DNA from: a virus
Lineage: Duplodnaviria; Caudoviricetes
DNA: 64,000 bases
IMG/VR virus record: IMGVR_UViG_3300009148_000002
Location: 1-64,000 of that record
Reading direction: 5' to 3' (one strand)
The translations under genes were made by a program, and so were the position numbers. The notes beneath the pieces were generated by a model. The model was not told the DNA's origin. It saw only the letters and a list, made by a program, of their open reading frames with translations, and ran no database searches. Positions 1 through 64,000 of this stretch are shown here, one piece after another (within the stretch, counting starts at the first letter, position 1; each line of letters begins with the position of its first letter).

Positions 1-424
1 CGCCACGCTCACGGCTCCGGCTCTAGTGAAGGCTGGCAACATCTACGTGAGGGAAAACGCCACGCTCACGGCTCCGGCTCTAGCTGAAGTGGCTGGCTAC
101 ATCTACGTGATGGAAAACGCCACGCTCACGGCTCCGGCTCTAGTGAAGGCTGGCAACATCTACGTGAGGGAAAACGCCACGCTCACGGCTCCGGCTCTAG
201 CTGAAGTGGCTGGCTACATCGACGTGATGAAAAACGCCACGCTCACGGCTCCGGCTCTAGTGAAGGCTGGCAACATCTACGTGATGGAAAACGCCACGCT
301 CACGGCTCCGGCTCTAGCTGAAGTGGCTGGCTACATCGACGTGATGAAAAACGCCACGCTCACGGCTCCGGCTCTAGTGAAGGCTGGCTACATCTACGTG
401 AGGGAAAACGCCACGCTCACGGCT
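1..424. repeat. Tandem repeat of alternating 57/60-bp units (117-bp higher-order period)
   Basis: CGCCACGCTCACGGCTCC starts at 1, 58, 118, 175, 235, 292, 352 and 409. Confidence 0.95.
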
Positions 425-448
425 CCTAAACTAAAACGCAAACTTTAA
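2..448 (+). CDS. 5'-truncated tandem-repeat (beta-solenoid/LRR-like) protein
   Basis: Frame is open from base 2; alternating 19/20-aa repeats ATLTAPAL(VK|AEV)AG(N|Y)I(Y|D)V(R|M)(E|K)N. Confidence 0.8.
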   Translation, partial: ATLTAPALVKAGNIYVRENATLTAPALAEVAGYIYVMENATLTAPALVKAGNIYVRENATLTAPALAEVAGYIDVMKNATLTAPALVKAGNIYVMENATLTAPALAEVAGYIDVMKNATLTAPALVKAGYIYVRENATLTAPKLKRKL

Positions 449-514
449 CGGCGGTTTTGATCGTCCGCCGTGCGGGGAGGGTACTAACCCGCGAATTTTA
501 ACTAAGAAATCCAG

Positions 515-715
515 ATGACAACTCATTGCGGAGAATGCGGATCAGAAAAGTGTAATCACGGAAACTGTCCAGAGTGCAATCCATGCCGCCATTGTTACGG
601 CGGCGACCGATCCAACAAATACTTTGGCGAAGATGACAAGCGGCAGCAAAAATCCGGGTCGGATATTGACCATTACCTTGACCGCCATCCACTGGCAGAA
701 TTTGGAGACGAATGA
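515..715 (+). CDS. Small Cys-rich hypothetical protein
   Basis: CxxC motifs; ATGA overlap with next ORF. Confidence 0.6.
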   Translation: MTTHCGECGSEKCNHGNCPECNPCRHCYGGDRSNKYFGEDDKRQQKSGSDIDHYLDRHPLAEFGDE

Positions 716-822
716 TAACCGACATCAAACCACCGCGCTTTGATTGGATCGGCGCAATCGTAATCGCTCTAGCCGTCGCGCCGTTCGCGTGGTTTGTTCT
801 GGCGCTGCTGCTCTCGTTGTGA
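712..822 (+). CDS. 36-aa single-TM peptide
   Basis: MITDIKPPRFDWIGAIVIALAVAPFAWFVLALLLSL; ATGA coupling; below ORF-track cutoff. Confidence 0.5.
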   Translation: MITDIKPPRFDWIGAIVIALAVAPFAWFVLALLLSL

Positions 823-871
823 GAGCGAAATATAGCTTGACGCGAAGTAAAACAACTGGCTTAATCGTCAA

Positions 872-1633
872 ATGAACAAAGAGCTTGAACTGATGCCGGC
901 GAATCGAAGTGCGCCAGTGGTCGCCATTGAGACTAAGAAACCACAGCGCAGCGTCGGCGACCTGCTAGAGATGGTGGTTGAGCGCGGACTAACAGCGGAG
1001 AATGTTGCTGCATTCAAAGACCTTGTTCAGCTACACCGCGAAGAAGTGAAGCTGAATGCCGAGCGGGAATTTGCATCCGCGTTTATTGTTTTGTTAAAGG
1101 AACTGCCAACGATTGTTGGTGTTAGGCCGATACCTGACAAGCATGGCAATGTGAAGTTCCGGTATGCCAACTTCGAGGACATAGACGAAATTGTGAGGCC
1201 GATTTGTCTAAGAAACGGGTTTAGCTACGCCTTCCGAGAAACCGGAATGGAAGCTGGCCGGGTAACGGTCACTATGACTTTGCAACACTCTGGAGGTCAC
1301 TCGCGGGAAATACCTTACACTGTTAGAATCGGATCAGGTCCACCGGGGGCCAACGAGTCTCAAGCGGACGGTTCTGGACACACCTACGGTAAGCGAGGGG
1401 CCATTGAGAGCGGGCTGTCGCTTCGCATCGTTGGAGCGCGTGAGGATGCCACGATGGAAGGTGATTTTATATCAAAAGAGCAAGCCTTTGAATTAGAGCG
1501 TCGGGTTGCTGAAACCAATTCCAACAAGGAAGCGTTCCTTAAATTCGCCGGCGCTGCTAAGTTTGAAGAAATCCGCGCTGGCAAATACGACACGCTTGAT
1601 TCATTTCTGCGCCGGAAAGAAAATCCAAAATGA
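872..1633 (+). CDS. erf: ERF-family ssDNA-annealing protein
   Basis: FRYANFEDIDEIVRPI, LQHSGGHS and GSGHTYGKRGAI match ERF core motifs; next to a YqaJ-like exonuclease. Confidence 0.8.
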   Translation: MNKELELMPANRSAPVVAIETKKPQRSVGDLLEMVVERGLTAENVAAFKDLVQLHREEVKLNAEREFASAFIVLLKELPTIVGVRPIPDKHGNVKFRYANFEDIDEIVRPICLRNGFSYAFRETGMEAGRVTVTMTLQHSGGHSREIPYTVRIGSGPPGANESQADGSGHTYGKRGAIESGLSLRIVGAREDATMEGDFISKEQAFELERRVAETNSNKEAFLKFAGAAKFEEIRAGKYDTLDSFLRRKENPK

Positions 1634-2319
1634 TTATCTCTCCGCACGCGCAAGGATCGGTCGAGTGGCAGCTAGCCCGCTCTGGCATTCCAACGGCTTC
1701 CGAATTCGACAACATCGTGACATCGAAAATGGTGTTGCGAGATAGTCAAATGCTGGAAACCTACTTGGCTCGCAAGCTGGCGGAAAAATGGCTTGGCGGG
1801 CCTGTGGCGAGTCTAAACGTGTTTGACGCCGACCAAGGTAAGATTTTAGAAGAAGAAGCTATTCCGTGGTACGAACTCGAATTTAGTGAAGCAATCCAGC
1901 GCGTTGGTCTAATCACGACCGATGACGGTCGCATTGGCTGCTCACCTGACGGGCTTCTTGGCGATAACTGTGGAGTAGAATTTAAGTGTCCGAAGATTGA
2001 AACGCATATCGGCTACTTGCTGGCCGGCGAGGTTCCTAAAGATTACCTGCCACAAGTGTATGGTGCGTTGCTGGTGACTGGTCGTCCATCGTGGAAGTTT
2101 GTCAGCTATCGCCGACGCTTGCCAGCGCTGGTGAAAGTCGTTGAGCGAGACGAGTCTATTCTAGCACGACTGCAAGACGCGCTGGATAAATTTCTGAAAA
2201 GGTTCGATGAGGGCTACGCCCGCCTCTGCGACATGAACGGTGGGCCACCTAAGCATTTAACGCCGCCGATTCCAAAACCCGAACAACACGAACCAAACGA
2301 CGACGTGCCGACTCCATGA
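1630..2319 (+). CDS. YqaJ/lambda-exonuclease-like viral recombinase
   Basis: QGSVEWQLARSGIPTASEF, GCSPDGL, VEFKCP, YLPQV motifs. Confidence 0.9.
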   Translation: MIISPHAQGSVEWQLARSGIPTASEFDNIVTSKMVLRDSQMLETYLARKLAEKWLGGPVASLNVFDADQGKILEEEAIPWYELEFSEAIQRVGLITTDDGRIGCSPDGLLGDNCGVEFKCPKIETHIGYLLAGEVPKDYLPQVYGALLVTGRPSWKFVSYRRRLPALVKVVERDESILARLQDALDKFLKRFDEGYARLCDMNGGPPKHLTPPIPKPEQHEPNDDVPTP

Positions 2320-2759
2320 ATATCGCCGACTCAATCAAGCAGGTTCGCCAGCGCATCGAGCGCGACGAAAAGATTATCGAAGCCCTGAACCTCATCGCCG
2401 AGCGGCTGCCATCGCTTGAATGTAGTCATTCGGTGCAAATAGCTGGCATTGACTTTGATCGTCCAACCCGCGAACAGACACTTGAAATCATTCGTGGTCT
2501 GGCCGCTGGCAAATGGGTGAAGTCGGTTAATTATGATGGCGACAAACTTAATTACGTGAACGACACGATGTTTGCTGGCTTGAGTCTTCGGATTTGGGCA
2601 TCACCGCCGCCACCGTCATGCCGGATTATTGAGATCGAGGAAGACGTTCCTGAACAAATCGTTGCCGCACATAAGAAAAAGGTGCGCAAGCTCGTTTGCA
2701 GCGAGGTCGGTCACGAGCCTCCAAAGCTAGTCGAGGAAATGGTTGAGGCTGCACCATGA
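2316..2759 (+). CDS. Hypothetical protein
   Basis: ATGA-coupled ORF in early operon. Confidence 0.7.
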   Translation: MNIADSIKQVRQRIERDEKIIEALNLIAERLPSLECSHSVQIAGIDFDRPTREQTLEIIRGLAAGKWVKSVNYDGDKLNYVNDTMFAGLSLRIWASPPPPSCRIIEIEEDVPEQIVAAHKKKVRKLVCSEVGHEPPKLVEEMVEAAP

Positions 2760-2932
2760 AAATGATTGTCAAAACCGGAAAGGTTATTTTCCAGAGCCAA
2801 GACGGGAAAATAGAAATCGAAGTCAAGGCGTCCAAAGATGGATTAGAAGTGACATCGGACTCGCAATTGTTCATGGGGCGACGCGGGAGAAATCACGTAA
2901 CAATCCAATGGCTTAACGGAACGGAAAAATGA
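2756..2932 (+). CDS. 58-aa hypothetical protein
   Basis: MKMIVKTGKVIFQSQDGK...; ATGA overlaps on both sides; not in ORF track. Confidence 0.65.
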   Translation: MKMIVKTGKVIFQSQDGKIEIEVKASKDGLEVTSDSQLFMGRRGRNHVTIQWLNGTEK

Positions 2933-3198
2933 AAATAGAAAACCAATTGCGGATAATGGCTCGCGAAGACAACTGCTGCGTGCGGCTAGCGGACGGCGAG
3001 AAAATATTCATTGGCTCAATCACGATTGGCCAAGATGAGTGCGGCGATTTTATTAACGCTTTGTCCAAGTGTCTGTACAAATTAAAGAAGGCAAAACAAG
3101 CTGTTCCAGCAGACGCTTCTGGCGCGACGATTCCGGCAGATTCAACACCGCCAGAATTGTTGCAGGCAGCGTTGGTTGAAAAAGCGAATCTCACATGA
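2929..3198 (+). CDS. Hypothetical protein
   Basis: ATGA-coupled ORF. Confidence 0.65.
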   Translation: MKIENQLRIMAREDNCCVRLADGEKIFIGSITIGQDECGDFINALSKCLYKLKKAKQAVPADASGATIPADSTPPELLQAALVEKANLT

Positions 3199-3521
3199 CC
3201 CTGCTCGAATTCTTGGACAGGCTGCCACCGAGAGCGTGCCGATTGCTGGCGCGGGTGAATGGCCGTGCGATGACGGCTAGGCAGATTGGCAAGGCTGGCG
3301 GGTTGCATCCGTCCACGGTGCATATCCTATCCGAGATGGACAGCTTTGCACACGTTACTATAAGCACAGCGTCAAAGTATCTCGTCGGCTGCGGGATCGA
3401 CGTTTTTCATCTGCGTCGCCAGTGGGAGTTCATCAAGCGGCAGGAGAAAAACAAGCGCGGTATGGCGCACATTAGGCGAGCGAAGCGGCCTAGTTATTTC
3501 AAGAGATTGGCTAAAACATGA
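3195..3521 (+). CDS. Basic, possibly HTH DNA-binding protein
   Basis: MTARQIGKAGGLHPSTVHIL is HTH-like; directly upstream of the integrase. Confidence 0.5.
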   Translation: MTLLEFLDRLPPRACRLLARVNGRAMTARQIGKAGGLHPSTVHILSEMDSFAHVTISTASKYLVGCGIDVFHLRRQWEFIKRQEKNKRGMAHIRRAKRPSYFKRLAKT

Positions 3522-4465
3522 ACGAGCTAGTCCCATACGTCTCACCGCCGCAGTTGGCCAAAGCGAACACGCTGGCGAACCGCGTCGGTGAATACCTCAA
3601 AGACTTGCAGGATCGTAAGTGTTCTGAGTTCTCGGTTCGCAACATGAGGGTTGTGTTGGAACACTTCGAGTTGTTCTGTGCGGGCCGGCACGTTATTCCG
3701 CAAACGGTTCGCGAATGGTGCGACGCGGTTGGCACGTCTGGCCGAAAGCCTGGCACGGTTGACTTGTATCAGCGGCACTTGAAGTCATTCTTGATTTGGA
3801 TGGACAGGCGCGACTATATCACGGGCTTGCGTGAGCTAGTGCGCGTGTTCAATCGAGTCACAATTCCGAAACGCCCGGTGACAACTATCACGCTGGAAGA
3901 ATACGAAAGGCTACGCGATGCTTCCGTTGGCACACCGATGTATTACCTTGTTGTGATGGGTTATTGGACCGGCTTGCGTGGCGTTGGTGCCTGCCTACTC
4001 CAGTGGGTCAATGTCGATTTAGAGCGTTTTCACATTCGGGTTGTTGAACGGAAGGTTTCCAAGTGGGGCATCACATCGACCCCGCCGATCCCGCCCGGTG
4101 GTGAGCTTCATGCGATGTTGGTTGAGATGCAGAGGAATCCATCTGACGAGTGGCCTGGCCGCGCCTACGTGCACCCGTACTGGGCCAATGAATACATGAA
4201 GGGCTACTTGCCTGATTCTAAATTTAGCGCCCTGTGTAAAAAGGTTGGAGTAAAGAAAAGCTATCACGATTTTCGGCGCGGTTATACGTCAACGCTTCTC
4301 GACGCTGGCGTATCGCCGGCTCTGGTTGCTAAAATGACTGGACATTCAAACATTCAGGAATTGATGACGTATTACAAAGCAGACGAAGCCGCCATGCACG
4401 CGGCCATGAACTCAGCTTTCGCGAAACAGAAACAACAAACAGGAAGCGTCACGCTAACACAATGA
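3518..4465 (+). CDS. Tyrosine recombinase (phage integrase-like)
   Basis: TGLRG (R), HDFRR (HxxR), GHSN (H) and LMTYY (Y); lacks the IntI-specific insertion. Confidence 0.9.
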   Translation: MNELVPYVSPPQLAKANTLANRVGEYLKDLQDRKCSEFSVRNMRVVLEHFELFCAGRHVIPQTVREWCDAVGTSGRKPGTVDLYQRHLKSFLIWMDRRDYITGLRELVRVFNRVTIPKRPVTTITLEEYERLRDASVGTPMYYLVVMGYWTGLRGVGACLLQWVNVDLERFHIRVVERKVSKWGITSTPPIPPGGELHAMLVEMQRNPSDEWPGRAYVHPYWANEYMKGYLPDSKFSALCKKVGVKKSYHDFRRGYTSTLLDAGVSPALVAKMTGHSNIQELMTYYKADEAAMHAAMNSAFAKQKQQTGSVTLTQ

Positions 4466-4671
4466 GCGCAAAAGCAATGACTGCACAACAGGAAAAGCAT
4501 ATCGTGGATTTATTAAATATCGTGCAACTCTACAGCCATCTCGGCAAACAAATCGAGCTTGGTCAGTGGTCCGGAGCGGTGGTGATCTCCGAGGCGCTGT
4601 CGCAGAACATCCGTCAGCAGGTTGTGGTGCAATTCGAGAACGAGGAAACCGAGATTTCGATGCCGGCATGA
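4462..4671 (+). CDS. Hypothetical protein
   Basis: ATGA-coupled ORF. Confidence 0.6.
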   Translation: MSAKAMTAQQEKHIVDLLNIVQLYSHLGKQIELGQWSGAVVISEALSQNIRQQVVVQFENEETEISMPA

Positions 4672-5039
4672 AACCAACCACCTACAACCCGAAGATCGTG
4701 ATTGCTTACTTCAGGGCGTGCGGCGTGCCGTTGCCGCTGGTTGAATACCCGTTTAACAAGCCAGAAAGCCGTCACAGGTTTGATTTTGCGTGGCCATTTT
4801 CTTCTCCCACGCCGCTCGCCTTGGAAATCAACGGAGCGATTCACGGGATCGGAAAGCCGTGCCCTGTTTGCCATCGTCGCCAGACGGGCGGGCATACATC
4901 TGGAACAGGCGCGAGGCGAGACATGGACAAAATGAACTTCGCAGCGGCCAAGGGCTACAGGGTTATCTACTGCGAACCAAGAGAACTGATGACTCAGAAA
5001 ACCGTTGACCTAATCAAGCGGTGCCTTGGGATTGGATAA
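4668..5039 (+). CDS. PD-(D/E)xK nuclease, Vsr/DUF559-like
   Basis: RHRFDFAWP...LALEING...RDMDKMNFAAAKGYRVI; start moved to ATG 4668; stop lies in the attC R' core. Confidence 0.75.
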   Translation: MKPTTYNPKIVIAYFRACGVPLPLVEYPFNKPESRHRFDFAWPFSSPTPLALEINGAIHGIGKPCPVCHRRQTGGHTSGTGARRDMDKMNFAAAKGYRVIYCEPRELMTQKTVDLIKRCLGIG

Positions 5040-5166
5040 CGACGAGGCCAGCAATGCGTCTGGTCGAACCTAAAACAACCGTGAATATGCTGACGAATCT
5101 CGAACAAGAAAAGAGCCAGTCCGAAGCCAATCGTAAAGACGCATTGGCTGCGCCGACTGGTTCGGA
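5034..5166 (-). other. attC site (133 bp)
   Basis: Minus strand: TCCGAAC-CAGTC-GGC[G]CAG[C]CAATGCGTCT...AGACGCATTGCTGGCC-TCGTC-GTTATCC; brackets are extrahelical bases. Confidence 0.85.
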
Positions 5167-5458
5167 AAAAACGTGGACAGACGAACAACTCAACTGGCTG
5201 CTCCGAGAAATCGAACTCAACGCCAAGCTCAAAGAGGCTGATAACAAAAAGCTCCTATGGCTGGCGATGAACACCGCCCCGTGGAAGTCGCTCGATGTGA
5301 TGGGCGTCGAAGCGGAAATCTTTGGTGAGATAGAAAACCGCCTCTATCCAGAATACGACGGCGAAACTGTGACGTTCGAGGAATGGGGATGGCGAACACC
5401 AACCGGCGACATACGATATTTGCCGAACGTCCGCATGAGCGAAGGCGCGGACAAGTGA
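5054..5458 (+). CDS. Cassette-borne hypothetical protein, antisense to its attC
   Basis: ATG lies inside attC 5034-5166 and the stop inside attC 5422-5515; cassette cores GTTCGGAAAAA (5160) and ATTTGCCGAAC (5418) match 9/11 as inverted repeats. Confidence 0.7.
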   Translation: MRLVEPKTTVNMLTNLEQEKSQSEANRKDALAAPTGSEKTWTDEQLNWLLREIELNAKLKEADNKKLLWLAMNTAPWKSLDVMGVEAEIFGEIENRLYPEYDGETVTFEEWGWRTPTGDIRYLPNVRMSEGADK

Positions 5459-5515
5459 AGGTCGAATTTGCGAGAGGCGTGCGCCCGCGCCTTTCGCTCC
5501 ATGCGGTGGTTGGGC
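5422..5515 (-). other. attC site (94 bp)
   Basis: Minus strand: GCCCAAC-CACCGCAT[G]GAGCGAA[A]GGCGCGG...CCGCGCCTTCGCTCATGCGGAC-GTTCGGC. Confidence 0.9.
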
Positions 5516-5540
5516 GGCACGGTCGAACTGAAAACACACT

Positions 5541-5699
5541 ATGAAAACAGGACAATGCTACTGGCGCTTTCGAGGCGAGAAAGCCTACCGCTATGGCTAC
5601 GCAACCGAAGCCGGACAAGGACTCTATCGCATGGGACTGTGGAACGGCGACACAAGCCACGGGCCAATCGTTGACCCGCACGACATCGAGGTGCGCTAG
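5541..5699 (+). CDS. 52-aa cassette-borne protein (first cassette, antisense)
   Basis: MKTGQCYWRFRGEKAYRYG...IEVR fills the cassette bounded by the perfect 11-bp inverted repeat GTTGGGCGGCA (5509) / TGCCGCCCAAC (5700). Confidence 0.7.
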   Translation: MKTGQCYWRFRGEKAYRYGYATEAGQGLYRMGLWNGDTSHGPIVDPHDIEVR

Positions 5700-5703
5700 T
5701 GCC

Positions 5704-5720
5704 GCCCAACAAGGATTATC
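5704..5720 (-). other. attI-like site
   Basis: Minus strand GATAATCCTT-GTTGGGC, 18 bp from the intI start; no attC hairpin follows; position is canonical for attI. Confidence 0.7.
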
Positions 5721-5738
5721 AAGCTCCAGTCGTGTAAT

Positions 5739-6692
5739 ATGAAAATCACAATCGCCATCAGTAATATGCGCGACATTATCAGGCGCAAGCATTTGTCTAT
5801 TGAGACTGAGCGTTCTTACTGCCAGTGGCTTGATAGGTTCTCTCGTTTTGTGGTAGAGCGGTGCCGCGACGGTAAGCCTGAACAAAAGATGGAAGCTTTT
5901 CTGACCCAACTCGCCAGACAGGATGTTTCGGCATCTACTCAAAACCAAGCTTTCTGCGCATTGCTATTTTTCTACAGAGAAGTGCTTAAATTGGAAATCG
6001 GAAAGGTGGATTCGTTGCGCGCTAAGAAGCCTGTGCATCTGCGTTATGCGCCGGAGGTTCACGATGTTAGGGCTTTGATCGCTAGGATTCAGGACGTAGG
6101 CGGATACCCGACGCGGCTGATCGTGAAACTGATTTACGGGTGCGGGATGCGCGTCACTGAGCCGCTGAATCTGCGCGTGAAGGATGTTCTCTTGTCCGAG
6201 TCGAAGCTGATTTTGCGCGGTGCCAAGGGTGGAAAGGACAGGTTTGTTTCAATCCCGTGTTCACTGGCCGGCGAGCTAGCGGCGCAACTCACTTTGGCGA
6301 AGTCCATCGGCGAACGCGACCGCTTGAATCGTCTGCCAGTCGCCTTGCCGGGCTTGCTGGTAACGAAATATCCGCATTGGCAATTCTTGGAAAAGTGGGC
6401 ATGGCTCTTTCCGGCGCACACGTCTTGCGTCCACCCGCGCACGGGAGTCACCGTGAGGTGGCGATGCCATGAGGCGAATGTGCAACGGTGCGTGCGCTCC
6501 GCCGCAAGGCCGATGGGCCTCGACATCACGCCACACCACCTGCGCCACGCCTACGCGACGCATTGCTTGAATGGCGGACAGAATCCGCGCGCGATTCAAC
6601 AAGCAATGGGACACTCACAACTGGAGACTACGATGGGGTATCTACACACAGAAGCATTAAGTGTTAGGAGTCCTATTGACGCAATATTATGA
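5739..6692 (+). CDS. intI: Integron integrase
   Basis: IIRRKHLSIETERSYCQW N-terminus; catalytic R, K, HxxR, H, Y (GMRVTE, AKGGKDR, HHLRH, GHS, GY); IntI-specific insertion ALPGLLVTKYP...WAWLFPA...HPRTG...HEANVQR. Confidence 0.93.
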   Translation: MKITIAISNMRDIIRRKHLSIETERSYCQWLDRFSRFVVERCRDGKPEQKMEAFLTQLARQDVSASTQNQAFCALLFFYREVLKLEIGKVDSLRAKKPVHLRYAPEVHDVRALIARIQDVGGYPTRLIVKLIYGCGMRVTEPLNLRVKDVLLSESKLILRGAKGGKDRFVSIPCSLAGELAAQLTLAKSIGERDRLNRLPVALPGLLVTKYPHWQFLEKWAWLFPAHTSCVHPRTGVTVRWRCHEANVQRCVRSAARPMGLDITPHHLRHAYATHCLNGGQNPRAIQQAMGHSQLETTMGYLHTEALSVRSPIDAIL

Positions 6693-7060
6693 ACGACGAA
6701 TCGACAACCCAGCCTCCAGTAGCGCCAAAGCCAAGGCGTCCACGCCAGCCAAAACACATCGTCATCGACGACACGGCGACACTCGAAAAATACGACGTGA
6801 TTCAGACATTCGGTACGAACGCGGGAATGCTTGGAATCGTCGTCGAGGTGCGCGAGTCCGACGTGAAGTGTTTTCATAAAACTCTGTCAGGCGAAGGCAA
6901 TCACTTCACCGTCGCGAAGGATAAATGCAAGAAGATCGGCACGAGCTTCATCCGCTGGAAGTCAATCGACAGCGGGCAGAAGCCATCAATTGGCCAGAGC
7001 AATGGCCAGCCGAGGATGCTTGCAAAAGCGCCAGCCTTCCCGCCCGATGTGGTTTCGTAG
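6689..7060 (+). CDS. Hypothetical protein
   Basis: ATGA-coupled to intI; C-terminus may run through a decayed attC. Confidence 0.7.
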   Translation: MNDESTTQPPVAPKPRRPRQPKHIVIDDTATLEKYDVIQTFGTNAGMLGIVVEVRESDVKCFHKTLSGEGNHFTVAKDKCKKIGTSFIRWKSIDSGQKPSIGQSNGQPRMLAKAPAFPPDVVS

Positions 7061-7065
7061 CCAAT

Positions 7066-7524
7066 ATGGAAAACAACGATAAGGCGCTGAGGTTGAAAAT
7101 TGCGGAGCTAGAGGCCGCTCGCTCTCAAGCTCTTGAACTGCTGGAGCAGCTATTACCAATAACATGGTCGGAAGATTGGGATGCTGATTTCGTGCGTGAC
7201 AAGCTGGAATGCGCCATCAGGTTTTGTGGTGGCATGGTTGAGAAGCCGAACATAACTGCCAGTCGCAAGGCGTCCGCAACTGCCAAGCGAAGCGGCAGTT
7301 GCGCTCCAGTGAATGGTTCTGAGGCGTCAAAGTGGAGATCCTGTTCTCGCTGGCCTGTCACTCTCGGCTTCCTCGAAAACCAACTGACGACCGACACGCA
7401 CGATACCCGCGAGCAAGCGGACGCCGTGTGCCAAATGCTCAAACGCGATGGCCTCGGCGGTGAAGGCCGAATCTTTCCAGAAGAAACATGGATTGAGGAG
7501 GTCAAGCCTCAGAAAAATTCTTAA
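7066..7524 (+). CDS. Hypothetical protein, probable in-frame fusion across an attC
   Basis: Start reassigned to ATG 7066; PNITASRK...PVNGS is encoded by attC 7245-7322. Confidence 0.65.
   Translation: MENNDKALRLKIAELEAARSQALELLEQLLPITWSEDWDADFVRDKLECAIRFCGGMVEKPNITASRKASATAKRSGSCAPVNGSEASKWRSCSRWPVTLGFLENQLTTDTHDTREQADAVCQMLKRDGLGGEGRIFPEETWIEEVKPQKNS
7245..7322 (-). other. Degenerate attC site
   Basis: Minus strand TCAGAAC-CATTC-ACT[G]GAGCGCAACTGCC...GGCAGTTGCG...AGT-TAT-GTTCGGC; L'-side pairing is imperfect. Confidence 0.6.
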
Positions 7525-7526
7525 AC
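7509..7526 (-). other. attI-like site with mutated core
   Basis: Plus strand AAA-AATTC-TTAAAC; GCCTCAGAAA (7506) matches the inverse of GTTCTGAGGC (7316) at 9/10. Confidence 0.5.
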
Positions 7527-7600
7527 CGACTCTGTAGCTTATCCATGACCACGGTTCAGACCATGAAAACCCCGCGCAAAGAAAAAGCCATCCGAATCAC

Positions 7601-7690
7601 CTGCAACCGCAGAAGTCAGCGAGGCCGGGCCGCTGACGCAACCAAAACATGAAGGCGAATCCCGGCCTTCGCTGGACTGAATTGTTCGAC
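7601..7690 (-). other. attC site (90 bp)
   Basis: Minus strand GTCGAAC-AATTC-AGT[C]CAGCGA[A]GGCCGGG...CCCGGCCTCGCTGACT-TCTGCG-GTTGCAG. Confidence 0.85.
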
Positions 7691-7692
7691 TT

Positions 7693-7917
7693 ATGGCTAT
7701 ACTGAAAGGCATCGGAAAACCCGGATCAGGGGCATACCTGCCTGTGAAACTGTATCGTGAATGGATCGCCAAAGTGCGCCGTCACGATCAACTCGAAGCG
7801 GCGCTTGAACGCATCGCAAAGGGTGAAACCGAAGTGCCCGGCCTCGCGCCGGAGTTTTACGGCCACGCCAAAGCCATCGCCGAGAAGGCTCTACGTGTTA
7901 AGTCGAACAATGATTAA
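7693..7917 (+). CDS. 74-aa cassette-borne protein (antisense)
   Basis: Bounded by the perfect 10-bp inverted repeat GTTCGACTTA (7684) / TAAGTCGAAC (7899). Confidence 0.7.
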   Translation: MAILKGIGKPGSGAYLPVKLYREWIAKVRRHDQLEAALERIAKGETEVPGLAPEFYGHAKAIAEKALRVKSNND

Positions 7918-7919
7918 AC
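7902..7919 (-). other. attI-like site
   Basis: Plus strand AAC-AATGA-TTAAAC has the same spacing as AAC-AAGGA-TTATC next to intI. Confidence 0.55.
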
Positions 7920-7980
7920 GAACGCCTGTTCGTTTATTTAAGAAAACAATGCCAACCTTTAGACATGCGGGTGATTTGAC

Positions 7981-8766
7981 GTGAGCGCAGCCTTATCTCC
8001 AATCACGACCAACATTCTTCGCGCTTCCTACGAGCACAAGAAGTTCGCCTTCGGCAACCCGCAGGCGACACAGATCATGTGCCTGATTGGAAGCTGCCGC
8101 ATTGTGCCAATGCTGAACTTCATGCGCGTTTACAACGCGATGCACGGACATCCGTTTGAACTGCTATGTTTCAATCCCGTTGAAATGTGGGACGGTCCAG
8201 GGTGTGAAGTATCGGCTGGCGTGAACAGGATTCTGCAAGGCTTCAAATTCGGCAAGGTGGATTACCTCGTCTGTGAGCACGTCCAGTACTGCGGCGTGCT
8301 AAACACCGTGCGATCCTCAGCGGAGAACGTCTTTGACTCGCTCGCGTGCTCGCCAGGCATGGAGATTCGTTTGCCCAACTGGAATAATCTTCACGTGTTC
8401 GATGCCGAGACGGCCCTGAACGACAAGACGGGTTACGCCAAGCTGGGTCACGCCGAGCGCGTTGCATATCTGCGAGAACAGACGGCCATCCATAAGGCTC
8501 GGTTCCTGTCGCATTGCCGAGAAAGCAGCTTCCAGGAGCTTGAGTCATGGGTTGAGGAACGCTGGCTGACGACGCGGTTGGGTTGGTCGAGTTCTCATCC
8601 GAGCCATCCGCTGATCTGGAAGATGATTGAATGCGTGGCTGGAAAGATTGGCTTGACAATCTCTACTGAAATAGCCAACCATCCACTGTGCGCAATCGAC
8701 ATCTACAAGTCCACGGGCATACCATTGACTAGTGTTGACTACGAATCGAATGGCTGGAAATTCTGA
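7981..8766 (+). CDS. Hypothetical polysaccharide-modifying protein (WcbI-like?)
   Basis: IGSCRIVP N-terminal motif; opens the glycan-enzyme cluster. Confidence 0.4.
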   Translation: MSAALSPITTNILRASYEHKKFAFGNPQATQIMCLIGSCRIVPMLNFMRVYNAMHGHPFELLCFNPVEMWDGPGCEVSAGVNRILQGFKFGKVDYLVCEHVQYCGVLNTVRSSAENVFDSLACSPGMEIRLPNWNNLHVFDAETALNDKTGYAKLGHAERVAYLREQTAIHKARFLSHCRESSFQELESWVEERWLTTRLGWSSSHPSHPLIWKMIECVAGKIGLTISTEIANHPLCAIDIYKSTGIPLTSVDYESNGWKF

Positions 8767-8768
8767 AT

Positions 8769-9083
8769 ATGAATACATGCGATAAGGCGGCGGTCTGCGA
8801 GGAATTGTTAGGCGGATTCGTCGCCACACAAAGGCAGTATCCAAGCGGCCTAGAATATCTGGAAGTGACGCATGGACAAACCAGAATCGGAACGTGCTGC
8901 ATCCAACCTTCTGGTGGCTTCATTGTCATGGGCAAGCGCAAGCCCGTGCCGACGATACGTGCGGCTGTGCTGCAAATGATCGGCGACGAACTGAACAAGT
9001 GCCGCAAGGAAGAAATGCGGTGGCGGAAAAAGCTGACGCACTTCACATCCACTAATCCTCCAAACAAACGAACACCAACATGA
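8769..9083 (+). CDS. Hypothetical protein
   Basis: Operonic ORF. Confidence 0.6.
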   Translation: MNTCDKAAVCEELLGGFVATQRQYPSGLEYLEVTHGQTRIGTCCIQPSGGFIVMGKRKPVPTIRAAVLQMIGDELNKCRKEEMRWRKKLTHFTSTNPPNKRTPT

Positions 9084-9568
9084 TCGAAACGTTAAATTAT
9101 GGCAGCCACCTGCCAGCGCTAATGGCCTGCACGGCTGTATGCGGTGGCCCAGTATTGGAGATCGGGTGCGGAAATTTTTCGACGCCGTGCCTTCACTCGC
9201 TGTGCGCCGTTCTTGGACTTCCTCTCGTCACGACCGAGTTTGATGATAGCTGGCGCAATCAGTTTACGAGCTACATCACCCCGACGCACCAAGTCTTGAA
9301 GCAAACGGACGCACTGTTGAAGGAGTTAGCCACACGGCAATGGGGACTCGTGCTTGTGGATGACCAACCTCAGACTCGAATTGATCGGCTCAATATGTTC
9401 TTCGATTCAGCGCGGTTCGTCCTATTCCATGATTTTAACTTCCCCGACTACAAGGAGAATCTGGAGACGTGGGTTTCGGCCCGCCAATGCTACCATCGGG
9501 TTTACACGCGGGTCGGCCCTTGGACGCTCGGCGTGTCCAAAACCCACCCGATACCAGAGTTCGATTAA
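9080..9568 (+). CDS. Class I SAM-dependent methyltransferase-like protein
   Basis: VLEIGCG motif I; LVLVDD; LFHD. Confidence 0.7.
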   Translation: MIETLNYGSHLPALMACTAVCGGPVLEIGCGNFSTPCLHSLCAVLGLPLVTTEFDDSWRNQFTSYITPTHQVLKQTDALLKELATRQWGLVLVDDQPQTRIDRLNMFFDSARFVLFHDFNFPDYKENLETWVSARQCYHRVYTRVGPWTLGVSKTHPIPEFD

Positions 9569-9571
9569 CCC

Positions 9572-10036
9572 ATGAGTAAAACACTCCCCATTTTAAACGG
9601 TTCATTCGCTATAATCGACGATGATGATTTCGAGCGAGCGATCAAGTTTAGGTGGTATCTTGATAGCAAGGGGTATGCAAAGCGGAACATCAGAAGGAGC
9701 GATGGATATAAGACTATTCAATTTCTCAGCAGGTTCATTATGGATGCCGCTGTCGGTATTCAAGTCGATCACATCAACGGAAACAAGTTAGACAACCGCA
9801 AATCCGAACTGCGATTATGCACGCATCAGCAAAACAACTGAAATAAAGGAAAACAGCGTAATAATAAATCTGGATTCAAAGGCGTAACGTGGAGCAGGCG
9901 GGCGTCGAAGTGGAAGGCTACAATACAGCTTAATGGTAAAAGTATTCATCTCGGCTATTTCACCGACATCCTAAAAGCTGCCGCCGCTTACGCCGCCGCA
10001 TCCCGAAAATACCACGGAGAATTTGCGAGAACTTAA
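9572..10036 (+). pseudogene. HNH-AP2 homing endonuclease with in-frame TGA
   Basis: VDHINGNKLDNRKSELR HNH, TGA at 9839-9841, then the same frame gives an AP2 domain (SGFKGVTW...IHLGYF...AAAAY...YHGEFA) to TAA 10036. Confidence 0.85.
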
Positions 10037-10039
10037 AAT

Positions 10040-10810
10040 ATGAACATCGACAGAGTTTTACTGGTGTGGGATGGGAACGAATTTTATCGTGGATTTTATG
10101 AGATGCACCAAAGGCTCTGGCCAAGGCTCGGCATCAAGACCGGCCTCGTCTTCGTCTCCAACGGCAGCAACGCACACGCCATTCCAAAGACGGGCGACGT
10201 GCGCGTAGTCGAGGATCGCAGCAAGGTCCCGTTTACGCCACCTCCAGGAAGAAACTGGCGTGCGACTATGGGGATAATTCACGGGCCGACGCTGTTCCCC
10301 GGCGAGGTTGTCATGGTCACAGGTTTAGACCAATTTCCCGCGAGCCGAATGTTCATCGACGCAGTGGCGGAAGTCCCTGACAACGAACTGGCGACCGCTA
10401 TAGGAAGCCGCGACCACGTTACCACAAACCATATTTTAGCCCATCACAACGTATGGTCGAAGATCATGGCTCCTGCTCCGATGGACTTCACCGAGCTAAT
10501 CGAATGGGCATGGGCGAAGGGCCTGAACATTGATGGCCACCGGGACGCCAACCAAAAGCCAATCGCAATTGGATGGGGAATAGATGAAGTGCTATTCGCG
10601 CAACTTGTGCGCGAGTCGGGCGTCACCGTCCGAACACTGTTCAAAGACCCTTGGGAGCAATGGCTGAACCGGGTGCTCGGAATCACACAGATAGTGCCAG
10701 ACCCAAAGAAGCTGGCCGAAGGATTTTACTCGGAGCTTCACATCAGACTGCCCATGACGGAACTAGACAGGAAAACATTCAACACGTTGCTGGAAATTCT
10801 CGAACCATGA
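10040..10810 (+). CDS. Putative glycosyltransferase-like protein
   Basis: TGLDQFP (DxD-like) and WGIDEVLF; cluster context. Confidence 0.45.
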   Translation: MNIDRVLLVWDGNEFYRGFYEMHQRLWPRLGIKTGLVFVSNGSNAHAIPKTGDVRVVEDRSKVPFTPPPGRNWRATMGIIHGPTLFPGEVVMVTGLDQFPASRMFIDAVAEVPDNELATAIGSRDHVTTNHILAHHNVWSKIMAPAPMDFTELIEWAWAKGLNIDGHRDANQKPIAIGWGIDEVLFAQLVRESGVTVRTLFKDPWEQWLNRVLGITQIVPDPKKLAEGFYSELHIRLPMTELDRKTFNTLLEILEP

Positions 10811-11001
10811 AAGTGAAAAGCGATTGCTGTCCAAAATGCGGAAAGCAAATGAACTTGGTAATGATGGCTCTCAAGCAACCCGATGGATGTGTTGACGTAT
10901 TGGAATCCTCATCGGTTGGCGCAGTCACATATTGTACCGAATGCGGCACACAATTGATGATAAACGACGAGAAGTCATTCGCAATTGTCGAATACCTGTG
11001 A
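10807..11001 (+). CDS. Zn-ribbon protein
   Basis: CPKC...CTEC; ATGA/GTGA overlaps. Confidence 0.65.
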   Translation: MKVKSDCCPKCGKQMNLVMMALKQPDGCVDVLESSSVGAVTYCTECGTQLMINDEKSFAIVEYL

Positions 11002-11792
11002 GCAACGTTGGCACCATCGTTTACATTCCTCCGCCACGTTACGGCCACGGTGAGGCGTTCCTGACAAATCTCAGGGCGTGGAAAACGAAATATCCACTTG
11101 TCACGTTCTCAGACCACGCCGAATGGACACCGGATCGCGTCATCCAAAGCCCTGATCTAATCAAAACCAAGCAGCGGCCTTGGGCTGTGAACAACTTCGT
11201 GTTTCTGATGGCGCTGTCGATTGCGGAAGACAGTGGATTCACGGATTTCCTATATCTTGAAGAAGATTGCCGCGTGCATGGCCACGAATGGGACGAGAGA
11301 ATAATTGGTGAATATCGTCGCTGGCCGCAAGCCGTTGTGGGCGGCAGTCCGGTGTGCTGGAATTCTATGTCAGCCGGCCCCGTGATGCTCGCTGGGTTTC
11401 AAATCTACGCGGCGAGTTACGTCAGGAAATGCAAACTACCTGTGCCGATATACGGCCTTCAAATTCCAAACCGACCGCGAGTGGAGCGGTTCACACTTTA
11501 CCCAAACGGAGCGATTGCCGTTTACAACGTCGCGTTTTTGAGAGACTTGTTCAAACAAGGCAGCATGGCTAAGCAAGCTTTAGATCGTGGCGCGTTTGAT
11601 ATGGAAGTGGGTTGGGAGTTGGTAAACAAATTCGGACTTGGGTTGTTTAACAAATGCGCGTGGCTGTCTTCGGCTTTTTCGGGCTATGGTGACAACGTGC
11701 TCAATTACAAACAGCGCTGCGCACGGCTGATTGACGGGACGTTTGCCGCCGTGCATCAGATTAAAACTGATGATACATTGCTGCCCGCATGA
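10998..11792 (+). CDS. Putative GT-A-fold glycosyltransferase
   Basis: FLYLEEDCRV DxD-like motif; GTG start at 10998. Confidence 0.55.
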   Translation: MSNVGTIVYIPPPRYGHGEAFLTNLRAWKTKYPLVTFSDHAEWTPDRVIQSPDLIKTKQRPWAVNNFVFLMALSIAEDSGFTDFLYLEEDCRVHGHEWDERIIGEYRRWPQAVVGGSPVCWNSMSAGPVMLAGFQIYAASYVRKCKLPVPIYGLQIPNRPRVERFTLYPNGAIAVYNVAFLRDLFKQGSMAKQALDRGAFDMEVGWELVNKFGLGLFNKCAWLSSAFSGYGDNVLNYKQRCARLIDGTFAAVHQIKTDDTLLPA

Positions 11793-12442
11793 AAACCAAA
11801 CTTCTAAACAACGGCATCATGGTTTTGGACGCTGACTCTCACATTAGTAAGTGGGTAGAGGAAACCGGCAAGTTGGACCACGACGAAGGTATAAAGAAAA
11901 TCTGTTCGCTTATCAAGCCGGGAGACGTTGTGATTGATGTTGGAGCAAACATTGGTAGTCATACAACGGCCTATTTGAAGGCTGTGGGAGATGGCTTAGT
12001 TTACGCAATTGAACCAAACAAAGACCCTCTGGCATGTCTGATTCATAATTGCCCACGGGCTGTAATTATTTCCGGCGCGGCGATGGATTTTTTCGGTCTG
12101 ATTCGGCTTCAGAGGTCCGTTAATGTGGGAGCAACATGCTTAGATAGTCTGCCGGGTTATGACGCAATCTGCTTTCCGATTTCTGATGTTGTCCATGCCT
12201 CTAAAGTAGCCCTGATTAAATTTGACGTTGAGGGTTGCGAAAGGTTCGCCATCCGTGGGGCTTCTCGCATTATCAGTCGCGACCATCCAGTAATGATCGT
12301 CGAGGTTGCGCCCGGACATTTGGCTAGGTATGGCGTAACTACTGAAGCCCTATTGAGGACCATCGAAGATTTAGGATACAAAACAGAACCGCTGCACGCT
12401 TTCGACCCACATCAATACGACCTGCTCTGCACACCAAAATGA
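11789..12442 (+). CDS. FkbM-family methyltransferase
   Basis: VIDVGANIGSHT, AIEPN, LIKFDVEGCE. Confidence 0.92.
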   Translation: MKTKLLNNGIMVLDADSHISKWVEETGKLDHDEGIKKICSLIKPGDVVIDVGANIGSHTTAYLKAVGDGLVYAIEPNKDPLACLIHNCPRAVIISGAAMDFFGLIRLQRSVNVGATCLDSLPGYDAICFPISDVVHASKVALIKFDVEGCERFAIRGASRIISRDHPVMIVEVAPGHLARYGVTTEALLRTIEDLGYKTEPLHAFDPHQYDLLCTPK

Positions 12443-13176
12443 AAACCTCCATCCTGTGCGTTTCGTATCGCGGCGATTTCGACTGGCTGCCGTATTTGCT
12501 GAAGTCATATCGCCAATTCTGCTCAGGGTTTCACGAGTTTGTGATGTCCGTGCCGCAAGCCGATGAATCGCTGTTGAGGCAAATGGACCTAGCTGGCGTG
12601 CGCGTAGTTGTGCGCCATCCAAAGATGACTGGCTATTTCGACCAGCAACTAGAGAAGTGCTGCGCCGATCTCTTGTGTCCAGAGGCCGATTGCGTTTGCC
12701 ATGTGGATTCCGATTGTGTATTTCTGCGTCCAACTACGCCGGATTCTTTATTCGTGGCCAACAAGCCGTTCTTGCTCATCACTCCATTCGCCGAGCTTGG
12801 AAGCGCCGTGCCGTGGAAACCAAGCACCGAACTGGCTCTTGGAATTCCGGTCGAGTTTGAAGGAATGCGTCGGCATGGGTTAACTTATTGGAGAGACACC
12901 TATCAATTGCTGAGAGAGAGAATCGAGACACTGCACGGCGTTGGATTGGACACGTATCTATCGACAAAGCGCAATTCGGCGGACCACACCAAGCTGTTCT
13001 CTGAGTTCAATTGCCTGACAGGGGCGGCGTTTGCGTGGCAGCACGACAAGTATCACTGGATCGACACAAGTAAAGAGACGTTTCCGCCGCCGATTGTTCG
13101 GCAGTTCTGGTCGCACCATAGGGCCAGTCATCCAGACGTTCAAAAAGAGATCGCTGACATTTTGAAAACGGCATAA
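12439..13176 (+). CDS. Putative glycosyltransferase (DUF6492-like)
   Basis: CHVDSDCVF DxD motif; GYFDQQLEK; FSEFN. Confidence 0.6.
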   Translation: MKTSILCVSYRGDFDWLPYLLKSYRQFCSGFHEFVMSVPQADESLLRQMDLAGVRVVVRHPKMTGYFDQQLEKCCADLLCPEADCVCHVDSDCVFLRPTTPDSLFVANKPFLLITPFAELGSAVPWKPSTELALGIPVEFEGMRRHGLTYWRDTYQLLRERIETLHGVGLDTYLSTKRNSADHTKLFSEFNCLTGAAFAWQHDKYHWIDTSKETFPPPIVRQFWSHHRASHPDVQKEIADILKTA

Positions 13177-13352
13177 TTTATGAACAAAAACCTAATACTG
13201 GTTGGAGTTCGGAAGTGGGCAGATGACGCAAGTTTGCCCAGCCCTGCAACGTGGGTGAGAAATCAAGACATTGCGCGAGTCGGCGGCGCTCGGCCAGCTT
13301 TGTCTTGAATAATGAATCGCCGGGCGTGCGTTGCCACGCCCGGCAAACCTTT

Positions 13353-13730
13353 ATGAGCGCGAACAACGGCAACAGCAAAGCACCAAACTTCCAAGCCCTG
13401 CAACATTTCGTCGGGCAGTTGGTCGAGCAGCAAAAGAAAAGTCAGTTTTCGCTTGGGCCGATTCAGCAGCCGAAGCCGCTCATCATTCGCAAGTGTTTGG
13501 TCTGCGGATCGGGCGACAAGCTTCGCCGAACGAAGACTCCGAACGGTTCTGTCTTTCTGTGTCCGGGTTGCCGGACGGATTTGGAATCTGGCGGCACAGC
13601 GTTCGTGTGTCGAGATGGCCGCTCGCTAATGGCCAAGTCCGGCGCTCCGATTAAGGACAGCATGATCGGCAAGATAGTCGAGGTTTCGGTGGCCACGATG
13701 GATGAGCTTGTAAAGAAAGCTGCAATATGA
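13353..13730 (+). CDS. Zn-finger hypothetical protein
   Basis: CLVC...CPGC; start at ATG 13353. Confidence 0.6.
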   Translation: MSANNGNSKAPNFQALQHFVGQLVEQQKKSQFSLGPIQQPKPLIIRKCLVCGSGDKLRRTKTPNGSVFLCPGCRTDLESGGTAFVCRDGRSLMAKSGAPIKDSMIGKIVEVSVATMDELVKKAAI

Positions 13731-14008
13731 AATCCGAGACACCTAGGACTGATTCAGAAACTCCGTGCTTTGGAGACACTCCGGTATCGAGAGACTTCGC
13801 ACGGCAGTTGGAGCGAGAGTTGCACCACGCAAACCATCTTCTCGATTGGGCAGAGAGTATAATTTGTAACGGAATGCCGATGAAGCATTGCTCGCAATCA
13901 GATTGGGATGGATTTGTTCGTAAGTGGAGAGACGCAAAGCACGGCGTCATCACGCCATCGGCCTCACCAGATATTTCGGCTCCAGCTTCCGCCACTCCGA
14001 CGTGCTAA
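13727..14008 (+). CDS. Hypothetical phage protein
   Basis: ETPRTD...FARQLEREL motif common in phage early genes. Confidence 0.65.
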   Translation: MKSETPRTDSETPCFGDTPVSRDFARQLERELHHANHLLDWAESIICNGMPMKHCSQSDWDGFVRKWRDAKHGVITPSASPDISAPASATPTC

Positions 14009-14702
14009 AGTGGCCGGTTAATCCAACGCGCTCCGCTACCCGCTTGTAATCATCCGGCGTGTTCATGTAGCGCCTCAGAAACCTAAACGGCTTGCCAGCC
14101 TCATGCGCCGTGATTTCGTTGAATAAGGTGTGCTTATCTTTCCACTGTTCTTGCATCAGTTTGGCTACTGATATTTCAACCAGTAGTTCGTGCCACTTGG
14201 TTGCCGTTTTCCAGCAGGTGTCGTAGAAGTTTTTGATGAACGAGGCTTCGATTCGTTGCGGCGCGAAGAACATTACGTCGGTCAGATAGGGATAGTGCGC
14301 GAAGCCCTTGTGGCCTTTGATCTGAGCGGGCGGCACGCGGCCCGGCAGTGCGCAGAATATCTTCTCGCCGGCGAATATCTGCTCTGCCTTGGATTTGATG
14401 TCTGGCGATAGGATCAAGAACCTCTGGCTGATTTTGATTGATATGTCCGCGCCGGTTTGCTGGCCGAATGTGATAGCGTTGACGATGGCCTGAACATCGC
14501 CGCCGAAGTGCCCGCGCCGCTCGCGTGATTGGTAGTATGAACAGCCGTGCGCAGCGGTTACGGCTTTGATCTTGGCCGACTCGTAGGATTTGTCATCACT
14601 GACGAGGATCGGGATGTTGCCGAAGACGGCCTTGAGCCAGCGTATGTTGAGATCGACGAAGTGCGGTAACGCATAGCTTCCAAGGCAGGCTGCGAATTTC
14701 AT
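13950..14702 (-). CDS. Putative glycosyltransferase-like protein
   Basis: PILVSDDKS, HFGGDVQAI; GT2-like N-terminus. Confidence 0.5.
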   Translation of the reverse strand: MKFAACLGSYALPHFVDLNIRWLKAVFGNIPILVSDDKSYESAKIKAVTAAHGCSYYQSRERRGHFGGDVQAIVNAITFGQQTGADISIKISQRFLILSPDIKSKAEQIFAGEKIFCALPGRVPPAQIKGHKGFAHYPYLTDVMFFAPQRIEASFIKNFYDTCWKTATKWHELLVEISVAKLMQEQWKDKHTLFNEITAHEAGKPFRFLRRYMNTPDDYKRVAERVGLTGHFSTSEWRKLEPKYLVRPMA

Positions 14703-14872
14703 TCAGGCGCATTGTCTTCAAAAATCATTGCCTGAGAAAAAATTGGCGGGGCGAATTCGGTGTCGCGAACAACACTCACACCACCGCACGGCCTCCATCC
14801 ATCGGAGAGCAATCTATTAACTTCGTCTTCGAGCACAAGCGGTTCTGATTCACTGAGGATTTTGTATTTCAT
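14699..14872 (-). CDS. 57-aa DUF1737-like protein
   Basis: MKYKILSE...LEDEVNRLLSDGWRPCGGVSV...QAM; ATGA-coupled; not in ORF track. Confidence 0.7.
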   Translation of the reverse strand: MKYKILSESEPLVLEDEVNRLLSDGWRPCGGVSVVRDTEFAPPIFSQAMIFEDNAPE

Positions 14873-15140
14873 CTGTCGCTCGTCTCTTTCGTTTTTTAGG
14901 ATTCAGCAATGCGCGAGCGTCGTTGATCGTGCTCCAGTTTAAGTCCTGATGAACCGGGATGCGTGCTGCTGCGACCTCGGCCCATGCGATTGTTCTCTGC
15001 AACATGCTACGTAATTGCCGCTTGTCTTTAGCAAGCGATTTTATTTCGCAGCGGCAAGCAGGACACGCCAAGCAAACGCATTTGCCGTGTGATATTTTCT
15101 CGAAGTGTTTTATTGGAGAATTTCTTGGTGCCGGTGTCAT
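14850..15140 (-). CDS. Hypothetical protein
   Basis: Operonic ORF with CxC-CxxC. Confidence 0.55.
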   Translation of the reverse strand: MTPAPRNSPIKHFEKISHGKCVCLACPACRCEIKSLAKDKRQLRSMLQRTIAWAEVAAARIPVHQDLNWSTINDARALLNPKKRKRRATDEIQNPQ

Positions 15141-15328
15141 AAAAGTTTCATTCCCTCTCTCATCGCCGCGAAGTCCTGTCGATATTCCGGCGTGACGTTC
15201 TCAACGTCCTCGATGCTGTCCGCTTCAAGATCGCGCTTCGTCGATTCGTCCACCCATCTCAACGCGGCATCGAGCGCGGATTTGAGAACCGCGTTCTGCG
15301 CACGAAGCTCTGAGTGGTCAGGATTCAT
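15137..15328 (-). CDS. Hypothetical protein
   Basis: Coupled ORF. Confidence 0.6.
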   Translation of the reverse strand: MNPDHSELRAQNAVLKSALDAALRWVDESTKRDLEADSIEDVENVTPEYRQDFAAMREGMKLL

Positions 15329-15594
15329 TTACACGGCACGATCATTACGTGGAACAATTCGCCCTGAATGCTGTTCGCAATGTGATGCCGCCGCAACTCC
15401 GTCAGCAATCGCGCTTCGCACATCGGCATAGACTCGGATGAGTCGATAGCGAACTCTGCCATGATGACCACTCGCCTTGAAGCCGGCTTGGCAAACCACG
15501 GGTCTGGCGTCGGCAGTGTCCAAGGTTGAGGTTGAGGCGTTGTGGAGCAGCCGCAGAGAAGCATGACCGACATGGCGATTAGGATTCGTTGCAC
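15325..15594 (-). CDS. Putative lipoprotein
   Basis: Hydrophobic N-terminus with lipobox LLCGC; start uncertain. Confidence 0.5.
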   Translation of the reverse strand: MQRILIAMSVMLLCGCSTTPQPQPWTLPTPDPWFAKPASRRVVIMAEFAIDSSESMPMCEARLLTELRRHHIANSIQGELFHVMIVPCK

Positions 15595-16499
15595 GTCATC
15601 TTTCCGAACTCGCGTCGCCATTCGTCGGCAAACTCGCAGTTCTCGTAGCCCGGAATGTTAGGAGTCCCAAGAGTCATGTGTACAAGTTTAGGTCGCTCAA
15701 TCTTCGGACTAACGCCAACGAGATAATTCCACTCCAACGGAAGCTCTCCGATTTCATCGTCCTTCAGCCACTTGAAAGCGTGCAGGTCGCGTCCCGGCCA
15801 TGTGTTCAAGGCTTCGAGCGTGAGGTGCTGGTTGGCTGGGTGGGTAACATTCCACAAGACTACGCTGCTCCAATTCTTTCTGGAGTAGAAAGTCTGAAGC
15901 TGGTTATCCATCTTTTTGATCTCGTCTGGAAATACAGCCTTGCCTGTTTTCTCCACGGCTTGCGGGCCATGCTTCTCGCACTTGATTACCGAAGCTCCCG
16001 CGACGCTTTCCTTGATGAATTTGATCTTGCACCCGCATTTGAGCCAGCCCTCTACGTATCCATACTGGTCGCAATTGTGCTTAACCACTAACACGGCGTA
16101 TTTGTCATCGGCGAGGGCGAACAAGTCGTTGACATCTGCCAAAAGTAAAACGTCGCAATCCACGAACAACGCCCACGCATCGGTCGTGAACGGCTGACGA
16201 AACTTGCTGCCGTCAACGCGACTGAATTCAATATCGTGCAGTTCCGGCTTGTGGATGAAAGGCACGCAGAATCGCGAGATGGCGAACTCAGTGGCCATTG
16301 GCGCTTGGCTTATCGGGCAGTACAGCCGCCCATCTTTCTTCTCAATCGGTCGGGTTAGGATTCCCGCATTGCGCACTTCATCGAGTTTCAGAGGGCGAAT
16401 ATCGACCGACCGACAGGCGCGAGCGCGAATCGAATACTCCGCCACGTCGTAAGCGACTTTCTCCCTAGGATCGTAGCCGATGTAGATGGTGTTGATCAT
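15579..16499 (-). CDS. Glycosyltransferase (GT8-like phage family)
   Basis: IYIGYDPRE, TEFAISRF, LFVDCD (DxD), RKNWSSVVLWN, LHAFKWL, LVHMTLG. Confidence 0.85.
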   Translation of the reverse strand: MINTIYIGYDPREKVAYDVAEYSIRARACRSVDIRPLKLDEVRNAGILTRPIEKKDGRLYCPISQAPMATEFAISRFCVPFIHKPELHDIEFSRVDGSKFRQPFTTDAWALFVDCDVLLLADVNDLFALADDKYAVLVVKHNCDQYGYVEGWLKCGCKIKFIKESVAGASVIKCEKHGPQAVEKTGKAVFPDEIKKMDNQLQTFYSRKNWSSVVLWNVTHPANQHLTLEALNTWPGRDLHAFKWLKDDEIGELPLEWNYLVGVSPKIERPKLVHMTLGTPNIPGYENCEFADEWRREFGKMTCNES

Positions 16500-16645
16500 T
16501 TCCTCATGTAGTCGTGCGATGTCCTGACGATGTGAGATACCGCATTGGCGCTTAATCCGAGCTTGGCTCCGATCTCGCGATTAAGCTTGCCAGCATTTTT
16601 AAGCCTCCAAAGGAGCTTGAATTCCTTAGTCGTTAGTTTCTTCAT
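16496..16645 (-). CDS. 49-aa HTH protein
   Basis: MKKLTTKEFKLLWRLKNAGKLNREIGAKLGLSANAVSHIVR; ATGA-coupled. Confidence 0.65.
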   Translation of the reverse strand: MKKLTTKEFKLLWRLKNAGKLNREIGAKLGLSANAVSHIVRTSHDYMRK

Positions 16646-16692
16646 TCCGGCTAACCTGACTCAACGCCAACCAAAGTCAAGCCGCAATTGTG

Positions 16693-18066
16693 TCAGGCTG
16701 GAGCCGTCTGCTTCACTGACGCAACCGCCTTGGCAACGACGGCCTTCTTCACCTTCTGCCGTGCCGCAACAATAACGTGAATCATCGGTGCTCTCACTAT
16801 CATGGCATCGCTCGCCACGATGAAGTATTTCGAGAGTTCGGCCCTCCACCATTCGGCATCTTTCTGAATCAGGTGCGCGTTTCGCCCATCCGCTAGGAAT
16901 TTCTTGGACGGAGCCATGTTGATGATGAAGTAGCCGACGCGCTTGACGCAGCGTTTCAAGTCGGACAGCACGTATTCGAGTTTGTCTGGCTCAATGTGTT
17001 CGAGCACGTCGCTGCAAACCACAAGATCGGCAGGGCGCGGCGGTTCTTCCTTGCCGGGGATACATGGGTCGAATTCCCAAATTGGCCAGGGTAATGCCTT
17101 AGCGAGCATTCCTTTTCCGCAACCAAAATCAAGGACACTTAACACCGGACACTCATCCGTCTTCAGCTTCTCAACGAGCTTGATAACCGTCTCCGCATGT
17201 CGCCCGCCGCCAATGCCGTAGCAAATGTCATCCGCGTGGAGCTTCTTGTTGAGTTCGCAATAGTCAGAGGAAATCAGCGTCGGCTTGCTGAAGCTCACGA
17301 AGCCTTTCTTGTCATTCTTGCGAACGTAGTTGCGGGCGAGATGTTGAACCAACCCTTCGCCGTAAAACTTCACCGTCACGTCCGGCATCATGTCCAGTTC
17401 GTGAAACGTGTTCTTGGCAGGCTCCAACATGGCGGGCGTGGTGATGTATTCCTTGCCGTCGTATTCGAGCTTGTAAGAATCCTTCGGCTGGTTCGGATGC
17501 TCGGCGGCGTGCTTACCGTATTTCTCACTCTGGTTGCCGTCCATGCCAAAGACATGCAGATCGGTGAATCCAAGGAAGCGGGCCATCGTCAGCGTGCGAA
17601 CGCCTGCGCTACAGCCTCCAGTTAGCGCGTGCTCTCCGTGAGGCAACAAGCGCAACCCATCTTCACTTGTGTCGAAGATGTGCCAGAGCTTCACGTTGTA
17701 ACCAGACAGATGCTCGATGAGCTTGGGTGAGCACGTCGAGGCGATGAGATATTCGGTTTCCTTTTGCGGCTGCCCAATGAGCTTGATTTTGTGTTCTCGC
17801 GGGTCAACGTCGATGTGCCACGTCGGAATGATTCCACGATCCACAAGAAACTTGTGAGCACCGGAACAGGTCAGCACGTACTTGAACTTCTTGATTTCCT
17901 CCCAAGTGTCGTTGAGCGATGGCCCGAAGTTGACGAGCGCAATCGGATCGGTGCGTTTTTCCAAGTGCGGCGTGACGCGCTCTTTGACGCGGGCGGTGTT
18001 CGATTTTATCTGTAAATCACGAAAATCGTGGGACACGCAGTAACCGATCTTTAGCGGTTCTTCCAT
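16693..18066 (-). CDS. DUF115/MptE-like domain fused to a class I methyltransferase
   Basis: NFGPSL...TCSGAH...DVDPR...GGCSAG...FGMD in the N-half; VLDFGCGKG and CSDVLEHIEP in the C-half. Confidence 0.8.
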   Translation of the reverse strand: MEEPLKIGYCVSHDFRDLQIKSNTARVKERVTPHLEKRTDPIALVNFGPSLNDTWEEIKKFKYVLTCSGAHKFLVDRGIIPTWHIDVDPREHKIKLIGQPQKETEYLIASTCSPKLIEHLSGYNVKLWHIFDTSEDGLRLLPHGEHALTGGCSAGVRTLTMARFLGFTDLHVFGMDGNQSEKYGKHAAEHPNQPKDSYKLEYDGKEYITTPAMLEPAKNTFHELDMMPDVTVKFYGEGLVQHLARNYVRKNDKKGFVSFSKPTLISSDYCELNKKLHADDICYGIGGGRHAETVIKLVEKLKTDECPVLSVLDFGCGKGMLAKALPWPIWEFDPCIPGKEEPPRPADLVVCSDVLEHIEPDKLEYVLSDLKRCVKRVGYFIINMAPSKKFLADGRNAHLIQKDAEWWRAELSKYFIVASDAMIVRAPMIHVIVAARQKVKKAVVAKAVASVKQTAPA

Positions 18067-18095
18067 CGTCAGCCGCTTATCTTTAGTTGTTTCGC

Positions 18096-19271
18096 TCACG
18101 ATATTATGGTTCCCCAAGAACGGGCTTTGACGGGAACGGCTGCAACCTCAGCGAATTCCGCCTCAATCATAGTGCACATAAGGCTCTTGTCTGGATTGGC
18201 GTCCGTGGCGAAGCCGTAGCGAAAGCGGATGTTGTTGAAGTTGCCCGCGCCGGAAAGCGTCCACGCTCCGCCAGTCGGGGCGAGAGCGTAATGCTTGCGC
18301 TTGTAAATGCCTGTCGTCGTTCCAGCCACGGCAGTCCCATCGTAAACAGTATCCACCGTGCCATTGTCGTTTAATTTGAAAATCTCATCGGATGCGCCCG
18401 TGCCTGCGGCGAAGAATTCTGCTATCACTTCCACACCCCTAGGCGCAACAGTCGGCGTGCTGATGCCGGATGCCGGCCCGTACACGCACTCGACGTAATC
18501 GGTGACGTTCGGCGGGGCCACGATCCGAATGTGATCGTCCGTGTCAGGCGTCGTATCATCGAGCGGAACTTCATCAACGAGTTGATAGGCTGTGGTGGTG
18601 GCATTGGTGATGTCCGTGGTGGTATCGCCTCGCCGGAAGTCCGCCGCGCTAGCCACATTGTGCGTGCCGTCGGATGTGGGCACGAAATGGTTCACGTAAC
18701 CCGCGCCGATTGGATAGTCAGCGGCGGTGCCGGACAAAACAAAATCATCAATAAAATAATCCGCCGTTATGTTGTTGCACAAGAATGCCAGCGAGGCTGC
18801 CGCAATGCTAACTGAAGTCGTCTGCCCTAAATCCGTGCCATCAACTTTTGCATCGAATGCTTTTACACCGGCTGTCATATCGAACTTGAAATCAATCCGA
18901 TACCACACGCCGGTCGTAACGCTCACTCCTGACGCACCAAACGAAGCGGGGTTGCTACCAGTACCGCAGTAGAGTTTTGTATCCGATTGATTAAATGCCA
19001 ACCCGCCAATGAGAGATTGACCGAACAAGTAAGTATTCGCGCTGGGGAGTGTGGCAAAGCGGATGTAAAACCGCCCAACTGAAACTGTCGGAACAGTAAT
19101 GTTAACATTTGCTGTTTTGGAAGAGCCGGAAGGATTGACACGCAGGGATCGGTTGCCCGTGCGAACGGTCGTCGTAGATATAGCGCAGTCAGTCGCCCAA
19201 TGTTGGCCTACAGCCCCGCCAACCGAACCAAGCTGGCCGCATTCAAATCCGCAACACAGGACAGAATTCAC
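18096..19271 (-). CDS. Putative virion/tail protein, beta-sandwich (lectin-like)
   Basis: CGFE N-terminus, WYRIDFK...VDG, YFIDDFVL; GTG start at the edge of the HNH insertion. Confidence 0.55.
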   Translation of the reverse strand: MNSVLCCGFECGQLGSVGGAVGQHWATDCAISTTTVRTGNRSLRVNPSGSSKTANVNITVPTVSVGRFYIRFATLPSANTYLFGQSLIGGLAFNQSDTKLYCGTGSNPASFGASGVSVTTGVWYRIDFKFDMTAGVKAFDAKVDGTDLGQTTSVSIAAASLAFLCNNITADYFIDDFVLSGTAADYPIGAGYVNHFVPTSDGTHNVASAADFRRGDTTTDITNATTTAYQLVDEVPLDDTTPDTDDHIRIVAPPNVTDYVECVYGPASGISTPTVAPRGVEVIAEFFAAGTGASDEIFKLNDNGTVDTVYDGTAVAGTTTGIYKRKHYALAPTGGAWTLSGAGNFNNIRFRYGFATDANPDKSLMCTMIEAEFAEVAAVPVKARSWGTIIS

Positions 19272-19301
19272 TTGACAATATGTCGCGTCATGGTTTAGGC
19301 T
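19272..19301 (+). promoter_or_regulatory. sigma70-type promoter of the HNH gene
   Basis: TTGACA-18-TAGGCT, 7 nt before GTG 19309. Confidence 0.55.
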
Positions 19302-19308
19302 GTGATTC

Positions 19309-19878
19309 GTGATGACGATACACGAACAACGAGAGGCGTGGCGCAAGGCCACAAAGGCTTATCGGCAAAGAAACAAAACAAATCCTGAATGGCTCGAAAG
19401 ACGTAGAGCTAAATGGCGCACCGGAAAACCACTCGGAAGACCTCCGATTCCTCTCTCGGTGCGAATCTGGAAACATGTGCAAAAGACGGATGGTTGCTGG
19501 ATTTGGACAGGTGCAATTGATCGAAACGGCTATGGGCAAACCTCCAGCGAAAGGCCGCGTAAAAGCTTGAAATCCCACCGAGCGATGTACGAACTTTTGG
19601 TTGGCCCAATTCCAGACGGTCTTCAACTGGATCACATTTGCCACAACATTGACAAATCTTGCCAAGGCGGCTCTACATGCCTTCATCGCCGTTGCGTAAA
19701 TCCGGCGCACTTGGAACCAGTAACAAGCCAAACCAATATTATTCGCGGCCTCGGTCCTAACATCTCCGGCCTCCGTAATGCAATTAAGACCCACTGTCCT
19801 CATGGCCATCCGTACGATGCGATCAATACCCGCGTCGATAAGGTTGGCCGGCGTCATTGCAAGGCGTGCCACGGTTGA
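19309..19878 (+). CDS. HNH homing endonuclease inserted against the virion operon
   Basis: GCWIWTGA, HRAMYELLVGPIPDGLQLDHIC, CVNPAHLEPVT, THCPHGH. Confidence 0.92.
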   Translation: MMTIHEQREAWRKATKAYRQRNKTNPEWLERRRAKWRTGKPLGRPPIPLSVRIWKHVQKTDGCWIWTGAIDRNGYGQTSSERPRKSLKSHRAMYELLVGPIPDGLQLDHICHNIDKSCQGGSTCLHRRCVNPAHLEPVTSQTNIIRGLGPNISGLRNAIKTHCPHGHPYDAINTRVDKVGRRHCKACHG

Positions 19879-19886
19879 GTAATTCA

Positions 19887-22175
19887 TCATTGCGTCCTCA
19901 CCACATCCAGCGCAACCAACACACGGATGCAGCTTGCGTTGCTGTTTACGTTATAGGCCAGCACATCGCCAGCGGCCATGCCTCTCGTCCAACCAGTCAG
20001 TGTGGTATCCGAATAAGTCTGCGCTGCGGTGAGTGAAAGCAGACGTGACGCGGTGATTGTGTCCGCAACCGTTGGCGGGAAATTCGCCGTGGTGTCCTTC
20101 CATAGATCAATAACCAGCGTGCCGCTTTGATCGGCGTAGAGATACGCGCCGACGATTGAGCAGGCGAACGGGATGCGAAGATGGCCCTTTTGGCCAGATG
20201 TGATAGCCGCACTGGTGCCGTCGTAAATGACGAACTCAATTCCAGCAGTCAGATGCGTGCTGATCCGGTTTGACAGAGCATCGACAACGCTTTGCAGGCC
20301 GTGAGTTGAGACGTTGCCGATGGAGCGAGATGAGATTGCGCTCAGTGCGGTGTTCACGCTCGTCACCCGGCTGTTGACACTCGTTGCGGCGGCGCTGGCT
20401 ATCTGAACGAGCGAGCCTAATTCCGCGCTGATTGAAACCGCTCGCGCACTTACAGTATTCGCGTGCCCGTCTGCGGACGTAGCAGCGGCACTTGCGATTT
20501 GAACCAAAGATGCGAGTTCGGCGCTAATGCTGACTGCCCGTGCGCTCACCGTGTTCGCGTGGCCATCTGCGCTGGTTGCCGCTGCTGAGGCGATTTGAAC
20601 AAGTGACGCCAGTTCAGCGGAGATGCTAACAGCCCGCGCCGATACGGTGTTGGCATGTCCATCCGCTGATGTAGCCGCCGCACTCGCCGTCTGAACGGAA
20701 ACGAGCCGGATGGATTGCTCGTTGGAAATCTGCGTGGAGAGCGTATTGACGACGCTCTGCAAGCCTTTGATCGACGTTGCGCCGCCAACCGATGTTCTGG
20801 CGGAAACGTTGTTGACGAAGTTCAGGACGCTTGTTGCGGCAGCGCTGGCAGTATTGGCATGGCCATCGGCACTCGTGGCAGCCGCAGAAGCGATCTGCAC
20901 CAAGCTTCCTAATTCAGCGGATATGGAAACGGCTCTTGCTGAGACTGTATTTGCGTGGCCGTCTGCACTAGTCGCTGCGGCGCTCGCTATCTGCACCAAG
21001 GACGCCAATTCAGCACTGATCGACACAGCCCTCGCGCTCACCACGTTGATTGCGCTTGCGGCTTGTGCACTGATCGCTTGCGCTTCCGCACTCGTCACGC
21101 TTCCAGAACCACCTGTCACCGCCGAGATGCGGTTGCTCAACGCATTGATAATGCTCTGCATCCCGTGAGTCGAAACGTTACCCACCGAACGCGCCGACAA
21201 GCTGGCGAGCGTGGCTGAGATGGTGTCCACCCGCGCATCCACCACGACGACCGCCGCCGAAACGATGTCGATGAGCGACAACGTTTGTAGGCGGACAGAC
21301 GTGACAGCATCGCTTAGAACGTAAATGGCAGAAGCGGCTTGGGCACTGACGGCTGAGAGTTCGTCACTGGTGACGCTGCCGGTGCCTCCAACAACGGCTG
21401 AGATGCGGTTGGATAGCGCGTCGATGACGGACTGAAGACCATGCGTGGACACGTCACCGATTGATCGGGCGGAGAGTGCGCTCAGGGCAGCGTTGACGGA
21501 AGTAACTCGGCTGTTTACGGATGTCGCTGCGGCTGACGCGATCTGAACCAAACTGGCTAGTTCCGCTGAGATTGAAACTGCGCGGGCACTGACGGCGTTG
21601 GCGTGTCCGTCTGCTGAGGTCGCAGCCGCGCTGGCTATTTGCACCAATGAGGCAAGCTCGGCAGAGATTGACACTGCACGGGCCGAAACCGTATTCGCAT
21701 GAGCATCGGCGGAAGTCGCCGCTGCGGATGCAATCTGCACCAGACTGCCAAGCTCGGCACTAATGCTGGCCGCTCTGGCTGACACGACGTTAATCGCGCT
21801 GGCTGCCTGTGCGCTAATCGCCTGTGCTTCGGCACTGGTAACACTTCCGCTGCCGCCCGTAACCGTGGAAATCCGATTCGAGAGCGCGTTGATAATGCTC
21901 TGCAATCCATGCGTTGAGACATCACCAACGGAACGAGCAGACAACGCGGACAGCGCCGCATTCACGCTCGTCACACGCGAATTGACACTGGTAGCGGCTG
22001 CCGAGGCAATTTGAACGAGCGATCCCAACTCAGCCGAAATGGACGCGGCCCGTGCCGAGACGACATTGACCGCCGACGCAGCCTGAGCCGACACGGCAGA
22101 CAACTCCGTGCTCGTGACGCTCGCGGCGTTCGGATCAGTAACCAGCAACTCGCCTTTTTCGGTGAATAGTTTCAT
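19887..22175 (-). CDS. Ser/Ala-rich repeat tail-fibre-like protein
   Basis: Repeats SARAVSISAELASLVQIASAAATSADGHANTV and SVGDVSTHGLQSxxxALSNRIS; globular C-terminal domain; start at ATG 22175 (ATGA overlap). Confidence 0.7.
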   Translation of the reverse strand: MKLFTEKGELLVTDPNAASVTSTELSAVSAQAASAVNVVSARAASISAELGSLVQIASAAATSVNSRVTSVNAALSALSARSVGDVSTHGLQSIINALSNRISTVTGGSGSVTSAEAQAISAQAASAINVVSARAASISAELGSLVQIASAAATSADAHANTVSARAVSISAELASLVQIASAAATSADGHANAVSARAVSISAELASLVQIASAAATSVNSRVTSVNAALSALSARSIGDVSTHGLQSVIDALSNRISAVVGGTGSVTSDELSAVSAQAASAIYVLSDAVTSVRLQTLSLIDIVSAAVVVVDARVDTISATLASLSARSVGNVSTHGMQSIINALSNRISAVTGGSGSVTSAEAQAISAQAASAINVVSARAVSISAELASLVQIASAAATSADGHANTVSARAVSISAELGSLVQIASAAATSADGHANTASAAATSVLNFVNNVSARTSVGGATSIKGLQSVVNTLSTQISNEQSIRLVSVQTASAAATSADGHANTVSARAVSISAELASLVQIASAAATSADGHANTVSARAVSISAELASLVQIASAAATSADGHANTVSARAVSISAELGSLVQIASAAATSVNSRVTSVNTALSAISSRSIGNVSTHGLQSVVDALSNRISTHLTAGIEFVIYDGTSAAITSGQKGHLRIPFACSIVGAYLYADQSGTLVIDLWKDTTANFPPTVADTITASRLLSLTAAQTYSDTTLTGWTRGMAAGDVLAYNVNSNASCIRVLVALDVVRTQ

Positions 22176-22684
22176 GGGTAGCGCCACTGCTCAAACCATT
22201 TGCTGGTACCGCCACCAATCCAAATCAATTGCAACGTTTCACCGGCCACGACAGGCACCCAATCGGCGCTCAACTGTACATTGCCGGTATTTACAAGCTT
22301 GGCCGCTCCGGTTCCCTCCAACATCACCTTTTTCTCAACAAAGAACTGTTGTCCATCTTGTAGTGTAAAAATGCGATTTGTTGGTGTGGCATCGTCTGAC
22401 TCAATCCTGCACAACCCGGTCGTTGGGCCAACAATCGTGTTGTTGGAATCAAGCAGGGTGTAACTGTTTTCTAAAACTATCGCAGAAGGCTTAATTATCC
22501 CAGCCACATAAATAGTTTCGTCAAATAATCCAGCGCCAGGGTTGACATCGTGAATGATCGAATCTACAAAAGTTGTAGCATTCTGTCGGATTGGCAGATA
22601 ATTGTTTGTGGTGTTGATTGTCGTGCCGCCAGCGCCACTTGTTCTCGCCACCAACAACCGGCCTTGTTCGTCAAACATCTTCAT
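22172..22684 (-). CDS. Putative virion protein
   Basis: Beta-rich; lies in tail module. Confidence 0.5.
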   Translation of the reverse strand: MKMFDEQGRLLVARTSGAGGTTINTTNNYLPIRQNATTFVDSIIHDVNPGAGLFDETIYVAGIIKPSAIVLENSYTLLDSNNTIVGPTTGLCRIESDDATPTNRIFTLQDGQQFFVEKKVMLEGTGAAKLVNTGNVQLSADWVPVVAGETLQLIWIGGGTSKWFEQWRYP

Positions 22685-22995
22685 GGCCTGATCGCTCCTG
22701 TGATGATGTAGTCCACCACCGTTGCGGCGTCGGCGTCGCCTTCGATTAGGTCGCCAACCTCAAGACAGATTGGATCGTCGAATTCAGCCTTGTAGCGCGT
22801 GGGCATTGATAAATTCTTAGGGCTGATTAGACGCGAAGTACCACTCGTGTTCAGGTAGAGGTTGCACAGCCGAGTCACCGTGTCCGTGTTCACGAACGAA
22901 ATCGTTTTGACGATTGTGATTTTCGCCGCCGTGTAGAGCGTGCCTTTCGAGTTAGGCAACTGCCCGTCTGCTAATACTGTTGGGTCTAATGCCAT
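22681..22995 (-). CDS. Small putative virion protein
   Basis: GQLPNSKGTLYTA...VDYIITG; small beta protein beside fibre genes. Confidence 0.55.
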   Translation of the reverse strand: MALDPTVLADGQLPNSKGTLYTAAKITIVKTISFVNTDTVTRLCNLYLNTSGTSRLISPKNLSMPTRYKAEFDDPICLEVGDLIEGDADAATVVDYIITGAIRP

Positions 22996-23009
22996 AATTC
23001 ATCTTTCGT

Positions 23010-24338
23010 TTACAAACCGAGCCACGCGACGACCAATGCCTCGCCGTCCGCGCTGACGGCCACGACTGAAATGCGGTTCGATAATGCGTTCACCACACTC
23101 TGCAATCCATGAGTGGACACGTCGCCCACTGAACGCGCTGAGATCGCACTTAACGCAGCATTCACGGATGTCACTCGGCTATTCACACTCGTTGCCGCCG
23201 CACTGGCTATTTGCACAAGTGAGCCAAGTTCCGCGCTGATGCTGGCAGCACGGGCGCTCACAACGTTAATTGCTGACGCCGCCTGCGCACTTATGATCGA
23301 AGCCTCATTGCTCGTGACACTGGCGAATCCGGCAATTGAGATTCGATTCGATAGCGCATCAATCACACTCTGCAATCCATGAACCGATGTGCCGCTTGAG
23401 AGCGCCGAAATTCCATCGAGCCTCGTTTCAAGACTGGCCAGTTCAGCCGATACGACATTGATGGCGGATGCGGCTTGGGCGCTCGTCACTGAAAGCTCCG
23501 TGCTGGTAACGCTGACGGTAGTTGCTCCGGTGTCACCCTTATCGCCCGCCGCACAGAACGAGATGAAAATGCGGTCACTATTCGCGAACGAACCGGAACT
23601 TGTCACGTAAGCCACGCGGACTTTCGTGTAACCACCGGGATAGGAGTTGCCAGCTATAATGCTGAAGATGACAAACTGCGATGAATCGTCCGTCTTGCAC
23701 AAACGCAATCGTCCGCGAATCGAATTCGTGGCATTGTTATCGAGCGCCTGAATCCAAGGAGTTTGATCGGTGCCATTCTCGTCAAAATCGCTGATGAGGA
23801 TTTTAGTTACCGAACCGAGCGTGCCGTTATCAAACCTCAGCCTGGTTGCGCCCGGATCAGCGTCAACTGGCGTTGAGTCAAATATGTAGGCGAGTGAGTC
23901 ACCGCCAAAGATGCCGTCTTGGCCAGTCGCTCCAGTCGCACCAGTGGGTCCAGTGCCTTTGATTGCTCCAGTGGAGTCCATCACGCGCCAGCCCTCACCG
24001 TCGTTGTATTGGAGCGTGTCCCCGGTCTGAAGCGTGACGACCGGCACGTCGCGAGCCGTGCCATTGTCGTCATACCGGCAATTCACCTCAGCCGGAAATG
24101 AGTCGTGGTTGTGAATCGCAAGGTGTTTAACATGCCGACGAAAGCCGGCAGCGGGAGCGGCCACCCACGTCACAGCCACCGTGTCTGACGTTGTGCCGTT
24201 GCTGCTGCCGGGATTGTAATTCAGCGAGACAGAATCGTTGTAGTCAACGTAGTGCGCAGTGAACGGCAGTTGCTGCGTCGTTACTGCGCCACTCAGCAAC
24301 ACCTGCAACCGTCGATTGACTGTATCGAGAATTATCAC
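23010..24338 (-). CDS. Tail-fibre-like protein with short collagen stretch and the same Ser/Ala repeats
   Basis: GPTGATGATGQDG; C-terminal repeats shared with 19887-22175. Confidence 0.65.
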   Translation of the reverse strand: MIILDTVNRRLQVLLSGAVTTQQLPFTAHYVDYNDSVSLNYNPGSSNGTTSDTVAVTWVAAPAAGFRRHVKHLAIHNHDSFPAEVNCRYDDNGTARDVPVVTLQTGDTLQYNDGEGWRVMDSTGAIKGTGPTGATGATGQDGIFGGDSLAYIFDSTPVDADPGATRLRFDNGTLGSVTKILISDFDENGTDQTPWIQALDNNATNSIRGRLRLCKTDDSSQFVIFSIIAGNSYPGGYTKVRVAYVTSSGSFANSDRIFISFCAAGDKGDTGATTVSVTSTELSVTSAQAASAINVVSAELASLETRLDGISALSSGTSVHGLQSVIDALSNRISIAGFASVTSNEASIISAQAASAINVVSARAASISAELGSLVQIASAAATSVNSRVTSVNAALSAISARSVGDVSTHGLQSVVNALSNRISVVAVSADGEALVVAWLGL

Positions 24339-24556
24339 GCGAATTTCTGCCTTTTGCCTTTGTCCTTCTCAGCTTTCTCACCTTCCGCCAGAGCGGATTT
24401 GCGCGTGAGTTCAAGCAATTCCGTCAATCGGCTGTTCACCGCGAGATGCACTTCGTTGACCGCTTTGCCGACGGCGTTGGCTTTGAACAACGCAAAGGCC
24501 GACATGACAGTCGGCGGCACGCTGGTTATCAAAGCTGCAAGAATTGCGTCGCTCAT
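24335..24556 (-). CDS. Small membrane protein (holin-like?)
   Basis: Hydrophobic N-terminus, VNEVHLAVNSRL, charged tail. Confidence 0.4.
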   Translation of the reverse strand: MSDAILAALITSVPPTVMSAFALFKANAVGKAVNEVHLAVNSRLTELLELTRKSALAEGEKAEKDKGKRQKFA

Positions 24557-24585
24557 AAAGCAATGGGTTATATTAGCGAAACTGA

Positions 24586-24834
24586 TTAGCCACGTAAAGA
24601 AATGCGTTTCATTATTTCCGCCATGAAAAGGTCGGCCCCGTCCCCTTTATCGCCCTTGTCCCCTTTCGGTCCAGTTATGGATGCTCCGGGATCACCGACT
24701 GCTCCTGGTGGCCCCGGTATCAGGCTGGGTCCGGGGCCGGAAAGTGATTGCTCGACAAGCTCGGTGCCTGTACGCGGCGGCAGGCCGTGTCCGAGCCGGG
24801 CGATGTTCTTGCCTTTTTGTGTGAGTCGATCCAT
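24586..24834 (-). CDS. Short collagen-like protein
   Basis: GPPGAVGDPG...GPKGDKGDKGD. Confidence 0.6.
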   Translation of the reverse strand: MDRLTQKGKNIARLGHGLPPRTGTELVEQSLSGPGPSLIPGPPGAVGDPGASITGPKGDKGDKGDGADLFMAEIMKRISLRG

Positions 24835-24874
24835 TGAAATACTAATTCGTCAGTGTTTAGTAGCTCGTTAGTAG

Positions 24875-27800
24875 TTAGGCGAAAATCCTTCTGCGCCGCC
24901 TGCGTCTGATCGTAGCGAGCCTGCTACCGCGCCGCAGCGACGAACGCGGGCGTATGCGCCGACTTCGACCGAGCAGGCTACGCCCACGCGAAAGAACGCG
25001 GATGCCGCCAGCGGCCACGCCTGAGCCAAGGCTGATCCTTTGCGATGGTCCTAGCGAAAGGCTTGGAAAGCTCGTGCCAGACGCGACGGGCGTTGCGCCT
25101 ACGGAGGCCAGCGCCGTATTGCTGGCATTGCGATACGCCTGCTGGACAACTTTCCGCGCTTCCGCTTCAGGCAATCCAGACACATCGACGTTTTGCAATG
25201 CCGCCTTGAAAGCTTGCCCTCGCGCCACGACGTATTTCTCAAGTTCTTCCGGTTTCATTGGCCGGATCGTGCCGTTGAAATCGTAGCCTTTGTTTCGTCC
25301 CACTTCCGGCGTCGAGTAGTTCGCCATGAAGATTTGCTGATAGGCATGATTGGCTTTCAGATCGTCTTCTGAACCAAAACCTACACCGCCAGTCAACACC
25401 TGCAAAACCCGCGTGGCCGCATTCGGATTCACCAACGGATCACCGAGCGAATTAACGCGCTGATGCGGACTCCACGGATTTGGTGTGAGCAGTTCAAGCA
25501 CCGTCGCAGTGCGCGTGTCCATGCTCGTGCCTAACATGCGCGAGACTTCCTGCCATGCCGGTATGCCGGGCAGATACGGCGCGGCGAGCGAGGCAACCGC
25601 CTTGTTCAGCTTGAAATCACCGTAATCAGAGAATGACTGAATCGCTCCCGTGGCCGTCCGACCGCCTGTGAACGCACCGTAGATGCCTTGGGCGATGACG
25701 CCAAGCATGTCACCCAACCCGACCGGCTTAACCTTTCCGGCGATTGTTCCTTTGCGCTTTGCCTCGGCGTCGAGTCGCGCCTGTTCGCGAGCTTGGTTGG
25801 AATAGAGGCGCTGAATCCCGCCAATCATGTAGAGCGGCGAGGCGACGAAGCTAAACGGCGACATCTGGATCGGATACGCAGCCCACTGCTTGCCGTCATC
25901 GGACAGAAACTCAACCGTGTTCAGCTTGTGACCACCCGCAATGAACTTTTCCTTTTCCTCTTTGTCCTTCGGATATTGCGTGTGAACGATCAGCTTGCCA
26001 GCCGCCGCTAGCGCAGTCAGGACGCCGATTGCCGCCAAGCCTTCGATAGCCTCGATGCGCCGCTGCCGGATATTGCGTTCGCCTTGATACCACGGTGAGT
26101 CGCCGAAGCCCCAACCGCCGAACAGCCCGCCGCCCATAAACGTCAGCATCCGGTTGGTTGCCGTGCCCATTGCGTTACCGAACGAGAACAGTCCGCCAAG
26201 CGGCACGCCACGCTCCTGAGCCGCCTTGCGGATACCTCCAATAGTCGAAGCAATGATACCTCCGACACCACCTGTCTCTGGTAAATTCCAACCGTAAAGC
26301 TCGCGCAACATCTGATTCTCAGCACGGAAATCCGTGGCGCTGCCGGTCGCCTTCTGCATTTGATCGTAAGTCGTGTTCAGCAGAATTGCCCAAGCATTCT
26401 TCTCAAGCTCTTTCTTGTCCGTTGGCAAGCCACGTTCCTCAGCACTGAGTCTGGCTTCTTCAATCGCCTGAGTCATGGCCACGCGAATGTTGCCGAAGAT
26501 TTCGTCCTCTACCATTTTGATCTGCGCTGCGTTCTTGCCTTGCGCACGCAATTCCGTAACAAGTTGCTGGCGCATCTCCTGCCACTCCGCACCGACGGCC
26601 TGTGCCACGTCCAGCGTAGCAGCCACGCGATAGCCAGCGCGAAGGATTGTAGCCGTTCGGATGGCTCGCGCTGCGGCCATGTTGCCTTTCGCCTCCAATT
26701 CATCCGCCTTGGCCAGCATTCTGTCGAAGATGCCGATGCTTTGTTTCATGCGGTCGAGTGTCTTTTGATCCGCCGCACCGTGGAGCGTTGCCTTCATTGC
26801 CCGCCACGTTTCCTTGAACGATTCGACGCTCGCCTTGGACATTTCCGTGAGAGATGCGTGTAAATCAGCCAGCGTTTGCCGGCTGAATCCACCATCCGCC
26901 GCCGCTCTTTCGAGAACGTGAGCAAGCGCACGGTTGGCACGGTTCAACGGGATGGAAACAATCCCGGCGTCCATGAACTGACGGACAAGGAAACCGAACT
27001 TGAAAAGCAGGTTCGCTGCCGCCACTTCATCGGCAGCCTTCGCGTTATTCTTGGCCACGGTCGGATTCGTCAACCATTGCGACCACTTGATCGGCATGGA
27101 CCAGCGCGACCAATTGGCCTGAATCTTCTTGATAAGCTCTAAGCGTTGAGTTTGGGTTGCTGCCTCTGCCGCGCTGGTTGCCTTGGCCACATCACCGCCC
27201 GCATCGGCGAGTTGACGTGGTGATGGTGTTCGCAGCCTGATTTCTTCCTCAGCCCAAGCTTTAAGTTGCGCCTTCTGCTCCGGCGTCGGCACGGTCCACT
27301 TGTTCGCACGGGCGTTTTCTTCCAAGGCGCTCTCGGCGTCGAAATATCCCGCACGCACACCGCGCTCAATCGCCTGCCAGAGCGTCTTGCCTTTCTTGAT
27401 CTCGCGCTTCTGCTGCGGGCCAAGCTCGGCCTTCACCTTATCCAGAGCTTTCGTCCGCGCCCTGAGCAGCGGCCCCGGAGATTCCTTGGTTCCTTCAAGT
27501 GATTTGTAGATGAGGTTCGCCAGTTCATCCGCTTGATCGCCGGTTAACCCAAGGCGCTTCACCAGTGCATCAGAAATGTCCTGTTTGATCTCGTTGAGAT
27601 TGTAGCGCGGCGATTCCAGAATCGTGTTCATCAATTCCGTCATCGAAGGCAGGAGCTTTCGGATGGATGAATTCTCGGCAGCGCGTTGGAGTAGTTCTGG
27701 ATCGCTCAGGCGAGGATCGTCGAGTAATCCGGCGTTAATCTTCTCACGCAAGGAACGCAGTTTGTCCGGGTCTGTGACGCTCGCGGCCCTCTCAGCGAAC

Positions 27801-30800
27801 ACAGCATCGCGAATGTCCTGCCGTCTGTTCGCCAGTTGTTCGCCGATTTGATCTCTCACCAATCTGTTAACCCGCTCAATCGTTTCCGGCGTGGCGTTCT
27901 TCAGGTTCATGTTCGCCGCCAAGTCGGCTGAGTAGGCGTCAAACACGCGCTGCACTTCCGAATCTGGAGACTTGGCAAGCTCGCGGAGATTGATTCTCGT
28001 CTCGGCTGGCTTCGCGATTGGCTTGCCGAATTGCAAACCTTGAAAATCAGCGGCGAGCAATCGCTGAGTCAGCTTCAAAGTGATGGGTGAATAACCGAGA
28101 GCGATGTCGTCTCGAATACGTTTCCAATGCGCGAACTCAGGCAAGAGCAAGCCGCGCTCAATTTGCTCCAAGGAAGGCTCAACATCGCCACGGCCAATCA
28201 TCGCCTTGTCGTCTTCGCTAACTTGAGGATCAGCCAGCGCCACTTTTCGGCCAGCATTCAGTTCGGCTTCCTCAACCGCACGCGCAATCATGTCTGTCAG
28301 CCGCGCATCGGCACCCGGCGTCACCATGCGTAGCACCTTTTCTAAAGGCGTCATTTTATCAGATGGCTTCAGTGTCGGATTGCCCAACTCAGCAAGAATC
28401 TTGTTGAACGCTTCTTCGACATCGGCGGTGCGGCCAAGCTTCTCCAACGTCGGCTTAATCTTCGGCTTTAACGCCTGCTGAATCTTGCGGTAAAGCCGTC
28501 CACCTTGATCGCGCTCGTTCGCCTGAAGCAAACGCTGAACGGTTTCTTGAAGATGCAACGGATTCAGCGCCGTCTCGATTTCTTTGGCCGTGAAGAACTC
28601 TCGGAATGCGGTGACGATCTTTTGGAGAGTTTCCGAAATCACTTCGCCGCCTAGATTGTCATGCCAGATGCTTCGCAAGTGGATGTCCAGATTCATCGCG
28701 ATTTCTGACAGGCTGGCGCTGAACTGATTAAGCTCGCCTAGTTGTGTGCCGCGTCGGCTTGCTTCGCTCTGAGCGAGTCGGAACAGGCGGTAGCGAGTCG
28801 GTGTCGCCATGTCCACAAGTGCGCTGTTCGGATTCTTGAAGTTCTCGCGAATCGTGTTGAGCAACATGCCGACTGGCCTCTCCGTAGCAGTGCCTTGCTG
28901 CTTCAACTGCTGCTCAAAGGCATCGGCCAGACGGTTGCCTTCCGCCGTCATGTCGAAGCCCGTGCGCGGCAGAAAGTAAATGCTCTGCTGTTGCCCGCCT
29001 TCTTCCTTCGGCTTGGTGTAAGTCTCAAGCCTAATGTCTTTGAAGCCCGCAGCACGCAAGGCTTCATCTGCGTTCGAGATGTTCTGAGCGGTTCGCTCTG
29101 GCGTGATGCCTTCCTTGCTAGCGACTGTGAATACACTGTTAAGAACTTTGGTTTCGACACCCGGCTTCGCTGCTTCCACAACAGGCTCAGGCTCGGCAGG
29201 AGGCGGCGGAGGCGCGGCGGGTGGAACGGCAGCCGGTTGAGCCTCAGCCGTGGTGGGCAAAGCTGCTGTCGCGGGTGGTGGTGTTTCGGCTTGAGGTTTT
29301 GGTGCGAGAGTTATGTCGTCAGCGCCAGAGGCGTACTCAGTTCTCCCAAACTTAGTTTTAACCTCAAGCTCTCTTTGCCCCGTGCTCGGATTTAACTTAT
29401 CACCAACAACGGTTCCGACGATTCTGTGTCTTATAGTGCCCGGTTCGGTAAATTCAATAACCGTTCCGACTGGCATAAGCTCAATCAGTTCGCGAACCTT
29501 CGGCGCAGCTTGGGAAGCGGGCGGTTCGACGGGCGTGCGCTCGCCTGAGATGCTTGCTTGAACTGACTCACCTTCAGCAAGGATGTTGTTTCCGGTGCGT
29601 CTCGCCTCTCGCTGAACTGCCAGATATTTGCGCCTGATCGAATCAGAAATCTTTTGCTTCAACGCGAAGTGCGCCGCATCGAAAGCGGCTTGTTTATCTC
29701 CACGTTGGGCAACCCATTCCTTCGCGCTGAAATCTTTCGAGCGTGCGGCATCCGCAAGCTGATTCACGCCAGTTGTCCATTTTGGTTCGTAGCCAGTCGT
29801 CTTCGCCTGCTCCGTCTTCCCAAGCTTCTCCAAGTCCGTGCCCAACCATTCGCGGAGCTTGGTTTCGTCGATTTTGTCGAAATCCTCAACGTTGCCGCGC
29901 AGATGTGCTATGACATTCGCAATAGCAGTCGATATTCCACGGCCTTTCAACAAGAGATCAATTCCGATTTGAAGTGCGCTGTTCCATGTGTCCGTCGCAA
30001 TCGACTTGAAAATCTCCGGGTGCGGAAACGAATACGTCCCCGGCTTGTCATCCTTCTTCACCTTCCAGCTTTCCAGCTTGGCGATGAGTGAATCAATTGT
30101 CCCTGACTGTTCAGTTAATGCACCAGCCGACCATCGCTCCCTTTCAGACGCAGACATTTCTTCAATGTTTCTTGCCTGCCGCTCTCCAACCACGCCGACA
30201 GTTTCTTCTGGTGTTAAAAATTTGCCAGCTTTAGTCGCGAAACCGGATTCCAAATCGCGAGAGCCAGCGTTCGGGATTGTGTCCAAAACCAAACCGTGAG
30301 TCGGCTGTCCGTACCAAACCTCTCCTGTTTTTTTATCCCTCATTGCAGCCGATGTCGGCGCTGTTTCTTTCTGCTCCGCCGCTGGATTTCGTAGGATGCC
30401 GCGACGCCCGACGCTACCGCGTTCTTCCGCCCCTTGGCCTTGAAGCTGTGTATCAGTTCCGCCGCGTTGGCGTTCCGTGCTTTGTTCGACGTTCCTTTGC
30501 TGAGTGGCATTGTATTGCTCCTGTGTGGGTATGGCTGGCAGTTTGAAGCCGAGAGATTCCAGCGTGTTGCCCGTGAGTGTCGAGTCCTTCGTGAACTTGT
30601 CCACGTCCTGAGTGAGATTGAACAACGGCAATGCTTTTCCATCCGCCGTCTCCTGATAGCCGATGAATTTCGCCGGAGCCTCTTGCCGGGCTTCGTACTG
30701 CTTCGCGCTGGAAATATCACTCGCCGCCCGTGTGGCCGAGCTGAAGAATGGCGAACTCACCGCCGCCATCACGCCCGCTTCCAACACTCGCGGCCAGTTC

Positions 30801-31720
30801 TTGCTGAACGTAGCGTCGTAGGTTTTGTCCGTGAACTTGTTCGCCGCGATGTCGAGGATTTCCTGAATCGCTTCCGTCGATCCTTCCCATCCCGCCGCCT
30901 TGGGCACTTCGCGAAACGCCCGTTTCACCACTTGGCCCCACACCAGCTTCTTCATCGGTGCTTCCGCCGCGTCCAACACGCTCCCGAATATCTTGAATCC
31001 AGACAGCGTATCCAGCGCCGCCTTGGCACCGCCAAACGCCAGCGCAGTCCACGGCGCATCTTGGCCGGTTTCTTCCTGAATGCCGCCGTATGTCTCGCCG
31101 ACGTTCTGCGCTGCACCCGATGCCGACACCGTGCCGACGGTGAGCAGATTCGCCAGACGCGGCCCCCAACCAAGCGCCGTAGCGCCCACTCGCGCCGCCC
31201 CACCCGGCCCGATCATCGAAAGCATGTTCGGCACCTGTTGCGCCGTCCGCGTGGCCACGTAGTTCAGGAAGTTCGACGGCGACTCGACAGCTTCACCGAA
31301 GTTTTCCACCTTCTCATCCGGGATAGCCTTGGCGATGTCATCAAACTTCTGGCCTTGATCGTGCAGATATTTCTTGAATGAATCCAAGCCGGTGAGTGTC
31401 GCAGCAAGTTCGCCTGCCTTGAGCAGCGTCTTATCCAGATTCGCCGCCCCGCGCACGAACGAACGGCCAACTTCCGTGCTGGTAATCGCTCCAATAACCG
31501 GATTCTGCTGCGCTTGGAAGGATTGTATCTGTGCCTGACGCCGACGCTCGCGTTCCGCACGGCTGATGGTAGGAAAAAGCGGCGCATCGACTCTGGCCGG
31601 CTGCGGAAGCTCGGAAGAACTCAGTAGATTCGGCCCGCCATCGTCTCCGTCACCCTCAACACCAAACGCCGATGGCGGTTTCAACGCCAGCAATTCGTCA
31701 TCGGTTAAAGTCAAGGCCAC
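24875..31720 (-). CDS. 2281-aa protein, probable internal virion/DNA-ejection protein
   Basis: Size, helical Ala/Gly-rich composition and position after other ejection-like genes; no family assigned. Confidence 0.6.
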   Translation of the reverse strand: MALTLTDDELLALKPPSAFGVEGDGDDGGPNLLSSSELPQPARVDAPLFPTISRAERERRRQAQIQSFQAQQNPVIGAITSTEVGRSFVRGAANLDKTLLKAGELAATLTGLDSFKKYLHDQGQKFDDIAKAIPDEKVENFGEAVESPSNFLNYVATRTAQQVPNMLSMIGPGGAARVGATALGWGPRLANLLTVGTVSASGAAQNVGETYGGIQEETGQDAPWTALAFGGAKAALDTLSGFKIFGSVLDAAEAPMKKLVWGQVVKRAFREVPKAAGWEGSTEAIQEILDIAANKFTDKTYDATFSKNWPRVLEAGVMAAVSSPFFSSATRAASDISSAKQYEARQEAPAKFIGYQETADGKALPLFNLTQDVDKFTKDSTLTGNTLESLGFKLPAIPTQEQYNATQQRNVEQSTERQRGGTDTQLQGQGAEERGSVGRRGILRNPAAEQKETAPTSAAMRDKKTGEVWYGQPTHGLVLDTIPNAGSRDLESGFATKAGKFLTPEETVGVVGERQARNIEEMSASERERWSAGALTEQSGTIDSLIAKLESWKVKKDDKPGTYSFPHPEIFKSIATDTWNSALQIGIDLLLKGRGISTAIANVIAHLRGNVEDFDKIDETKLREWLGTDLEKLGKTEQAKTTGYEPKWTTGVNQLADAARSKDFSAKEWVAQRGDKQAAFDAAHFALKQKISDSIRRKYLAVQREARRTGNNILAEGESVQASISGERTPVEPPASQAAPKVRELIELMPVGTVIEFTEPGTIRHRIVGTVVGDKLNPSTGQRELEVKTKFGRTEYASGADDITLAPKPQAETPPPATAALPTTAEAQPAAVPPAAPPPPPAEPEPVVEAAKPGVETKVLNSVFTVASKEGITPERTAQNISNADEALRAAGFKDIRLETYTKPKEEGGQQQSIYFLPRTGFDMTAEGNRLADAFEQQLKQQGTATERPVGMLLNTIRENFKNPNSALVDMATPTRYRLFRLAQSEASRRGTQLGELNQFSASLSEIAMNLDIHLRSIWHDNLGGEVISETLQKIVTAFREFFTAKEIETALNPLHLQETVQRLLQANERDQGGRLYRKIQQALKPKIKPTLEKLGRTADVEEAFNKILAELGNPTLKPSDKMTPLEKVLRMVTPGADARLTDMIARAVEEAELNAGRKVALADPQVSEDDKAMIGRGDVEPSLEQIERGLLLPEFAHWKRIRDDIALGYSPITLKLTQRLLAADFQGLQFGKPIAKPAETRINLRELAKSPDSEVQRVFDAYSADLAANMNLKNATPETIERVNRLVRDQIGEQLANRRQDIRDAVFAERAASVTDPDKLRSLREKINAGLLDDPRLSDPELLQRAAENSSIRKLLPSMTELMNTILESPRYNLNEIKQDISDALVKRLGLTGDQADELANLIYKSLEGTKESPGPLLRARTKALDKVKAELGPQQKREIKKGKTLWQAIERGVRAGYFDAESALEENARANKWTVPTPEQKAQLKAWAEEEIRLRTPSPRQLADAGGDVAKATSAAEAATQTQRLELIKKIQANWSRWSMPIKWSQWLTNPTVAKNNAKAADEVAAANLLFKFGFLVRQFMDAGIVSIPLNRANRALAHVLERAAADGGFSRQTLADLHASLTEMSKASVESFKETWRAMKATLHGAADQKTLDRMKQSIGIFDRMLAKADELEAKGNMAAARAIRTATILRAGYRVAATLDVAQAVGAEWQEMRQQLVTELRAQGKNAAQIKMVEDEIFGNIRVAMTQAIEEARLSAEERGLPTDKKELEKNAWAILLNTTYDQMQKATGSATDFRAENQMLRELYGWNLPETGGVGGIIASTIGGIRKAAQERGVPLGGLFSFGNAMGTATNRMLTFMGGGLFGGWGFGDSPWYQGERNIRQRRIEAIEGLAAIGVLTALAAAGKLIVHTQYPKDKEEKEKFIAGGHKLNTVEFLSDDGKQWAAYPIQMSPFSFVASPLYMIGGIQRLYSNQAREQARLDAEAKRKGTIAGKVKPVGLGDMLGVIAQGIYGAFTGGRTATGAIQSFSDYGDFKLNKAVASLAAPYLPGIPAWQEVSRMLGTSMDTRTATVLELLTPNPWSPHQRVNSLGDPLVNPNAATRVLQVLTGGVGFGSEDDLKANHAYQQIFMANYSTPEVGRNKGYDFNGTIRPMKPEELEKYVVARGQAFKAALQNVDVSGLPEAEARKVVQQAYRNASNTALASVGATPVASGTSFPSLSLGPSQRISLGSGVAAGGIRVLSRGRSLLGRSRRIRPRSSLRRGSRLATIRRRRRRRIFA

Positions 31721-31786
31721 GTAGGTATTATGTGGCCTAATGCAATAGATAAGTCAATAAAAGTGATGGCGCTGTGAAACTTTTTG

Positions 31787-31814
31787 TTGACAAGCAATCG
31801 TATGATGGTATGCT
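31787..31814 (+). promoter_or_regulatory. sigma70-type promoter with extended -10
   Basis: TTGACA-16-TATGCT with TG at the extended -10 position; predicted +1 near 31821. Confidence 0.7.
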
Positions 31815-31820
31815 GCGCGA

Positions 31821-31952
31821 GTTCTTTGAGAGCGGGGGAGTCAATTGCTTGCATGAACGTGATGCAGGTCGGAGTGCAAGACGCCGACGGCAAAATTGTC
31901 ACGGCTGCATTAAAAACAGCCAGCTTGAGTAACCGCCCCGCTCTCAGGGAAC
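31821..31952 (+). ncRNA. Candidate structured ncRNA, unit 1
   Basis: 17-bp closing stem GTTCTTTGAGAGCGGGG / CCCCGCTCTCAGGGAAC around three hairpins. Confidence 0.6.
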
Positions 31953-31961
31953 ACCTGAGAT

Positions 31962-32052
31962 GTTCTTTGAGTGCTGGTGGCTAAGTTGCTACTCCATCGC
32001 GGTAGGTTCGTCTCAATGCCTCCAACGCGATAGCCGCCAGCGCTCAGAGAAT
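31962..32052 (+). ncRNA. Candidate structured ncRNA, unit 2
   Basis: 22-bp closing stem GTTCTTTGAGTGCTGGTGGCTA / TAGCCGCCAGCGCTCAGAGAAT with G-U pairs. Confidence 0.6.
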
Positions 32053-32054
32053 AA

Positions 32055-32249
32055 ATGAAAACATTTGAAATCATCGCGGCTAACGGCAACCGCTACAAAA
32101 TTGTTGCCGACCACTATGTTGTTGGAGGCAGTAAAGAATTCGTCACAAATCGTGACACAATTTATTTCTACGCGGAGGACGGCACCGTTGCGGCCACGGC
32201 TGTCACAAGGAATGTTGTGCTTATAGCACCACTCGGCGAAATAACATGA
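32055..32249 (+). CDS. Hypothetical protein (moron-like island)
   Basis: First ORF after the ncRNA units. Confidence 0.65.
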   Translation: MKTFEIIAANGNRYKIVADHYVVGGSKEFVTNRDTIYFYAEDGTVAATAVTRNVVLIAPLGEIT

Positions 32250-32440
32250 ACTCCTACCGCTGCAACGTGTGCAAGAAAGTCGTGAAGCGAGATAGCACCA
32301 AGCTGTGGATTAAATCGGTGTGCGCTAGCGGCGGCACATGCGGGTGGTCGAGGCTCTACCGGCTCGCGCCCAATGCCGCGAGACTATGGAAAAGGAATGA
32401 TGCCGCGATAGCCAAAAAGTTTAACGCGGTCGCTTTTTGA
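32246..32440 (+). CDS. Cys-containing basic hypothetical protein
   Basis: ATGA-coupled. Confidence 0.6.
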   Translation: MNSYRCNVCKKVVKRDSTKLWIKSVCASGGTCGWSRLYRLAPNAARLWKRNDAAIAKKFNAVAF

Positions 32441-32441
32441 A

Positions 32442-32780
32442 ATGAAGAAGCACAACTTAAAAAATCTCGCGCCGAAGATCGCCACAAATATCAAGCAGTG
32501 CGGAAACGTTACCGCCTGCTCACCAAATCAGCCAAGCGCGGCGATACTGGCAAATGTGTTTGGCATTAACTGGAAGAAGATGAACGAGGCGAACGCAAGG
32601 CGTCGAAAAAGGCGACCTATCGGCGCACTTGGGTTGTATGATTTTCTGACATGGAGTGGGCGTTGTGAAGATGTGAAGAAAGCTATGAAGGCTCTCAGGC
32701 AATTCAAGAAACCGACAGCGGAAATCCACTTCGACAAAGACGTCTATCCCGACGGCGTGATCTGCCGGTGGAAGTATTGA
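32442..32780 (+). CDS. Hypothetical protein
   Basis: Operonic ORF. Confidence 0.6.
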   Translation: MKKHNLKNLAPKIATNIKQCGNVTACSPNQPSAAILANVFGINWKKMNEANARRRKRRPIGALGLYDFLTWSGRCEDVKKAMKALRQFKKPTAEIHFDKDVYPDGVICRWKY

Positions 32781-32781
32781 A

Positions 32782-32982
32782 ATGAACATCCGAATCCAAC
32801 ACGAATACGCCATGTACTTGGTTCGTGAATTAAACTACGGAATGAACTGGAAGTTTCAACCGAGTTATTACGCGAAGCTAAATGCGAGACGCGAGCGCCG
32901 CAATCCAAACCGTCGCCAGCCGTGGTTTGGCGACAAGCGCAACGCCGCGTGGAAGTCGCGATTCTATTTCAAATACGCTTGA
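32782..32982 (+). CDS. Basic aromatic-rich hypothetical protein
   Basis: Operonic ORF. Confidence 0.55.
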   Translation: MNIRIQHEYAMYLVRELNYGMNWKFQPSYYAKLNARRERRNPNRRQPWFGDKRNAAWKSRFYFKYA

Positions 32983-33029
32983 CGGATGTGCCGGTTTTGA
33001 GCAAGACAAAGCAACAGTAAGGCTGAATA

Positions 33030-33551
33030 ATGAGAAGTGAAAGAGTCAGACTGGCTATCGTAGCAGCCATTGAAGACGGATTAAAATACAAGGATGGAAA
33101 GGTTATTTCTCCATTTGGCAGGGTGCTTTCACCGTATCTAATGCGTAATGGTTATTACGGCATTAACATCTGTTCCCGTCTTGTAAAGGTGCGTATTCCA
33201 TTTGGAAGACTTGTGTGTTGGTTGGTTCACGGGCCTCCGCCTTCTGATAAGCACGATGTCGATCACATTGACAGGAACAGTGCGAATAATGCGCCTTCAA
33301 ATCTCCGATGGTTACTTCACCGAGACAACCTTGAGAATATGCGAAACAAAGATGCTCACAGGGAAGCTATGCGCCATGTCGGTGAGAAAAATCACAGCGC
33401 CAAACTGACCGATGTATCTGTGTTGGCTATTCGCACGTCCTTCAACAAAGGCGATAGAATTAAGGACTTAGCCATCGCGCATAATGCGTCACCGCAAGCC
33501 ATCATCGGTGTCGTTTATGGACGCGCATGGAAGCATGTGGTGAGCGCATGA
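33030..33551 (+). CDS. HNH endonuclease with C-terminal HTH (NUMOD-type)
   Basis: VDHIDRNSANNAPSNLRWL; GEKNHSAKLT. Confidence 0.9.
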   Translation: MRSERVRLAIVAAIEDGLKYKDGKVISPFGRVLSPYLMRNGYYGINICSRLVKVRIPFGRLVCWLVHGPPPSDKHDVDHIDRNSANNAPSNLRWLLHRDNLENMRNKDAHREAMRHVGEKNHSAKLTDVSVLAIRTSFNKGDRIKDLAIAHNASPQAIIGVVYGRAWKHVVSA

Positions 33552-33595
33552 CGACGATTGCGGTGCTGTTTGGACACTGACTCGCGAGGTTGGAA

Positions 33596-34438
33596 CTACC
33601 TCCACAAACCCGGAAAACCAGCACCGCCTTGGAACTGAGCTTTCCAGATGTCGAATATTGTCGGGCCGGCTTGTTGTAGATTTGGCTGGACGGCAGATGT
33701 GGGCGGCAGCACTGGTGCGTCAGAATACAGGTCGTTTGACTTCAAAGCAGCCGGACCGGAAAGTATTGGAGGTAAACCTATCTGATTTTGTGGTGTGGTC
33801 GCAGTGACGCCTGTGGCCGGCGTGGTAACTGCACCAGAAGCAGGAGGCATCTGATTCTTCAACGGATTGAACTCAATGCCAAAATTCTTCGCCGCTTTAT
33901 CCAATGCGTCCAGCTTGGCTTTCTTTTCCGCAAAAGCTTCCGACAACGCGTACCATTTCTTGTTCAAAACCGGGTCTGCATTTATCCGAGCGCGTCCAGT
34001 TGTGGTCTGAGAAAGTGCAGCGATTGGCGTCAATTCTCGACGGATTACATCAAGCTCACCTTCAAGGATCGGTTTCTGAATGTGATACTGATTGTTGAAA
34101 TCCTCGCGCTGGCTCATCCAAGTGAGATTGTCCACGTCACGCGCCGTCGGCCTCTCAGCCTGCTTTCTCAAGATGTCCAGTTGCGTGTCGCGCTGCCGGT
34201 TCTCAACCACGGCCTGAGCCTGCCGATCCGCCCTGTCGCGTTCAGACAGCGATAGCTGCGTCATCAGGCGTTGGTTCTCAGCATCGAGGCGCTGTTTCTC
34301 AAGGCGATTACGCGCCAGCAAGCTAAGGAATTGCTGTTCCGATTGGCTTCTTGCGTCACGAGCAGCCCGCGTGCGTTCCGCGTCAGAATTGACGAGCGGA
34401 ATCGAACCACCGTTCGGGCCTGTGTAAAAGTAATCCAT
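33596..34438 (-). CDS. Putative ejection/internal virion protein
   Basis: Gln/Arg-rich coiled coil; position. Confidence 0.45.
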   Translation of the reverse strand: MDYFYTGPNGGSIPLVNSDAERTRAARDARSQSEQQFLSLLARNRLEKQRLDAENQRLMTQLSLSERDRADRQAQAVVENRQRDTQLDILRKQAERPTARDVDNLTWMSQREDFNNQYHIQKPILEGELDVIRRELTPIAALSQTTTGRARINADPVLNKKWYALSEAFAEKKAKLDALDKAAKNFGIEFNPLKNQMPPASGAVTTPATGVTATTPQNQIGLPPILSGPAALKSNDLYSDAPVLPPTSAVQPNLQQAGPTIFDIWKAQFQGGAGFPGLWR

Positions 34439-34440
34439 GC

Positions 34441-35421
34441 TTAGAATACGGGCGTTGAATTAGCCCACGGATAGGATGCCGGAGCGCCGCCACCACCATT
34501 GTTCCGAGAAAGCATCGCCGCGAGCATCTGCATTAGTTGTGCGTTGTTCCCTCCGCCTCCTGCACCTCCGCCTCCGCCCATGCCGCCGAGCAGGCTACCG
34601 ATTCCTCCACCTCCACCGCCTCCACCACCCATCATTCCATAAAGACTCATCCCTGTGTCCACGGCGGAATTTAGGCTGGTATCCACCGCCTTGAGCGCAC
34701 CCGACCACCGCTCGCCAGCACCCTTCGGTTGCACCCAACTGAGCAGGTTGTTTTTGTTGACGTTCACAATTCTGTCGAGGTTCGCCAACTTGTTCGCCAA
34801 GCTTTGATCCGTGACTTGCATCGGCATCAGAGTTCTGCCGGCCAACGCATTCAGGATTTCTGTCGGCTGGCCGATAGTGGATTTCTTCAACAGCAAGTCG
34901 GATAGCCGGTTGGCCTGCCCTGTGCCGTAGGAAGTGTTGATGGCGTTCGTCAGGTAAGGCGCAAGCTCACTGGAAAGCCGGTTGGCAGCATTGCCTTCAA
35001 GGATCGTCTCGTAACTGCCAGGAGGCGCTGCCGGTATGCCTAGGTTGGCGTAGGAGATTTTGCGAGCGCGTTCGCGTGCGGCGGCTGCCGGGCCTTGGAT
35101 GTCCGTCGAAAACAGATTGCGCCAAAGCTCGATGTTCTTTCCGAGTTCAGCCGTGGGATCGTAGCCCGCATTGCGCAGGCTTGTCAGCCAGCTAATGTCC
35201 GATTGCGCCAGATCGCCAGCTTGGCCAGCCGTGTTTCCGATGGCTGAACGGTACGCGCCAAGATCAGCCGTCCGTTGCGCTAGCTCATCGCGGAAAGTCG
35301 GGTGAATCTGTCGAAGCGTGTCGCTGGCCAGCGGATCAATCCAATGGCGAATCGGGTCTTTCTCGCCCGGCCTGTCCACCAGCGATCCGATTACCTCGCC
35401 AAGATTGAAAATCTGTGACAT
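34441..35421 (-). CDS. Putative pilot/ejection protein with Gly-rich C-terminus
   Basis: GMMGGGGGGGGG membrane-like tail; position. Confidence 0.5.
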   Translation of the reverse strand: MSQIFNLGEVIGSLVDRPGEKDPIRHWIDPLASDTLRQIHPTFRDELAQRTADLGAYRSAIGNTAGQAGDLAQSDISWLTSLRNAGYDPTAELGKNIELWRNLFSTDIQGPAAAARERARKISYANLGIPAAPPGSYETILEGNAANRLSSELAPYLTNAINTSYGTGQANRLSDLLLKKSTIGQPTEILNALAGRTLMPMQVTDQSLANKLANLDRIVNVNKNNLLSWVQPKGAGERWSGALKAVDTSLNSAVDTGMSLYGMMGGGGGGGGGIGSLLGGMGGGGGAGGGGNNAQLMQMLAAMLSRNNGGGGAPASYPWANSTPVF

Positions 35422-35432
35422 ATCAGATCATC

Positions 35433-35660
35433 TTATGACCTTCCTTCGCGCAATGCAAGCAACCATTGTTGCAACAATTCCTGCGTGTTATCGCGCACTC
35501 GTTTCTGTTCGGCGTTGAATTCGTCCACGGTTTGTTGCAGTCCAGCAAAGCGATCCGTCATGGAACGCGGAAATTTTAGGATCGGCGCTGGCGGCAGGTT
35601 GAACTCGCGCAAGTTTTCCTTGCTCACCGTTAGCCGCCGCATGTTGAGTGGGAGAGGCAT
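35433..35660 (-). CDS. Hypothetical protein
   Basis: Operonic ORF. Confidence 0.6.
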   Translation of the reverse strand: MPLPLNMRRLTVSKENLREFNLPPAPILKFPRSMTDRFAGLQQTVDEFNAEQKRVRDNTQELLQQWLLALREGRS

Positions 35661-35662
35661 AG

Positions 35663-35929
35663 TTAGCAGGTGCCTGAGTCATCTTTGTGCACTGCGTATA
35701 TTTCTTTGAACAAGCTGCGAATTTCTTCCTCAGTAAATTCGTATCTCGAAACTGTAAAGCCAGAAGCGGAGTCCCATCCAACAATTGGGTCTGATTCGTT
35801 GGAGTACAAAACCTCGTAAACCCAATGATTCCATTTGATTGGTTTAACATGGTTCGCCGCAAACACACCGCCAACGGCAGCCGCAGCGCCTCCGAACAGT
35901 TTGGTGAAGAAGTTACGACGGGTTAGCAT
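35663..35929 (-). CDS. Small protein with twin-arginine (Tat)-like signal
   Basis: MLTRRNFFTKLFGGAAAAVGG. Confidence 0.6.
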   Translation of the reverse strand: MLTRRNFFTKLFGGAAAAVGGVFAANHVKPIKWNHWVYEVLYSNESDPIVGWDSASGFTVSRYEFTEEEIRSLFKEIYAVHKDDSGTC

Positions 35930-36165
35930 TTGTCTCTTTCAGCCACAAGGCGATTAAATCTAATACGCAAATACTCCTGAGCTACTCGGTTCATAGCCAT
36001 GTCAAACCTAGCAAGTGGTGAAGCTCCGCAAGCCCACACATTTGCATCAGGCCGGTAAACCGGAACGGCTTGAGCAACAGGCGCGGCATCCGGCCACGCA
36101 ATCGGCAGAGTTACAACGGACGCAGCAGCAACGGCTGACTTTTTGATGAATGCTCGGCGGTTCAT
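35923..36165 (-). CDS. Small protein with twin-arginine (Tat)-like signal
   Basis: MNRRAFIKKSAVAAASVVTLP. Confidence 0.6.
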   Translation of the reverse strand: MNRRAFIKKSAVAAASVVTLPIAWPDAAPVAQAVPVYRPDANVWACGASPLARFDMAMNRVAQEYLRIRFNRLVAERDKC

Positions 36166-36479
36166 TTCCTCTCCATTGTCACCTTGTAAGCAAGGTCGAG
36201 CAATTCATCACTATCGAGTTTCGGCTCAACCGGCTCCACGGCGAACGAATTGGGGTCGTGCGTGTTGCTTATTTCTATGGGAGGCATTTCAAACATTCCG
36301 CCCATTGCAAGATGCCGGCACAGCTTGTCGAAATCTTCGCCTATTCGAGTGCACGCCTCTCTCTGTATTCGTTCGCCTATCACATGATCCGTGGAACTAA
36401 ACGCCCGACCTTTGCCCGTCTCAAATTCCGCAATGAGCCGCCTCGCTTTGTCGAGTTGAGCCTGTAGGCCGTCTTTCAT
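36162..36479 (-). CDS. Hypothetical protein
   Basis: ATGA-coupled. Confidence 0.6.
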   Translation of the reverse strand: MKDGLQAQLDKARRLIAEFETGKGRAFSSTDHVIGERIQREACTRIGEDFDKLCRHLAMGGMFEMPPIEISNTHDPNSFAVEPVEPKLDSDELLDLAYKVTMERK

Positions 36480-36480
36480 T

Positions 36481-36765
36481 TTAGCGCGGGATGAAAATAA
36501 CAGCGCTGTCGTGATCCTGCATCACCACAACAAGCGCAACCCACTCTCCGTAGGTAAGGTGCTTTGGATTGTCTGTTTGCTTACACCAAGCCGCATATCC
36601 AGCCCTTAGATTCGCATTGTATTCCTCCGTGAAAGAGTGAAACAGGTAGAAGAAAACACAGACCATCACAACCAGTCCGGCTACAACGATGACCTCAATC
36701 TCCTTCCCACGCCACCAGCTTCTTTTATCTCGCAAGCGATTGAATAATATGTCTTGATAAGTCAT
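36481..36765 (-). CDS. Membrane protein
   Basis: TM segment IEVIVVAGLVVMVCVFFYLF. Confidence 0.6.
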   Translation of the reverse strand: MTYQDILFNRLRDKRSWWRGKEIEVIVVAGLVVMVCVFFYLFHSFTEEYNANLRAGYAAWCKQTDNPKHLTYGEWVALVVVMQDHDSAVIFIPR

Positions 36766-36795
36766 AGCGCAATTAAGAGCCTGCTGTAGTTGTTG

Positions 36796-37260
36796 TCAAG
36801 TCCATTCTCCCTGCGCTCGCCTCGCGTTAATCACCATCTTAGACAAGCACGCATTCCCGCCCGTGATTTCAGACTGGCCTTCTACGGTGTCGATCCAGAT
36901 TCGGACAGCCAAATACCGCCCGCGATAGAATGTGTTGTAACGCGCCGTCAGATTTGGGCGCGTGTTGTTCGCTGCGTGTTCGGCGGCGGATTGCTCGGTC
37001 AGGCACGTCAACTCCTGTTCGCCAATGTCCTTCCATGTAACGCAGCGCGGTTGTGCGCCGTAAGCCATCTGAGCGAGCAACCGATTCGGCGTGGTTTGTT
37101 CCGCCGCCTCGAAATCCACCAGCACTTTGTTGATCGTCTTCTCAACATTCGTGCCGTAATCGTTCATATCTTGCTGAATCATCGACGAATAACCGTCGAG
37201 CACGTAACGAGCACCATCCGGCCCGCGTGTCCAGTCTGTGCAGATCATACGGCCCTCCAT
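36796..37260 (-). CDS. Putative tail protein
   Basis: Beta-rich; RGRYLAVRIWI resembles C-termini of tail-tubular/stabilisation proteins. Confidence 0.45.
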   Translation of the reverse strand: MEGRMICTDWTRGPDGARYVLDGYSSMIQQDMNDYGTNVEKTINKVLVDFEAAEQTTPNRLLAQMAYGAQPRCVTWKDIGEQELTCLTEQSAAEHAANNTRPNLTARYNTFYRGRYLAVRIWIDTVEGQSEITGGNACLSKMVINARRAQGEWT

Positions 37261-38525
37261 TGCGTTGCGGTCGCGCTCTCGCGCAGATAAAGCGTAGTGC
37301 TGGTGCCGCCGCTGGTATTCAGGTAGCTGGTTCCAACCGGCGCTGAGACTACACCATCCGGTGAGCCAGCCCCGCGCATCGGTGAACCATCAATGTGTGT
37401 TATCGCTCCGGTTGTTGGATTTGTTTTCTTGCCGTCGTAAGCGCATCCCTTCACGTCAACCAATCCTCCAACTTGGCTTGTTTTGATGTCGTAACCACTC
37501 GACACAACTCGCGTTATCTTGCATCCATCCAACGTGAGCTTGCCAGACTCGCCGTGACAGATTCCGTCAATGGTGCCACCAAAGTAATTGTGAATCCGCG
37601 CTCCGCGAACCGTGAGGTTGGTTGTGCCGGAAACAACCGTGCAGTCGTCGGAGCCATGAATCTCTTTGTAATCCAGAAACATTCGATCTGAAGCGCCCGA
37701 CAACCATACCGTCCATCCCCATGAATCCATGAAGTCGCCTGTCAGGTGCAATGTGCTGGAAGAATTAACCGTTCCGAAAAGCGCCGAAATGCCGTTGGCT
37801 CCTGTGTAACTCTGGTACAGCCTTCCGATCCTTCCGCGCAAGCTCCCACCGTCGAATTCAACGGCTGGATTGTTGTCATCTTCGGACCAGCATTCATCAA
37901 TATCCACTGTCACGGTTGCGCCGGAATCGACGTAGAGCGCGATATGTCCAACAGACCAGCAGCGTGCAATCTTCAGAGTGGCTGTCGCATTCACTATCGA
38001 GATGGCCTCTCCAGACGTTGACCACGCCGTTTGCGATTCCCATTTGAGATTACTGCTCGCGTTTTGAAGATAAATAACTTTGGCGTCTCCTATGAACCTC
38101 CATCCCGGCGCGATTATCGTGTTAGCTGAAGCAACATTGTTGTCACGGAAGATTGCAAGTGTCTGCGCTCCACTCTGGCGCACGATTCCGTAGCCGATGA
38201 AATCGAAATTGACACCCGTCTTCAAAATCATCGGAGCCTCAGTGTAATCACCCGGAGCAACTGTAACAGTGTCTCCTGAAGTGGCGGCAGCCTGTGCGGC
38301 CTCAACGGTGAGAAACGGCTTGTCGATATGTTCGCGTGCGCCGGTGGAATCATTTCCGTCTTTGGAAACAAAGACTCGATTCCCGCCGTGCTTGATTAGC
38401 GCGAGCAGCGTGGCCGAGGAAAGCTTGCTGGTGGTAAACACGCCGGGAGATGTCTCGTTGTAAATGAGAACCCAATGATCCAAATTGGCCGTGGTGATTG
38501 TCGGATAGTCGATTGCTCTTGGCAT
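37245..38525 (-). CDS. Right-handed beta-helix tailspike-like protein
   Basis: VFVSKDGNDSTG...KPFLTVEAAQAAATSGDTVTVAPGDY pectate-lyase-like N-terminus; GAGSPDGVVSAPVGTSY C-terminus. Confidence 0.75.
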   Translation of the reverse strand: MPRAIDYPTITTANLDHWVLIYNETSPGVFTTSKLSSATLLALIKHGGNRVFVSKDGNDSTGAREHIDKPFLTVEAAQAAATSGDTVTVAPGDYTEAPMILKTGVNFDFIGYGIVRQSGAQTLAIFRDNNVASANTIIAPGWRFIGDAKVIYLQNASSNLKWESQTAWSTSGEAISIVNATATLKIARCWSVGHIALYVDSGATVTVDIDECWSEDDNNPAVEFDGGSLRGRIGRLYQSYTGANGISALFGTVNSSSTLHLTGDFMDSWGWTVWLSGASDRMFLDYKEIHGSDDCTVVSGTTNLTVRGARIHNYFGGTIDGICHGESGKLTLDGCKITRVVSSGYDIKTSQVGGLVDVKGCAYDGKKTNPTTGAITHIDGSPMRGAGSPDGVVSAPVGTSYLNTSGGTSTTLYLRESATATQWRAV

Positions 38526-38527
38526 AT

Positions 38528-41044
38528 TTATTCCGTTTCTATTGGCAGATTGTTTTCGTCGTTGGTCGTTTCGTTATTCTCGTCCTGAAGTAAATTCGCT
38601 GAGGCGCAATAATCCCGCCAGAGAGTCCAATCACCGGCAAATCCAACCACCACATCGCCAGTCGGATCATTCGGCGTGCAGACGCCACTTCCCCATTTGG
38701 CTTGCATCGACTTCATAAATCGAGACGTGCTGGTGTACACCCAATAAAACTGGCTGCTGTGCGACACGAAAAGTCCGCTTGTGGCGTTGGTGAATTCGAT
38801 CTCAGCCGTGGCGATGTGGCAGGCAATTTGATCGGCGGTCAACACTTCGTTCGGATTCACGTCCTCCGATAGCCCCCACACGTAGGCGCTTTCAAATGAG
38901 TAGAGCGTTCCGGTGTCACAACTTCCCGTCCACGGGCTTTGATCCGGCCCCGGCCCCGGTGGAATCGGAGCCGGCCCTGATCCTTCCGGGTCTTGGAACG
39001 TCGGCAGTGTCGCGCCAGTTTCTTCTTCAAATTCTTCCTGACACTCTTGCAAGAATTCTTCCTCGGTCACGTAACGCTCGCGATAAAACTGATCGGGTGT
39101 GAATTGCTTCAGCGTGTAGTCCAACGCGCTGGCCATAACGAACACTTGGCCGGTGTCGCACGTCTCGCAGATGTCGCGGATGGTCAAGTCGCCGAGTTGA
39201 GCGCAGAGTGACTGCGGATGATGCGGCAGGTTCGGGTCTTCTTCTTCGTTGAATAAGTACAGTGGCGGGTTATCAAACTCGTCGTCGTAAGCGGCGTAAG
39301 GGATGCCCTCCTTGACGAAACTATCCGTGAAGAAATCGAAGTGGCAGACTTGGTGTTCGTGCAGGAAGTCGCGCACGTTTGGCCGCGTGTCGGATACGTA
39401 ATTCGTGAACGCCGTAAACCCGTGATCCACCAGATGAGCCGAGGAATAGTAGAGGTTGTAAACCAGCGACATATTCGGGCACACGTTGTCGTCCGTAGGC
39501 CACGAGAACCAAAGCTCTTTGGTCAAATCATTAAATCCGCCGATGACTTGGTTGCAGTGGTTTTTGTTGACTGGTCCGAACGGATCAAGATGTGGAAAGT
39601 CGGAAAGGTGTTCTGATCCGATGCCTTTGAAGATTGCGGCGCTGGAGCGGTGCATCCATTCGAGACGTTGCGGCCTTGAATCGGTTAGCGTCATGCTAAA
39701 GCAGCCTGCCTCGCTTAGATAGGCGTGCGCCTCACCCAAGTTCACCAAACTGTATTTGTATTTTAAGGCGTCTGATCCCGTGTAAAGCGTCAGTGAAGTG
39801 AAAAGCTTTGGATCGTCAACGAAGGATAGCTGGATAATTGAGCGGTTTGTGTAAATAAACAGATAGTCGCCCATCACTTCCAGCCTGAGAATGTGTTGGC
39901 CTGATCCGAAATCTTGAAATCCTGCGGCGCTATTGTCTGCCGGAATCCACGACAACGGCCTATTGAAATCGCTCCACACCAACCTGTCGTTGTGCAGCTT
40001 CCCATCCTGCCACACCGATCCCATCCAAATAATACCCTTCCACTCCACAATGCACCCGGCGCGGTCGATGTTCAGCGCGGCCAGTTCAGGAATCGGATTC
40101 GCAGCCCATAGATTGCAGCCTGTGTTCGGGCCGTCGAACTGCCAGAACAAAGGCCGGTCGAAATCGTTTACGAACAGGATGTAGTTGCCGATGACTGCCG
40201 ATGAAAACCGCGTGTCGGAACATTCGCATTTGCTGGTGGTCGAGCAGGCTGTGTCCGCAACCTCTCCGCCAAGTCCGTCGGCCAGCAATCGCCAGTTGCC
40301 GGTACGTTCGTTCAGCGCATAGATGCGAGTGGCTGTAGCCGCAATGAGCTTGCGAGCGCCTTGAAAGTTTTTGAACTCGCGCAGATGCGTGATGGCTTCC
40401 CGGCATCCGCTGCGCGTGTATGGATACGTGCCGCAGTACAGATAGTCGTAGGAAAAATAGTCGGCGTGTTCCGGCACGGCATCGCCGTAAGGATAGCCCT
40501 CGTCGATGACATCCGGTGCGTGGAACAGCGTGGCCACAGTGTAATGCGATCCGGGATAGTAGAATGGATAGCCAGTACCACATTCGTCGTCGTAATCAGG
40601 ATCGCCAAACGCCCACGGATAACCCACATCAAAACTTGAGAAGTACGAATCCTCGCCAATCGTGACATCATTGATGTAGCCGCAGTGCTCCGTCTCGTCA
40701 TTCGTGATGTAATCGTATCCCGGTGTCAGCCGATCCGGCACGAAGAACGGATACGAAAGCCCGGTCACTTCACCGCCGCCTGTGATGTTTTCCTCGAAGC
40801 TTTGGTAGTAAGTCTGGTAGCAAAGAAGCTGGTCGTGCAGGTCTTGGTTTTGGAAGCCATAGATGCTATCTGAGAAAAGCTTCTTCCAACCTCCAAACCG
40901 GCAGCGTTTGCCAGCCTCGTTCATGGACAGATTGAGAACGATTCGGAAGTTCTGATAACCGACTTGGCCGTTGATGGATCGAAGATCGAATACCCCGCTT
41001 AGAGGCTCGATGTCGATGTCTTTGAAGCAGCCAAGTTTCTTCAA
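38528..41044 (-). CDS. Tail tubular B / DNA-stabilisation (gp10-like) beta-propeller protein
   Basis: Size, RLVWSDF...W, KELWFSWP, LVYN repeats; follows adaptor and collar genes. Confidence 0.6.
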   Translation of the reverse strand: MKKLGCFKDIDIEPLSGVFDLRSINGQVGYQNFRIVLNLSMNEAGKRCRFGGWKKLFSDSIYGFQNQDLHDQLLCYQTYYQSFEENITGGGEVTGLSYPFFVPDRLTPGYDYITNDETEHCGYINDVTIGEDSYFSSFDVGYPWAFGDPDYDDECGTGYPFYYPGSHYTVATLFHAPDVIDEGYPYGDAVPEHADYFSYDYLYCGTYPYTRSGCREAITHLREFKNFQGARKLIAATATRIYALNERTGNWRLLADGLGGEVADTACSTTSKCECSDTRFSSAVIGNYILFVNDFDRPLFWQFDGPNTGCNLWAANPIPELAALNIDRAGCIVEWKGIIWMGSVWQDGKLHNDRLVWSDFNRPLSWIPADNSAAGFQDFGSGQHILRLEVMGDYLFIYTNRSIIQLSFVDDPKLFTSLTLYTGSDALKYKYSLVNLGEAHAYLSEAGCFSMTLTDSRPQRLEWMHRSSAAIFKGIGSEHLSDFPHLDPFGPVNKNHCNQVIGGFNDLTKELWFSWPTDDNVCPNMSLVYNLYYSSAHLVDHGFTAFTNYVSDTRPNVRDFLHEHQVCHFDFFTDSFVKEGIPYAAYDDEFDNPPLYLFNEEEDPNLPHHPQSLCAQLGDLTIRDICETCDTGQVFVMASALDYTLKQFTPDQFYRERYVTEEEFLQECQEEFEEETGATLPTFQDPEGSGPAPIPPGPGPDQSPWTGSCDTGTLYSFESAYVWGLSEDVNPNEVLTADQIACHIATAEIEFTNATSGLFVSHSSQFYWVYTSTSRFMKSMQAKWGSGVCTPNDPTGDVVVGFAGDWTLWRDYCASANLLQDENNETTNDENNLPIETE

Positions 41045-41051
41045 TCGTTAA

Positions 41052-41669
41052 TCAGTTTGTGGTCACGGTTGCGCCCCGACCTTCGAGTGTGGCAACGTCA
41101 ACGATGCCTTGGCCGGATGGTCCAGAGCTTGTTCCTCCTTGGATGTTAAGTGTCGATCCAGCACCCCATCCGCTTGAGACTAAATCAGACAAAATCTGAT
41201 TTACGTGCGTCACCCCCAACGCAAGCCCCGACAAATTTATTGAAGGACAGGTCTGGAGTTTTGGAAGCCGCAATTTTATTAGGGCCGGCGCGTTGACTAT
41301 TTGCAACGTGCCAGAGACGCTCGAAAGTTCTGGAAATTGAACATCGACAAGGAAATCGCTGTTTTTAACAACAATATCACTTGCGTCTTGAAGCCGCTGA
41401 AATGAAACAGATTGCAGTGCGTCGCCAATCACCGACACATAATTGTCTCCCGTCACACCAAGAAGGTTTGGCGCTGAGAACTTGATAAGTGTGCTGTTAA
41501 TGTTGACATCCAGACCACCCTCGTCTTCCAAGAACACCAACTCAGTAAACTGAGCCGGCACATCGCCGTTGTAGAGCGCATACGTGACACACGCCCGAAG
41601 CGTTGGCTCATCCGGCAAGCCGGACGCAATGTTTGGAATAATCGGATAACCGACAAATACTGGTTTCAT
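41052..41669 (-). CDS. Leucine-rich beta-solenoid (receptor-L-like) protein
   Basis: FPELSSVSGTLQIVNAPALIKLRLPKL repeats. Confidence 0.55.
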   Translation of the reverse strand: MKPVFVGYPIIPNIASGLPDEPTLRACVTYALYNGDVPAQFTELVFLEDEGGLDVNINSTLIKFSAPNLLGVTGDNYVSVIGDALQSVSFQRLQDASDIVVKNSDFLVDVQFPELSSVSGTLQIVNAPALIKLRLPKLQTCPSINLSGLALGVTHVNQILSDLVSSGWGAGSTLNIQGGTSSGPSGQGIVDVATLEGRGATVTTN

Positions 41670-41681
41670 ATAGTTCTTTCG

Positions 41682-42335
41682 TTATAGTGCTTTGATAAGC
41701 CATAATCCGCTCTTAAACGGCGGCATGTTGTTGTGCGGCTCGTCGCCACCGGCGCTGCCGATTGCAAGCGAACCATACAAAGGACCGCTTCCAAGAGTTC
41801 CGCCGTACAGCGTCGGCCCAGCCACGTCACCGCTGCCAGTGTCTTCGATCTTTTCCGGCGTTGGTGTGTGGGTGTGACTGGCCAACTGCGCTGCCGTCAG
41901 TGTGACGTTTTCCTCGCCGTCAGCCTCACCGACCGGATGCCCGGCGCTCGATCCAAGCAGGAATCGTCCTTGCAAATCTGGCACGTTGAACGTCGTGGTT
42001 CCGTTGCCCGACCCGAACGTAGTGCCGTACACGGAAAACAGCGATGCGTATGTCGTCCGGCTGACAGTTTGCCCGTTCGCAATCAGCCATCCGGTTGGCA
42101 CGCTCGACACCGGACGCCATTCGATGTTGCCGACTGGAGTGCCGATGCCAGCACTGGTTAGAAAAGCGATGAACTCCGCGCTTGGGTTTCCGTTTGGATC
42201 GGCGAACCAGTTGCGGAATGCGCAGAATGCTTTCTGGCTGGCGTTTTGAGCGGCAAGAGTCTCACACACTTGTCCCGTGCCGCCTTCTGGTGGAAGCGTG
42301 TCACAAACGTTTAGAAATGATTCAGGGAGCGCCAT
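41682..42335 (-). CDS. Phage tail-collar domain protein
   Basis: PTGWLIANGQTVSRTTYASLF...FNVPDLQGRF; PHNNMPPF. Confidence 0.9.
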   Translation of the reverse strand: MALPESFLNVCDTLPPEGGTGQVCETLAAQNASQKAFCAFRNWFADPNGNPSAEFIAFLTSAGIGTPVGNIEWRPVSSVPTGWLIANGQTVSRTTYASLFSVYGTTFGSGNGTTTFNVPDLQGRFLLGSSAGHPVGEADGEENVTLTAAQLASHTHTPTPEKIEDTGSGDVAGPTLYGGTLGSGPLYGSLAIGSAGGDEPHNNMPPFKSGLWLIKAL

Positions 42336-42336
42336 A

Positions 42337-42861
42337 TCAAGATGCTTTCAGTTGTTGAACAAACGGGCACAGGTGATGGACGAAAGCCGTCTCAGTGTCT
42401 TTGACCTGCTGGTTTAGTTTTTGACTGAGGCGCGAGTTTGAAATCGCGTAGCGAATTGACCGAGCCAGAATATCCGGCACCATCAACTGCCGCTTGTCCA
42501 GAAAGTCAATCGCACCGGCTTTCAGCGCCCTTTCCTCGTCGCCCGACTCGATCAGTCCAGTGAACACTATGAATGGCCCGCCGTGTCCACGCTCAATGGC
42601 TCGCTGCACTAGCTCGATTCCGTCTCCGGGCTTTAACCGCACGTCCACGAGGTACACGTCATGGACTTTTTTCATAATGCGATCCAATCGGAAGTCTGGC
42701 TGCCATTCCATCTCGGCATTAAACTCCGCTTCCTGCAATCGGTCGCGCATCAAGACGCAATCGTTCTCGTCATCGTCCACAACTAGGGCACGCACGAACG
42801 ACGGGTAACGAAAGAATGAAGCTCTCGTCACCTGATTCGCCATTTTGCAAAAGTCGTTCAT
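42337..42861 (-). CDS. Orphan response-regulator receiver (CheY-like) protein
   Basis: LVVDDD, YLVDVRL (phospho-acceptor Asp), DGIELV, VFTG, GAIDFLDK. Confidence 0.9.
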   Translation of the reverse strand: MNDFCKMANQVTRASFFRYPSFVRALVVDDDENDCVLMRDRLQEAEFNAEMEWQPDFRLDRIMKKVHDVYLVDVRLKPGDGIELVQRAIERGHGGPFIVFTGLIESGDEERALKAGAIDFLDKRQLMVPDILARSIRYAISNSRLSQKLNQQVKDTETAFVHHLCPFVQQLKAS

Positions 42862-43205
42862 TATTTGCCTTGACGATAGTTCAGCCAGAACTGGATTAAG
42901 TATCCGATGACGGTGATCCCGCCAATGATACCCGCGAGCTTCATGTTGAAATTCCCAAGGTGATTGGCGTTGGAGTCTGTTTTTTCAGAAACGCGGGTCA
43001 ATCGCTCCATGAATTCGCTGCGCATGTTATCCACCTGAGCGCGGAACAAATCCATTTCGCGCTTCATCTGACGATGTTGCTCGAAGAAGCCTGGCTCGTC
43101 AGGTTTTGAGTTGTCTCCCATGAGAGCTTTCCAAACGTCCTTCATCGAACTGGTCATCTGATTCAGTTCTTCCTCGATGCGTTGCTTTTCCTTGTCTGTG
43201 CCCAT
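42861..43205 (-). CDS. Coiled-coil protein with C-terminal TM (holin-like?)
   Basis: Start at ATG 43205; KLAGIIGGITVIGYLIQFWL. Confidence 0.5.
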   Translation of the reverse strand: MGTDKEKQRIEEELNQMTSSMKDVWKALMGDNSKPDEPGFFEQHRQMKREMDLFRAQVDNMRSEFMERLTRVSEKTDSNANHLGNFNMKLAGIIGGITVIGYLIQFWLNYRQGK

Positions 43206-43207
43206 AA

Positions 43208-43981
43208 TTAACAAGTGAAACAGGGTTGAGGACGCGGCATCCGAAGCTCTCGCTCCGCCAGCCACATCATGTCCGCCACTTTGATTTGATAGAGTCCAGG
43301 ATTGTTCATGCTCTCGTTGTAAAACTTCTCAGCTTTTTCCTTGTCGCAATCCTCGCGCAACGCAGCCATGCCGATCAGGTAATACTCAACGGCCTGCTGC
43401 ACGCTCCTGTCATCCGTGACTATATCGGTATCGGAATACTCACGCTTGATGCCGTCCCATTCCACAAAGAGCGATTCATCGGATTGCAAATGCGGCACAA
43501 CCCAAAATTGCTGTCGGTGCAGCGTCACGCTACCAGAGTCCGCTCGGCAGGTTTTGTCGATGGTCGCGTCGGGCGTTTCGTCGCAGTAGCCGAGATCGGA
43601 ATAGGCGTAGTATTCATCTCCGTAAAAGTAAGTGCCAGTCGGATGCTCGATGTCGCACTGCTCTATCTCCTGCAACTGACAGTCGATTTCGTCCTTGGTG
43701 ACAGGATCGTAGTAAACCTTCGCGCAACAGGCGTCAGAGGTTTCCGTCCAGATGCGTTGGATGAAACCGCGTGGTGCTGTGAACAGACTCGCGCCGCAGT
43801 GGAAATGGCTCTCGCTCGCCGGCATCGAATCCAAGTGATTGACCTGAAGGTTTTTCACCTTCATCTGCAAATCAATCAGCGCGTCCACCACGAAGTTTCG
43901 ATGGTTGGCCAATAGGTTCTCGGCTTCACCATCTGGAAAAGCGGCGCGTCGGACGTTGGATAGAAAGGCGGCGAATGTCAC
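43208..43981 (-). CDS. Head-tail adaptor / tail tubular A-like protein
   Basis: Position after the capsid genes; conserved-looking N- and C-terminal helices. Confidence 0.5.
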   Translation of the reverse strand: MTFAAFLSNVRRAAFPDGEAENLLANHRNFVVDALIDLQMKVKNLQVNHLDSMPASESHFHCGASLFTAPRGFIQRIWTETSDACCAKVYYDPVTKDEIDCQLQEIEQCDIEHPTGTYFYGDEYYAYSDLGYCDETPDATIDKTCRADSGSVTLHRQQFWVVPHLQSDESLFVEWDGIKREYSDTDIVTDDRSVQQAVEYYLIGMAALREDCDKEKAEKFYNESMNNPGLYQIKVADMMWLAERELRMPRPQPCFTC

Positions 43982-44157
43982 GCGGGCTTCACTTGCTGAA
44001 GCTGGCGAATCGCAGCTTCAATGTTGTCGGCCTCTTTAGTTATCTGTGGCGTCTTGGGATAATCCTCTTTGCCAACGATGTCGAAATAGCGGCGTTTGAG
44101 GGATTGAATCACGATGTCGTCGCCAACTGGAAAGCTAGATGGAGTGGTTGCGTTCAT
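43978..44157 (-). CDS. 59-aa hypothetical protein
   Basis: MNATTPSSFPVGDDIVIQSLKRRY...; overlaps on both sides; not in ORF track. Confidence 0.6.
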   Translation of the reverse strand: MNATTPSSFPVGDDIVIQSLKRRYFDIVGKEDYPKTPQITKEADNIEAAIRQLQQVKPA

Positions 44158-44609
44158 TTAGATACAGGCGTGGGTGAACCGAGCTTGGGAAACCGGCTGA
44201 CAACTTCGATGGGATCAGGACGCGGAACTGCGGTGATCTGGCCGGACGGCGATTTGAGCAGGACTTTATTTCCATCCGCCGCAACAGCCCCCGCCGATTG
44301 CGAAGGGTGATTTCGCAGCATTCCGAGCGTTTGTGCGCTCAGATTCTCTCGACCGTTGGATGAGTGTGGCTGCGACTGCCACTCTTTTTTTTTAGCCTGA
44401 AACTCGGTGTACTCAGCTTCGTTTGACACACGCACGCCGCCGACACGCCGACGAATGGCGTTCTCGCACTGCTCTATAATGAAGGCGTCCTCAGTCTTGA
44501 TGAATCCGAAATCATTCGGATCGGTCATCTCAAAAACCAATGCTTTGCCGTTGGGAAGATTGAGACGGTTGTTCGGAATTTCTTTCTTGTAATAACGGGC
44601 TTCTGACAT
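44154..44609 (-). CDS. Hypothetical protein
   Basis: Own promoter directly upstream. Confidence 0.7.
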   Translation of the reverse strand: MSEARYYKKEIPNNRLNLPNGKALVFEMTDPNDFGFIKTEDAFIIEQCENAIRRRVGGVRVSNEAEYTEFQAKKKEWQSQPHSSNGRENLSAQTLGMLRNHPSQSAGAVAADGNKVLLKSPSGQITAVPRPDPIEVVSRFPKLGSPTPVSK

Positions 44610-44615
44610 TGGGCA

Positions 44616-44644
44616 AGATTAACTTGCCTAATGTTAGGTATCAA
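44616..44644 (-). promoter_or_regulatory. sigma70-type promoter with palindromic operator in the spacer
   Basis: TTGATA-CCTAACATTAGGCAAGT-TAATCT, 6 nt before ATG 44609. Confidence 0.55.
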
Positions 44645-45105
44645 GAAGTTTTACTGTCTGGAACGCGGTGCCCAATGTTAAACAAAACGATTGACTTGAG
44701 CGGGTCGTCCATCTCTGGACTAACGCAAAGAATGCACTGCCCTGTAAACGGAGAAAATTGAGATGTCACGCAATCAGACGAACGGGCAGTGATTACTAGA
44801 GCGCCATCTCCCATCGGAACGTGGTATTTATCGAACCCGCATAGGTAGAACGGATCGGATGGCTGGACTGGCTTTAAGTCGAGCAACGCTCCAAACGTGT
44901 GTTTGTAATACTCGATCATGCCATCGGCGAAAAGCGGCTTGAACTCTGGCGACATAATCAATTCAACTGGCAGATTGTCACTGCGAAGCCTTTGAATTCT
45001 CCAAAGCTCCGGCAGGAAATAATCGAGGTTGAGCGTGTTTCCACGTAGGTCAAAAACTCTGCCAGCCTTCTCCAGAACATCGGAAGCGTATTTGAGTAGG
45101 CTCAT
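44641..45105 (-). CDS. Partial paralogue of the major capsid protein
   Basis: KAGRVFDLRGNTLNL...RLRSDN and GFDKYHV align with MCP ECGRVFDLQGNTLNL...RSRSDN and TYDRYHL; start at ATG 45105. Confidence 0.75.
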   Translation of the reverse strand: MSLLKYASDVLEKAGRVFDLRGNTLNLDYFLPELWRIQRLRSDNLPVELIMSPEFKPLFADGMIEYYKHTFGALLDLKPVQPSDPFYLCGFDKYHVPMGDGALVITARSSDCVTSQFSPFTGQCILCVSPEMDDPLKSIVLFNIGHRVPDSKTS

Positions 45106-45138
45106 TGCCAATTCATAGTTGACACCGAACTCAATGTC

Positions 45139-45178
45139 AAAAAGAAAACCGCCAGCCCTATGACAAGCTGGCGGTTTC
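45139..45178 (-). terminator. Rho-independent terminator after MCP
   Basis: AAACCGCCAGC-loop-GCTGGCGGTTT followed by TCTTTTT on the minus strand. Confidence 0.8.
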
Positions 45179-45199
45179 GCGAGAGGACTGGCAGGAAAA

Positions 45200-46873
45200 T
45201 TAGACTGCCGTGTAGTAATCGTCGTAGCTGCCGGATTTGCCGGTGTGGTCCGGCACTTCATCATTGAAGCCTTCCAAGATGACGGAGTTGGCCGGGCATT
45301 CCACTATGGCCGTCCACGTCACCGAGTTCATCTGGACGGTTTGAATCGCATTCTTCATCACGCACGCCCATCCGGTGCTGATCTTCGACAGGTCTTTGAT
45401 GTCGCCCGTTCGGCTCTCCACGCGGTTGGAGTCAATCAGCCCAAGATACATCGTGTTGAAGTCGAGGAACCACAGGACGTTGCCGGCTCGGTCCACGCCG
45501 CCCGCCTGCGCGGTCGCCTTCATGTCGTCGAAGAAGTGATGAGTGACGACGTTGAGCGTCACACCAGCCGGATTGATGAGATGATAGCGGTCGTAGGTGA
45601 ATCCGAGATCGCCCTTGAGGGCGAATTCGGTGTTCATCCGCATTGTGTCGATGGATTCGTTCTTGAAGTAAGCGATGAACGCCCGCTGCAAGTTCGCCCG
45701 CGTGGTGCGGTCGGTGAACACGTCGATGGTTTCGCCATTGCCGCCGTTGTCCGAACGCGACCGGCTCAGTGAGTAGATCAGTTCAAACAATTCGTGCAGG
45801 TTGAGCGTGTTGCCTTGCAGGTCGAATACGCGACCGCATTCGGCCAACTGCTCGTACCAGCCGATTGCGTTGGCGCGTTTGCCAACGCAGCGGCCTTCGT
45901 TCGGCAGATACAAGTCGCCGGACGACGCCGTTTCGATGTTGTCGAGCGAACGATACAGATTGAGGGTTTGATTGCTGGAAATCCGCTTGTTCCAGAACAA
46001 CGCTTCCATCTGAGTGCGCTGGAAATCTGTGTAGATTTGCGCGTTGAGCTTGGCGAGCGGGATGTCGCCGAACTTGGCAAAGAACGCATTGCTCTTTTGC
46101 AGGTCGGCGAAGTATCCGCCATAAAACTCATCCCAACAGGTCGTGTAGCGGCTGGTTTGAATGTAGAACGGAACGGATTTAAGTCCGTTCAATCCCGGAA
46201 TCTGTTCGCAGAACGAGTCAAAATCACTGACGTTGTTCGCGCCGCGAGTCATAAACCCTTCCGTCGGGTTTTCCACCTTGGCCGCAGCCGTGAAGCTGCT
46301 GTTCATGGCAGCCAGCGAGAGCCGGACGCGAGCGCCCACAACCTCTGCTCCAAGCACACGATACATCGTGCGCGTCACGCTACCACCAGAACTCACGCCG
46401 TTCGCAAACACGACCGTCTTGGTGTTGAACCAGCGGATGTCAAGCGGAATGCCCTGATTCGAGTAAGCGTCAACCTGCCAATCGGGCGTGCCGCCCGGAT
46501 CAGACCCATTATCGAACAGCCAATAGTTCGTGTTGATGACGGATTGCTGGTCGGCCATGATGAACGGCTCCACGTTGAACTTCGTCTGGAAATCGTCCAT
46601 CGGCAGCTTGCGCAAGCTCTTGGTCTTGACGCGGCTGTTGGCCATGAGGAATTCCCACAGGCCGTTGACGCGCGTACCGCACGCCTTCAACTCGAATTGC
46701 GAAACGAGCAACGACTGCATGTTGCGAAAATCGCCGTCATCGTTGGTGAAGATGTCGGCGAGCGTGTCCGCTGTTGCCGTTGCGATGTTACAGGCTGTGA
46801 CGGTGCCACAGCGCTTGATGTCAGTCCCGATTGCCGGGACGCACTTCTCAAATAGGTTGGTTGCAATTGCCAT
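45200..46873 (-). CDS. Major capsid protein (probable)
   Basis: Follows portal and scaffold and precedes a strong terminator; 557 aa; fold not verified. Confidence 0.65.
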   Translation of the reverse strand: MAIATNLFEKCVPAIGTDIKRCGTVTACNIATATADTLADIFTNDDGDFRNMQSLLVSQFELKACGTRVNGLWEFLMANSRVKTKSLRKLPMDDFQTKFNVEPFIMADQQSVINTNYWLFDNGSDPGGTPDWQVDAYSNQGIPLDIRWFNTKTVVFANGVSSGGSVTRTMYRVLGAEVVGARVRLSLAAMNSSFTAAAKVENPTEGFMTRGANNVSDFDSFCEQIPGLNGLKSVPFYIQTSRYTTCWDEFYGGYFADLQKSNAFFAKFGDIPLAKLNAQIYTDFQRTQMEALFWNKRISSNQTLNLYRSLDNIETASSGDLYLPNEGRCVGKRANAIGWYEQLAECGRVFDLQGNTLNLHELFELIYSLSRSRSDNGGNGETIDVFTDRTTRANLQRAFIAYFKNESIDTMRMNTEFALKGDLGFTYDRYHLINPAGVTLNVVTHHFFDDMKATAQAGGVDRAGNVLWFLDFNTMYLGLIDSNRVESRTGDIKDLSKISTGWACVMKNAIQTVQMNSVTWTAIVECPANSVILEGFNDEVPDHTGKSGSYDDYYTAV

Positions 46874-46924
46874 AATGTTGTTCGTGCGCGGCTGACTTCA
46901 TATCAGCTTTTCTAATGAACAACA

Positions 46925-48388
46925 TTATCTACCCTGCATTCTCGTTTGAAAGACGTCTTCCCAAGTTTTTGCTTTTTCGGTGTTCGGCTTTTGAAGTGCG
47001 TCGATCTGCGTTCTTCCTGTAACCGGAGAAGGCGACTGCTGCCTTGCTGGCGCTGGCGTTTCTTTATGTTCGCCGTTTCCGTTCTGCGTCGTTTGTGTCG
47101 CAGGTTTCTTTTCCCATCCTCGCGCTTTTGCCATTGACTCGATCTGTTTCTCGGTTTCCGACACGTAATCCTTCAGATTGTTGGCGAGTTTTTCAGGAAT
47201 GGCGTCGAGCAGTTTGTCGCGATCCAAGAACCAGTATTTCGCCTTGTTCGCAGGATTTTCACCCATCAGCCTGTGGTATTCTTCCCATGTCGCGAACCTT
47301 CTGCCAGCGTTGTCGAGTTGCTGTTCGGCGGGCAAAGACTTGAGTTGACTCTCAATGTCGGCGACTTGTTTTTGAAACTGTTGAAACGACTCGGATTTAA
47401 CATCAGCGTGGCCTTCAAAAACCTTGATGATTTCCTGAGCCATCTGGCCGGCAAATTTGCTTGTGGCTATTTTCAACCCGACGATTACCGGGTCGGCGGC
47501 GTGCTTCTCGCGCACTTTGGCCTCATCGGCAGCGACCTCGAATAACTCAGGGTCAATTAGATTTAGGGTTTTAGCAGCGGCATTATTTGCGGCCTCTTTC
47601 AGTGCTGGCTCCAATTCGGCGCGTGTTGATTTCTTCTTGAGTTCGTCAACATCCGCCAGCTTCGCCCTGGTTTCTTCCAACTCTTTTTTGAGTGGCTTTT
47701 CGCGTAGCGCGGCGCGGGCGTCATCGTAATCGTCATCGTCGTAACGAGGCTCGATGCTGTCGAAAAATTCAGCGTGTTCGTCGGCATCTGGATCGTACGT
47801 CTTTCCAGGATTCTCTTTGACCCATTGCTTGCGGTGAGTCTCCGCTTCCTTCACGGCGTCGAGATACTTGGCGGACAGCCCGGCGTTGCGCTGCGGAGAA
47901 AGAGCTTCCATCTCTTTGAAGATGTCGAAGCGTCGGCGTTGCGCGGACGTGAGCGAGTCTTCCGGCTTTGGCGCATCGGCGGTTTTCTTCTCGTCGGCCT
48001 TCGTCGTTCGGTCGGTGATCGCGGCAGCGGTTTCGGCGGCGACGCGAGAGGCGATTCCTTCAACGTCAATCTCAGGTTTCTTCTTGGCTTTCGCGGCAGG
48101 CTTGGCCGGTTCATCTGGCTTTTTCTCAGGCTCGGCTTCCGCCTTTGTTTCCAGTTTTTCCGCCTCAGCCTTCTCTGGCTCAACCTTCGCCTTTTCCGGC
48201 TCCGCCTTCTCTTTCTTGGATGGCCGCTTGCCGGCAATCATCGCCAGCAGGTTTTCCGTCACTTCCTTGGAAATCTCCTGTGGCGCGAGCTTCTTTTCAG
48301 GCTCTTTAACGGTAGCGGTAGCATCCGTTTTTGCGGGCACGGCGGCTGTTTGTGTCTTGGCTAGTTCTTTCTCGATAACGGCGGGCAT
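46925..48388 (-). CDS. Scaffolding protein (probable)
   Basis: Highly charged Glu/Lys/Pro/Ala coiled coil directly upstream of MCP. Confidence 0.6.
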   Translation of the reverse strand: MPAVIEKELAKTQTAAVPAKTDATATVKEPEKKLAPQEISKEVTENLLAMIAGKRPSKKEKAEPEKAKVEPEKAEAEKLETKAEAEPEKKPDEPAKPAAKAKKKPEIDVEGIASRVAAETAAAITDRTTKADEKKTADAPKPEDSLTSAQRRRFDIFKEMEALSPQRNAGLSAKYLDAVKEAETHRKQWVKENPGKTYDPDADEHAEFFDSIEPRYDDDDYDDARAALREKPLKKELEETRAKLADVDELKKKSTRAELEPALKEAANNAAAKTLNLIDPELFEVAADEAKVREKHAADPVIVGLKIATSKFAGQMAQEIIKVFEGHADVKSESFQQFQKQVADIESQLKSLPAEQQLDNAGRRFATWEEYHRLMGENPANKAKYWFLDRDKLLDAIPEKLANNLKDYVSETEKQIESMAKARGWEKKPATQTTQNGNGEHKETPAPARQQSPSPVTGRTQIDALQKPNTEKAKTWEDVFQTRMQGR

Positions 48389-48407
48389 AGGTTGGTTGTT
48401 TGATGGT

Positions 48408-48713
48408 TTAACTGGTCACGGACACGGAAGTTGTCTGAATCTTTATCGTTCCAGCCGTCATCTCACTCAGCACCTCAAGGCAGATTTTGAGACGGGATGA
48501 CGCGATGAGTTTTTGTGCCGAAGATGTCGGAATATTCTGCTCTTGCAGCGTCTTGATCGGATCGGTCAACGCTAGATGAGACGCCTCGTGGTTTAGGCGC
48601 ACGATTTCCGACTCCAACACAGCCACAAGCTCGGCTTTTGATGGATGATTGAGCCATTGGTTGAGTGCAATGGCCCGACCGCTATCCAACGGTTCTGAGG
48701 TGACGGAAATCAT
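48408..48713 (-). CDS. Hypothetical protein
   Basis: Start at ATG 48713 (TGATG overlap). Confidence 0.55.
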   Translation of the reverse strand: MISVTSEPLDSGRAIALNQWLNHPSKAELVAVLESEIVRLNHEASHLALTDPIKTLQEQNIPTSSAQKLIASSRLKICLEVLSEMTAGTIKIQTTSVSVTS

Positions 48714-48883
48714 CAATTGTGAAGCGCCGGGCCGAAGCATTTCCAACCCACAAGTGCGAGCAGTATGAACAGGAACAATCCGTGGCCTCCCCACATCACT
48801 CTTGGATTTGGGTTGTTACGGATCACGATTCCAAATACTAACCAAAGCAGCATGAGAATCCAAAAAGCTAATCCAGTTGACAT
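48713..48883 (-). CDS. 56-aa two-TM protein
   Basis: MSTGLAFWILMLLWLVFG...LFLFILLALVGWKCFGPALHN; not in ORF track. Confidence 0.65.
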   Translation of the reverse strand: MSTGLAFWILMLLWLVFGIVIRNNPNPRVMWGGHGLFLFILLALVGWKCFGPALHN

Positions 48884-48908
48884 AATTTACCTTTCTATTT
48901 TGTTGTTT

Positions 48909-49292
48909 TCACTTGAAACGGTTTCTGAGTTCGGCACGTTCTTTCATTATGCCTTCGATCCACTGCGGCAAGGTGTCGATTGTTTGTCGCGGAGCGTCGA
49001 TGGCGTCACTAACCGGCTGGCCGCTTACGTTTTGAATGGAGCGCAGGATATTAAACATCTCCGCGATTTGGTTATTGAGAAACCCATTCGCCTTCACCTG
49101 ATCGGCCAGCTTGTCCTTCAACGAGGTGATTTCAACCGACTCTTGAATCGTAGTCGTGTGCGGCGGTGGTAACGGAGATGGACCGCCAGCGATCAACTGC
49201 TCCTGCTTGCTCTTGATCCACACAGATATTTTCGGCAGCAAGTCCAGTGAGGTTTGAAGCAGCTCCATTTCTTCGTGTTGGGTCATTTTCAT
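48909..49292 (-). CDS. Hypothetical coiled-coil protein
   Basis: Operonic ORF. Confidence 0.6.
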   Translation of the reverse strand: MKMTQHEEMELLQTSLDLLPKISVWIKSKQEQLIAGGPSPLPPPHTTTIQESVEITSLKDKLADQVKANGFLNNQIAEMFNILRSIQNVSGQPVSDAIDAPRQTIDTLPQWIEGIMKERAELRNRFK

Positions 49293-49297
49293 ACGGA

Positions 49298-51763
49298 TTA
49301 AGCGATTGGTTGTGCGGCAGCAAGCTCAGTCGGCGCAATCGCTCCCTGCATTCCCACAATGTTTGGAATCTGCGGCTGCGGCGCGATCATGCCCGCCAGA
49401 ATCTCACGGATAGCCAACACAGCCGCCTCGGTTTGCTGGCCCTTCTGCGCCAGTGCTTGCTGGCCTTCCGCAATCTGGGTCTGGCTGGTGACAATATTAT
49501 CAATCACAGGCCCAACTTGCGCCTGTCCTTCGGCGAGTTGTTGCTGGCCTTGGCCAAGCTGCTGAATCGCCTGCTGCATTGGCCCAAACACCTGCTCCTT
49601 CAGCGTGGTCGCCATCGCCGTCAGATTCTTGTCCACGATCTGCTGCGAGATTTGAGCGATCTGTTTCGCGGACTCTTGCGCCTGTTCGTCCGGCGTGGCG
49701 TTGTTGACCACCGTGACTTTCTGATCGCGTGGCACGCCGGCAAACTCAGCAATCGTATTCCACCAATCGACGATCTGCTTCACACCGATAGCCGAGCGCA
49801 CTTCCGGCAGCGCGAGCATCGACTGAGTGATCTGCGCCATCGCAGCGGCGATCTGAGGATTATTGATGCGATCCTTGTTATCGCGTGTGCTGGCGATGCC
49901 TTCCACCGTCAGCGATGCCTTTTTACCGCGCACGCCAGCGTGTGATTCGCCGGCCACAGGTTCTTCCTCGATTTTGAAGCCGAGTTCTTCCAGCGCCTTT
50001 TTGCTGACATCGTTCAGATTCGCCACTTGCGCAAACATCTCGTCGTCGGAGTACGCCATGATGCCGTCGTAAAGCTGGCGCTTCCACGCATACAAACCGT
50101 CGTCGATAAAGCCAGCCGTCAACGCGAGTCGCGTGCTGACGTTCTGAGCAACGACTTGGGTTTCTGTGGCGGACTGCTCGTGCGATGCCGCCTGACCGAC
50201 TTCCTGTGGCGACACGCCAAGAGTGCGCTCCATGATGTCGATGAGCATTTTGATGGCGTTGGCCATCTGCGACGTGTCCTGCTCTGGGAAGTTAACTGGC
50301 CAGAAGGCTTGCTTCTGCGCGTCCGGTTGTTGCGCCCAACCGCGCTCTTTCATCGAAAACGGAATGAACGCCGTGTCCGTAATCATCTTGTCGCCAAGGT
50401 TCTGAATCTTGTCGATTTCCGTCTGCGTGAGCGGGCCGTCAGAATTCCAGAACACCGCACTGCGAAGGTTCTTTTTAACCGTGTAGAGATACTGCGTGAG
50501 ATAATTCCACAGCATGTCTTGCGTGGGCAGAATCTCCATGCCCATGCCAGCGTTCAGGGAACGATTGCCGTCCGCGTCGTAGCCGTAGTAGATACCGGGC
50601 GTGTAGGCGTACGGCTTGCAATAAAGCACGGTGCGCTCGTTGCCCATTACGAAGTGGAACCACACCGGGTACTCGTAGTCGCCCAAGTCATAGTCCTTCG
50701 GAATGAGGCGGGCGAATTGATTCGTCACCATGACGGCCTGTTGGTCGGCCTCTTTGGTGTTGTATCGGTAAATGGACTTTTCTCGGTCGAGATCGCCGCT
50801 CCCGGTTCCGACGGTTTCTACTGTTGGGAAATTTGCCGTGCATGGGAATAACTGCCGATAGGCGTCGTAGGCTGATCCGGTTGCCGCCGTGCCGAGCCAA
50901 TCACTTCCGAATGTTATCTCGTCGAGATTCCAGAAATCCTTGTTCGCCCGGAGTTCACGCGCCCGCACGATGTTCCAGTAACCATAGTAATTACAGCCGG
51001 TGTCCGAATTGATCGTATCGGGCCGGTGCGCCATGTCGTAGAACGTCTTCGACGGGTGAGGAATGAAATAGCGGATGCCTTCCTTGGTGATGACTGTCTT
51101 GCCGCCAACATCCTTCTGCTTCTCGGTGTACCAATCTTCCATCGGGAATTGAAGGCAAATGCCGTAGAGCAGATTGTCGAAGATCACCTTGCGCTTGATT
51201 TCGCGATAGCCCATCTGCGCACTCACCTTCTGCCCGCGATCCGTGAGGATTTCACAGCGCAATCGCTCCTTGGTGGTGAGCTTCAGCGGTTCAAACTTAA
51301 AGACGGGATACAGGTCGCGGTCGTCAAAGATTTTCGCCCAGCGAATCTTCACATATGACATCACGAGAGGATAAAAAATCTGCGTGAACACCGGAACATC
51401 AAGCAGCTTTTGCTTCTTGGGATGCTTGCAATCGCTGTCGCCACAAGTGCACGGAATATCGGTCAGCATGTGGGTCAACCCAAGGTTGTTGACCATGCTC
51501 AACACTTTTTCAGTGGAAAACTTTTTATCCACCAACCCGCGCATCATCGTGGCGCTGGTCTGATAGAACGGAACATCGTAAGCGCGGTCAACGGCCCAAT
51601 AAACGCGAGCGTTATCCCATGTGAACTGAACGCCATCCTGCGTATTGCTGCTAAGTCGATTGAGTAGGGCTTCGATCTTCTCGCTCTTTTTCTCAGCCGT
51701 GAACTTCGCCTTATATTTCTCCGGCGTCATCCCGGCATTCTCGAATACTTTCGGATCAATCAT
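49298..51763 (-). CDS. Portal protein (probable)
   Basis: 821 aa; GQAASHEQSATETQ motif typical of podovirus-like portals; Gln-rich barrel-like C-terminus; position. Confidence 0.7.
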   Translation of the reverse strand: MIDPKVFENAGMTPEKYKAKFTAEKKSEKIEALLNRLSSNTQDGVQFTWDNARVYWAVDRAYDVPFYQTSATMMRGLVDKKFSTEKVLSMVNNLGLTHMLTDIPCTCGDSDCKHPKKQKLLDVPVFTQIFYPLVMSYVKIRWAKIFDDRDLYPVFKFEPLKLTTKERLRCEILTDRGQKVSAQMGYREIKRKVIFDNLLYGICLQFPMEDWYTEKQKDVGGKTVITKEGIRYFIPHPSKTFYDMAHRPDTINSDTGCNYYGYWNIVRARELRANKDFWNLDEITFGSDWLGTAATGSAYDAYRQLFPCTANFPTVETVGTGSGDLDREKSIYRYNTKEADQQAVMVTNQFARLIPKDYDLGDYEYPVWFHFVMGNERTVLYCKPYAYTPGIYYGYDADGNRSLNAGMGMEILPTQDMLWNYLTQYLYTVKKNLRSAVFWNSDGPLTQTEIDKIQNLGDKMITDTAFIPFSMKERGWAQQPDAQKQAFWPVNFPEQDTSQMANAIKMLIDIMERTLGVSPQEVGQAASHEQSATETQVVAQNVSTRLALTAGFIDDGLYAWKRQLYDGIMAYSDDEMFAQVANLNDVSKKALEELGFKIEEEPVAGESHAGVRGKKASLTVEGIASTRDNKDRINNPQIAAAMAQITQSMLALPEVRSAIGVKQIVDWWNTIAEFAGVPRDQKVTVVNNATPDEQAQESAKQIAQISQQIVDKNLTAMATTLKEQVFGPMQQAIQQLGQGQQQLAEGQAQVGPVIDNIVTSQTQIAEGQQALAQKGQQTEAAVLAIREILAGMIAPQPQIPNIVGMQGAIAPTELAAAQPIA

Positions 51764-52056
51764 AGCAGGATTGGTGATCCAGCCCGCGCAGCCGCGAGCG
51801 CCTGAGCCTTGCGCACACGTTTGAAGACCGATTGAGGAATTTTAATGTAGGCTTTCAACACAACCTTTGGTTTTAACGGCACGCCAAAGCAGTCGATGGT
51901 TTGTGGAAGCTCGCGTTCGTAGTCCAAAAGATGATACACGCGGCCATTGGGCGATGGGCGGCGAACCACTGGACCGATTCTCGCGTATAGGTAAAACTGG
52001 CCATCGCATTCCTCGATTCTGACTATTTTTGGTCTGGCCTTTTGGATTGCCGCCAT
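51760..52056 (-). CDS. Hypothetical protein
   Basis: ATGA-coupled to portal. Confidence 0.6.
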   Translation of the reverse strand: MAAIQKARPKIVRIEECDGQFYLYARIGPVVRRPSPNGRVYHLLDYERELPQTIDCFGVPLKPKVVLKAYIKIPQSVFKRVRKAQALAAARAGSPILL

Positions 52057-52307
52057 TACTTCTTCGCGCCTACCACAATCATCAGCCCTTTCGGCATCTT
52101 GCCCTTGCCGCCGTATTCCTTTTCCTCGGCTTCCGGTTCCTCGTCGGATGTCTCGTCGTATTCTGCGGAATTCACCGTGCCGCTTATCGTTCCGCCCTCG
52201 TGTGAATCGGTGGTGACGCGGACAATTATTTCGTCACCCGGCTTGCACTCCGCAAGGAACGCCTGCACGTCAGGATCGCTCGTATCGAGAGAGAGTTCGC
52301 TTTTCAT
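52056..52307 (-). CDS. Acidic hypothetical protein
   Basis: Coupled ORF. Confidence 0.6.
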   Translation of the reverse strand: MKSELSLDTSDPDVQAFLAECKPGDEIIVRVTTDSHEGGTISGTVNSAEYDETSDEEPEAEEKEYGGKGKMPKGLMIVVGAKK

Positions 52308-52362
52308 GCAGGTTAGTTTAACTTGACCAAGACATAACGCAATCTAATAGTTAACCTCAAAT

Positions 52363-53871
52363 ATGCCCCTGCATCCCGACGGCTACTGGATACCCAATCT
52401 CTCACCCAAGCAGATAGCCATTCAAAACAACCGAGCGCGTTATCAGTTGGTTTCTGGCCCGCGTTTGAGCGGCAAGTCGTGGGGTGTTGAGCACGCCGTC
52501 GTGAAGCACCTGTGGATTACGAAGAATGCTCGCATGGGCGCGTTCGCTCGCACGATCAAGAGTGCAAAAGTGGGTGGTTCTTACGACGATCTAACAAAGC
52601 TCATCATTCCAGAGTGGCTATCTGCGAATTTAACCGGCGTGAACGCGAGCATCCGCTTCGAGTACTCGATTCCACCAAAACAGATGGGTGATACGCGGAC
52701 GAACTACTTCAAAATACGCAATTATTGGGGCGGCGAATCTGAGTTCTACCTTTTCTCGTTGGATTACGACGACGACATTGAAGAAAAGGTGAAAAACACG
52801 CGGTTCTCCGGCTTCTGGTTTATCGAGCTAACGAACTTCGACAAGCGGGAAGTGTTTTCCGCAACCGTCCAGCAGTTGCGTATGCCTGGATTGCCGTGGA
52901 AAGAGCACCTGTGGATAGCGGACACGAATCCCGACTACATACTCGGAGAGGATAGCTGGATTTACAAGCTGTTCTACGAAAAACAGGGCTACGATCCGGT
53001 GGTGGACAAAGAGGAAATCGAAAATCTGAGCGTCATCGAAGTGATGATTGACGATAACCCGTTCCTTGAGCCACAGGCCATCAGGAGCCTCAAGGCTAAC
53101 TACGCGTACAGCCCGGAAAAGACGGCGGCTTACATCTTTGGCAAGTGGGTTAAGGGAATGCGCGATGGACATTTCTCAGATGTGCTCTTGCCGAACATCC
53201 ATTTTCAAGGTGACGTGAGCAGCAACGATTCAGCGAAGTGGCAAATCATCGTGCCCACAGAGCAGACTATGGAACTAATGACAGGTTGGGACTTGGGCGA
53301 TGTCAACCACTCGGCACACATCGCTCAGAAGCGCCCGATTGATAACGACGAATACGCTTACGATTTCATCGACGAACTGTTCTGCATTGATCGGCAAGTC
53401 AGCATTCGAGAATTCACCGAGGCGTTCTTGGAGCGCATGGATCATTGGGAAAAATTCATGCGCGAGGCGTTTGGGCGAACAGTGTTTCGATGGCGGCACT
53501 GGTCTGACACGTCGGCGTTCAGCTACAAAAGCGCGGTTGGCGGCGATGAAGAAAAGATCGTGCGCAATGTTTCAAAAGGGCGGATCACTCTGTTGGGAAT
53601 CGACAAGCGAAGTGTCACTGGCCGCGTGGATCAAGTGAGACGGCTGCTACACGAGCAGCGCATATTTGTGTCTGCCAACCTAACGCACACAACCGTCATG
53701 CTGAAGACTCTCTACAAAGGCAAAAGCAAGTTGGACTTTATTCTGCCGGCCACGCTGAAGCATTCGTTTGACTCGTTCAGCTACCTGCTTCGCGGCGAGG
53801 AACCTCACGATCTTGAGCGCGGCCTTCCTCAGACGGAGCAGCCGGCGAGGTTGGTGCTGGTGCCGGCGTAA
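52363..53871 (+). CDS. terL: Terminase large subunit
   Basis: Walker A GPRLSGKS, Walker B FWFIELT, coupling motif DTNPD, nuclease GWDLG and KHSFDSFSY. Confidence 0.9.
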   Translation: MPLHPDGYWIPNLSPKQIAIQNNRARYQLVSGPRLSGKSWGVEHAVVKHLWITKNARMGAFARTIKSAKVGGSYDDLTKLIIPEWLSANLTGVNASIRFEYSIPPKQMGDTRTNYFKIRNYWGGESEFYLFSLDYDDDIEEKVKNTRFSGFWFIELTNFDKREVFSATVQQLRMPGLPWKEHLWIADTNPDYILGEDSWIYKLFYEKQGYDPVVDKEEIENLSVIEVMIDDNPFLEPQAIRSLKANYAYSPEKTAAYIFGKWVKGMRDGHFSDVLLPNIHFQGDVSSNDSAKWQIIVPTEQTMELMTGWDLGDVNHSAHIAQKRPIDNDEYAYDFIDELFCIDRQVSIREFTEAFLERMDHWEKFMREAFGRTVFRWRHWSDTSAFSYKSAVGGDEEKIVRNVSKGRITLLGIDKRSVTGRVDQVRRLLHEQRIFVSANLTHTTVMLKTLYKGKSKLDFILPATLKHSFDSFSYLLRGEEPHDLERGLPQTEQPARLVLVPA

Positions 53872-53877
53872 ACAGCA

Positions 53878-53909
53878 AACCCGCCGCACGGTGATTCGCA
53901 CGACGGGTT
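53878..53909. terminator. Hairpin between convergent genes
   Basis: AACCCGCCG...CGACGGGTT. Confidence 0.4.
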
Positions 53910-53928
53910 AAATGTTCAACCGAGCGGG

Positions 53929-54288
53929 TTACGCCGGAGTTGTCGGATTCGGATTCGGAACGATGTCGGCCAAAGCTTGCGCGTCCACGCCCAATGCTTT
54001 GAGATCGGCCTCAAACGTTTCATCCGTCACTGACGGGTCAACGTTCGCCTCGATGAGATCGGCAATCTGCTTTTGCAGGTCGGCGATTCGAGTTCCAAGC
54101 TCACCAAATGCCTCGCGGTTATTCTTCGCAGCCAAGGCTACGGCTGCTTTGATTTCAGATACTTTTACCATGATGTTGTTCTCCATTTCTTCCATCCTTT
54201 TAAGGACGGATTTGTTGTTTGTGTTTTCACTTAACCCGTGCACGGCACGGGCTAGGGATGAAATTGCTGCAATAAGTTCTCGGAACAT
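53929..54288 (-). CDS. Coiled-coil hypothetical protein
   Basis: Clean amphipathic ORF. Confidence 0.6.
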   Translation of the reverse strand: MFRELIAAISSLARAVHGLSENTNNKSVLKRMEEMENNIMVKVSEIKAAVALAAKNNREAFGELGTRIADLQKQIADLIEANVDPSVTDETFEADLKALGVDAQALADIVPNPNPTTPA

Positions 54289-54489
54289 AGTTGCCTTGCG
54301 CCCTAGCTGGCGGGATTGGTTTCTGTGGCCATTGCAATAAGCAAATACGCCGAATAGGTGTAGGCCATCAAAATGACGACGGTTATCAAGATTCTAAACA
54401 TAATTGTCGCTTTTACGACGACTCACACTAGTTTCTCCTTACTGCACCAACAATGGGTAGTTTACCCCACGGCACCAGTCACCGCTCAT

Positions 54490-54699
54490 TTATGGCAGAA
54501 CCAAAACGGCCTTCCGAACATCCATGAGCATGTGCCGCGCATTGTGCCCTGAGTATTCGACAAACACCGGAGTCATTCTTTGCTTTATTAGGTCGATTTC
54601 CTCTTTTGTCAGAAAGTCGGTGTCCAGAAACACTACCACACCTCCACTCACCGACACGGCTTGAGGGTGCTTACGAAACAGATTGCGAAGCCAGTTCAC
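54490..54699 (-). CDS. Hypothetical protein
   Basis: ATGA-coupled. Confidence 0.55.
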   Translation of the reverse strand: MNWLRNLFRKHPQAVSVSGGVVVFLDTDFLTKEEIDLIKQRMTPVFVEYSGHNARHMLMDVRKAVLVLP

Positions 54700-55169
54700 G
54701 CCTTGCCATTCTTTCGATATTTGATTCCCGCCCGATCCAGATACTTCTTCAGTTGCCAGTCGGATAGCCGCATACGCACTTGGCGTCGGATTTGGTCAAG
54801 GCTCTGGCCGCTTAGTTCGGCTTTCATCTTCCTGAACCTATCCGTCATCTTGGTCGTCTTCACCGGCCTGTGGAAGTTCACCGATTGCGGTTTGCCCATC
54901 GCCTCTCGAATCTGCCCGGCACGCTCGCGTGAAACGCCGAGTTGCTTGCCAATGTCCGCATCGTTCCGCCTCAGCCAATCCACGTCCGCCCACTTCTGCT
55001 TCGACACCTTCCAGCACGAGCGCCCGCGTCCGTCCGTGAATTTGTAGCCAGCCTCGCGCAAAATTGGCCTTCCTTCACGATAACCCACTCCGAGCGCAAA
55101 CAGAGCGTCTCCAATCAGCTTCCCCGGAGGCAATGCCTTGGCTTTTTCCAGCAACTCAGATTTTTGCAT
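54696..55169 (-). CDS. Basic HTH DNA-binding protein
   Basis: NDADIGKQLGVSRERAGQIR; start reassigned to ATG 55169. Confidence 0.7.
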   Translation of the reverse strand: MQKSELLEKAKALPPGKLIGDALFALGVGYREGRPILREAGYKFTDGRGRSCWKVSKQKWADVDWLRRNDADIGKQLGVSRERAGQIREAMGKPQSVNFHRPVKTTKMTDRFRKMKAELSGQSLDQIRRQVRMRLSDWQLKKYLDRAGIKYRKNGKA

Positions 55170-55204
55170 TGACGTTAGTTTGCCTAATGTTAGGCTTGCG
55201 TCAA
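55169..55204. promoter_or_regulatory. Back-to-back promoters with palindromic operator
   Basis: TTGACG...CGTCAA inverted ends; GCCTAA-TG-TTAGGC palindrome; plus-strand TTGACG-16-TAGGCT. Confidence 0.55.
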
Positions 55205-55750
55205 GTGAAATTCTCAAGAACATGGGCAATGCCGAACGGTGACACCTTCAGCGTGCCTCCAATCAATGACTTCGTGCAGTCGTATCTGACCAACTCGAAA
55301 GTCTCAATAGACCCGTTCGCACGAAACAAGCGATGGGCAACGCACACCAACGACCTGAATCCCGCGACGGAAGCCGAGCACCATATGGATGCCGAAAAGT
55401 TCCTGCTGATGCTAGGTTCACAAGGCGTGAAAGCCGACCTGATAATCTTCGACCCGCCATACAGCCCGCGCCAGATCAGCGAGTGCTATAAAAGCATCGG
55501 TATGGAGGTTGGCATGAAGGAAACACAATCTGCGCTGCTATATCAGCGCGTTCGCGACGCAATCGTGCCAGTGGCAACCGAAGACGCAATCGTTTTGTCA
55601 TTTGGATGGAACACGGTCGGTATGGGTAAGCGCCACGCATTTGAACAAATCGAAATAATGCTCTGCTGTCATGGCGGTGCACACAATGACACGATCTGCC
55701 TCGCGGAGCGAAGACTGCCGCAACTCCAATCGGCGATTGATTTGCCTTAG
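55205..55750 (+). CDS. Phage adenine-specific DNA methyltransferase-like protein
   Basis: MKFSRTWAMPN N-terminus (GTG start), IDPFARN, catalytic FDPPYS. Confidence 0.8.
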   Translation: MKFSRTWAMPNGDTFSVPPINDFVQSYLTNSKVSIDPFARNKRWATHTNDLNPATEAEHHMDAEKFLLMLGSQGVKADLIIFDPPYSPRQISECYKSIGMEVGMKETQSALLYQRVRDAIVPVATEDAIVLSFGWNTVGMGKRHAFEQIEIMLCCHGGAHNDTICLAERRLPQLQSAIDLP

Positions 55751-55753
55751 TCA

Positions 55754-56917
55754 ATGCCTAAGCACCAACCAACCAGCCGAGTCACCACATTCACATCCGA
55801 CGGCTGCCGGGAACTCTGGCTCATCAACGGCGAGGACTACTGCCTGCCGGTGTATGCCACGCCGATGAAGATGCCCGGATTCGAGCAACGTTACGCATGG
55901 GTTCAATCCGCCTCCAGCACGCTCTCACCCATGCAGCACATGAAGATTCTGGCCACATTCGCGCCGCACAAGCAAAACTCGGAACCAGAATTCCACTACC
56001 TGTTTTGGGACAAGCTCGAAAAGCTCTGCGTCAAGGCACCCGGCGTCGAGCCGGATTACTACAAACGCTGGCCGAACGACGCACCACAACTGGCGGACAA
56101 ACCGATTGATGTCGCGCTGGACGGCGAAGTGATCCCAACCGACGCGGCCAACTGGATCAAGTTCATGGCATCGCGCACGTCCATCGCCGATTACTCAACG
56201 CTCAAAGCCTTCTGGAAAGAACAGAATCGTTGTGCATTAGAGTATCTAATAAACGAGCAAAAGCCTTTGCACCTTGGGTTTTGTCAGATATTCCAGATGC
56301 CGTATCGCAACAACTGGCTGGCGATCCTCACCGCTCGGTTTTCCAGCCTTGCGGCCAATCTGGACAAAGTTAAGCGTGAGTTGATTGATCCTTACCTGAT
56401 CGAGAACGGATTCACTCAGGAATTGAACAAGACTTGGTTTGCTGCCATCGACCGAAAGAAGCATTTCATCTACTGGTCGCTGTGCATCCTGCCGGCGAAA
56501 GCGTGGTATTATCACAGCATCACAACGGAACAGCGGCGCAGGGCGTCAATGAGCGCGTCCAAGTACTGCGAACGATGGATGGGTTATGTTAAGCGCAACT
56601 ACAAATACATTCTGGCGGCGTTTCGGCACTATGGCAATGAAGCGAGCAGGCCGGGCGCTCGCATTGGCGAAAGCCAGGATGGTCGTCTGCCGGTGCTTAT
56701 TCCAGATATACGGCGTGGCCGAGTTATGCCGTACTGCCCTAAAGGTTATGACGTTGAAGTTTGCATCGAAGGCGAACCGAGCGAGCCGCCGCTTATGGTT
56801 CCGTCGGTTGAAGACGTGCCGCAGTTGCCAGATGTTCCATGTGGAACATTGGACGTGCGGGAAGCCGGGCGACTTGGCGATGGACCCGGAGACGAACAAA
56901 CCGTTTCTCAATCCTGA
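55754..56917 (+). CDS. Hypothetical protein
   Basis: 387-aa ORF; last ~95 codons overlap another plausible gene. Confidence 0.65.
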   Translation: MPKHQPTSRVTTFTSDGCRELWLINGEDYCLPVYATPMKMPGFEQRYAWVQSASSTLSPMQHMKILATFAPHKQNSEPEFHYLFWDKLEKLCVKAPGVEPDYYKRWPNDAPQLADKPIDVALDGEVIPTDAANWIKFMASRTSIADYSTLKAFWKEQNRCALEYLINEQKPLHLGFCQIFQMPYRNNWLAILTARFSSLAANLDKVKRELIDPYLIENGFTQELNKTWFAAIDRKKHFIYWSLCILPAKAWYYHSITTEQRRRASMSASKYCERWMGYVKRNYKYILAAFRHYGNEASRPGARIGESQDGRLPVLIPDIRRGRVMPYCPKGYDVEVCIEGEPSEPPLMVPSVEDVPQLPDVPCGTLDVREAGRLGDGPGDEQTVSQS

Positions 56918-57032
56918 GACTGGTCGGCCAATGTCGCTTGGGTGCTGGTGTCCGGTTTACGAGAAGGCGCGTTACAAGCGGGCGCAGTGTTGGGCGCGTG
57001 AAAATGGACTTGACTTTGGGTGGGTGGAATAA
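56631..57032 (+). CDS. Cys-rich protein overlapping the preceding gene
   Basis: RRLKTCRSC...WTCG...GCWCP...KA...CW pattern. Confidence 0.6.
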   Translation: MAMKRAGRALALAKARMVVCRCLFQIYGVAELCRTALKVMTLKFASKANRASRRLWFRRLKTCRSCQMFHVEHWTCGKPGDLAMDPETNKPFLNPETGRPMSLGCWCPVYEKARYKRAQCWARENGLDFGWVE

Positions 57033-57046
57033 TAGTCTGATCTGCC

Positions 57047-57526
57047 GTGACCGACGCCATCGAAATCTCAACCTCGCAGCCGGTGTTCAAAACCGACCGC
57101 GAGGCGCGTGCGGTGTGTCGCAAGCTTGGGCTTGGGTTCTTCAAGGCTGAGAATGCGAAGTCGCTCAAGCGATACGGTGAATATTTGGACTCATTGGGAG
57201 CGGCCCACGTTGGTCGCGGCATTGTGTTCCTGACTCTGGATCAAGCTCACCAGCTTCGTAAGAGGATCGAAGAAGAAGACTTTGATTCCATGCCGGCTGG
57301 CAGTGAAATTCGCATGGTCGCCGCCAAACATTGCATCGACCTTCTGAAGCTTCAGTCGGAACTCGCCAACCAACTCGCCGAACGCACGCCTGCGCCCAAG
57401 CCTAACGACGGCAAGATGCCGGTGCCGTCCTTCGCTCCCGGCACCACCATCACGCCGATCTCAGGCAACCAGCAAGTCAACCTCATCGTCCAAGGCCAGC
57501 AACCCGAAACAAAGGCAATCCAATGA
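57047..57526 (+). CDS. Hypothetical protein, possible terminase small subunit
   Basis: Helical core and extended C-terminal strand (QQVNLIVQ); inference only. Confidence 0.35.
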   Translation: MTDAIEISTSQPVFKTDREARAVCRKLGLGFFKAENAKSLKRYGEYLDSLGAAHVGRGIVFLTLDQAHQLRKRIEEEDFDSMPAGSEIRMVAAKHCIDLLKLQSELANQLAERTPAPKPNDGKMPVPSFAPGTTITPISGNQQVNLIVQGQQPETKAIQ

Positions 57527-57735
57527 CAACATTTGAAATCTACAAAGACCGAAAGAAGGAGTGGCGCTGGAGGGCCAAGCGCAAAGGCAGGATCGTGGCA
57601 GATAGCGGCGAAGGATATAAACGTCGAAACGCCTGCGTGACCGCGCTTCGCCATCTCGCGGTTGACATCTTGAATGGCAATCAGAGCGTGATTATTGGTG
57701 GAGTTCGTCAAGGAGACGATTTCCTCTACGAATGA
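57523..57735 (+). CDS. DUF1508 (YegP-like) protein
   Basis: FEIYKDRKKEWRWR...NG/GRIVADSGEGYKRRNAC. Confidence 0.85.
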   Translation: MTTFEIYKDRKKEWRWRAKRKGRIVADSGEGYKRRNACVTALRHLAVDILNGNQSVIIGGVRQGDDFLYE

Positions 57736-58292
57736 AATCACTGTCATTAGCACTTCTAATCCTTCTCTGCGGCTGCCTCGGCGGCGTCCAAGAGCGCTCT
57801 GGCGGAACATCGGTTGCTGCCGCTGAAAAGCTGGCATCGCAAAACAATGCCCTGTTAAATCGCACCATTGACGGACAGAAGACGCCGCCCGCGCCGAACG
57901 TCACTGTGACAGGTTCGAGCAATTCAATCGCCGTGGCGGTCAATCCGCAGCCAACGAACACGTATCGGGAAACCATCACGCTCAACACCGCGTCGAATCA
58001 GTCCGCCTCTCAGGAATTGGAAAGCGCGTCGTTCTTCAAAAAGAAGCTGCCGATGTCCGTTGCGCTGGTCCTGTTCGGTGTTGGGTTTCTGATCCTGTTC
58101 GTAGTGATTTGGCTCTGGAGACGAAGCAGCGTTGCCGTCAACGAAGCCTACAAACTGGCGGATGAAACCTTTGCGTCAATCATACGAGAGCGGCGTAATC
58201 GCGCTATGGTGTCCACAGACGCGGCTGAGATGTCTCGGCTGAATGCCGACGTGGCAGAGCTTGAATCGCATCGCGGAAGGCTGGCCCGCTAA
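57732..58292 (+). CDS. Lipoprotein with internal TM (spanin-like?)
   Basis: Lipobox LLCGC; TM VALVLFGVGFLILFVVIWLW. Confidence 0.55.
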   Translation: MKSLSLALLILLCGCLGGVQERSGGTSVAAAEKLASQNNALLNRTIDGQKTPPAPNVTVTGSSNSIAVAVNPQPTNTYRETITLNTASNQSASQELESASFFKKKLPMSVALVLFGVGFLILFVVIWLWRRSSVAVNEAYKLADETFASIIRERRNRAMVSTDAAEMSRLNADVAELESHRGRLAR

Positions 58293-58492
58293 TGTACACC
58301 GTCACCGTAAATTACGACAAGAACTGCACCAGATGTGGCGATGTCGGCGCAACGGCAAGCGGACTGTGTTTGCGGTGCGTTACTGACAGCTTGACGAAGA
58401 AAGGCTTCTCTCGCCCTCTGCCAGTCGAAACCACAACCAAGAAAGTCCTCTCACATGAGCTACCTCCAAAAGAAAGCCGTACTGGTAACTGA
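58292..58492 (+). CDS. Zn-finger hypothetical protein
   Basis: CTRC...CLRC. Confidence 0.55.
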   Translation: MYTVTVNYDKNCTRCGDVGATASGLCLRCVTDSLTKKGFSRPLPVETTTKKVLSHELPPKESRTGN

Positions 58493-58850
58493 CATGGTTG
58501 GATTCGGGCGTCGCATCCGCGCGCACGGCCCGCTGAAAACCAAGCAACACATTCACAACCTGCGTTGGAAGATCGGGCCAATCATCCGTCGCAACGGCGG
58601 GCGGGTCGTGAAATACGACGGTGACGATTCGTTCAGCGTGTTTGACCGCATTGGCGACGCCTACGCTGCCGCGCTCGAATTGCGCGATCAACTCGGCCCT
58701 ATCTCTATCGGCATCGGCTACGGCAAGCTGCTCGTTTTGAAGCGCGACGCATGGGGTTACGAACTCAACCTTGCATCGAAGCTTGGCGAGGACAAGGCCG
58801 GCCCGAACGACATCCTACTCACCGTCGCTGCAAAAAAGGCGATGAGGTAA
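58455..58850 (+). CDS. Minimal class III nucleotide (adenylate) cyclase
   Basis: TDMVGF, VKYDGDD, ISIGIGYG, RDAWGYELNLASKL. Confidence 0.85.
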   Translation: MSYLQKKAVLVTDMVGFGRRIRAHGPLKTKQHIHNLRWKIGPIIRRNGGRVVKYDGDDSFSVFDRIGDAYAAALELRDQLGPISIGIGYGKLLVLKRDAWGYELNLASKLGEDKAGPNDILLTVAAKKAMR

Positions 58851-58934
58851 TTTCCGCCGCCGTGTTCTCGTTCGACTCCGCTGGTTTTTCTGATTGAGCC
58901 AGTGACGTGAATTAGACGCTGGCGGCGGACTTTT

Positions 58935-59117
58935 ATGAACTCTCTTGAGCGGTTTATCCAAGCAGCCGAATCCGATGAGTGTGAGGCTATGAACTGGCTT
59001 CAGTCGAATGGAGTAATTAGCGACAACTGCGTTACTGCGAAAGATGTTTGCGAATCCGACTGTCGGAAGGCCATTGAAGCGCTAACCCAAGGCGATCAAA
59101 AAACACTGATCCTGTAA
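58935..59117 (+). CDS. Hypothetical protein
   Basis: 60-aa ORF after a GC-rich hairpin. Confidence 0.55.
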   Translation: MNSLERFIQAAESDECEAMNWLQSNGVISDNCVTAKDVCESDCRKAIEALTQGDQKTLIL

Positions 59118-59353
59118 AACTCGCGTGCGTCAATCATAGGAACCTCCACGCCTTTGTCATACTTCTCGCCGTAGTAAATCTTCCACGTTATTTTATACCA
59201 AGTCACCAAGTCGGTCGAGCCTTCCAAAAGATACACGCGGTTGATCTTGATGTTGGACGGCCTGATAACGTTCGCGTCGCCAGCGCGGATGATTTCAATG
59301 CGCGGCGGGCCGACCGGAGCCGCCAGCAACATCGCGATGATAAAAACAGGCAT
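59096..59353 (-). CDS. Small secreted-type protein
   Basis: Hydrophobic N-terminus; YLLEGSTDLVTW motif. Confidence 0.55.
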   Translation of the reverse strand: MPVFIIAMLLAAPVGPPRIEIIRAGDANVIRPSNIKINRVYLLEGSTDLVTWYKITWKIYYGEKYDKGVEVPMIDAREFYRISVF

Positions 59354-59422
59354 CGGTTTTATATGCAGACAGTTACAGAGAGTTCTTTTTCATTTTTACG
59401 GGCTGTTGGTGGGCTTGTCGTT

Positions 59423-59659
59423 CTACAGCACCCGCTCGCTGTGTTTGATTTCGACGCATCGGATTTTGGGTTTTTCCAGCCAGTCCTTAAAGAACCATCT
59501 GGCATATTCAAGTGCCTGCGATTGGTTGTCGCGCTGCCCGACGAGGCATTCCCATTTGGCGTTCGGTTTCTGCCACTCGACCGCGTATGCTGTAGAACAC
59601 TTCATGGAGCGAACGGCGACCCGCGCCGTTCGAGAGTTGGTCTTGGATTTCTTGCTCAT
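59423..59659 (-). CDS. Cassette-borne hypothetical protein (antisense to its attC)
   Basis: ATG lies in the attC loop; cassette cores GTTCTACAGCA (59420) / TGCTGTAGAAC (59588) are a perfect 11-bp inverted repeat. Confidence 0.7.
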   Translation of the reverse strand: MSKKSKTNSRTARVAVRSMKCSTAYAVEWQKPNAKWECLVGQRDNQSQALEYARWFFKDWLEKPKIRCVEIKHSERVL

Positions 59660-59695
59660 ACATTTTTCTCGCCGTCGCTCATGGCGGCGTTGTAA
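59592..59695 (+). other. attC site (104 bp)
   Basis: GTAGAAC-ACTTC-ATG[G]AGCGA[A]CGGCGA...TCGCCGTCGCTCAT-GGCGGC-GTTGTAA. Confidence 0.88.
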
Positions 59696-59765
59696 AACTT
59701 CATTGACAAAGGCTATCACCGTCGGCGGCGGAGTCAAACATTTTTCGCGCAAATGATTTTGTTGC

Positions 59766-59793
59766 TTGACAATCACTGCGGCGTTGATACCTT
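59766..59793 (+). promoter_or_regulatory. sigma70-type promoter with extended -10
   Basis: TTGACA-16-TACCTT with TG at the extended -10 position, 7 nt before ATG 59801. Confidence 0.6.
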
Positions 59794-59800
59794 CGCGTGA

Positions 59801-60088
59801 ATGACAGCAGCCGAAAAGAGAATCGAGATCGCAGAGTTGGATGAATGGGTCAGAGGTTCTGTTGACTCTGTGTGGTGGTCGAAGCTCTGGAAAGACAGTC
59901 TCAGTTACACTCACGCAACGCAGCACGATCTTCCAGACTACCTCAACTCCCGCGACGCGATTGTGCCGGTGCTTGAGAAGCAGCCATTGGGCATCCGCTT
60001 GTGGTTTATCGAGAACACGGACATTTTCACAACGCCCGAAGAACTGTGCGACGCGCTGATTCGTGAAACCGGCAAGTGGAAAGACTAA
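59801..60088 (+). CDS. Hypothetical phage protein (ABA-sandwich-like?)
   Basis: RIEIAEL...LPDYLNSRDAI motif. Confidence 0.5.
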   Translation: MTAAEKRIEIAELDEWVRGSVDSVWWSKLWKDSLSYTHATQHDLPDYLNSRDAIVPVLEKQPLGIRLWFIENTDIFTTPEELCDALIRETGKWKD

Positions 60089-60099
60089 CAAAATGAGAT

Positions 60100-60295
60100 G
60101 TTCTTTGAATGTGAATCGGACGGAGTATTCAACGGCCAGAAATGGCGGTAAACTTTTCCGTGAGTTTGTCACGGACAACAACGGGCTTGCTAGCTACCTG
60201 CCCGTTTGGACAAAGCCAACAAGTTGCGCTGATTCGATTTCAGCGGGGCGGAATTGCTCAGAGGTACGACGAACTCCGATTCACATTCAGCGAAC
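60100..60295 (+). ncRNA. Candidate structured ncRNA, unit 3
   Basis: 21-bp closing stem GTTCTTTGAATGTGAATCGGA / TCCGATTCACATTCAGCGAAC; internal GCCA-GAAA-TGGC, CCGTGA/TCACGG, AACGGGC/GCCCGTT, GCTGA-TTCGATT-TCAGC. Confidence 0.65.
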
Positions 60296-60401
60296 ACCAA
60301 ACAAAATGGTTGACTCCAAAATCAGGTTGGGTATGTTGGTTGCGTTCGGATGCTGGAGTGAAAACCAGCTAACTGTAAGTCTCGAACGTAAGACCACTTT
60401 T

Positions 60402-60468
60402 GGCCGTTCAGTCATGCGAAGCCGCGAGGCTCGCACCGCAGTTAGCGGTTTTTCACGACTGAGCGGCC
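60402..60468 (+). ncRNA. Candidate three-way-junction RNA domain
   Basis: GGCCGTTCAGTC / GACTGAGCGGCC closing two hairpins, one with a GCGA tetraloop. Confidence 0.5.
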
Positions 60469-60628
60469 TTTCCATTTTTAAGGCACCGAACCGTGAAACG
60501 GCTTCATGCCATACGGTCGCCGGAACATGCGCGGCTCCTTCGCGAAGGATGCTGCGGCTAGGGCACGCGAGGAAACAAACATCTCACCGGCCAACGTGGA
60601 AGGAAAACGACAGTGCTTTGAACTGCTG

Positions 60629-60807
60629 GGCCTCGTGGTGCAATGTAAAGACACGGGCTAGTGTAAAGATACGGGTGTCGGCGTGCTGCTGCCCCGGCTT
60701 GCGGACATTTCGCCGCAAGACTCATCGTTGTGATGAGGTTTCCAGCCTGCCAAACGGGACACAACACCGATGCGGCTTGCGAGTTCAAATCCCGCCGAAG
60801 GCCGCCA
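60629..60807 (+). ncRNA. tRNA-like RNA with large structured insertion (not a canonical tRNA)
   Basis: 5' GGCCTCG-TG-GTG...CAC; T-arm GCGAG-TTCAAAT-CCCGC; 3' CGAAGGCC-G-CCA; no 7-nt anticodon loop. Confidence 0.6.
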
Positions 60808-60914
60808 GTTCAGAGCATTGCGGTTTTCCTTTGCTCTCTGACTTCTTTCGATACCCCTACTCTAAGGGGTTGGGGTTTCTTTCTTCTCTCGTTTCGTTTT
60901 AATTATTATCCAGC

Positions 60915-61343
60915 ATGAAGCGCCTGACAAACAAACAACCTATGAAATCCATATACCTAAACGTAAAGAAACAACACATCGACGAGTCAACTAAAAAGGA
61001 CTCGAAACACTGCATGATCGCCGACGCCATTCGTTCGCGATTTGAACAGGCGAAGTACATCAAAGTGGACACGCAATCCATTCGGTTCACTGACTTAAAA
61101 ACCGGCAAGCGTTATCAGTTCTTCACTCCGACGAAAGCACAGGCTGCGATTCTGGCGTTTGATCGCGGCGACGCAGTTAAGCCGTTCCACTTTCAACTTG
61201 TGGACGGCACACAGAGGCCGATGGGTTGGCAGGCAACGCACCCAAATTGTAATCGCAAAGGCAAGAAATACCGCAAGACAGGATTGAAGCGAATCGTGGC
61301 GAAACGCGAACGCGAGTTTGGGCTTAGAATGCTAACCGCGTGA
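60915..61343 (+). CDS. Basic hypothetical protein
   Basis: Clean 142-aa ORF after the ncRNA cluster. Confidence 0.7.
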   Translation: MKRLTNKQPMKSIYLNVKKQHIDESTKKDSKHCMIADAIRSRFEQAKYIKVDTQSIRFTDLKTGKRYQFFTPTKAQAAILAFDRGDAVKPFHFQLVDGTQRPMGWQATHPNCNRKGKKYRKTGLKRIVAKREREFGLRMLTA

Positions 61344-61427
61344 TCCACCCATTCTCTTTGGGCGGTAAGGTGCTGTTTCGTTTCCGTGTCCTTACCGTCC
61401 GACAATGATGAAAAGCATTAAGACTGT

Positions 61428-61673
61428 ATGAAATTAAACGCAGAGCAGATCAATAGAGTTTCACACATTCCTACAACGGAGGTTGAATCTGACTTATTGG
61501 ACGCAAAGATTGAGTTGCGCGGCTATCAAATAGAAAAAGAAGCCATTGAAAGTGTTGGAATAAACCCAACAAACAAGGTTCGTCATTATATGCTTTCCGC
61601 CAAATGCGACAAGGGCACTGAGTTTATTGACGAACTAAATCAAATTCTTGAAGCTAGAAAGTTGCTTGTATGA
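61428..61673 (+). CDS. Hypothetical protein
   Basis: Follows 13-bp hairpin 61358-61402. Confidence 0.6.
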   Translation: MKLNAEQINRVSHIPTTEVESDLLDAKIELRGYQIEKEAIESVGINPTNKVRHYMLSAKCDKGTEFIDELNQILEARKLLV

Positions 61674-61885
61674 CAACACCAAGTCCAATACACATCCTCT
61701 CACTTGGCGCTCATTCGATGCAAGGGCTGCTTAGGGCGATCTGGTGTCGCCTTCGCCATAAAAGCCATTGGCATGAACAAGTCTATACGGACAGGGTGCG
61801 ATACACACAACGGACTGAGTGCTGGAAATGCGGATCGGTCCAATCGCCATACCGAGTTTGTAATGACCAGAATAATCCGCCATAA
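61670..61885 (+). CDS. Hypothetical, probable chimera across an attC remnant
   Basis: MTTPSPIHILSLGA joined to HSMQGLLRA encoded by an attC half-site. Confidence 0.5.
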   Translation: MTTPSPIHILSLGAHSMQGLLRAIWCRLRHKSHWHEQVYTDRVRYTQRTECWKCGSVQSPYRVCNDQNNPP

Positions 61886-61891
61886 CAAAGT

Positions 61892-62236
61892 ATGACAACC
61901 ACTCTCCAATCCAATGATAGTGGCCGAGTCGAGCAGCGCAAACACAGCCAATGGCTCAACCGACAACCTTTTATTCTGTCCGCTGAAACGCACCAAGGCT
62001 TCAAGAACATCAAGAAGTTGCTCAACTGCAAACTGTGCGGGCACATTCTACAGGTAGGCGACAAAGCTCGCTGGGTTTACGCGAATGGCACACCGGGTAT
62101 GGTCACAGGAAATTTCTTCGTGTGCGGCGACTGTGACGACGAAGATGCCGCCGTGCTCGCCAAAGCAAAGGATCAATTCACAACGGCTGTAACACTCGCA
62201 AAACGATGGGGAATCTATGGACCAGATTGGCAATAA
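61892..62236 (+). CDS. Zn-finger hypothetical protein
   Basis: CKLC...CGDC. Confidence 0.6.
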   Translation: MTTTLQSNDSGRVEQRKHSQWLNRQPFILSAETHQGFKNIKKLLNCKLCGHILQVGDKARWVYANGTPGMVTGNFFVCGDCDDEDAAVLAKAKDQFTTAVTLAKRWGIYGPDWQ

Positions 62237-62441
62237 CGACCTTTTACCGTGTCCATTCTGCGGCGGCAAGCCAGAGATGATTTTCAAAGGCAATGACAGG
62301 ACAGCAAAACGATCCGTAATAATCAAATGTCCTGATTGCCGATGCCAGCGCACGGATGCGGGAATACTCTCGCCGCTAACTACGCTAGCGCGTGGAGCGG
62401 TCGAACTGTGGAATAAGCGAGTCTCAGACACGCCTCACTAA
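62217..62441 (+). CDS. Lar-family restriction-alleviation-like protein
   Basis: LLPCPFCGG...CPDC...AVELWNKR. Confidence 0.8.
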   Translation: MDQIGNNDLLPCPFCGGKPEMIFKGNDRTAKRSVIIKCPDCRCQRTDAGILSPLTTLARGAVELWNKRVSDTPH

Positions 62442-62457
62442 ACGTTAAAATAAGATT

Positions 62458-62757
62458 ATGGCAACACAAAACAAAACGATGCTGTGGCCGCCGCGCAATT
62501 TCCAATGGCGTGCCGAGTTTGAATGGAAGATCCAAGACTTCTGGGTTGGGGCATTCTGGAAACGCCAAGGGCACTGTATAGACCTGTGGGTCTGCCTGAT
62601 TCCCTGTGTGCCTCTGCATATCTCATGGTGGTGGACTCGTGAACCGATGATGCGGTCGGACTTCCTGAAGCTCCCAATGCACCAGCGCAGGAAGATTCTC
62701 GAAAGCTGCTGCACTGAGGAAATGGTGAAGCATTACGAGGGAGGCGATGATGTCTAA
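62458..62757 (+). CDS. Trp-rich hypothetical protein
   Basis: EWKIQDFWVGAFW...LWVCLIPCVPLHI motif. Confidence 0.65.
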   Translation: MATQNKTMLWPPRNFQWRAEFEWKIQDFWVGAFWKRQGHCIDLWVCLIPCVPLHISWWWTREPMMRSDFLKLPMHQRRKILESCCTEEMVKHYEGGDDV

Positions 62758-62938
62758 CGTGCGGGTCATCGACGAACTGCGAGTGTGGCTCAAAATCGAA
62801 ATCCTAGAAGATGAAGGCGCGATGATAAACGCTCGCGACCACGGTGAATGGGACAGATACCACCGACTCGACGGCCACAGGAGCGCACTCGTACAGGTGA
62901 TTCACCACTTACGCTCCATACGCCAGAACGATAAATAG
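62747..62938 (+). CDS. Hypothetical protein
   Basis: Overlapping operonic ORF. Confidence 0.5.
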   Translation: MMSNVRVIDELRVWLKIEILEDEGAMINARDHGEWDRYHRLDGHRSALVQVIHHLRSIRQNDK

Positions 62939-62946
62939 GAGACAAC

Positions 62947-63186
62947 ATGGGAATAATAACACATGAAGTAATAGCGGTGGTGAAAAACACCGGACGAGGA
63001 ATGGAAATCGAGACATATCAAAGCCCACTGGCATTGGTAAAGTCGATTATGAACAGCGGTTCTCTCGGCGGCGGATGCTGCTACGGTGACGAGCAGCACG
63101 AGGCAGCCTTGGACACAATTGAAAAGCATCTGGCCTATGTGCGCAGAATGATCGAGCAACACAACGCAGCGGGAGGTGTAGAGTGA
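62947..63186 (+). CDS. Hypothetical protein
   Basis: GGAG RBS-like sequence upstream; GTGA overlap with next ORF. Confidence 0.6.
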   Translation: MGIITHEVIAVVKNTGRGMEIETYQSPLALVKSIMNSGSLGGGCCYGDEQHEAALDTIEKHLAYVRRMIEQHNAAGGVE

Positions 63187-63764
63187 CACCAAAGGAAGCA
63201 ATCAATTGGGTGAACTCACTGGAGTGCCAAGAAATCCACTTCAAGCACGTTTATCATGGAGTGGCCAATGTGATCCTAAATCTCGAAGACGTGCGAATAG
63301 CTGCTCTCGCCGAGGTCGCTCGCATTACTGAGGCAATTCAAGATGACTCTCCGCTTTGCAAACATGCGCTGCGCGCTCACCGAATACTTGCTTGCTCCAA
63401 GACGAGTGGGGAGAACGATGCGCCTACAATCAACTCTATTAAAACCCAAGATCGAGCCATGAGTGAAAGAATACCAAGGACCGGAAAATGTCCGCACGCG
63501 CTACCTTATGAGGAATGCGACGAATGCCGGTCGCCAAGCTCATTGTCTGAACCGACTGGCTCGGCTCATTACGCAATTGTTCTTAGGACGGGTAAAGTTC
63601 CAATTAAGAAAAGATTACAACGCAACGCTGCCGAACAAGTGCCAATGCTATCGGAACTCCGCACTCTGTATCCTGATGGTCTGCTGGCCTTGGTGGATGC
63701 GTGCGGCGGTGAGATAGCAGTTTGGCATCCAAAGGACGTGGAAGCGATGGTGGCGGCAGGATGA
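63183..63764 (+). CDS. Hypothetical, probable in-frame fusion across a decayed attC
   Basis: Internal ATG (63459) lies in the attC L' arm; SLSEPTGSA is encoded by the R''/L'' arm. Confidence 0.55.
   Translation: MTPKEAINWVNSLECQEIHFKHVYHGVANVILNLEDVRIAALAEVARITEAIQDDSPLCKHALRAHRILACSKTSGENDAPTINSIKTQDRAMSERIPRTGKCPHALPYEECDECRSPSSLSEPTGSAHYAIVLRTGKVPIKKRLQRNAAEQVPMLSELRTLYPDGLLALVDACGGEIAVWHPKDVEAMVAAG
63439..63565 (-). other. Degenerate attC site (127 bp)
   Basis: Minus strand GCCGAGC-CAGTC-GGTTCAGACAATGAG...CTCATGGCTCGATC-TTGG-GTTTTAA; R''/L'' arm closely resembles attC 5034-5166. Confidence 0.55.
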
Positions 63765-64000
63765 CCACAAACATGACAAACATATCTGACAAACTAAAAG
63801 CACTCCACGCCGAATGGTGTCGGATCACCGGACAGAATCCAGCCGACTTGAAATATCAAGCCGTCGAAAGATACCTGTGGGATTTCTTCAACAACGGATT
63901 TGTGCAAGATGATCTTAGGTGCGTGTTGGTATTCATCATTCACCAGAACTCGAAGCGCAAACCAGAATTCAGGCAGCGGCTTAACATTCACAATTTGCTT

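Follow-up and report, generated by a model that had tools for sequence, protein, structure and literature searches.

We noted that the cassette genes of a phage-borne integron occupy the strand opposite to that expected from their attC sites. The sequence analysed (the window) is the first 64,000 nucleotides of a 74,992-bp virus record with a completeness rating of 100%; ERF and YqaJ genes, a terminase and virion proteins identify it as a phage. Judged from its sequence, this phage very probably carries an integron with canonical recombination geometry but with cassettes that are built in reverse. An IntI, an attI, attC sites and bounded cassettes are all present, whereas the promoterless top-strand genes of an integron, read away from intI via Pc, are not found, and the reversed gene placement is the feature that sets the phage system apart as a variant among integrons. 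The antisense cassettes that had been predicted in the window were confirmed, and the same arrangement extends to the whole phage family (26 related viral loci). A literature search found no published description of a phage integron with this reversed-cassette layout.

Table 1. Integron features of the window and the preceding backbone gene. R1 and R2 are the two attC models; the arrow in AA↓C marks the cassette border.
Feature	Position	Strand	Details
Last backbone gene before the array	4671–5039	+	122 aa, PHROG 503; stop TAA 5037–5039 inside core site GGATAAC 5034–5040
attC of cassette 2	5034–5166	+	R2 46.3 bits, E 4e-10; R′ GGATAAC 5034–5040; R″ GTTCGGA 5160–5166; arms about 5044–5061/5137–5155, long loop
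Cassette 2	5040–5427	+	388 bp, hairpin and gene module; C of AA↓C to next AA↓C
Gene of cassette 2	5054–5458	+	134 aa; alternative in-frame start 5087 in loop
attC of cassette 1	5422–5515	+	R1 71.9 bits, R2 67 bits; R′ GCCGAAC 5422–5428; R″ GTTGGGC 5509–5515; bulged T and C in 3′ arm
Cassette 1	5428–5709	+	282 bp, adjoining attI; 12-nt perfect inverted repeat
Gene of cassette 1	5541–5699	+	52 aa; begins 32 nt past R″ box; ends at its own TAG, 10 nt ahead of border
attI	5710–5738	+	CAAGGATTATCAAGCTCCAGTCGTGTAAT; cassette border to intI start codon
intI	5739–6692	+	317 aa, integron-type tyrosine recombinase
attC of cassette 3	7601–7690	+	Downstream of intI; R1 80.8 bits, R2 71.6 bits; R′ CTGCAAC 7601–7607; R″ GTTCGAC 7684–7690
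Cassette 3	7607–7907	+	301 bp; at second attI-like site, 7908 onward CAATGATTAAAC...
Gene of cassette 3	7693–7917	+	74 aa; ATG 9 nt after R″ box; stop TAA 7915–7917
attC of cassette 4	59695–59592	−	R2 48.9 bits
Cassette 4	59421–59689	−	269 bp, solitary, mirror orientation; 11-nt repeat partner 59420–59430 pairs with R″ box
Gene of cassette 4	59423–59659	−	78 aa; ATG in attC loop; stop TAG two bases ahead of border

Integrase, attI and attC sites

The best profile match of the integrase was TIGR02249, at 247 bits over profile positions 2–314 of 315, a score below the curated cut-off of 265. It also aligned with VchIntIA (2a3v; E 1.6e-40), ungapped through the IntI-specific insertion and with the catalytic R, K, H-R-H and Y residues aligned. 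The enzyme would be active in the window phage and recombine the folded bottom strand of its sites, a putative activity seen here as sequence footprints. A second tyrosine recombinase is encoded at 3518–4465. The viral IntI proteins form a clade (support 0.78, FastTree) that is sister to the loci L031–L035, a set made up largely of Verrucomicrobiota genome bins, with the canonical array L032 as one member; this placement suggests a host in that phylum and a bacterial origin of the system.

The attI is compact and lies directly upstream of the integrase gene, with the array extending upstream of intI. Its junction, AA↓C followed by AAGGATT..., is conserved in 18 loci at 27–56 nt ahead of the intI ATG, and homology of the attI region to L002 and L009 begins at 5701–5704.

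The R2 covariance model gave 100 matches on the + strand and two on the − strand in 27 sources (the window and the 26 related viral loci), and the family arrays upstream of intI hold up to 13 sites. As the main array has an intI, it is not a CALIN (at least two attC sites with no nearby intI). The sites at 7601–7690 and 59592–59695 are single and lie outside the main array; L109, a RecT phage contig, resembles a CALIN.

The core sites were RYYYAAC and GTTRRRY. Over 93 distinct sites the 14-pair L helix was 97.8% paired, with two-sided changes in 14/14 pairs and G-U pairs nearly absent, and an alignment of seven hairpins showed a compensatory change in 8 of 17 pairs. At the variable box positions, pairing was limited to roughly one site in two, the pattern that hybrid boxes arising through recombination would show. 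Within the window, the hairpin of cassette 1 folds as DNA at −29.6 kcal/mol (z −4.0) and is 76% identical to L009:1990–2091, that of cassette 3 is 80–83% identical to hairpins in L002 and L024, and that of cassette 2 has a perfect 10-nt arm pair (5052–5061/5137–5146). When folded in isolation, 5031–5169 and 59589–59698 preferred other local hairpins (z −3.1 and −1.9), so that their assignment as attC sites leans on the model score and on homologous contexts.

Two extrahelical bases were found on the + strand 3′ arm: counted from the 3′ end, a G, replaced by C or A in some sites, lies near position 16 and a T near position 23. Bouvier et al. 2009 (PMC2727003) place the bulged G16 and T20/T24 of the VCR on the bottom-strand R″-L″ arm. 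The + strand is therefore the attC bottom strand, which makes the layout of intI, attI and array canonical. The first, narrower model (R1) also picked up attC sites in bacterial chromosomal integrons, where they are oriented to intI as in the phages.

The hairpins might instead be intergenic RNA or DNA elements (terminators, translation control or REP-like repeats), with the integrase serving another purpose such as prophage integration. Their location in messenger leaders, often holding the start codon, would fit such elements and makes an added role in translation plausible, and the second tyrosine recombinase also speaks for this reading. However, it does not account for the paired cores with their gene-flanking repeats in most cassettes, the half-paired variable boxes, the near absence of G-U pairs, the detection of bacterial attC sites beside intI by the same model, the exact duplication of a cassette at attI in L024 (see below) or the integron type of the integrase with its IntI-specific insertion. 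We regard it as very improbable.

Coding strand of the cassette genes

Open-frame length alone did not separate the strands; many intervals carry open frames on both. The strand was therefore judged by codon scores, Pfam matches and homologues. This phage and the intI genes of the related loci served to train the codon model, which in a control assigned 104 of 111 known-gene chunks correctly. The original prediction placed the cassette genes on the attC bottom strand, co-directional with intI. The codon test agreed for 74 of 75 cassettes, and the placement also holds, in mirror image, for both − strand sites. The polarity predicted for the genes starting at 7693 and, mirrored, at 59659 was likewise found, each gene lying on the bottom strand of its own hairpin. 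The codon score of gene 59659–59423, which is followed by another − strand gene (59353–59096), was 0.21 on − and ≤0.02 on +; that of gene 5054–5458 was 0.33 on +.

Pfam gave 10 families in 75 + strand ORFs of the phage cassettes and none in 74 − strand ORFs. These matches cover only about a tenth of the cassette proteins, and the window's own cassette proteins had no Pfam match. For the protein encoded from 5054, 27 homologues were found besides the window's own copy; its structure prediction was poor (pLDDT 57). In the bacterial arrays the outcome was the opposite, with no family in 32 ORFs on the model strand and nine families among 33 ORFs on the other strand, and the codon test also placed the genes on the normal strand.

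If this were an ordinary integron, the true genes would be those of the − strand, transcribed outward from a promoter close to attI and intI, leaving the + strand ORFs as shadow frames. The intervals open on both strands are compatible with that arrangement, and a weak promoter-like match (9/12) is present on the − strand at 5743–5715, where a Pc would be expected. Against this, matches of that kind are at chance level (a scan of 1–14000 found 12, with 9.5 expected by chance) and the −10 hexamer falls in a part of attI that varies between loci. Together with the Pfam and codon results and the conserved + strand homologues of the 5054–5458 protein, this makes − strand genes extremely improbable.

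On the + strand a reversed cassette opens with the C of its R′ box, followed by the hairpin, the R″ box, the gene and finally RYYYAA. The attC is thus 5′ to its gene when the coding strand is read, and the gene is directed at attI and intI. The intI gene would then be the next gene after the newest cassette. The cassette genes could be read only along with the phage early genes upstream, which would make an outward Pc unnecessary. Transcription by phage read-through, as originally proposed, is a possibility suggested by gene packing: the upstream gene has its stop within the first core site, and intI begins 29 nt past the attI border and overlaps the next gene by ATGA. A promoter and terminator scan of 4400–8100 gave nothing informative on the + strand.

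The recognisable cargo comprises three kinds of DNA methyltransferase, Mom, HNH and a PAPS-reductase domain, and is mostly concerned with DNA modification, which suggests counter-defence against restriction. Defence genes have recently been reported in bacterial integrons, and the phage cargo would mirror them.

Gene ends and the mobile unit

The original prediction had the cassette genes start inside their own attC and borrow their stop from the neighbouring site. This is exactly what is seen for gene 5054–5458: the ATG lies in the 5′ (L′) arm of its attC and the stop (TGA 5456–5458) in the loop of the attC of cassette 1, and in this frame ATG, GTG and TTG are all absent between 3 nt ahead of the R″-box G and 90 nt past it. 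Across the family, an in-frame hairpin ATG could be reached without a stop in 44 of 68 main frames, compared with 21 of 136 other frames (p = 2.6e-12). A start within the hairpin is thus possible for approximately two thirds of the genes, which would begin there wherever the frame is open to the gene; the remainder start just past the R″ box. The hairpin-encoded N-terminal extensions are not conserved among the homologues of the 5054 protein, so that some of the annotated hairpin starts may not be those used. We also considered whether the hairpins evolved as a ‘stop trap’ that ends incoming frames; this idea was dropped because 147 of 204 frames (∼72%) were closed in the hairpin, close to the expectation from base composition by our own estimate.

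Stops showed a similar mixture. Among 68 single-gene cassettes, 43 had their stop beyond the border, 15 had TAA as the last three bases of the cassette and 10 stopped earlier; the gene of cassette 1 has a stop of its own. A frame ends at CTAA↓C, a few bases before it, or 2–30 codons into the next hairpin or attI, and in the last case the neighbour sets the C-terminal tail. Gene 7693–7917, for example, stops 10 nt past the border; its AAC codon spanning the border, two further codons and the stop use DNA from outside the cassette. A comparison of C-termini bore this out, as the homologues of the 5054 protein are conserved to ...IRYLPN, at the AA↓C border, and are unrelated beyond it. The earlier interpretation was thus right that genes lie on the bottom strand and that tails change with context, but its statement that each rearrangement rewrites C-termini was too strong, as only 43 of 68 genes stop past the border.

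Anchored inverted core repeats of 7–14 nt were found for 73 of 82 adjacent site pairs, and most cassettes have gene-flanking inverted repeats of 9–12 nt. In the window, GTTGGGCGGCAC (5509–5520) pairs with GTGCCGCCCAAC (5699–5710) on either side of the cassette 1 gene module, and cassette 3, whose right junction is similar to the attI of L024 and L012, has a 13-nt perfect repeat (7681–7693/7899–7911); by our own estimate, about 0.1 pair of 12–13-nt perfect inverted repeats would be expected by chance per 3.7 kb. The leftmost hairpins mostly have no upstream repeat partner, and upstream of core site 5034–5040 there is no anchored inverted-repeat partner of more than 6 nt. At the other end of the array, the attI-proximal gene has a core repeat but no hairpin on its right, and abuts attI directly in 18 loci.

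In L024, positions 3566–3819 are duplicated at 5717–5970 (250 of 251 identical), from AAC to CTAAC, with the second copy abutting attI. The mobile unit is therefore a hairpin plus the gene to its right. If recombination polarity were reversed instead, with crossover at G↓TT of the right box, the units would be normal gene-then-attC cassettes and the bulge rule would mislead. Inverted core repeats around genes are compatible with either polarity, and the reassortment of gene modules and hairpins at both boxes over longer times is in line with such a crossover. This is nevertheless difficult to reconcile with the L024 duplicate, in which the hairpin travels with its right-hand gene and the copy at attI has no right hairpin, with the direct junction of gene and attI in the 18 loci, or with the missing upstream partners of leftmost hairpins. 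In addition, the sites that R1 finds in bacterial arrays, whose genes are normally oriented, have the same polarity towards intI. A reversed polarity is thus highly unlikely, and we retain the bottom-strand assignment.

The linkage of hairpin and gene is visible only in the recent L024 duplication. The gene module of cassette 2 (GTT...GCCGAA) recurs at 80–93% identity in L108, L109 and L111, where the hairpins to its left and right are unrelated, so that one module is present in four contexts, and hairpins that are 95–97% identical occur between unrelated genes. Taken together, these observations indicate that exchange also occurs at the R″ box. Such exchange is not predicted by the canonical mechanism, in which only the bottom strand recombines. 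Homogenisation of hairpins within a phage, as for the VCR in Vibrio, was tested as a possible cause of one gene adjoining differing hairpins and was rejected, as hairpin identity was 0.531 within loci and 0.527 between them.

A broader scheme can be put forward tentatively, although we consider it rather doubtful. Both core sites of every attC of the family may work as crossover points, with AA↓C used on one strand and G↓TT on its complement, so that gene modules and hairpin modules would form two separately shuffled libraries and each exchange would provide a new leader or N-terminus and a new C-terminal tail; reversed cassettes could have arisen from normal bacterial ones if the gene module flipped between the inverted core sites that flank it. 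Viral contigs were searched for the gene 5054 module joined directly to attI and none was found. In a tblastn search of the bacterial loci, all matches to the 75 phage cassette proteins were hairpin-derived.

Finally, the integron could be real in the family but a relic in this genome, no longer recombining and with hairpins kept only as gene starts and stops. The array is short (two cassettes at attI and two solitary ones), and the site at 5031–5169 has a poorly paired R box (a 6-nt repeat only) and an alternative fold, all as expected of a relic. On the other hand, intI is intact with its catalytic residues, attI fits the family consensus, cassettes 1, 3 and 4 have perfect 11–13-nt repeats, and the duplication in the relative differs by one base in 251. 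Loss of function is therefore unlikely.

Relation to known integrons

Integrons are described as promoter-plus-array devices in which the enforced orientation of the cassettes leads to outward reading from Pc. The phage integrase clade breaks this textbook rule, as it keeps the geometry and, probably, the chemistry of recombination yet stores its genes on the opposite strand, where they would be wired into a phage operon with intI as its end. The recombination mechanism thus does not dictate how a gene is oriented to its attC. The phage arrays offer a natural test system for attC hairpins within messenger leaders and coding regions, and starts and tails taken from neighbouring sites would give unusual, modular protein ends. 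The cargo suggests that phages use the integron for swapping counter-defence genes. Arrays of this kind are probably mis-annotated by pipelines built for genes on the attC top strand.

With canonical integrons (class 1; Vibrio VchIntIA/VCR) the phage system shares an IntI with the insertion, an attI at the 5′ end of intI and attC hairpins that combine R and L boxes and an unpaired spacer with a bulged G and T on the bottom-strand R″-L″ arm. Crossover at AA↓C, which is G↓TT on the top strand, is also common to both, as are insertion at attI and inverted core repeats specific to each cassette. In contrast to canonical integrons, the phage genes lie on the attC bottom strand, with the attC 5′ of the gene, and run to intI. 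The phage attI is ∼30–55 bp and abuts the intI start codon, a layout without room for an outward Pc; the genes begin within hairpins and end in the R′ box or the following hairpin, and the setting is a phage early operon. Large chromosomal integrons contain a minority of reverse-oriented toxin-antitoxin cassettes with their own promoters. These share the antisense gene, whereas nearly all phage cassettes are reversed (76 of 77) and their genes seem to be promoterless.

The closest relatives are the chromosomal integrons of Verrucomicrobiota and other soil or freshwater phyla (for example L032, L037 and L058), with sister or near IntI proteins (nearest 50–58% identity) and attC sites that are recognised by R1 and have the same polarity relative to intI. 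Unlike in the phages, their cassette genes are on the normal strand, and hairpin identity within an array is 0.59–0.73, compared with 0.53 in the phages.

Bacterial integron fragments and integrase-less clusters have been reported in 21 phages (Qi, Rajabal, Ghaly, Tetu, Gillings 2023, PMC9892861). In the portion of that report available to us, phage attC sites were recombined by IntI1 in assays and unidirectional cassettes are called typical of bacterial arrays (Qi et al. 2023, PMC9892861). Those phages have in common with the present family the presence of attC sites or other integron parts in phage genomes and DNA methyltransferase cassettes; the same portion describes neither a phage-specific integrase clade nor a reversed gene orientation (Qi et al. 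2023, PMC9892861).

In the Treponema-type group of inverted integron-integrases, intI is flipped relative to attC while the genes keep their relation to attC (Cury et al. 2016, PMC4889954). Among the bacterial loci analysed here, L063 has this inverted-integrase layout. The phage system does not belong to the group, as its attC top strand is opposite to intI and its array lies 5′ of intI. Both share co-directional intI and cassette genes, but in the phages it is the genes that are flipped, and the relation of intI to attC is canonical.

attC-like sites and an integron-type integrase in the phage genome

A repeat search of the region found three perfect 12–13-nt inverted repeats, two of which bracket small + strand ORFs. 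The third, a perfect 12-nt repeat (7619–7630/7836–7847; GCGAGGCCGGGC / GCCCGGCCTCGC), connects the 5′ arm of the attC at 7601–7690 with the interior of gene 7693–7917, at a 205-nt spacing identical to that of the core-site repeat. When the region was compared by BLAST with 26 related viral loci, retrieved with the integrase, the only conserved elements besides intI were 80–130 nt long and lay at differing positions. Seven short elements could be aligned as RYYYAAC, spacer, long stem, loop, stem, spacer and GTTRRRY, with a compensatory change in 8 of 17 predicted pairs. Across the window and the 26 loci, covariance models built from these seven elements (R1) and from 49 hits (R2) detected 102 sites; with the related loci turned so that intI is on the + strand, 100 were on the + strand and two on the − strand. 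No attC site was found in the last 11 kb of the phage genome.

The 93 distinct sites have an L helix of 14 pairs that is 97.8% paired; all 14 vary on both sides, and nearly no G–U pairs are seen. In the R helix the AAC and GTT ends are invariant and four variable positions are paired in only about half of the sites, as should be the case for hybrid R boxes produced by recombination. Folded alone, the DNA of 5419–5518 (z = −4.0) and 7599–7693 (z = −2.8) gave the expected bulged hairpin; 5031–5169 and 59589–59698 favour local alternative hairpins, which is a caveat on both sites.

A short motif, GGTCGAAC with an A-rich stretch (GGTCGAACYTRAAAAC) behind it, occurs repeatedly in the window (5521–5528, 5063–5069 and 7902–7908), falling right after the R″ box of 5422–5515 and within the loop of 5034–5166. 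It is also present 3′ of GTTGGGC in two related loci (L009 and L016), and might represent a leader element or else the relic of a core site.

The virus record, rated 100% complete, is 74,992 bp long, and its first 64 kb make up the window. Phage hallmarks include ERF and YqaJ-type exonuclease genes within a densely packed + strand early block and, elsewhere in the phage genome, a large terminase, virion proteins and a tail-fibre match. The intI ORF covers the full profile of its top NCBIfam match, TIGR02249, at 247 bits, just missing the cut-off of 265. Its alignment with the Vibrio cholerae integron integrase structure 2a3v (E = 1.6e-40) extends across the IntI-specific insertion and matches every catalytic residue (Arg, Lys, His-x-x-Arg, His and Tyr); the ORF is an integron-type integrase. 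At the window edge (1–448), the open-ended ORF 2–448 consists of ∼7 tandem copies of a ∼60-nt unit (protein repeat ...NATLTAPALVKAGNIYV...), and on the − strand every copy is also scored as a terminator-like hairpin.

Locations of sites, cassettes and recombinases (window unless a related locus is named)
Feature	Location	Strand	Score or identity
attC site	5031–5169	+	46 bits
attC site	5419–5518	+	67 bits
attC site	7599–7693	+	72 bits
attC site	59589–59698	−	49 bits
Cassette 3	7607–7907		
Cassette 4	59421–59689	−	
intI	5739–6692	+	
Second tyrosine recombinase, ordinary phage type	3518–4465		
Duplicated cassette	L024:3566–3819, L024:5717–5970		250/251 bases
Near-identical hairpins	L003:2053–2170, L009:3876–3993		
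Near-identical hairpins	L009:4543–4665, L016:4803–4925, L004:3488–3610		

Polarity of the sites and the mobile unit

The stem contains two extra bases, both on the 3′ arm of the + strand. The first is a G (C or A at times), three pairs inward of the spacer at around position 16 from the 3′ end, and the second is a T, six to seven bases further inward at around position 23. Bouvier et al. 2009 (PMC2727003) assign the extrahelical bases of attC to the R″–L″ arm, where L″ has a conserved G and a T lies 6–8 nt from it (G16, T20 and T24 in VCR); they report that IntI binds the bottom strand and that crossover takes place in the R′ box. Because the bulges match this definition, the + strand is the attC bottom strand and crossover is expected at AA/C of the left box.

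Three observations, independent of the bulge rule, agree with this polarity. Of 82 neighbouring pairs, 73 have a right box that, extended by 2–7 bases, forms a perfect inverted repeat with the next left box or with a sequence preceding intI. The intI-adjacent gene has the core repeat, lacks a hairpin on its right and adjoins the conserved attI, whose junction (AA/C followed by AAGGATT...) lies 27–56 nt ahead of the intI ATG and is conserved in 18 loci; the leftmost hairpins mostly have no upstream repeat partner. Finally, the viral locus L024 has a 251-bp cassette in two copies, which match at 250 of 251 bases from the AAC of the left box to CTAAC. The second copy lies at attI, so that a cassette was recently copied in a related phage and left a direct trace. 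Therefore, the mobile unit is the hairpin plus the gene on its right, inserted at attI, and the intI–attI–array geometry is canonical.

Cassette 3 lies 0.9 kb 3′ of intI at an attI-like site, AA/C followed by AATGATTA, as in the L024 attI. Without this cassette, a short upstream frame would read ...ITCN/ND, with the same TAA as its stop. The attI-like sequence at this site (CAATGATTAAACGAAC...; 7908–7940), the second in the window, lies 1.2 kb past the intI stop and holds this one cassette, and a hairpin with a T-run (7915–7936) that looks like a terminator then follows; hairpins 3′ of intI also occur in three related loci (L005, L017 and L027). Cassette 4 is a mirror image. Its gene starts at 59659 in the attC loop, consistent with the mirrored antisense polarity originally noted there, and another − strand gene comes next.

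Coding strand, starts and stops of the cassette genes

A codon log-odds model, trained on long genes of the window phage and the intI genes of related loci, assigned 104 of 111 240-nt chunks of known genes correctly. It placed 74 of 75 cassette gene modules on the + strand, and the gene modules of both − strand sites on the − strand. The longest + ORFs of the 75 cassettes match 10 Pfam families (N6_N4_Mtase, 4e-54; MT-A70, 7e-34; Dam, 2e-24; Mom, 1e-13; HNH, HNH_5, PAPS_reduct, HTH_3, Methyltransf_11 and QSregVF_b), and the 74 longest − ORFs gave zero Pfam matches. As a control, R1 also detected arrays beside intI in bacterial genome contigs (≤1.7 Mb), where the polarity of the sites relative to intI was unchanged. 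There, 0 of 32 ORFs on the model strand matched Pfam, compared to 9 families in 33 ORFs on the other strand, and codon scoring also placed the genes opposite to the model strand. The reversal therefore belongs to the phage elements and does not stem from the polarity call, bearing out the original observation of cassette genes reversed relative to attC.

At the position of Pc in ordinary integrons there is a weak − strand sigma-70-like match (5743–5715; TTCATA, 17 nt, GATAAT; 9/12), no better than chance in a promoter scan. Its −10 hexamer falls in the part of attI that varies among loci.

Gene 5054 was originally noted to start in its own attC and stop in the neighbouring site. The ATG at 5054 does fall in the 5′ (L′) arm of site 5034–5166, and the TGA (5456–5458) falls in the loop of the neighbouring attC. 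In-frame ATG, GTG and TTG codons are all absent between 3 nt upstream and 90 nt downstream of the G of the R″ box, so the start must be inside the attC, either at 5054 or, in the loop, at 5087. More generally, an in-frame ATG within the hairpin, reachable without a stop, was found for 44 of 68 main frames versus 21 of 136 other frames (Fisher p = 2.6e-12). Stops were 7–179 nt past the cassette border in 43 of the 68; in 15 the TAA is the final three cassette bases (CTAA/C), and in 10 the stop is earlier.

The 27 homologues of the gene 5054 protein share a core from about ...SAKxWTDE to ...IRYLPN, where the N codon straddles the AA/C border. Comparison across contexts showed that the tails past the border are unrelated in sequence and length, and the hairpin-encoded N-terminal 0–45 residues are also variable. 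The proposal that each rearrangement rewrites the C-terminus is right as to context dependence, with ‘each’ being an overstatement. One homologue, P0020 (190 aa; 9.3-kb Logan contig), leaves the core just ahead of the border (...VRYS instead of ...IRYLPN) and continues for ∼105 residues.

Exchange between hairpins and genes, and relation to known integrons

The gene 5054 module, from GTT to GCCGAA, has 80–93% DNA identity in four contexts, and identity collapses at both boxes. The accompanying hairpins are no closer than random pairs (0.54–0.61 alike versus a background of 0.53 ± 0.07). Conversely, hairpin modules 95–97% identical, exactly from AAC to GTT, are found between unrelated genes in four related loci (L003, L009, L016 and L004). 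Since hairpin modules and gene modules each recur beside unrelated partners, there are exchange points at both core sites. Hairpin–gene linkage is kept in the L024 duplication and lost over longer times; homogenisation of hairpins within a phage was not found. The simplest reading of the lost linkage would be occasional other-strand recombination at the R″ box, which for wild-type VCR occurs at ∼1e-4 of the bottom-strand rate (Bouvier et al. 2009, PMC2727003); template switching at the hairpins is an alternative source.

The viral integrases form one clade with three genome-bin contigs (support 0.78), and both of the two contigs tested have + strand cassettes. The sister group comprises integrases from mostly Verrucomicrobiota genome bins, including the bacterial locus L032, with a 13-site array of normally oriented cassettes. 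A related early region on a Logan contig (SRR33639318_3664; L109:756–3089) has a Gad2-family gene (PF26128) and RecT directly upstream of three attC cassettes. No intI was called within the 10 kb examined, so this resembles a phage-borne array that lacks an integrase.

Fragments of integrons, and attC clusters without an integrase, have been reported in phages (Qi et al. 2023, PMC9892861), and an ‘inverted integrase’ group of integrons has been described (PMC4889954). Full-text literature searches turned up no account of reversed cassettes accompanying a clade of phage integrases. The phage element is a new integron variant, in which the genes are reversed relative to attC.

Follow-up and report, generated by a model that had tools for sequence, protein, structure and literature searches.

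Integrons are the main bacterial device for gathering and reshuffling accessory genes, and an integron normally possesses one integrase and one attI site. The integron integrases (IntI) are separated from the Xer proteins by their I2 segment. In a survey of 10,705 phage genomes, Qi et al. (2023; PMC9892861) counted three complete integrons, all of them in temperate phages. One of the three is in the Shewanella prophage M16-3, where a complete integron is accompanied by an array that lacks an integrase, the same attI standing at the head of both; the M16-3 IntI shares 95% identity with the enzyme of Shewanella oneidensis MR-1. In class 1 arrays, internal attI copies or remnants are recombination-proficient (Gonzales Machuca et al. 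2026, PMC12901181). Cassettes can also insert at non-att genomic sites (attG), where they are expressed from neighbouring promoters (Loot et al., bioRxiv 10.1101/2022.09.11.507474).

The DNA analysed here (thereafter the window, 64,000 nucleotides) corresponds to the opening 64 kb of a virus record of 74,992 bp that is rated complete. It encodes phage proteins, namely the large terminase (52363-53871) as well as virion and tail-fibre proteins, and the left end of the genome carries an ERF/YqaJ recombination module. All genes from 870 to 13700 are on the + strand. Four independent assemblies of about 75 kb possess an identical IntI, and the gene order is the same in all four. A blastn comparison of deposited phages with positions 5000-9000 of the window returned no match. 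We propose, with a probability of about three in four, that the region 7245-7940 consists of two cassettes (X and Y), each inserted by the phage's own IntI at separate attI-type sites located downstream of the integrase gene (intI). As compared to classical integrons, such as that of Vibrio cholerae (IntI named VchIntIA), the present system resides in a phage genome and, besides a solitary insertion, has two or more sites of the attI type; counted per integrase, there are two sites that are significant with an attI profile and a degenerate one, instead of a single attI.

With respect to the precedents, the locus resembles M16-3 in that an integrase-less second attI heads its own cassettes in a phage-derived element. 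M16-3 is a cryptic prophage with near-identical attI copies, whereas the copies observed here are diverged and flank intI in direct order over a span of 2.2 kb, in a layout that recurs in three lineages. The locus also recalls the delta-attI-type cassettes and the attI1-aadB-attI1 arrangement (PMC12901181), where attI remnants occur within arrays, as does the degenerate site of cassette X (site 2), which lies inside the array of the other extra site (attI-3). However, those systems are clinical class 1 and class 2 integrons with known resistance genes and tested recombination, and here site 2 looks inactivated. The solitary cassette 59420-59695, which is away from any attI, is similar to the attG solitary cassettes (bioRxiv 10.1101/2022.09.11.507474); attG sites are unlike att sites, attI-3 is of the full attI type, and the attG feature fits only this solitary cassette. 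Finally, attC arrays also occur in the genome of virulent phages as CALINs, e.g. in TJE1 (Qi et al. 2023), which have no integrase or recognised attI, in contrast to the integrase, attI and extra attI copies reported here. We regard the locus as a variant of these systems, in which the new features would be the viral-contig integron family, the diverged yet conserved extra attI sites in direct order around intI, and the antisense cassette genes.

The intI gene (5739-6692, + strand) encodes an integron-type tyrosine recombinase of 317 amino acids, with the SAM-like and catalytic domains of this enzyme class. Its best family is TIGR02249 (integron integrase), with a score of 247 bits, i.e., 18 bits under the curated cut-off of 265. 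Similarly to classical integron integrases it has the I2 region, and it can be aligned full-length and gapless, this integron-specific region included, with VchIntIA (2A3V; E 2e-40); it differs from them in falling just under the family cut-off. It is the only TIGR02249 match in the whole 75-kb genome, which has no second intI, and it is unrelated to the other tyrosine recombinase of the region (3518-4465, 315 amino acids). Relatives of IntI (55-81% identity) were found in 26 viral contigs, none of which has any other gene of window 3518-11792 in common, and no neighbour of intI is common to the 26 loci. The family was retrieved solely from viral-contig collections. In the viral contigs searched, neither the two cassette proteins nor the 315-residue second recombinase had a close relative. 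Contigs L026 and L027 carry a truncated intI, with its 3' fragment after the cassettes.

To look for the recombination sites, a hairpin scan anchored on AAC...GTT and a constrained-MFE ranking were dropped, as only 5422-5515 stood out; comparative attI and attC models, built from about 20 related viral contigs with the window left out, were used instead. At 23 of the 24 attI junctions of the family, both second attI copies of relatives included, an exact inverted copy of the 9-12 nt in front of AA|C is present at a distance of 130-850 nt on the upstream side; in the downstream control, nothing above a 7-mer recurs. These inverted cores all close hairpins, and 15 such structures taken from relatives align as R''-spacer-L''-stem...stem-L'-spacer-R', with two bulged positions that are on the intI-proximal arm. 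The cells of this alignment are paired at 82.8%, versus 66.7% in shuffles and less than 42% when the partners are slid, and compensatory changes occur at eight of the nine pairs of the central helix (helix 2). In these respects, i.e., the R''-L''-loop-L'-R' arms and the bulges on the intI-proximal arm, and also in the G|TT crossover discussed below, the hairpins are like the attC sites of classical integrons.

The covariance model made of these 15 hairpins, the window being excluded, matched the window four times (5422-5515, 7601-7690, 5034-5166 and 59592-59695) with E values of 1e-8 to 1e-11, and found no attC in the final 11 kb of the genome. In the relatives it has 80 matches, nearly all upstream of intI and on the opposite strand, and its arrays reach 14 or more cassettes. 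In a set of 56 cassettes, the four outermost core bases are complementary at 3.84 of 4 positions from one end of the cassette to the other, versus 1.66 of 4 within a single attC, which argues for an exchange at G|TT; the core rule holds in 50 of these cassettes. The core rule and the complementarity across the cassette show that the system is an integron in its geometry and recombination signature.

The integron is organized as follows. A tract of 35-50 nt located directly 5' of the intI start codon is conserved in all relatives, the sequences being wholly diverged to the left of AAC. An attI profile made from 19 relatives (window excluded) and searched with all filters off against the whole 75-kb genome gave two significant matches, 7903-7936 (E 3e-5) and 5704-5741 (E 3e-3), the next one having an E value of 1.9. 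The match at 5704-5741 (+ strand) is the intI-proximal insertion site, attI-1, with a predicted crossover after 5709 (AA|C). Upstream of intI lies the primary array (5034-5515, - strand) of two cassettes, which have their attC at 5422-5515 (49.6 bits) and 5034-5166 (41.1 bits). Their cores match the far ends of the cassettes at 12/12 positions (5509/5699) and 9/10 positions (5160/5419). The attI site is thus next to intI, between this gene and an array of cassettes that read away from it, as in classical integrons.

Downstream of intI, cassette Y (body 7684-7908, + strand) is bounded by a perfect inverted core of 13 nt (7681-7693 / 7899-7911), of which 10 nt end at the AA|C (7908) of the second profile match. 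On its left is an intact attC, attC-Y (7601-7690, - strand), which scores 46.7 bits (E 1e-10) with the model trained without the window and has a hairpin z-score of -2.9. On its right stands attI-3 (7903-7940, + strand), behind which there is no integrase gene. The match of attI-3 (7903-7936) spans 34 profile positions, and it beats that of attI-1, being the best of the genome (150 kb of strand); this E value of 3e-5 indicates that attI-3 is a full-length attI-type site. Its internal inverted boxes can form a small hairpin (7915-7936). The cassette body harbors a gene of 74 codons (7693-7917), the stop codon of which is inside attI-3. The body is 90.6% identical to positions 1726-1958 of a metagenome contig (L036), where attCs of 40.8 and 33 bits flank it, and the homology begins at the left core and stops at the crossover. 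Of the 20 substitutions that separate the two copies, 15 affect the third base of a codon in the + frame, and all minus frames contain stop codons. Block Y is intact and plausibly still usable.

Cassette X (body 7316-7514, + strand), which lies between intI and cassette Y, is in a different state. Its inverted core (7311-7325 / 7506-7520) is of 15 nt at 87% identity, with a perfect 9-nt core that ends at 7514 and bounds the body. Its putative hairpin, attC-X (7245-7322, - strand), has a score of 11.4 bits, corresponding to E 0.87 window-wide and 0.012 within 6693-7600, and a DNA fold z-score of -1.7; the R''-L'' arm is close to the consensus, and the L'-R' arm is broken, with a local duplication. 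On the other side of the body, site 2 (7515-7549, + strand) reads A where the aligned relatives invariably have the C of AAC, and the unanchored attI profile does not see it. When the junction is fixed by the inverted core, the 34 nt on its right resemble the 23 attI flanks with P values of 7e-4 against random genomic positions, 0-0.003 against composition-preserving shuffles and 0-0.006 against gene-start regions. An ORF of 152 codons (7066-7524, + strand) runs through the decayed attC-X into the cassette body and has its stop in site 2; the residues it has in common with its homologues (P0002 and P0003) are only those at about 84-148, i.e., the cassette body. Positions 7311-7514 of the window are 91% identical to positions 4288-4491 of contig L034, where the cassette has attCs of 29.5 and 40.8 bits on either side and belongs to an array located about 0.7 kb upstream of an intI. 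The homology stops exactly after the AA of the crossover, and most substitutions affect the third base of a codon in the + frame. The preferred reading of block X is that of a fossil, i.e., an old insertion of which both the hairpin and the docking site have decayed: the loss of one arm of attC-X and of the crossover C of site 2, which looks dead, would have led to the fusion of the cassette gene into the 152-codon ORF.

These findings bear on an earlier note, which had placed two cassettes downstream of intI, each between inverted cores, with an attC on one side and an attI-like site on the other. The inverted cores were found in both cases. The attC and the attI-like site are confirmed for cassette Y; for cassette X the attC is degenerate, and the attI likeness appears only when the junction is anchored, the C being lost. 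Across the window there are five perfect inverted repeats of at least 12 nt within 400 nt (shuffles: 1.7 ± 1.1), and the interval from 5.5 to 7.9 kb contains three of them; repeats of 9-10 nt are frequent by chance.

Regarding the nature of the extra sites, the same note had named truncated L'-R' halves of attC sites as a finding that would refute it. We rejected this possibility as both sites are far nearer to attI flanks (mean anchored scores of -0.1 and +4.5) than to the R'-proximal arms of 77 attCs (-6.3 and -3.6), whereas control attC arms displayed the opposite pattern. A repeated sigma-70 promoter was also rejected, as there is no promoter-like match on the + strand at either extra site. 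An SOS-box reading of the attI boxes was dropped by eye because their spacing is unfit.

The proposal of the earlier note that there are several insertion points, or attI-cassette blocks, is supported by the attI-like flanks reported above and by the following lines of evidence. First, the terminal attCs of the three arrays (starting at 5034, 7245 and 7601) have an R' core without a partner further on, i.e., there are no further cassettes to the left of attC 5034-5166, attC-X or attC-Y, which indicates that each docking site has its own terminal cassette. Second, since bodies X and Y both occur in ordinary attC arrays elsewhere, with a homology that stops at the cores, both are mobile cassettes. 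Third, two other lineages also have a second attI in the same orientation, at 0.8-1.8 kb on the downstream side of intI, with two cassettes in L005/L006 and one cassette in L017; in both, the copy matches the length subtype of the resident attI, with which it shares about 80% identity (hand count). In the relatives (L028-L032) of the gene located to the right of attI-3, there is neither an attI nor an attC upstream, which indicates that the extra site belongs to the integron and not to this gene. The suggested search for empty-site alleles gave nothing: there is no empty or differently filled attI-3 in the viral contigs, from which the attI-3 pattern is absent, the four assemblies have the same gene order, and the single metagenome match (L037) was rejected as an alternative allele, being an unrelated AT-rich contig.

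How the cassettes might have been inserted can be proposed by analogy with classical integrons. A circular cassette would fold one strand of its attC, and IntI would swap this folded strand into an attI in double-stranded form, the cut being at G|TT for the cassette strand and at AA|C for the + strand; replication would then fix the insertion. The result would be a cassette standing between inverted cores, its hairpin distal to intI and the remainder of attI at the opposite end. We infer that the resident IntI acted at the extra sites and that attI-3 is still active. As attI-1 and attI-3 are only about 55-60% alike (hand alignment), the recognition of both by a single IntI is an assumption. 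The cassette genes, which lie on the + strand, are co-directional with both intI and the early operon, and for this reason they are presumably expressed by read-through.

This orientation is not peculiar to cassettes X and Y. The longest ORF is co-directional with intI in 50 of 57 cassettes, and the textbook layout, in which a gene is followed by its own attC and served by a promoter at attI, was not found. Unlike those of classical integrons, the cassette genes are antisense, start in one attC and often stop in the next site, and the bodies and attC hairpins are not inherited together. For the five bodies shared between loci, the homology extends through the neighbouring attC in none of them. 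Conversely, several attCs are 92-97% identical between loci in which the adjacent bodies are unrelated. In the case of cassette Y, both attCs are intact and different; for cassette X, protein comparison still reveals a faint homology in the attC region. This uncoupling, which is unexpected for the classical unit made of a gene plus its attC, hints at an exchange at both R boxes. A broader picture can be drawn, to which we give a minor chance: a phage-native multi-site platform where intI, bracketed by direct attI copies, would move as a unit with its array, and where recombination at both R boxes would let bodies and attC hairpins reassort separately.

The solitary cassette mentioned above (59420-59695, + strand) lies 52 kb away from the others, in the opposite orientation. 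It has an attC (59592-59695) of 37.3 bits and an inverted core of 11 nt (59420/59588), and the attI profile has no match beside it, i.e., this third insertion point is of a non-attI type.

Three routes could have led to the extra sites: a duplication of attI, the loss of intI from tandem integrons, or an attI x attI integration of an integrase-bearing circle. The second route can be extended into a reading of the whole locus, in which each extra attI would have headed its own intI, later deleted, so that the orphan sites would merely record history. We regard this as unlikely, though several observations fit it: the attI-like similarity reaches the point that corresponds to the intI start codon of the relatives, where site 2 keeps an ATG; a truncated intI stands beside cassettes in L026 and L027; and prophage M16-3 offers a precedent, with its integron and integrase-less array behind the same attI (PMC9892861). 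Against it, no remnant of intI follows attI-3 or site 2, as already noted the genome has one TIGR02249 match, and the 35-codon ORF that follows site 2, tried as a relic of an intI 5' end, was rejected: it is no more similar to IntI than other N-termini (P 0.14-0.22), and only DNA words of 8-10 nt match. Furthermore, this reading requires, in each of three lineages, a deletion that stops exactly at the start codon, and attI-3 fits the profile better than the working attI-1, which argues for a continued constraint.

The third route leads to a reading that we consider quite doubtful, namely that a circle bearing attI, intI and a short array entered a pre-existing attI (attI x attI), leaving a 2.2-kb unit between the direct attI copies at 5704 and 7903, which might be re-excised. 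Such an event would account for the attI copies that flank intI in direct orientation in the window, L005/L006 and L017. It is also consistent with the comparison of L023, where a backbone gene directly follows intI, with L017, where the homologue of this gene comes after the second attI, as if the block in between behaved as an insertion or deletion. The absence of an intI neighbour common to the 26 loci and of any attI or attC upstream of the relatives of the gene right of attI-3 (L028-L032) point in the same direction, and the recombination by IntI1 of an attI1-flanked cassette has been reported (PMC12901181). However, neither a circle junction nor an intI-less allele (array, attI, then the gene at 7981) was found in the viral contigs, site 2 is left unaccounted for, and the divergence of the attI copies in the window implies that any such event is old.

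It is very improbable that cassettes X and Y were inserted at ordinary secondary (attG-like) sites, the likeness to attI being due to chance or AT-richness. It is true that integron integrases can place cassettes elsewhere than at att sites (bioRxiv 10.1101/2022.09.11.507474), the solitary cassette 59420-59695 has no attI-like flank, and site 2 is weak and has lost its C. By contrast, the match of attI-3 over 34 profile positions (E 3e-5) is the top one in 150 kb of strand, the similarity of site 2 survives the composition-preserving and gene-start controls, and the arrangement recurs in two other lineages, with a second site of the same subtype as the resident attI. Lastly, we dismiss the idea that there is no recombination system and that both the hairpins and the inverted repeats arise by chance or from the coding sequence of small phage genes, which could invoke the location of both cassettes inside or flush with ORFs and the frequency of 9-10 nt repeats, in view of the matches of externally trained models at E 1e-10, the covarying stems, the core rule (23/24 junctions, 50/56 cassettes) and the homologies elsewhere that end at the cores.

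If, as we propose, cassettes X and Y were inserted by the phage's own IntI at separate attI-type sites, the extra conserved sites would be so placed that cassettes land inside the early operon of the phage. Should these sites be active, phages could load accessory genes at several points of one transcription unit, and the integrase module itself may hop between phages. The set formed by attI-1, attI-3, the seemingly dead site 2 and attC-Y offers substrates for asking what makes an attI. Moreover, the series running from intact to decayed blocks may illustrate how cassettes become ordinary phage genes or fuse into larger ORFs.

From the following comparisons of sequences between loci, attC hairpins and cassette bodies appear to reassort independently of each other. 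First, the bodies common to different loci (about 67-91% identity) are neighboured by unrelated attCs. Second, attCs that are 92-97% identical between loci adjoin unrelated bodies. Third, both outer core boxes of attC (R'' and R') are the positions of the breakpoints in the shared bodies or shared attCs. The stretches compared were window 7601-7908, comprising the hairpin site attC-Y (7601-7690, minus strand) and the body of cassette Y (7684-7908), versus 1644-1952 of the metagenome contig L036; and, among the viral contigs with a related integron integrase gene (intI), L003 2047-2178 with L009 3870-4001, and L004 3485-3612 with L009 4540-4667 and L016 4801-4927. As a separate observation, the attC-Y stem (7619-7630) and the interior of the cassette Y body (7836-7847) form a perfect 12-nt inverted repeat, and the motif at 7836-7847 also occurs in the L036 body, despite its different attC.

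A solitary cassette (59420-59695), which lies 52 kb from intI in the opposite orientation, carries a strong attC (37 bits), has an inverted core of 11 nt and lacks an attI-like flank; its left flank looks closer to an attC L'-spacer. The attC covariance model also gave weak matches distant from the integron, at 48564-48654 (minus strand) and 1348-1436 (plus strand), with 17 and 16 bits and E-values of 0.02-0.04. On the right of attI-3, the second attI-type site (7903-7940), the window harbors three genes of 261, 162 and 256 aa (7981-10810), a module kept in shuffled order in five other viral contigs (L028-L032), which are devoid of integron parts.

In two viral contigs (L026, 629-862; L027, 6001-6195), intI is reduced to its last quarter (from about residue 240-250) and the 3' fragments are directly preceded by attC cassettes; these two genes may have been cut by cassette insertion. 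The window also encodes, 1.3 kb upstream of intI and in the same operon, a second tyrosine recombinase of non-integron type (3518-4465; 315 aa), for which no close relative was found in the viral contigs. Within the window's own intI (5739-6692, plus strand), an AAC-type box occurs at 6480-6486 (codon 247).

Inside attI-1 (5704-5741), the insertion site adjoining intI, a sigma-70-like hexamer pair (5743-5715, minus strand) is directed into the cassette array and occupies the place of the classical cassette promoter; such matches at attI-1 are no more numerous than expected from shuffling. Across the family, the gene is co-directional with intI in 50 of the 57 cassettes, i.e., antisense to the usual integron orientation. 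The cassette genes (in the window, 5054-5458, 5541-5699, 7066-7524 and 7693-7917) often have their start codon within an attC and their stop codon in the following attC or in attI, which makes the ends of the encoded proteins dependent on the neighbour.

What the first reader, a model, noticed from the sequence alone, without database searches (positions are those of the whole stretch)
60100..60870. 770-bp ncRNA cluster of stem-enclosed modules with covarying stem base
Seen: unit 3 (60100-60295), domains 60307-60367 and 60402-60468, GNRA-type hairpins, and unit 4, whose stem GTGCTTTGAACTG/CAGTTCAGAGCAT (60613/60806) carries a compensatory T-A to G-C change relative to GTTCTTTGA/TCAGNGAAC in units 1-3. 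Inference: a polycistronic RNA precursor organised like an rRNA/tRNA operon with processing stalks. I recognise no Rfam family.
Basis: partly seen in the sequence, partly recalled or inferred. Interest (0 to 1): 0.76.

Follow-up and report, generated by a model that had tools for sequence, protein, structure and literature searches.

The report
Phage structured RNA inside an open frame
The region holds a real, strongly covarying structured RNA gene of a widespread but undescribed phage family, and, unusually, one reading frame across it is kept free of stop codons although the protein it would encode is not conserved.

Summary
Window 60100-60870 contains a stem-clamped module (U3, 60099-60296) and a separate RNA gene of about 0.54 kb (about 60343-60885). 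The RNA gene has its own TTGACT/TATGTT promoter, a conserved core, a long clamp helix whose 5' strand resembles boxA, a tRNA-like insert, and a terminator-like tail.

Relatives occur only in phage and metagenome contigs. Rfam 15, ARAGORN and 50,697 cultured phage genomes gave no match. On a sequence-only alignment of 12 members, 97.9% of cells pair, 21 of 44 pairs carry double changes, and 0 of 500 shuffles reach this.

Modules are exchanged between phages: U1 matches a unit in L053 and the U3 cargo matches the L002 insert.

The 279-codon ORF is not a conserved protein. Substitutions are even across codon positions, conserved bases are read in different frames in different lineages, and AlphaFold gives pLDDT 42. 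Yet the frame is open in nearly all members embedded in operons. In 6 of 9 lineages it ends in an ATGA overlap with the next gene, and it starts upstream of the RNA's own promoter -10 box. Two members lack it; one of them stands alone.

I read it as a pass-through frame over an RNA gene. The RNA's function is unknown; processing or antitermination through the boxA-like clamps is inferred.

Other first-stage notes of this scan flagged the same stretch of this genome; none on other DNA.

The parts
31787..31814 (+). Promoter-like site (TTGACA, 16-nt spacer, TATGCT) that would place +1 at the first base of U1
   Evidence: Read directly from the sequence. Not run through the promoter scan.
31821..31952 (+). 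U1: clamped module at the 5' end of an early transcript. Closing helix GUUCUUUGAGAGCGGGG/CCCCGCUCUCAGGGAAC.
   Evidence: It is 73% identical to a unit in L053 (6429-6557, minus strand) that lies directly upstream of that phage's core; shuffle maximum 57%.
31962..32052 (+). U2: 91-nt module closed by a helix of about 23 bp. It ends 2 nt before the ATG of gene 32055.
60099..60296 (+). U3: clamped module with 22-nt arms. Its interior has a T-loop-like hairpin GCUGA-UUCGAUU-UCAGC.
   Evidence: (I3). Its cargo is 73% identical to the insert that L002 carries in the main clamp (L002 6413-6609), with compensatory changes.
60310..60337 (+). Internal sigma-70-type promoter: TTGACT, 16 nt, TATGTT
   Evidence: The same -35 (TTGACA/T/G), spacing and a -10 of form xAxxTT are kept in 10 of 11 lineages aligned (L053 has TTGCGT/TATCCT). 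This includes L123, where the upstream gene is divergent.
60342..60484 (+). 5' domain: conserved GCGUUCGG, leader hairpin CUGGAGUGAAAACCAG (60353-60368), and long hairpin 60402-60468
   Evidence: The 60402-60468 hairpin keeps pairing through double changes in L001 and L133 (sequences).
60485..60598 (+). Conserved core: small optional sub-domain (60489-60523), covarying UNCG-type hairpin (60530-60556), and helix 60562-60571/60583-60592
   Evidence: Alignment A5 and pair counts. The hairpin has 8 of 12 pairs with double changes. The sub-domain is absent in L123.
60599..60625 (+). 5' strand of the main clamp: AAGGAAAACG, a 2-nt internal loop, then the boxA-like AGUGCUUUGAACUG
   Evidence: (I1).
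60626..60807 (+). Cargo of the main clamp. It is a tRNA-like module: acceptor-like stem 60628-60635/60796-60803, T-arm-like hairpin 60779-60795, then G + CCA at 60804-60807, with about 140 nt of hairpins in between.
   Evidence: Read. Homologous cargo in L053, L001 and L005. ARAGORN with long introns calls only the L005 cargo at default stringency. The cargo is absent in L096 and L123.
60808..60832 (+). 3' strand of the main clamp: GUUCAGAGCAUUGCGGUUUUCCUUU
   Evidence: The clamp helix is 96.6% paired, with 7 of its 20 pairs showing double changes.
60833..60899 (+). Pyrimidine-rich 3' tail with a terminator-like hairpin (60853-60876) followed by a U-rich run
   Evidence: It was not detected by the terminator scan, so its function is inferred.
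60093..60902 (+). Stop-free frame (269 codons from the ATG, 280 stop to stop) over U3 and the RNA gene. Read as a pass-through ORF, not a conserved protein.

Best explanation
Shown: window 60343-60885 is a gene for a large structured non-coding RNA. It belongs to a family found so far only in phage and metagenome contigs.

The family has these parts:
- a strong sigma-70-type promoter;
- a variable 5' domain;
- a nearly invariant core;
- a two-part clamp helix (AAGGAAAACG/CGGUUUUCCUU, then a boxA-like GNNCUUUGA paired to UCAGAGNNU);
- a pyrimidine-rich tail.

The clamp is an insertion site for exchangeable cargo. The cargo is tRNA-like in this window, L053, L001 and L005, a U3-type module in L002, other modules in L003 and L004, and nothing in L096 and L123. 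U1, U2 and U3 are free-standing clamped modules of the same kind.

Shown: selection acts on base pairing, not on an amino-acid sequence.

Inferred, about 60% likely: where the RNA gene sits inside a translationally coupled early operon, one frame is kept free of stops. Ribosomes leaving the upstream gene restart at an RTG placed 8 nt into the promoter. They translate through the RNA gene and stop at an ATGA overlap that starts the next gene. Transcripts from the internal promoter begin downstream of that start codon, so they stay untranslated and fold.

Inferred, about 35% likely: the boxA-like 5' strands recruit host NusB/NusE. This would protect the untranslated transcript from Rho and hold the 5' strand near RNA polymerase until its partner is made, as proposed for rRNA operons (PMC8632103). 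The duplexes of 20 bp or more would then be cut, for example by RNase III, to release the cargo.

The trans-acting role of the released RNAs is unknown.
For: RNA structure. A MAFFT alignment of 12 members with 44 proposed pairs is 97.9% paired, and 21 pairs have changes on both sides. None of 500 shuffles reaches this, and sliding the partners by 1-3 columns gives 40-53% paired with at most 4 such pairs. Invariant G-U pairs fix the sense strand as +. Folding z-scores are -6.0 and -6.5.

Own transcription unit. The -35/-10 is conserved in position in 10 of 11 lineages aligned (window site). L123 stands alone between a divergent and a convergent gene.

Family. The core is nearly identical across contigs whose flanking genes are unrelated. 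A profile of the ORF translations finds 99 clusters.

Module exchange.

Not a conserved protein. Variable core columns by codon position are 17/47, 12/45 and 19/47. GCCGGAACAUG is read as AGTW or CRNM, and ACCGGCCAAC as HRPT or TGQQ. AlphaFold gives pLDDT 42.5 and pTM 0.13. There are no Pfam or PHROG hits (Pfam columns).

Open frame under selection. In ten members one frame has 0 stops while the other two have 3-11. Even dinucleotide-preserving shuffles, which are conservative, give an open frame over the whole span in 17/20000 (window), 161/20000 (L096) and 85/20000 (L009). Of 4 lineages found by DNA alone, 2 are open.

Coupling. The stop is an ATGA overlap with the next start in 6 of 9 lineages, and the start RTG(A) lies 8 nt after the first base of TTGACA in 5 of them and 9 nt in L096. 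The two members without an ORF lack that RTG.

boxA. GTTCTTTGA matches 8 of 9 specified positions of GYTCTTTAANA (PMC5725501). U1 starts at the predicted +1 of an early transcript.
Against: - No transcript, ribosome-profiling or processing data exist. The transcription start, the terminator and any cleavage are inferred, and the terminator scan found none.
- The ORF-bearing members found through protein searches are biased towards open frames. The unbiased sample is only 4 lineages.
- L053 has a downstream same-strand gene but no open frame, so the rule is not absolute.
- In the main clamp, boxA positions 2-3 vary and covary with their partners. This fits pairing constraints better than NusB/NusE recognition.
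- The host, and therefore its boxA, is unknown. 12 sampled TGTTCTTTGA sites in 5 bacterial genomes were not next to rRNA.
- No RNA-processing or Nus-related gene was found among the window proteins scanned.
Confidence: 0.6

Rival explanations
1. Cis-acting leader or antitermination element, like lambda nut, HK022 put or the rrn leader. The RNA modifies the polymerase that makes it, so that early-operon transcription reads through terminators and resists Rho. The modules are not released, and the cargo is structural ballast.
For: U1-U2 form the 5' leader of an early operon, with the boxA-like motif at +1 to +9. In L053 the whole RNA is the 5' leader of the next gene, with no terminator between them. 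The leader hairpins carry GAAAA-type loops close to the 5' end. The RNA sits in early operons that also carry recombination genes, and a terminator-like tail precedes downstream genes. The rrn precedent is described in PMC8632103.
Against: Known put and nut elements are about 70 nt or less, whereas this RNA is 0.4-0.8 kb with exchangeable tRNA-like inserts. L123 is followed by a convergent gene, so there is nothing downstream to antiterminate. boxA positions covary with their partner strand.
Confidence: 0.2
2. A translation-related mimic. The tRNA-like cargo, with an acceptor-like stem, a T arm and an encoded CCA, is matured by RNase P and 3' trimming. It then acts on tRNA enzymes or the ribosome as a decoy, a Y-RNA/YrlA-like adaptor or a tmRNA-like factor. 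The scaffold is only its expression platform.
For: A 7-bp acceptor-like stem, a GGUUCGAAUCC-type T loop and N-CCA lie directly before the clamp strand in the window, L053 and L005. ARAGORN calls the L005 cargo a tRNA with a 54-nt insert. U3 and L002 cargo also carry a covarying T-loop hairpin. L004 has an RNA ligase gene directly downstream.
Against: The cargo is dispensable, since L096 and L123 have none, while the core is what is conserved. There is no tRNA or tmRNA call at default settings in the window and no YrlA, Y RNA or tmRNA match in Rfam. No Ro/Rsr or RtcB gene was seen among the proteins scanned.
Confidence: 0.1
3. An ordinary protein-coding gene whose mRNA happens to be structured. 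The 269-residue product is the functional entity.
For: The frame is open in nearly all embedded members, is packed tightly between neighbours and is called as a gene in 99 clusters. The C-terminal stretch is hydrophobic in most members.
Against: There is no third-position excess. The same conserved nucleotides are read in different frames in different lineages. The U3-type module is read in two different frames in the window and in L002. AlphaFold gives pLDDT 42.5 with no secondary structure. No family hit was found. L123 and L053 keep the RNA but not the frame. The hydrophobic tail is simply the U-rich terminator region read as Phe and Leu.
Confidence: 0.04

Closest known systems
GOLLD and ROOL RNAs (large ornate RNAs, often phage-borne; PMC12286853, PMC5737381)
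   Same: Hundreds of nucleotides long, multi-domain and found in phages. Part of the RNA is variable and can hold or adjoin tRNA-like sequences. Function is unknown.
   Different: No covariance-model match even at E<=10. The core sequence is different. The insertion site is clamped by a boxA-like helix. A stop-free frame is maintained over the RNA. Whether it forms multimers is untested.
rRNA operon leader and spacer: boxA plus long-range RNase III processing stalks (PMC8632103, PMC5725501)
   Same: A GYUCUUUAA-like motif lies at the 5' side of a long-range helix that encloses a functional RNA. A tRNA-like element sits inside one stalk. U1 is promoter-proximal.
   Different: Here the boxA-like bases are themselves paired and covary. 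Position 8 is G rather than A. Nus binding and RNase III cleavage are untested. The enclosed RNAs are 50-190 nt, not rRNA.
Lambda nut and HK022 put processive antitermination RNAs
   Same: Located in early operons of temperate-type phages, just downstream of a promoter. There is a boxA-like element and a hairpin with a GAAAA-type loop.
   Different: This RNA is 5-10 times larger, has modular inserts and in L123 is a stand-alone unit with nothing downstream. No N-like protein was identified.
P1/P7 c4 and P4 CI RNAs (from my own knowledge: small RNAs cut out of early-operon leaders by RNase P)
   Same: Structured, partly tRNA-like RNAs embedded in a phage early transcript and, in those systems, released by processing.
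   Different: No match to the Rfam C4 family. The size and architecture differ. Target sites were not looked for.
YrlA (bacterial Y RNA; PMC4201824)
   Same: A tRNA-like module closed off by a long stem formed from the RNA's flanks.
   Different: No Rfam match. No Ro/Rsr gene was found among the proteins scanned. The closing helix has a different conserved sequence.
Dual-function RNAs and tmRNA
   Same: A structured RNA that also carries a reading frame; tmRNA also pairs a tRNA-like domain with an ORF.
   Different: Here the frame spans the entire RNA of 200-290 codons and its product is not conserved. There is no ARAGORN or Rfam tmRNA call.

Membership tests
Any Rfam 15 family (including GOLLD, ROOL, OLE, HEARO, 6S, tmRNA, RNase P, Y RNA/YrlA, C4, 5S) | Covariance-model score at or above the family's gathering threshold | tested here: not met
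   0 matches in the whole window at gathering score. At E<=10 on 59700-61000 there were only two chance-level hits, NsiR1 at 15 bits and NPPA-AS1_3 at 13 bits.
tRNA | Cloverleaf with D, anticodon and T arms, as recognised by ARAGORN | tested here: not met
   0 genes in the window. With introns of up to 200 nt allowed, only the L005 cargo passes at default stringency. The window cargo gives only a different, partial call at 80% stringency. An acceptor-like stem, a T arm and CCA are present on direct reading.
tmRNA | tRNA-like domain plus a tag-peptide reading frame and pseudoknots | tested here: not met
   ARAGORN with -m found none. No Rfam match.
boxA / Nus-factor recruitment site | Match to the consensus GYTCTTTAANA (gamma-proteobacteria, PMC5725501) | tested here: inconclusive
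   U1-U3 have GTTCTTTGA, which matches 8 of 9 specified positions (G for A at position 8). The main clamp is GNNCUUUGA, with positions 2-3 covarying with their partners. The host consensus is unknown. 12 sampled TGTTCTTTGA sites in 5 bacterial genomes were not beside rRNA.
boxA / Nus-factor recruitment site | Binding of NusB-NusE and resistance to Rho | not testable with these tools
   Needs a gel shift and in vivo termination assays.
RNase III processing stalk | A duplex of about 20 bp or more formed by sequences flanking the released RNA | tested here: met
   U2 has about 23 bp, U3 has 22-nt arms at 91% complementarity, and the main clamp has 10 + 14 bp with a small internal loop.
RNase III processing stalk | Cleavage in vivo | not testable with these tools
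   Needs Northern blots or end mapping in rnc+ and rnc- hosts.
Protein-coding gene with a conserved product | Excess of third-position substitutions, one conserved frame, a family or fold | tested here: not met
   Variable columns by codon position are 17/47, 12/45 and 19/47. Frames switch between lineages. pLDDT is 42.5. No Pfam or PHROG hit.
Translated ORF in a coupled operon | Stop-free frame with start and stop overlapping the neighbouring genes | tested here: met
   0 stops in one frame against 3-11 in the other two, in 10 members. Shuffle frequencies are 0.0009-0.008. ATGA stop/start overlap in 6 of 9 lineages, and RTGA at the upstream junction. Translation itself is not shown.
Independent ncRNA gene | Own promoter and terminator, conserved independently of neighbours | tested here: inconclusive
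   The promoter is conserved in 10 of 11 lineages aligned, and L123 stands alone. The terminator is only terminator-like and is not called by the scan.

The most novel reading that the evidence does not exclude
A new class of large, modular phage RNA whose gene doubles as a pass-through reading frame. The same DNA gives a folded, untranslated RNA from an internal promoter. Read from the upstream promoter, it gives a stretch of mRNA that ribosomes must cross to reach the next gene. Evolution therefore keeps one frame stop-free across a covarying RNA structure while ignoring the peptide. The boxA-like clamp would be a general docking site in which phages swap tRNA-like and other RNA cargo.
Probability: 0.4. 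Interest if true: 0.85.

Novelty: new variant of a known kind. Interest (0 to 1): 0.78.

Why it matters
1. It adds a large, well-supported structured RNA family to the short list of ornate phage RNAs. At least 99 sequence clusters are currently filed as hypothetical proteins of 150-300 residues, so protein databases and phage annotations carry a systematic error here.

2. A clamp that accepts different RNA modules, some tRNA-like, points to a natural platform for expressing and exchanging small RNAs between phages.

3. I know of no precedent for a stop-free frame maintained across a covarying RNA without conservation of the peptide. If translation is confirmed, it shows how an RNA gene can live inside a translationally coupled operon without causing polarity. 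This is directly testable with pairing-preserving stop codons.

4. If the boxA-like strands bind Nus factors, phages would be borrowing the rRNA antitermination and chaperone machinery to fold and protect their own RNAs.

Tried and rejected
- Rfam at gathering and permissive thresholds: nothing.
- ARAGORN tRNA/tmRNA at default settings: nothing.
- blastn of 59700-61400 and tblastn of the terminase against 50,697 cultured phage genomes: no match.
- The search for related loci with the downstream 142-residue protein: no relative.
- PHROG and Pfam on neighbouring genes: only phrog_19191 (unknown function) and sub-threshold hits.
- 18-mer core scans: all 29 GTDB genome hits and most metagenome hits were chance or unrelated coding matches. 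The clamp pattern scan mostly hit an unrelated phage gene, L097-L130.
- Search for shorter ORF fragments carrying the core: none. On its own this is weak evidence, because gene callers rarely call short ORFs of this kind.
- Naive estimate that a 280-codon open frame has a chance probability of about 1e-5: replaced by dinucleotide shuffles, which give 0.0009-0.008.
- Integron attC, retron, DRT2-type template and 5S-like readings were considered from memory and dropped. The core-site consensus does not fit, no reverse transcriptase is nearby, and there is no covariance-model match.
- Testing whether TGTTCTTTGA marks rRNA leaders in five available bacterial genomes: 12 sampled sites were not near rRNA. 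My recollection that this is the Bacillus-type boxA therefore stays untested.
- Literature searches for the motif or for a described family of this kind returned nothing specific.
- One PHROG call failed on a mistyped frame and was corrected.

Full report
WHAT IS THERE

The window is the first 64 kb of a 74,992-bp virus record whose ends overlap. A terminase large subunit lies at 52363-53871.

Two further units with the same closing motif lie at 31821-31952 and 31962-32052. Other GTTCTTTGA-like sites in the genome are not closed by a stem.

Both loci fold far better than dinucleotide shuffles, with z = -6.0 and z = -6.5. Rfam 15 gives nothing at gathering score or at E<=10. ARAGORN gives nothing.

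RELATIVES

Translating the long ORF (60093-60902) and searching protein collections recovered five ORFs on metagenome contigs (loci L001-L005). A profile search later found 99 clusters at E<=0.001, almost all 139-297 residues long.

Scans for short conserved DNA strings added L009/L088 (the same lineage as L005), L053, L096 and L123. All 29 hits in 185,579 bacterial and archaeal species genomes were chance matches. Cultured phage genomes gave no match.

Flanking genes are mostly unrelated between lineages, yet stretches of 40-130 nt of the core are nearly identical.

THE RNA

The DNA alignment shows patchy conservation. There is a promoter, a short 5' motif GYGUUCRG followed by a hairpin, a variable 5' domain, an almost invariant core, a clamp and a pyrimidine-rich tail.

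The promoter is TTGACA (or TTGACT/TTGACG), a 16-17-nt spacer, and a -10 of form xAxxTT. It holds the same position in 10 of 11 lineages aligned; L053 has TTGCGT/TATCCT instead. The scan tool calls it in the window at 60310-60337.

In L123 the upstream gene is divergent and the downstream gene convergent, so there the RNA is a transcription unit of its own.

I used a sequence-only MAFFT alignment of 12 members (A5) and a structure taken from RNAalifold on the cargo-trimmed alignment.
- 97.9% of 522 cells form standard pairs.
- 21 of 44 pairs show changes on both sides.
- No shuffle of 500 reaches any of the five measures.
- Sliding the 3' partners by 1-3 columns drops pairing to 40-53%, with at most 4 such pairs.

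The hairpin at window 60530-60556 has 8 of 12 pairs with double changes and UNCG-type loops. The clamp has 7 of 20.

Invariant G-U pairs would be A-C mismatches on the other strand, so the RNA is read from the + strand.

MODULES

The clamp is an insertion site.
- L096 and L123 have no insert.
- The window, L053, L001 and L005 carry a tRNA-like insert. It has a 7-bp acceptor-like stem, a GGUUCGAAUCC-type T arm, and N-CCA immediately before the clamp's 3' strand.
- ARAGORN with long introns accepts the L005 insert as a tRNA with a 54-nt insertion. The others appear only at lowered stringency.
- L002 carries, in this same site, a module 73% identical to the interior of window U3 (shuffle maximum 55%).
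- Window U1 is 73% identical to a unit that in L053 sits just upstream of the core.
- L001 has an extra clamped unit before its core.

U1, U2 and U3 are therefore free-standing members of the same module type. U3 is not part of the conserved RNA gene.

THE ORF

The protein is not conserved.
- Variable core columns fall evenly on codon positions: 17/47, 12/45 and 19/47.
- The conserved GCCGGAACAUG is read as AGTW in some lineages and CRNM in others. ACCGGCCAAC is read as HRPT or TGQQ.
- The U3-type module is read in different frames in the window and in L002.
- AlphaFold with the family alignment gives pLDDT 42.5, pTM 0.13 and no secondary structure.
- No Pfam or PHROG family matches.

The openness of the frame, however, is not chance.
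- In ten members one frame has no stop across the RNA, while the other two have 3-11 stops.
- Dinucleotide-preserving shuffles are conservative here, because the real sequence is already depleted of stop triplets. They give an open frame over the full span in 17/20000 (window), 161/20000 (L096) and 85/20000 (L009).
- Of the four lineages found by DNA alone, two are open.

The frame is wired into its neighbours.
- In 6 of 9 lineages its stop is the TGA of an ATGA that starts the next gene.
- In five lineages its RTG start lies exactly 8 nt after the first base of TTGACA (9 nt in L096), usually as RTGA. The upstream gene then ends either at that TGA or at the TGA inside TTGACA.
- That start lies upstream of the -10 box, so RNA made from the internal promoter lacks it.
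- L123 (stand-alone) and L053, the two members without a long frame, also lack the RTG.

MY READING

The locus is an RNA gene. Where it is embedded in a translationally coupled operon, one frame is kept open so that ribosomes on read-through mRNA can cross it and restart on the next gene. This is inference; translation has not been observed. L053 has a downstream same-strand gene but no open frame, which shows the rule is not absolute.

WHAT THE RNA DOES

This is the weakest part. The clamp's 5' strand resembles boxA. GTTCTTTGA in U1-U3 matches 8 of 9 specified positions of GYTCTTTAANA (PMC5725501), and U1 begins at the predicted +1 of an early transcript.

In rRNA operons, boxA-bound Nus factors prevent Rho termination. 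They are also thought to hold the leader near the polymerase so that it can pair with its distant partner and form the RNase III stalk (PMC8632103). The phage clamps fit that picture, because they are duplexes of 20 bp or more around a functional RNA.

Several points count against it.
- In the main clamp, boxA positions 2-3 covary with their partners.
- The host is unknown.
- My recollection of a Bacillus-type boxA could not be checked. 12 sampled sites in five genomes were not next to rRNA.

A cis-acting antitermination leader and a tRNA-mimic role are kept as rivals.

VERDICT

The operon-like processing idea is plausible but untested. The ORF is neither an accident nor a conserved protein. 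The family is new to Rfam and to the papers I could search. Other first-stage notes of this scan had flagged the same stretch of this genome; none concerned other DNA.

Noticed in passing
window 24875-31720 (-): A 2281-residue ORF with no Pfam hit lies divergent from the U1-U2 promoter region.
   Followed up: partly
window 16693-18117 (-): A 474-residue protein combines an MptE-like domain (6-hydroxymethylpterin diphosphokinase-like, E = 3e-17) with a class I methyltransferase domain. This is an unusual pairing for a phage.
   Followed up: no
genome G000, first and last ~100 bases: The contig ends repeat the same sequence, and an imperfect tandem copy lies at the start. This is consistent with a circularly assembled or terminally redundant phage genome.
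   Followed up: no
L004 5290-6228: An RNA ligase gene (PF09414) starts in a 4-nt overlap with the end of the pass-through frame, and RecT lies directly upstream. In L131 and L096 a Rad52/Mgm101-like annealing protein lies directly upstream of the RNA.
   Followed up: partly
L004, L005, L131, L132, L133, L096 promoter regions: The junction TTGACANNRTGA carries a TGA in two frames and a start codon in the third. An upstream gene arriving in either of two frames therefore stops here, and translation can restart in the third.
   Followed up: partly
window 60489-60523: The sub-domain GAACCGUGAAACGGCUUCAUGCCAUACGGUYGCCGG can be drawn as an H-type pseudoknot: ACCGU/ACGGU crossing CGGC/GCCG. L096 and L131 (CCGC/GCGG) and L133 (CGGG/CUCG) give one compensatory change for each stem. 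It is missing in L123. It shares short strings (GUGAAACG, CAUGCC, GCCGAAC-like) with 5S rRNA, but there is no covariance-model match.
   Followed up: partly
L097-L130 (except L123): The clamp pattern AAGGAAAACGNCAGNNCTTT also occurs at the start of a conserved gene of about 300 codons in roughly 30 large IMG/VR phage contigs (80-166 kb). It is unrelated to the RNA family.
   Followed up: no
window 5034-7919 and 59420-59695; genome 66532-68500: Other first-stage notes claim an integron with attC cassettes, and a solo Cas7-like gene with a pentamer-periodic array. I did not check them. 59423-59659 (-) is a 78-residue ORF with no PHROG hit.
   Followed up: no
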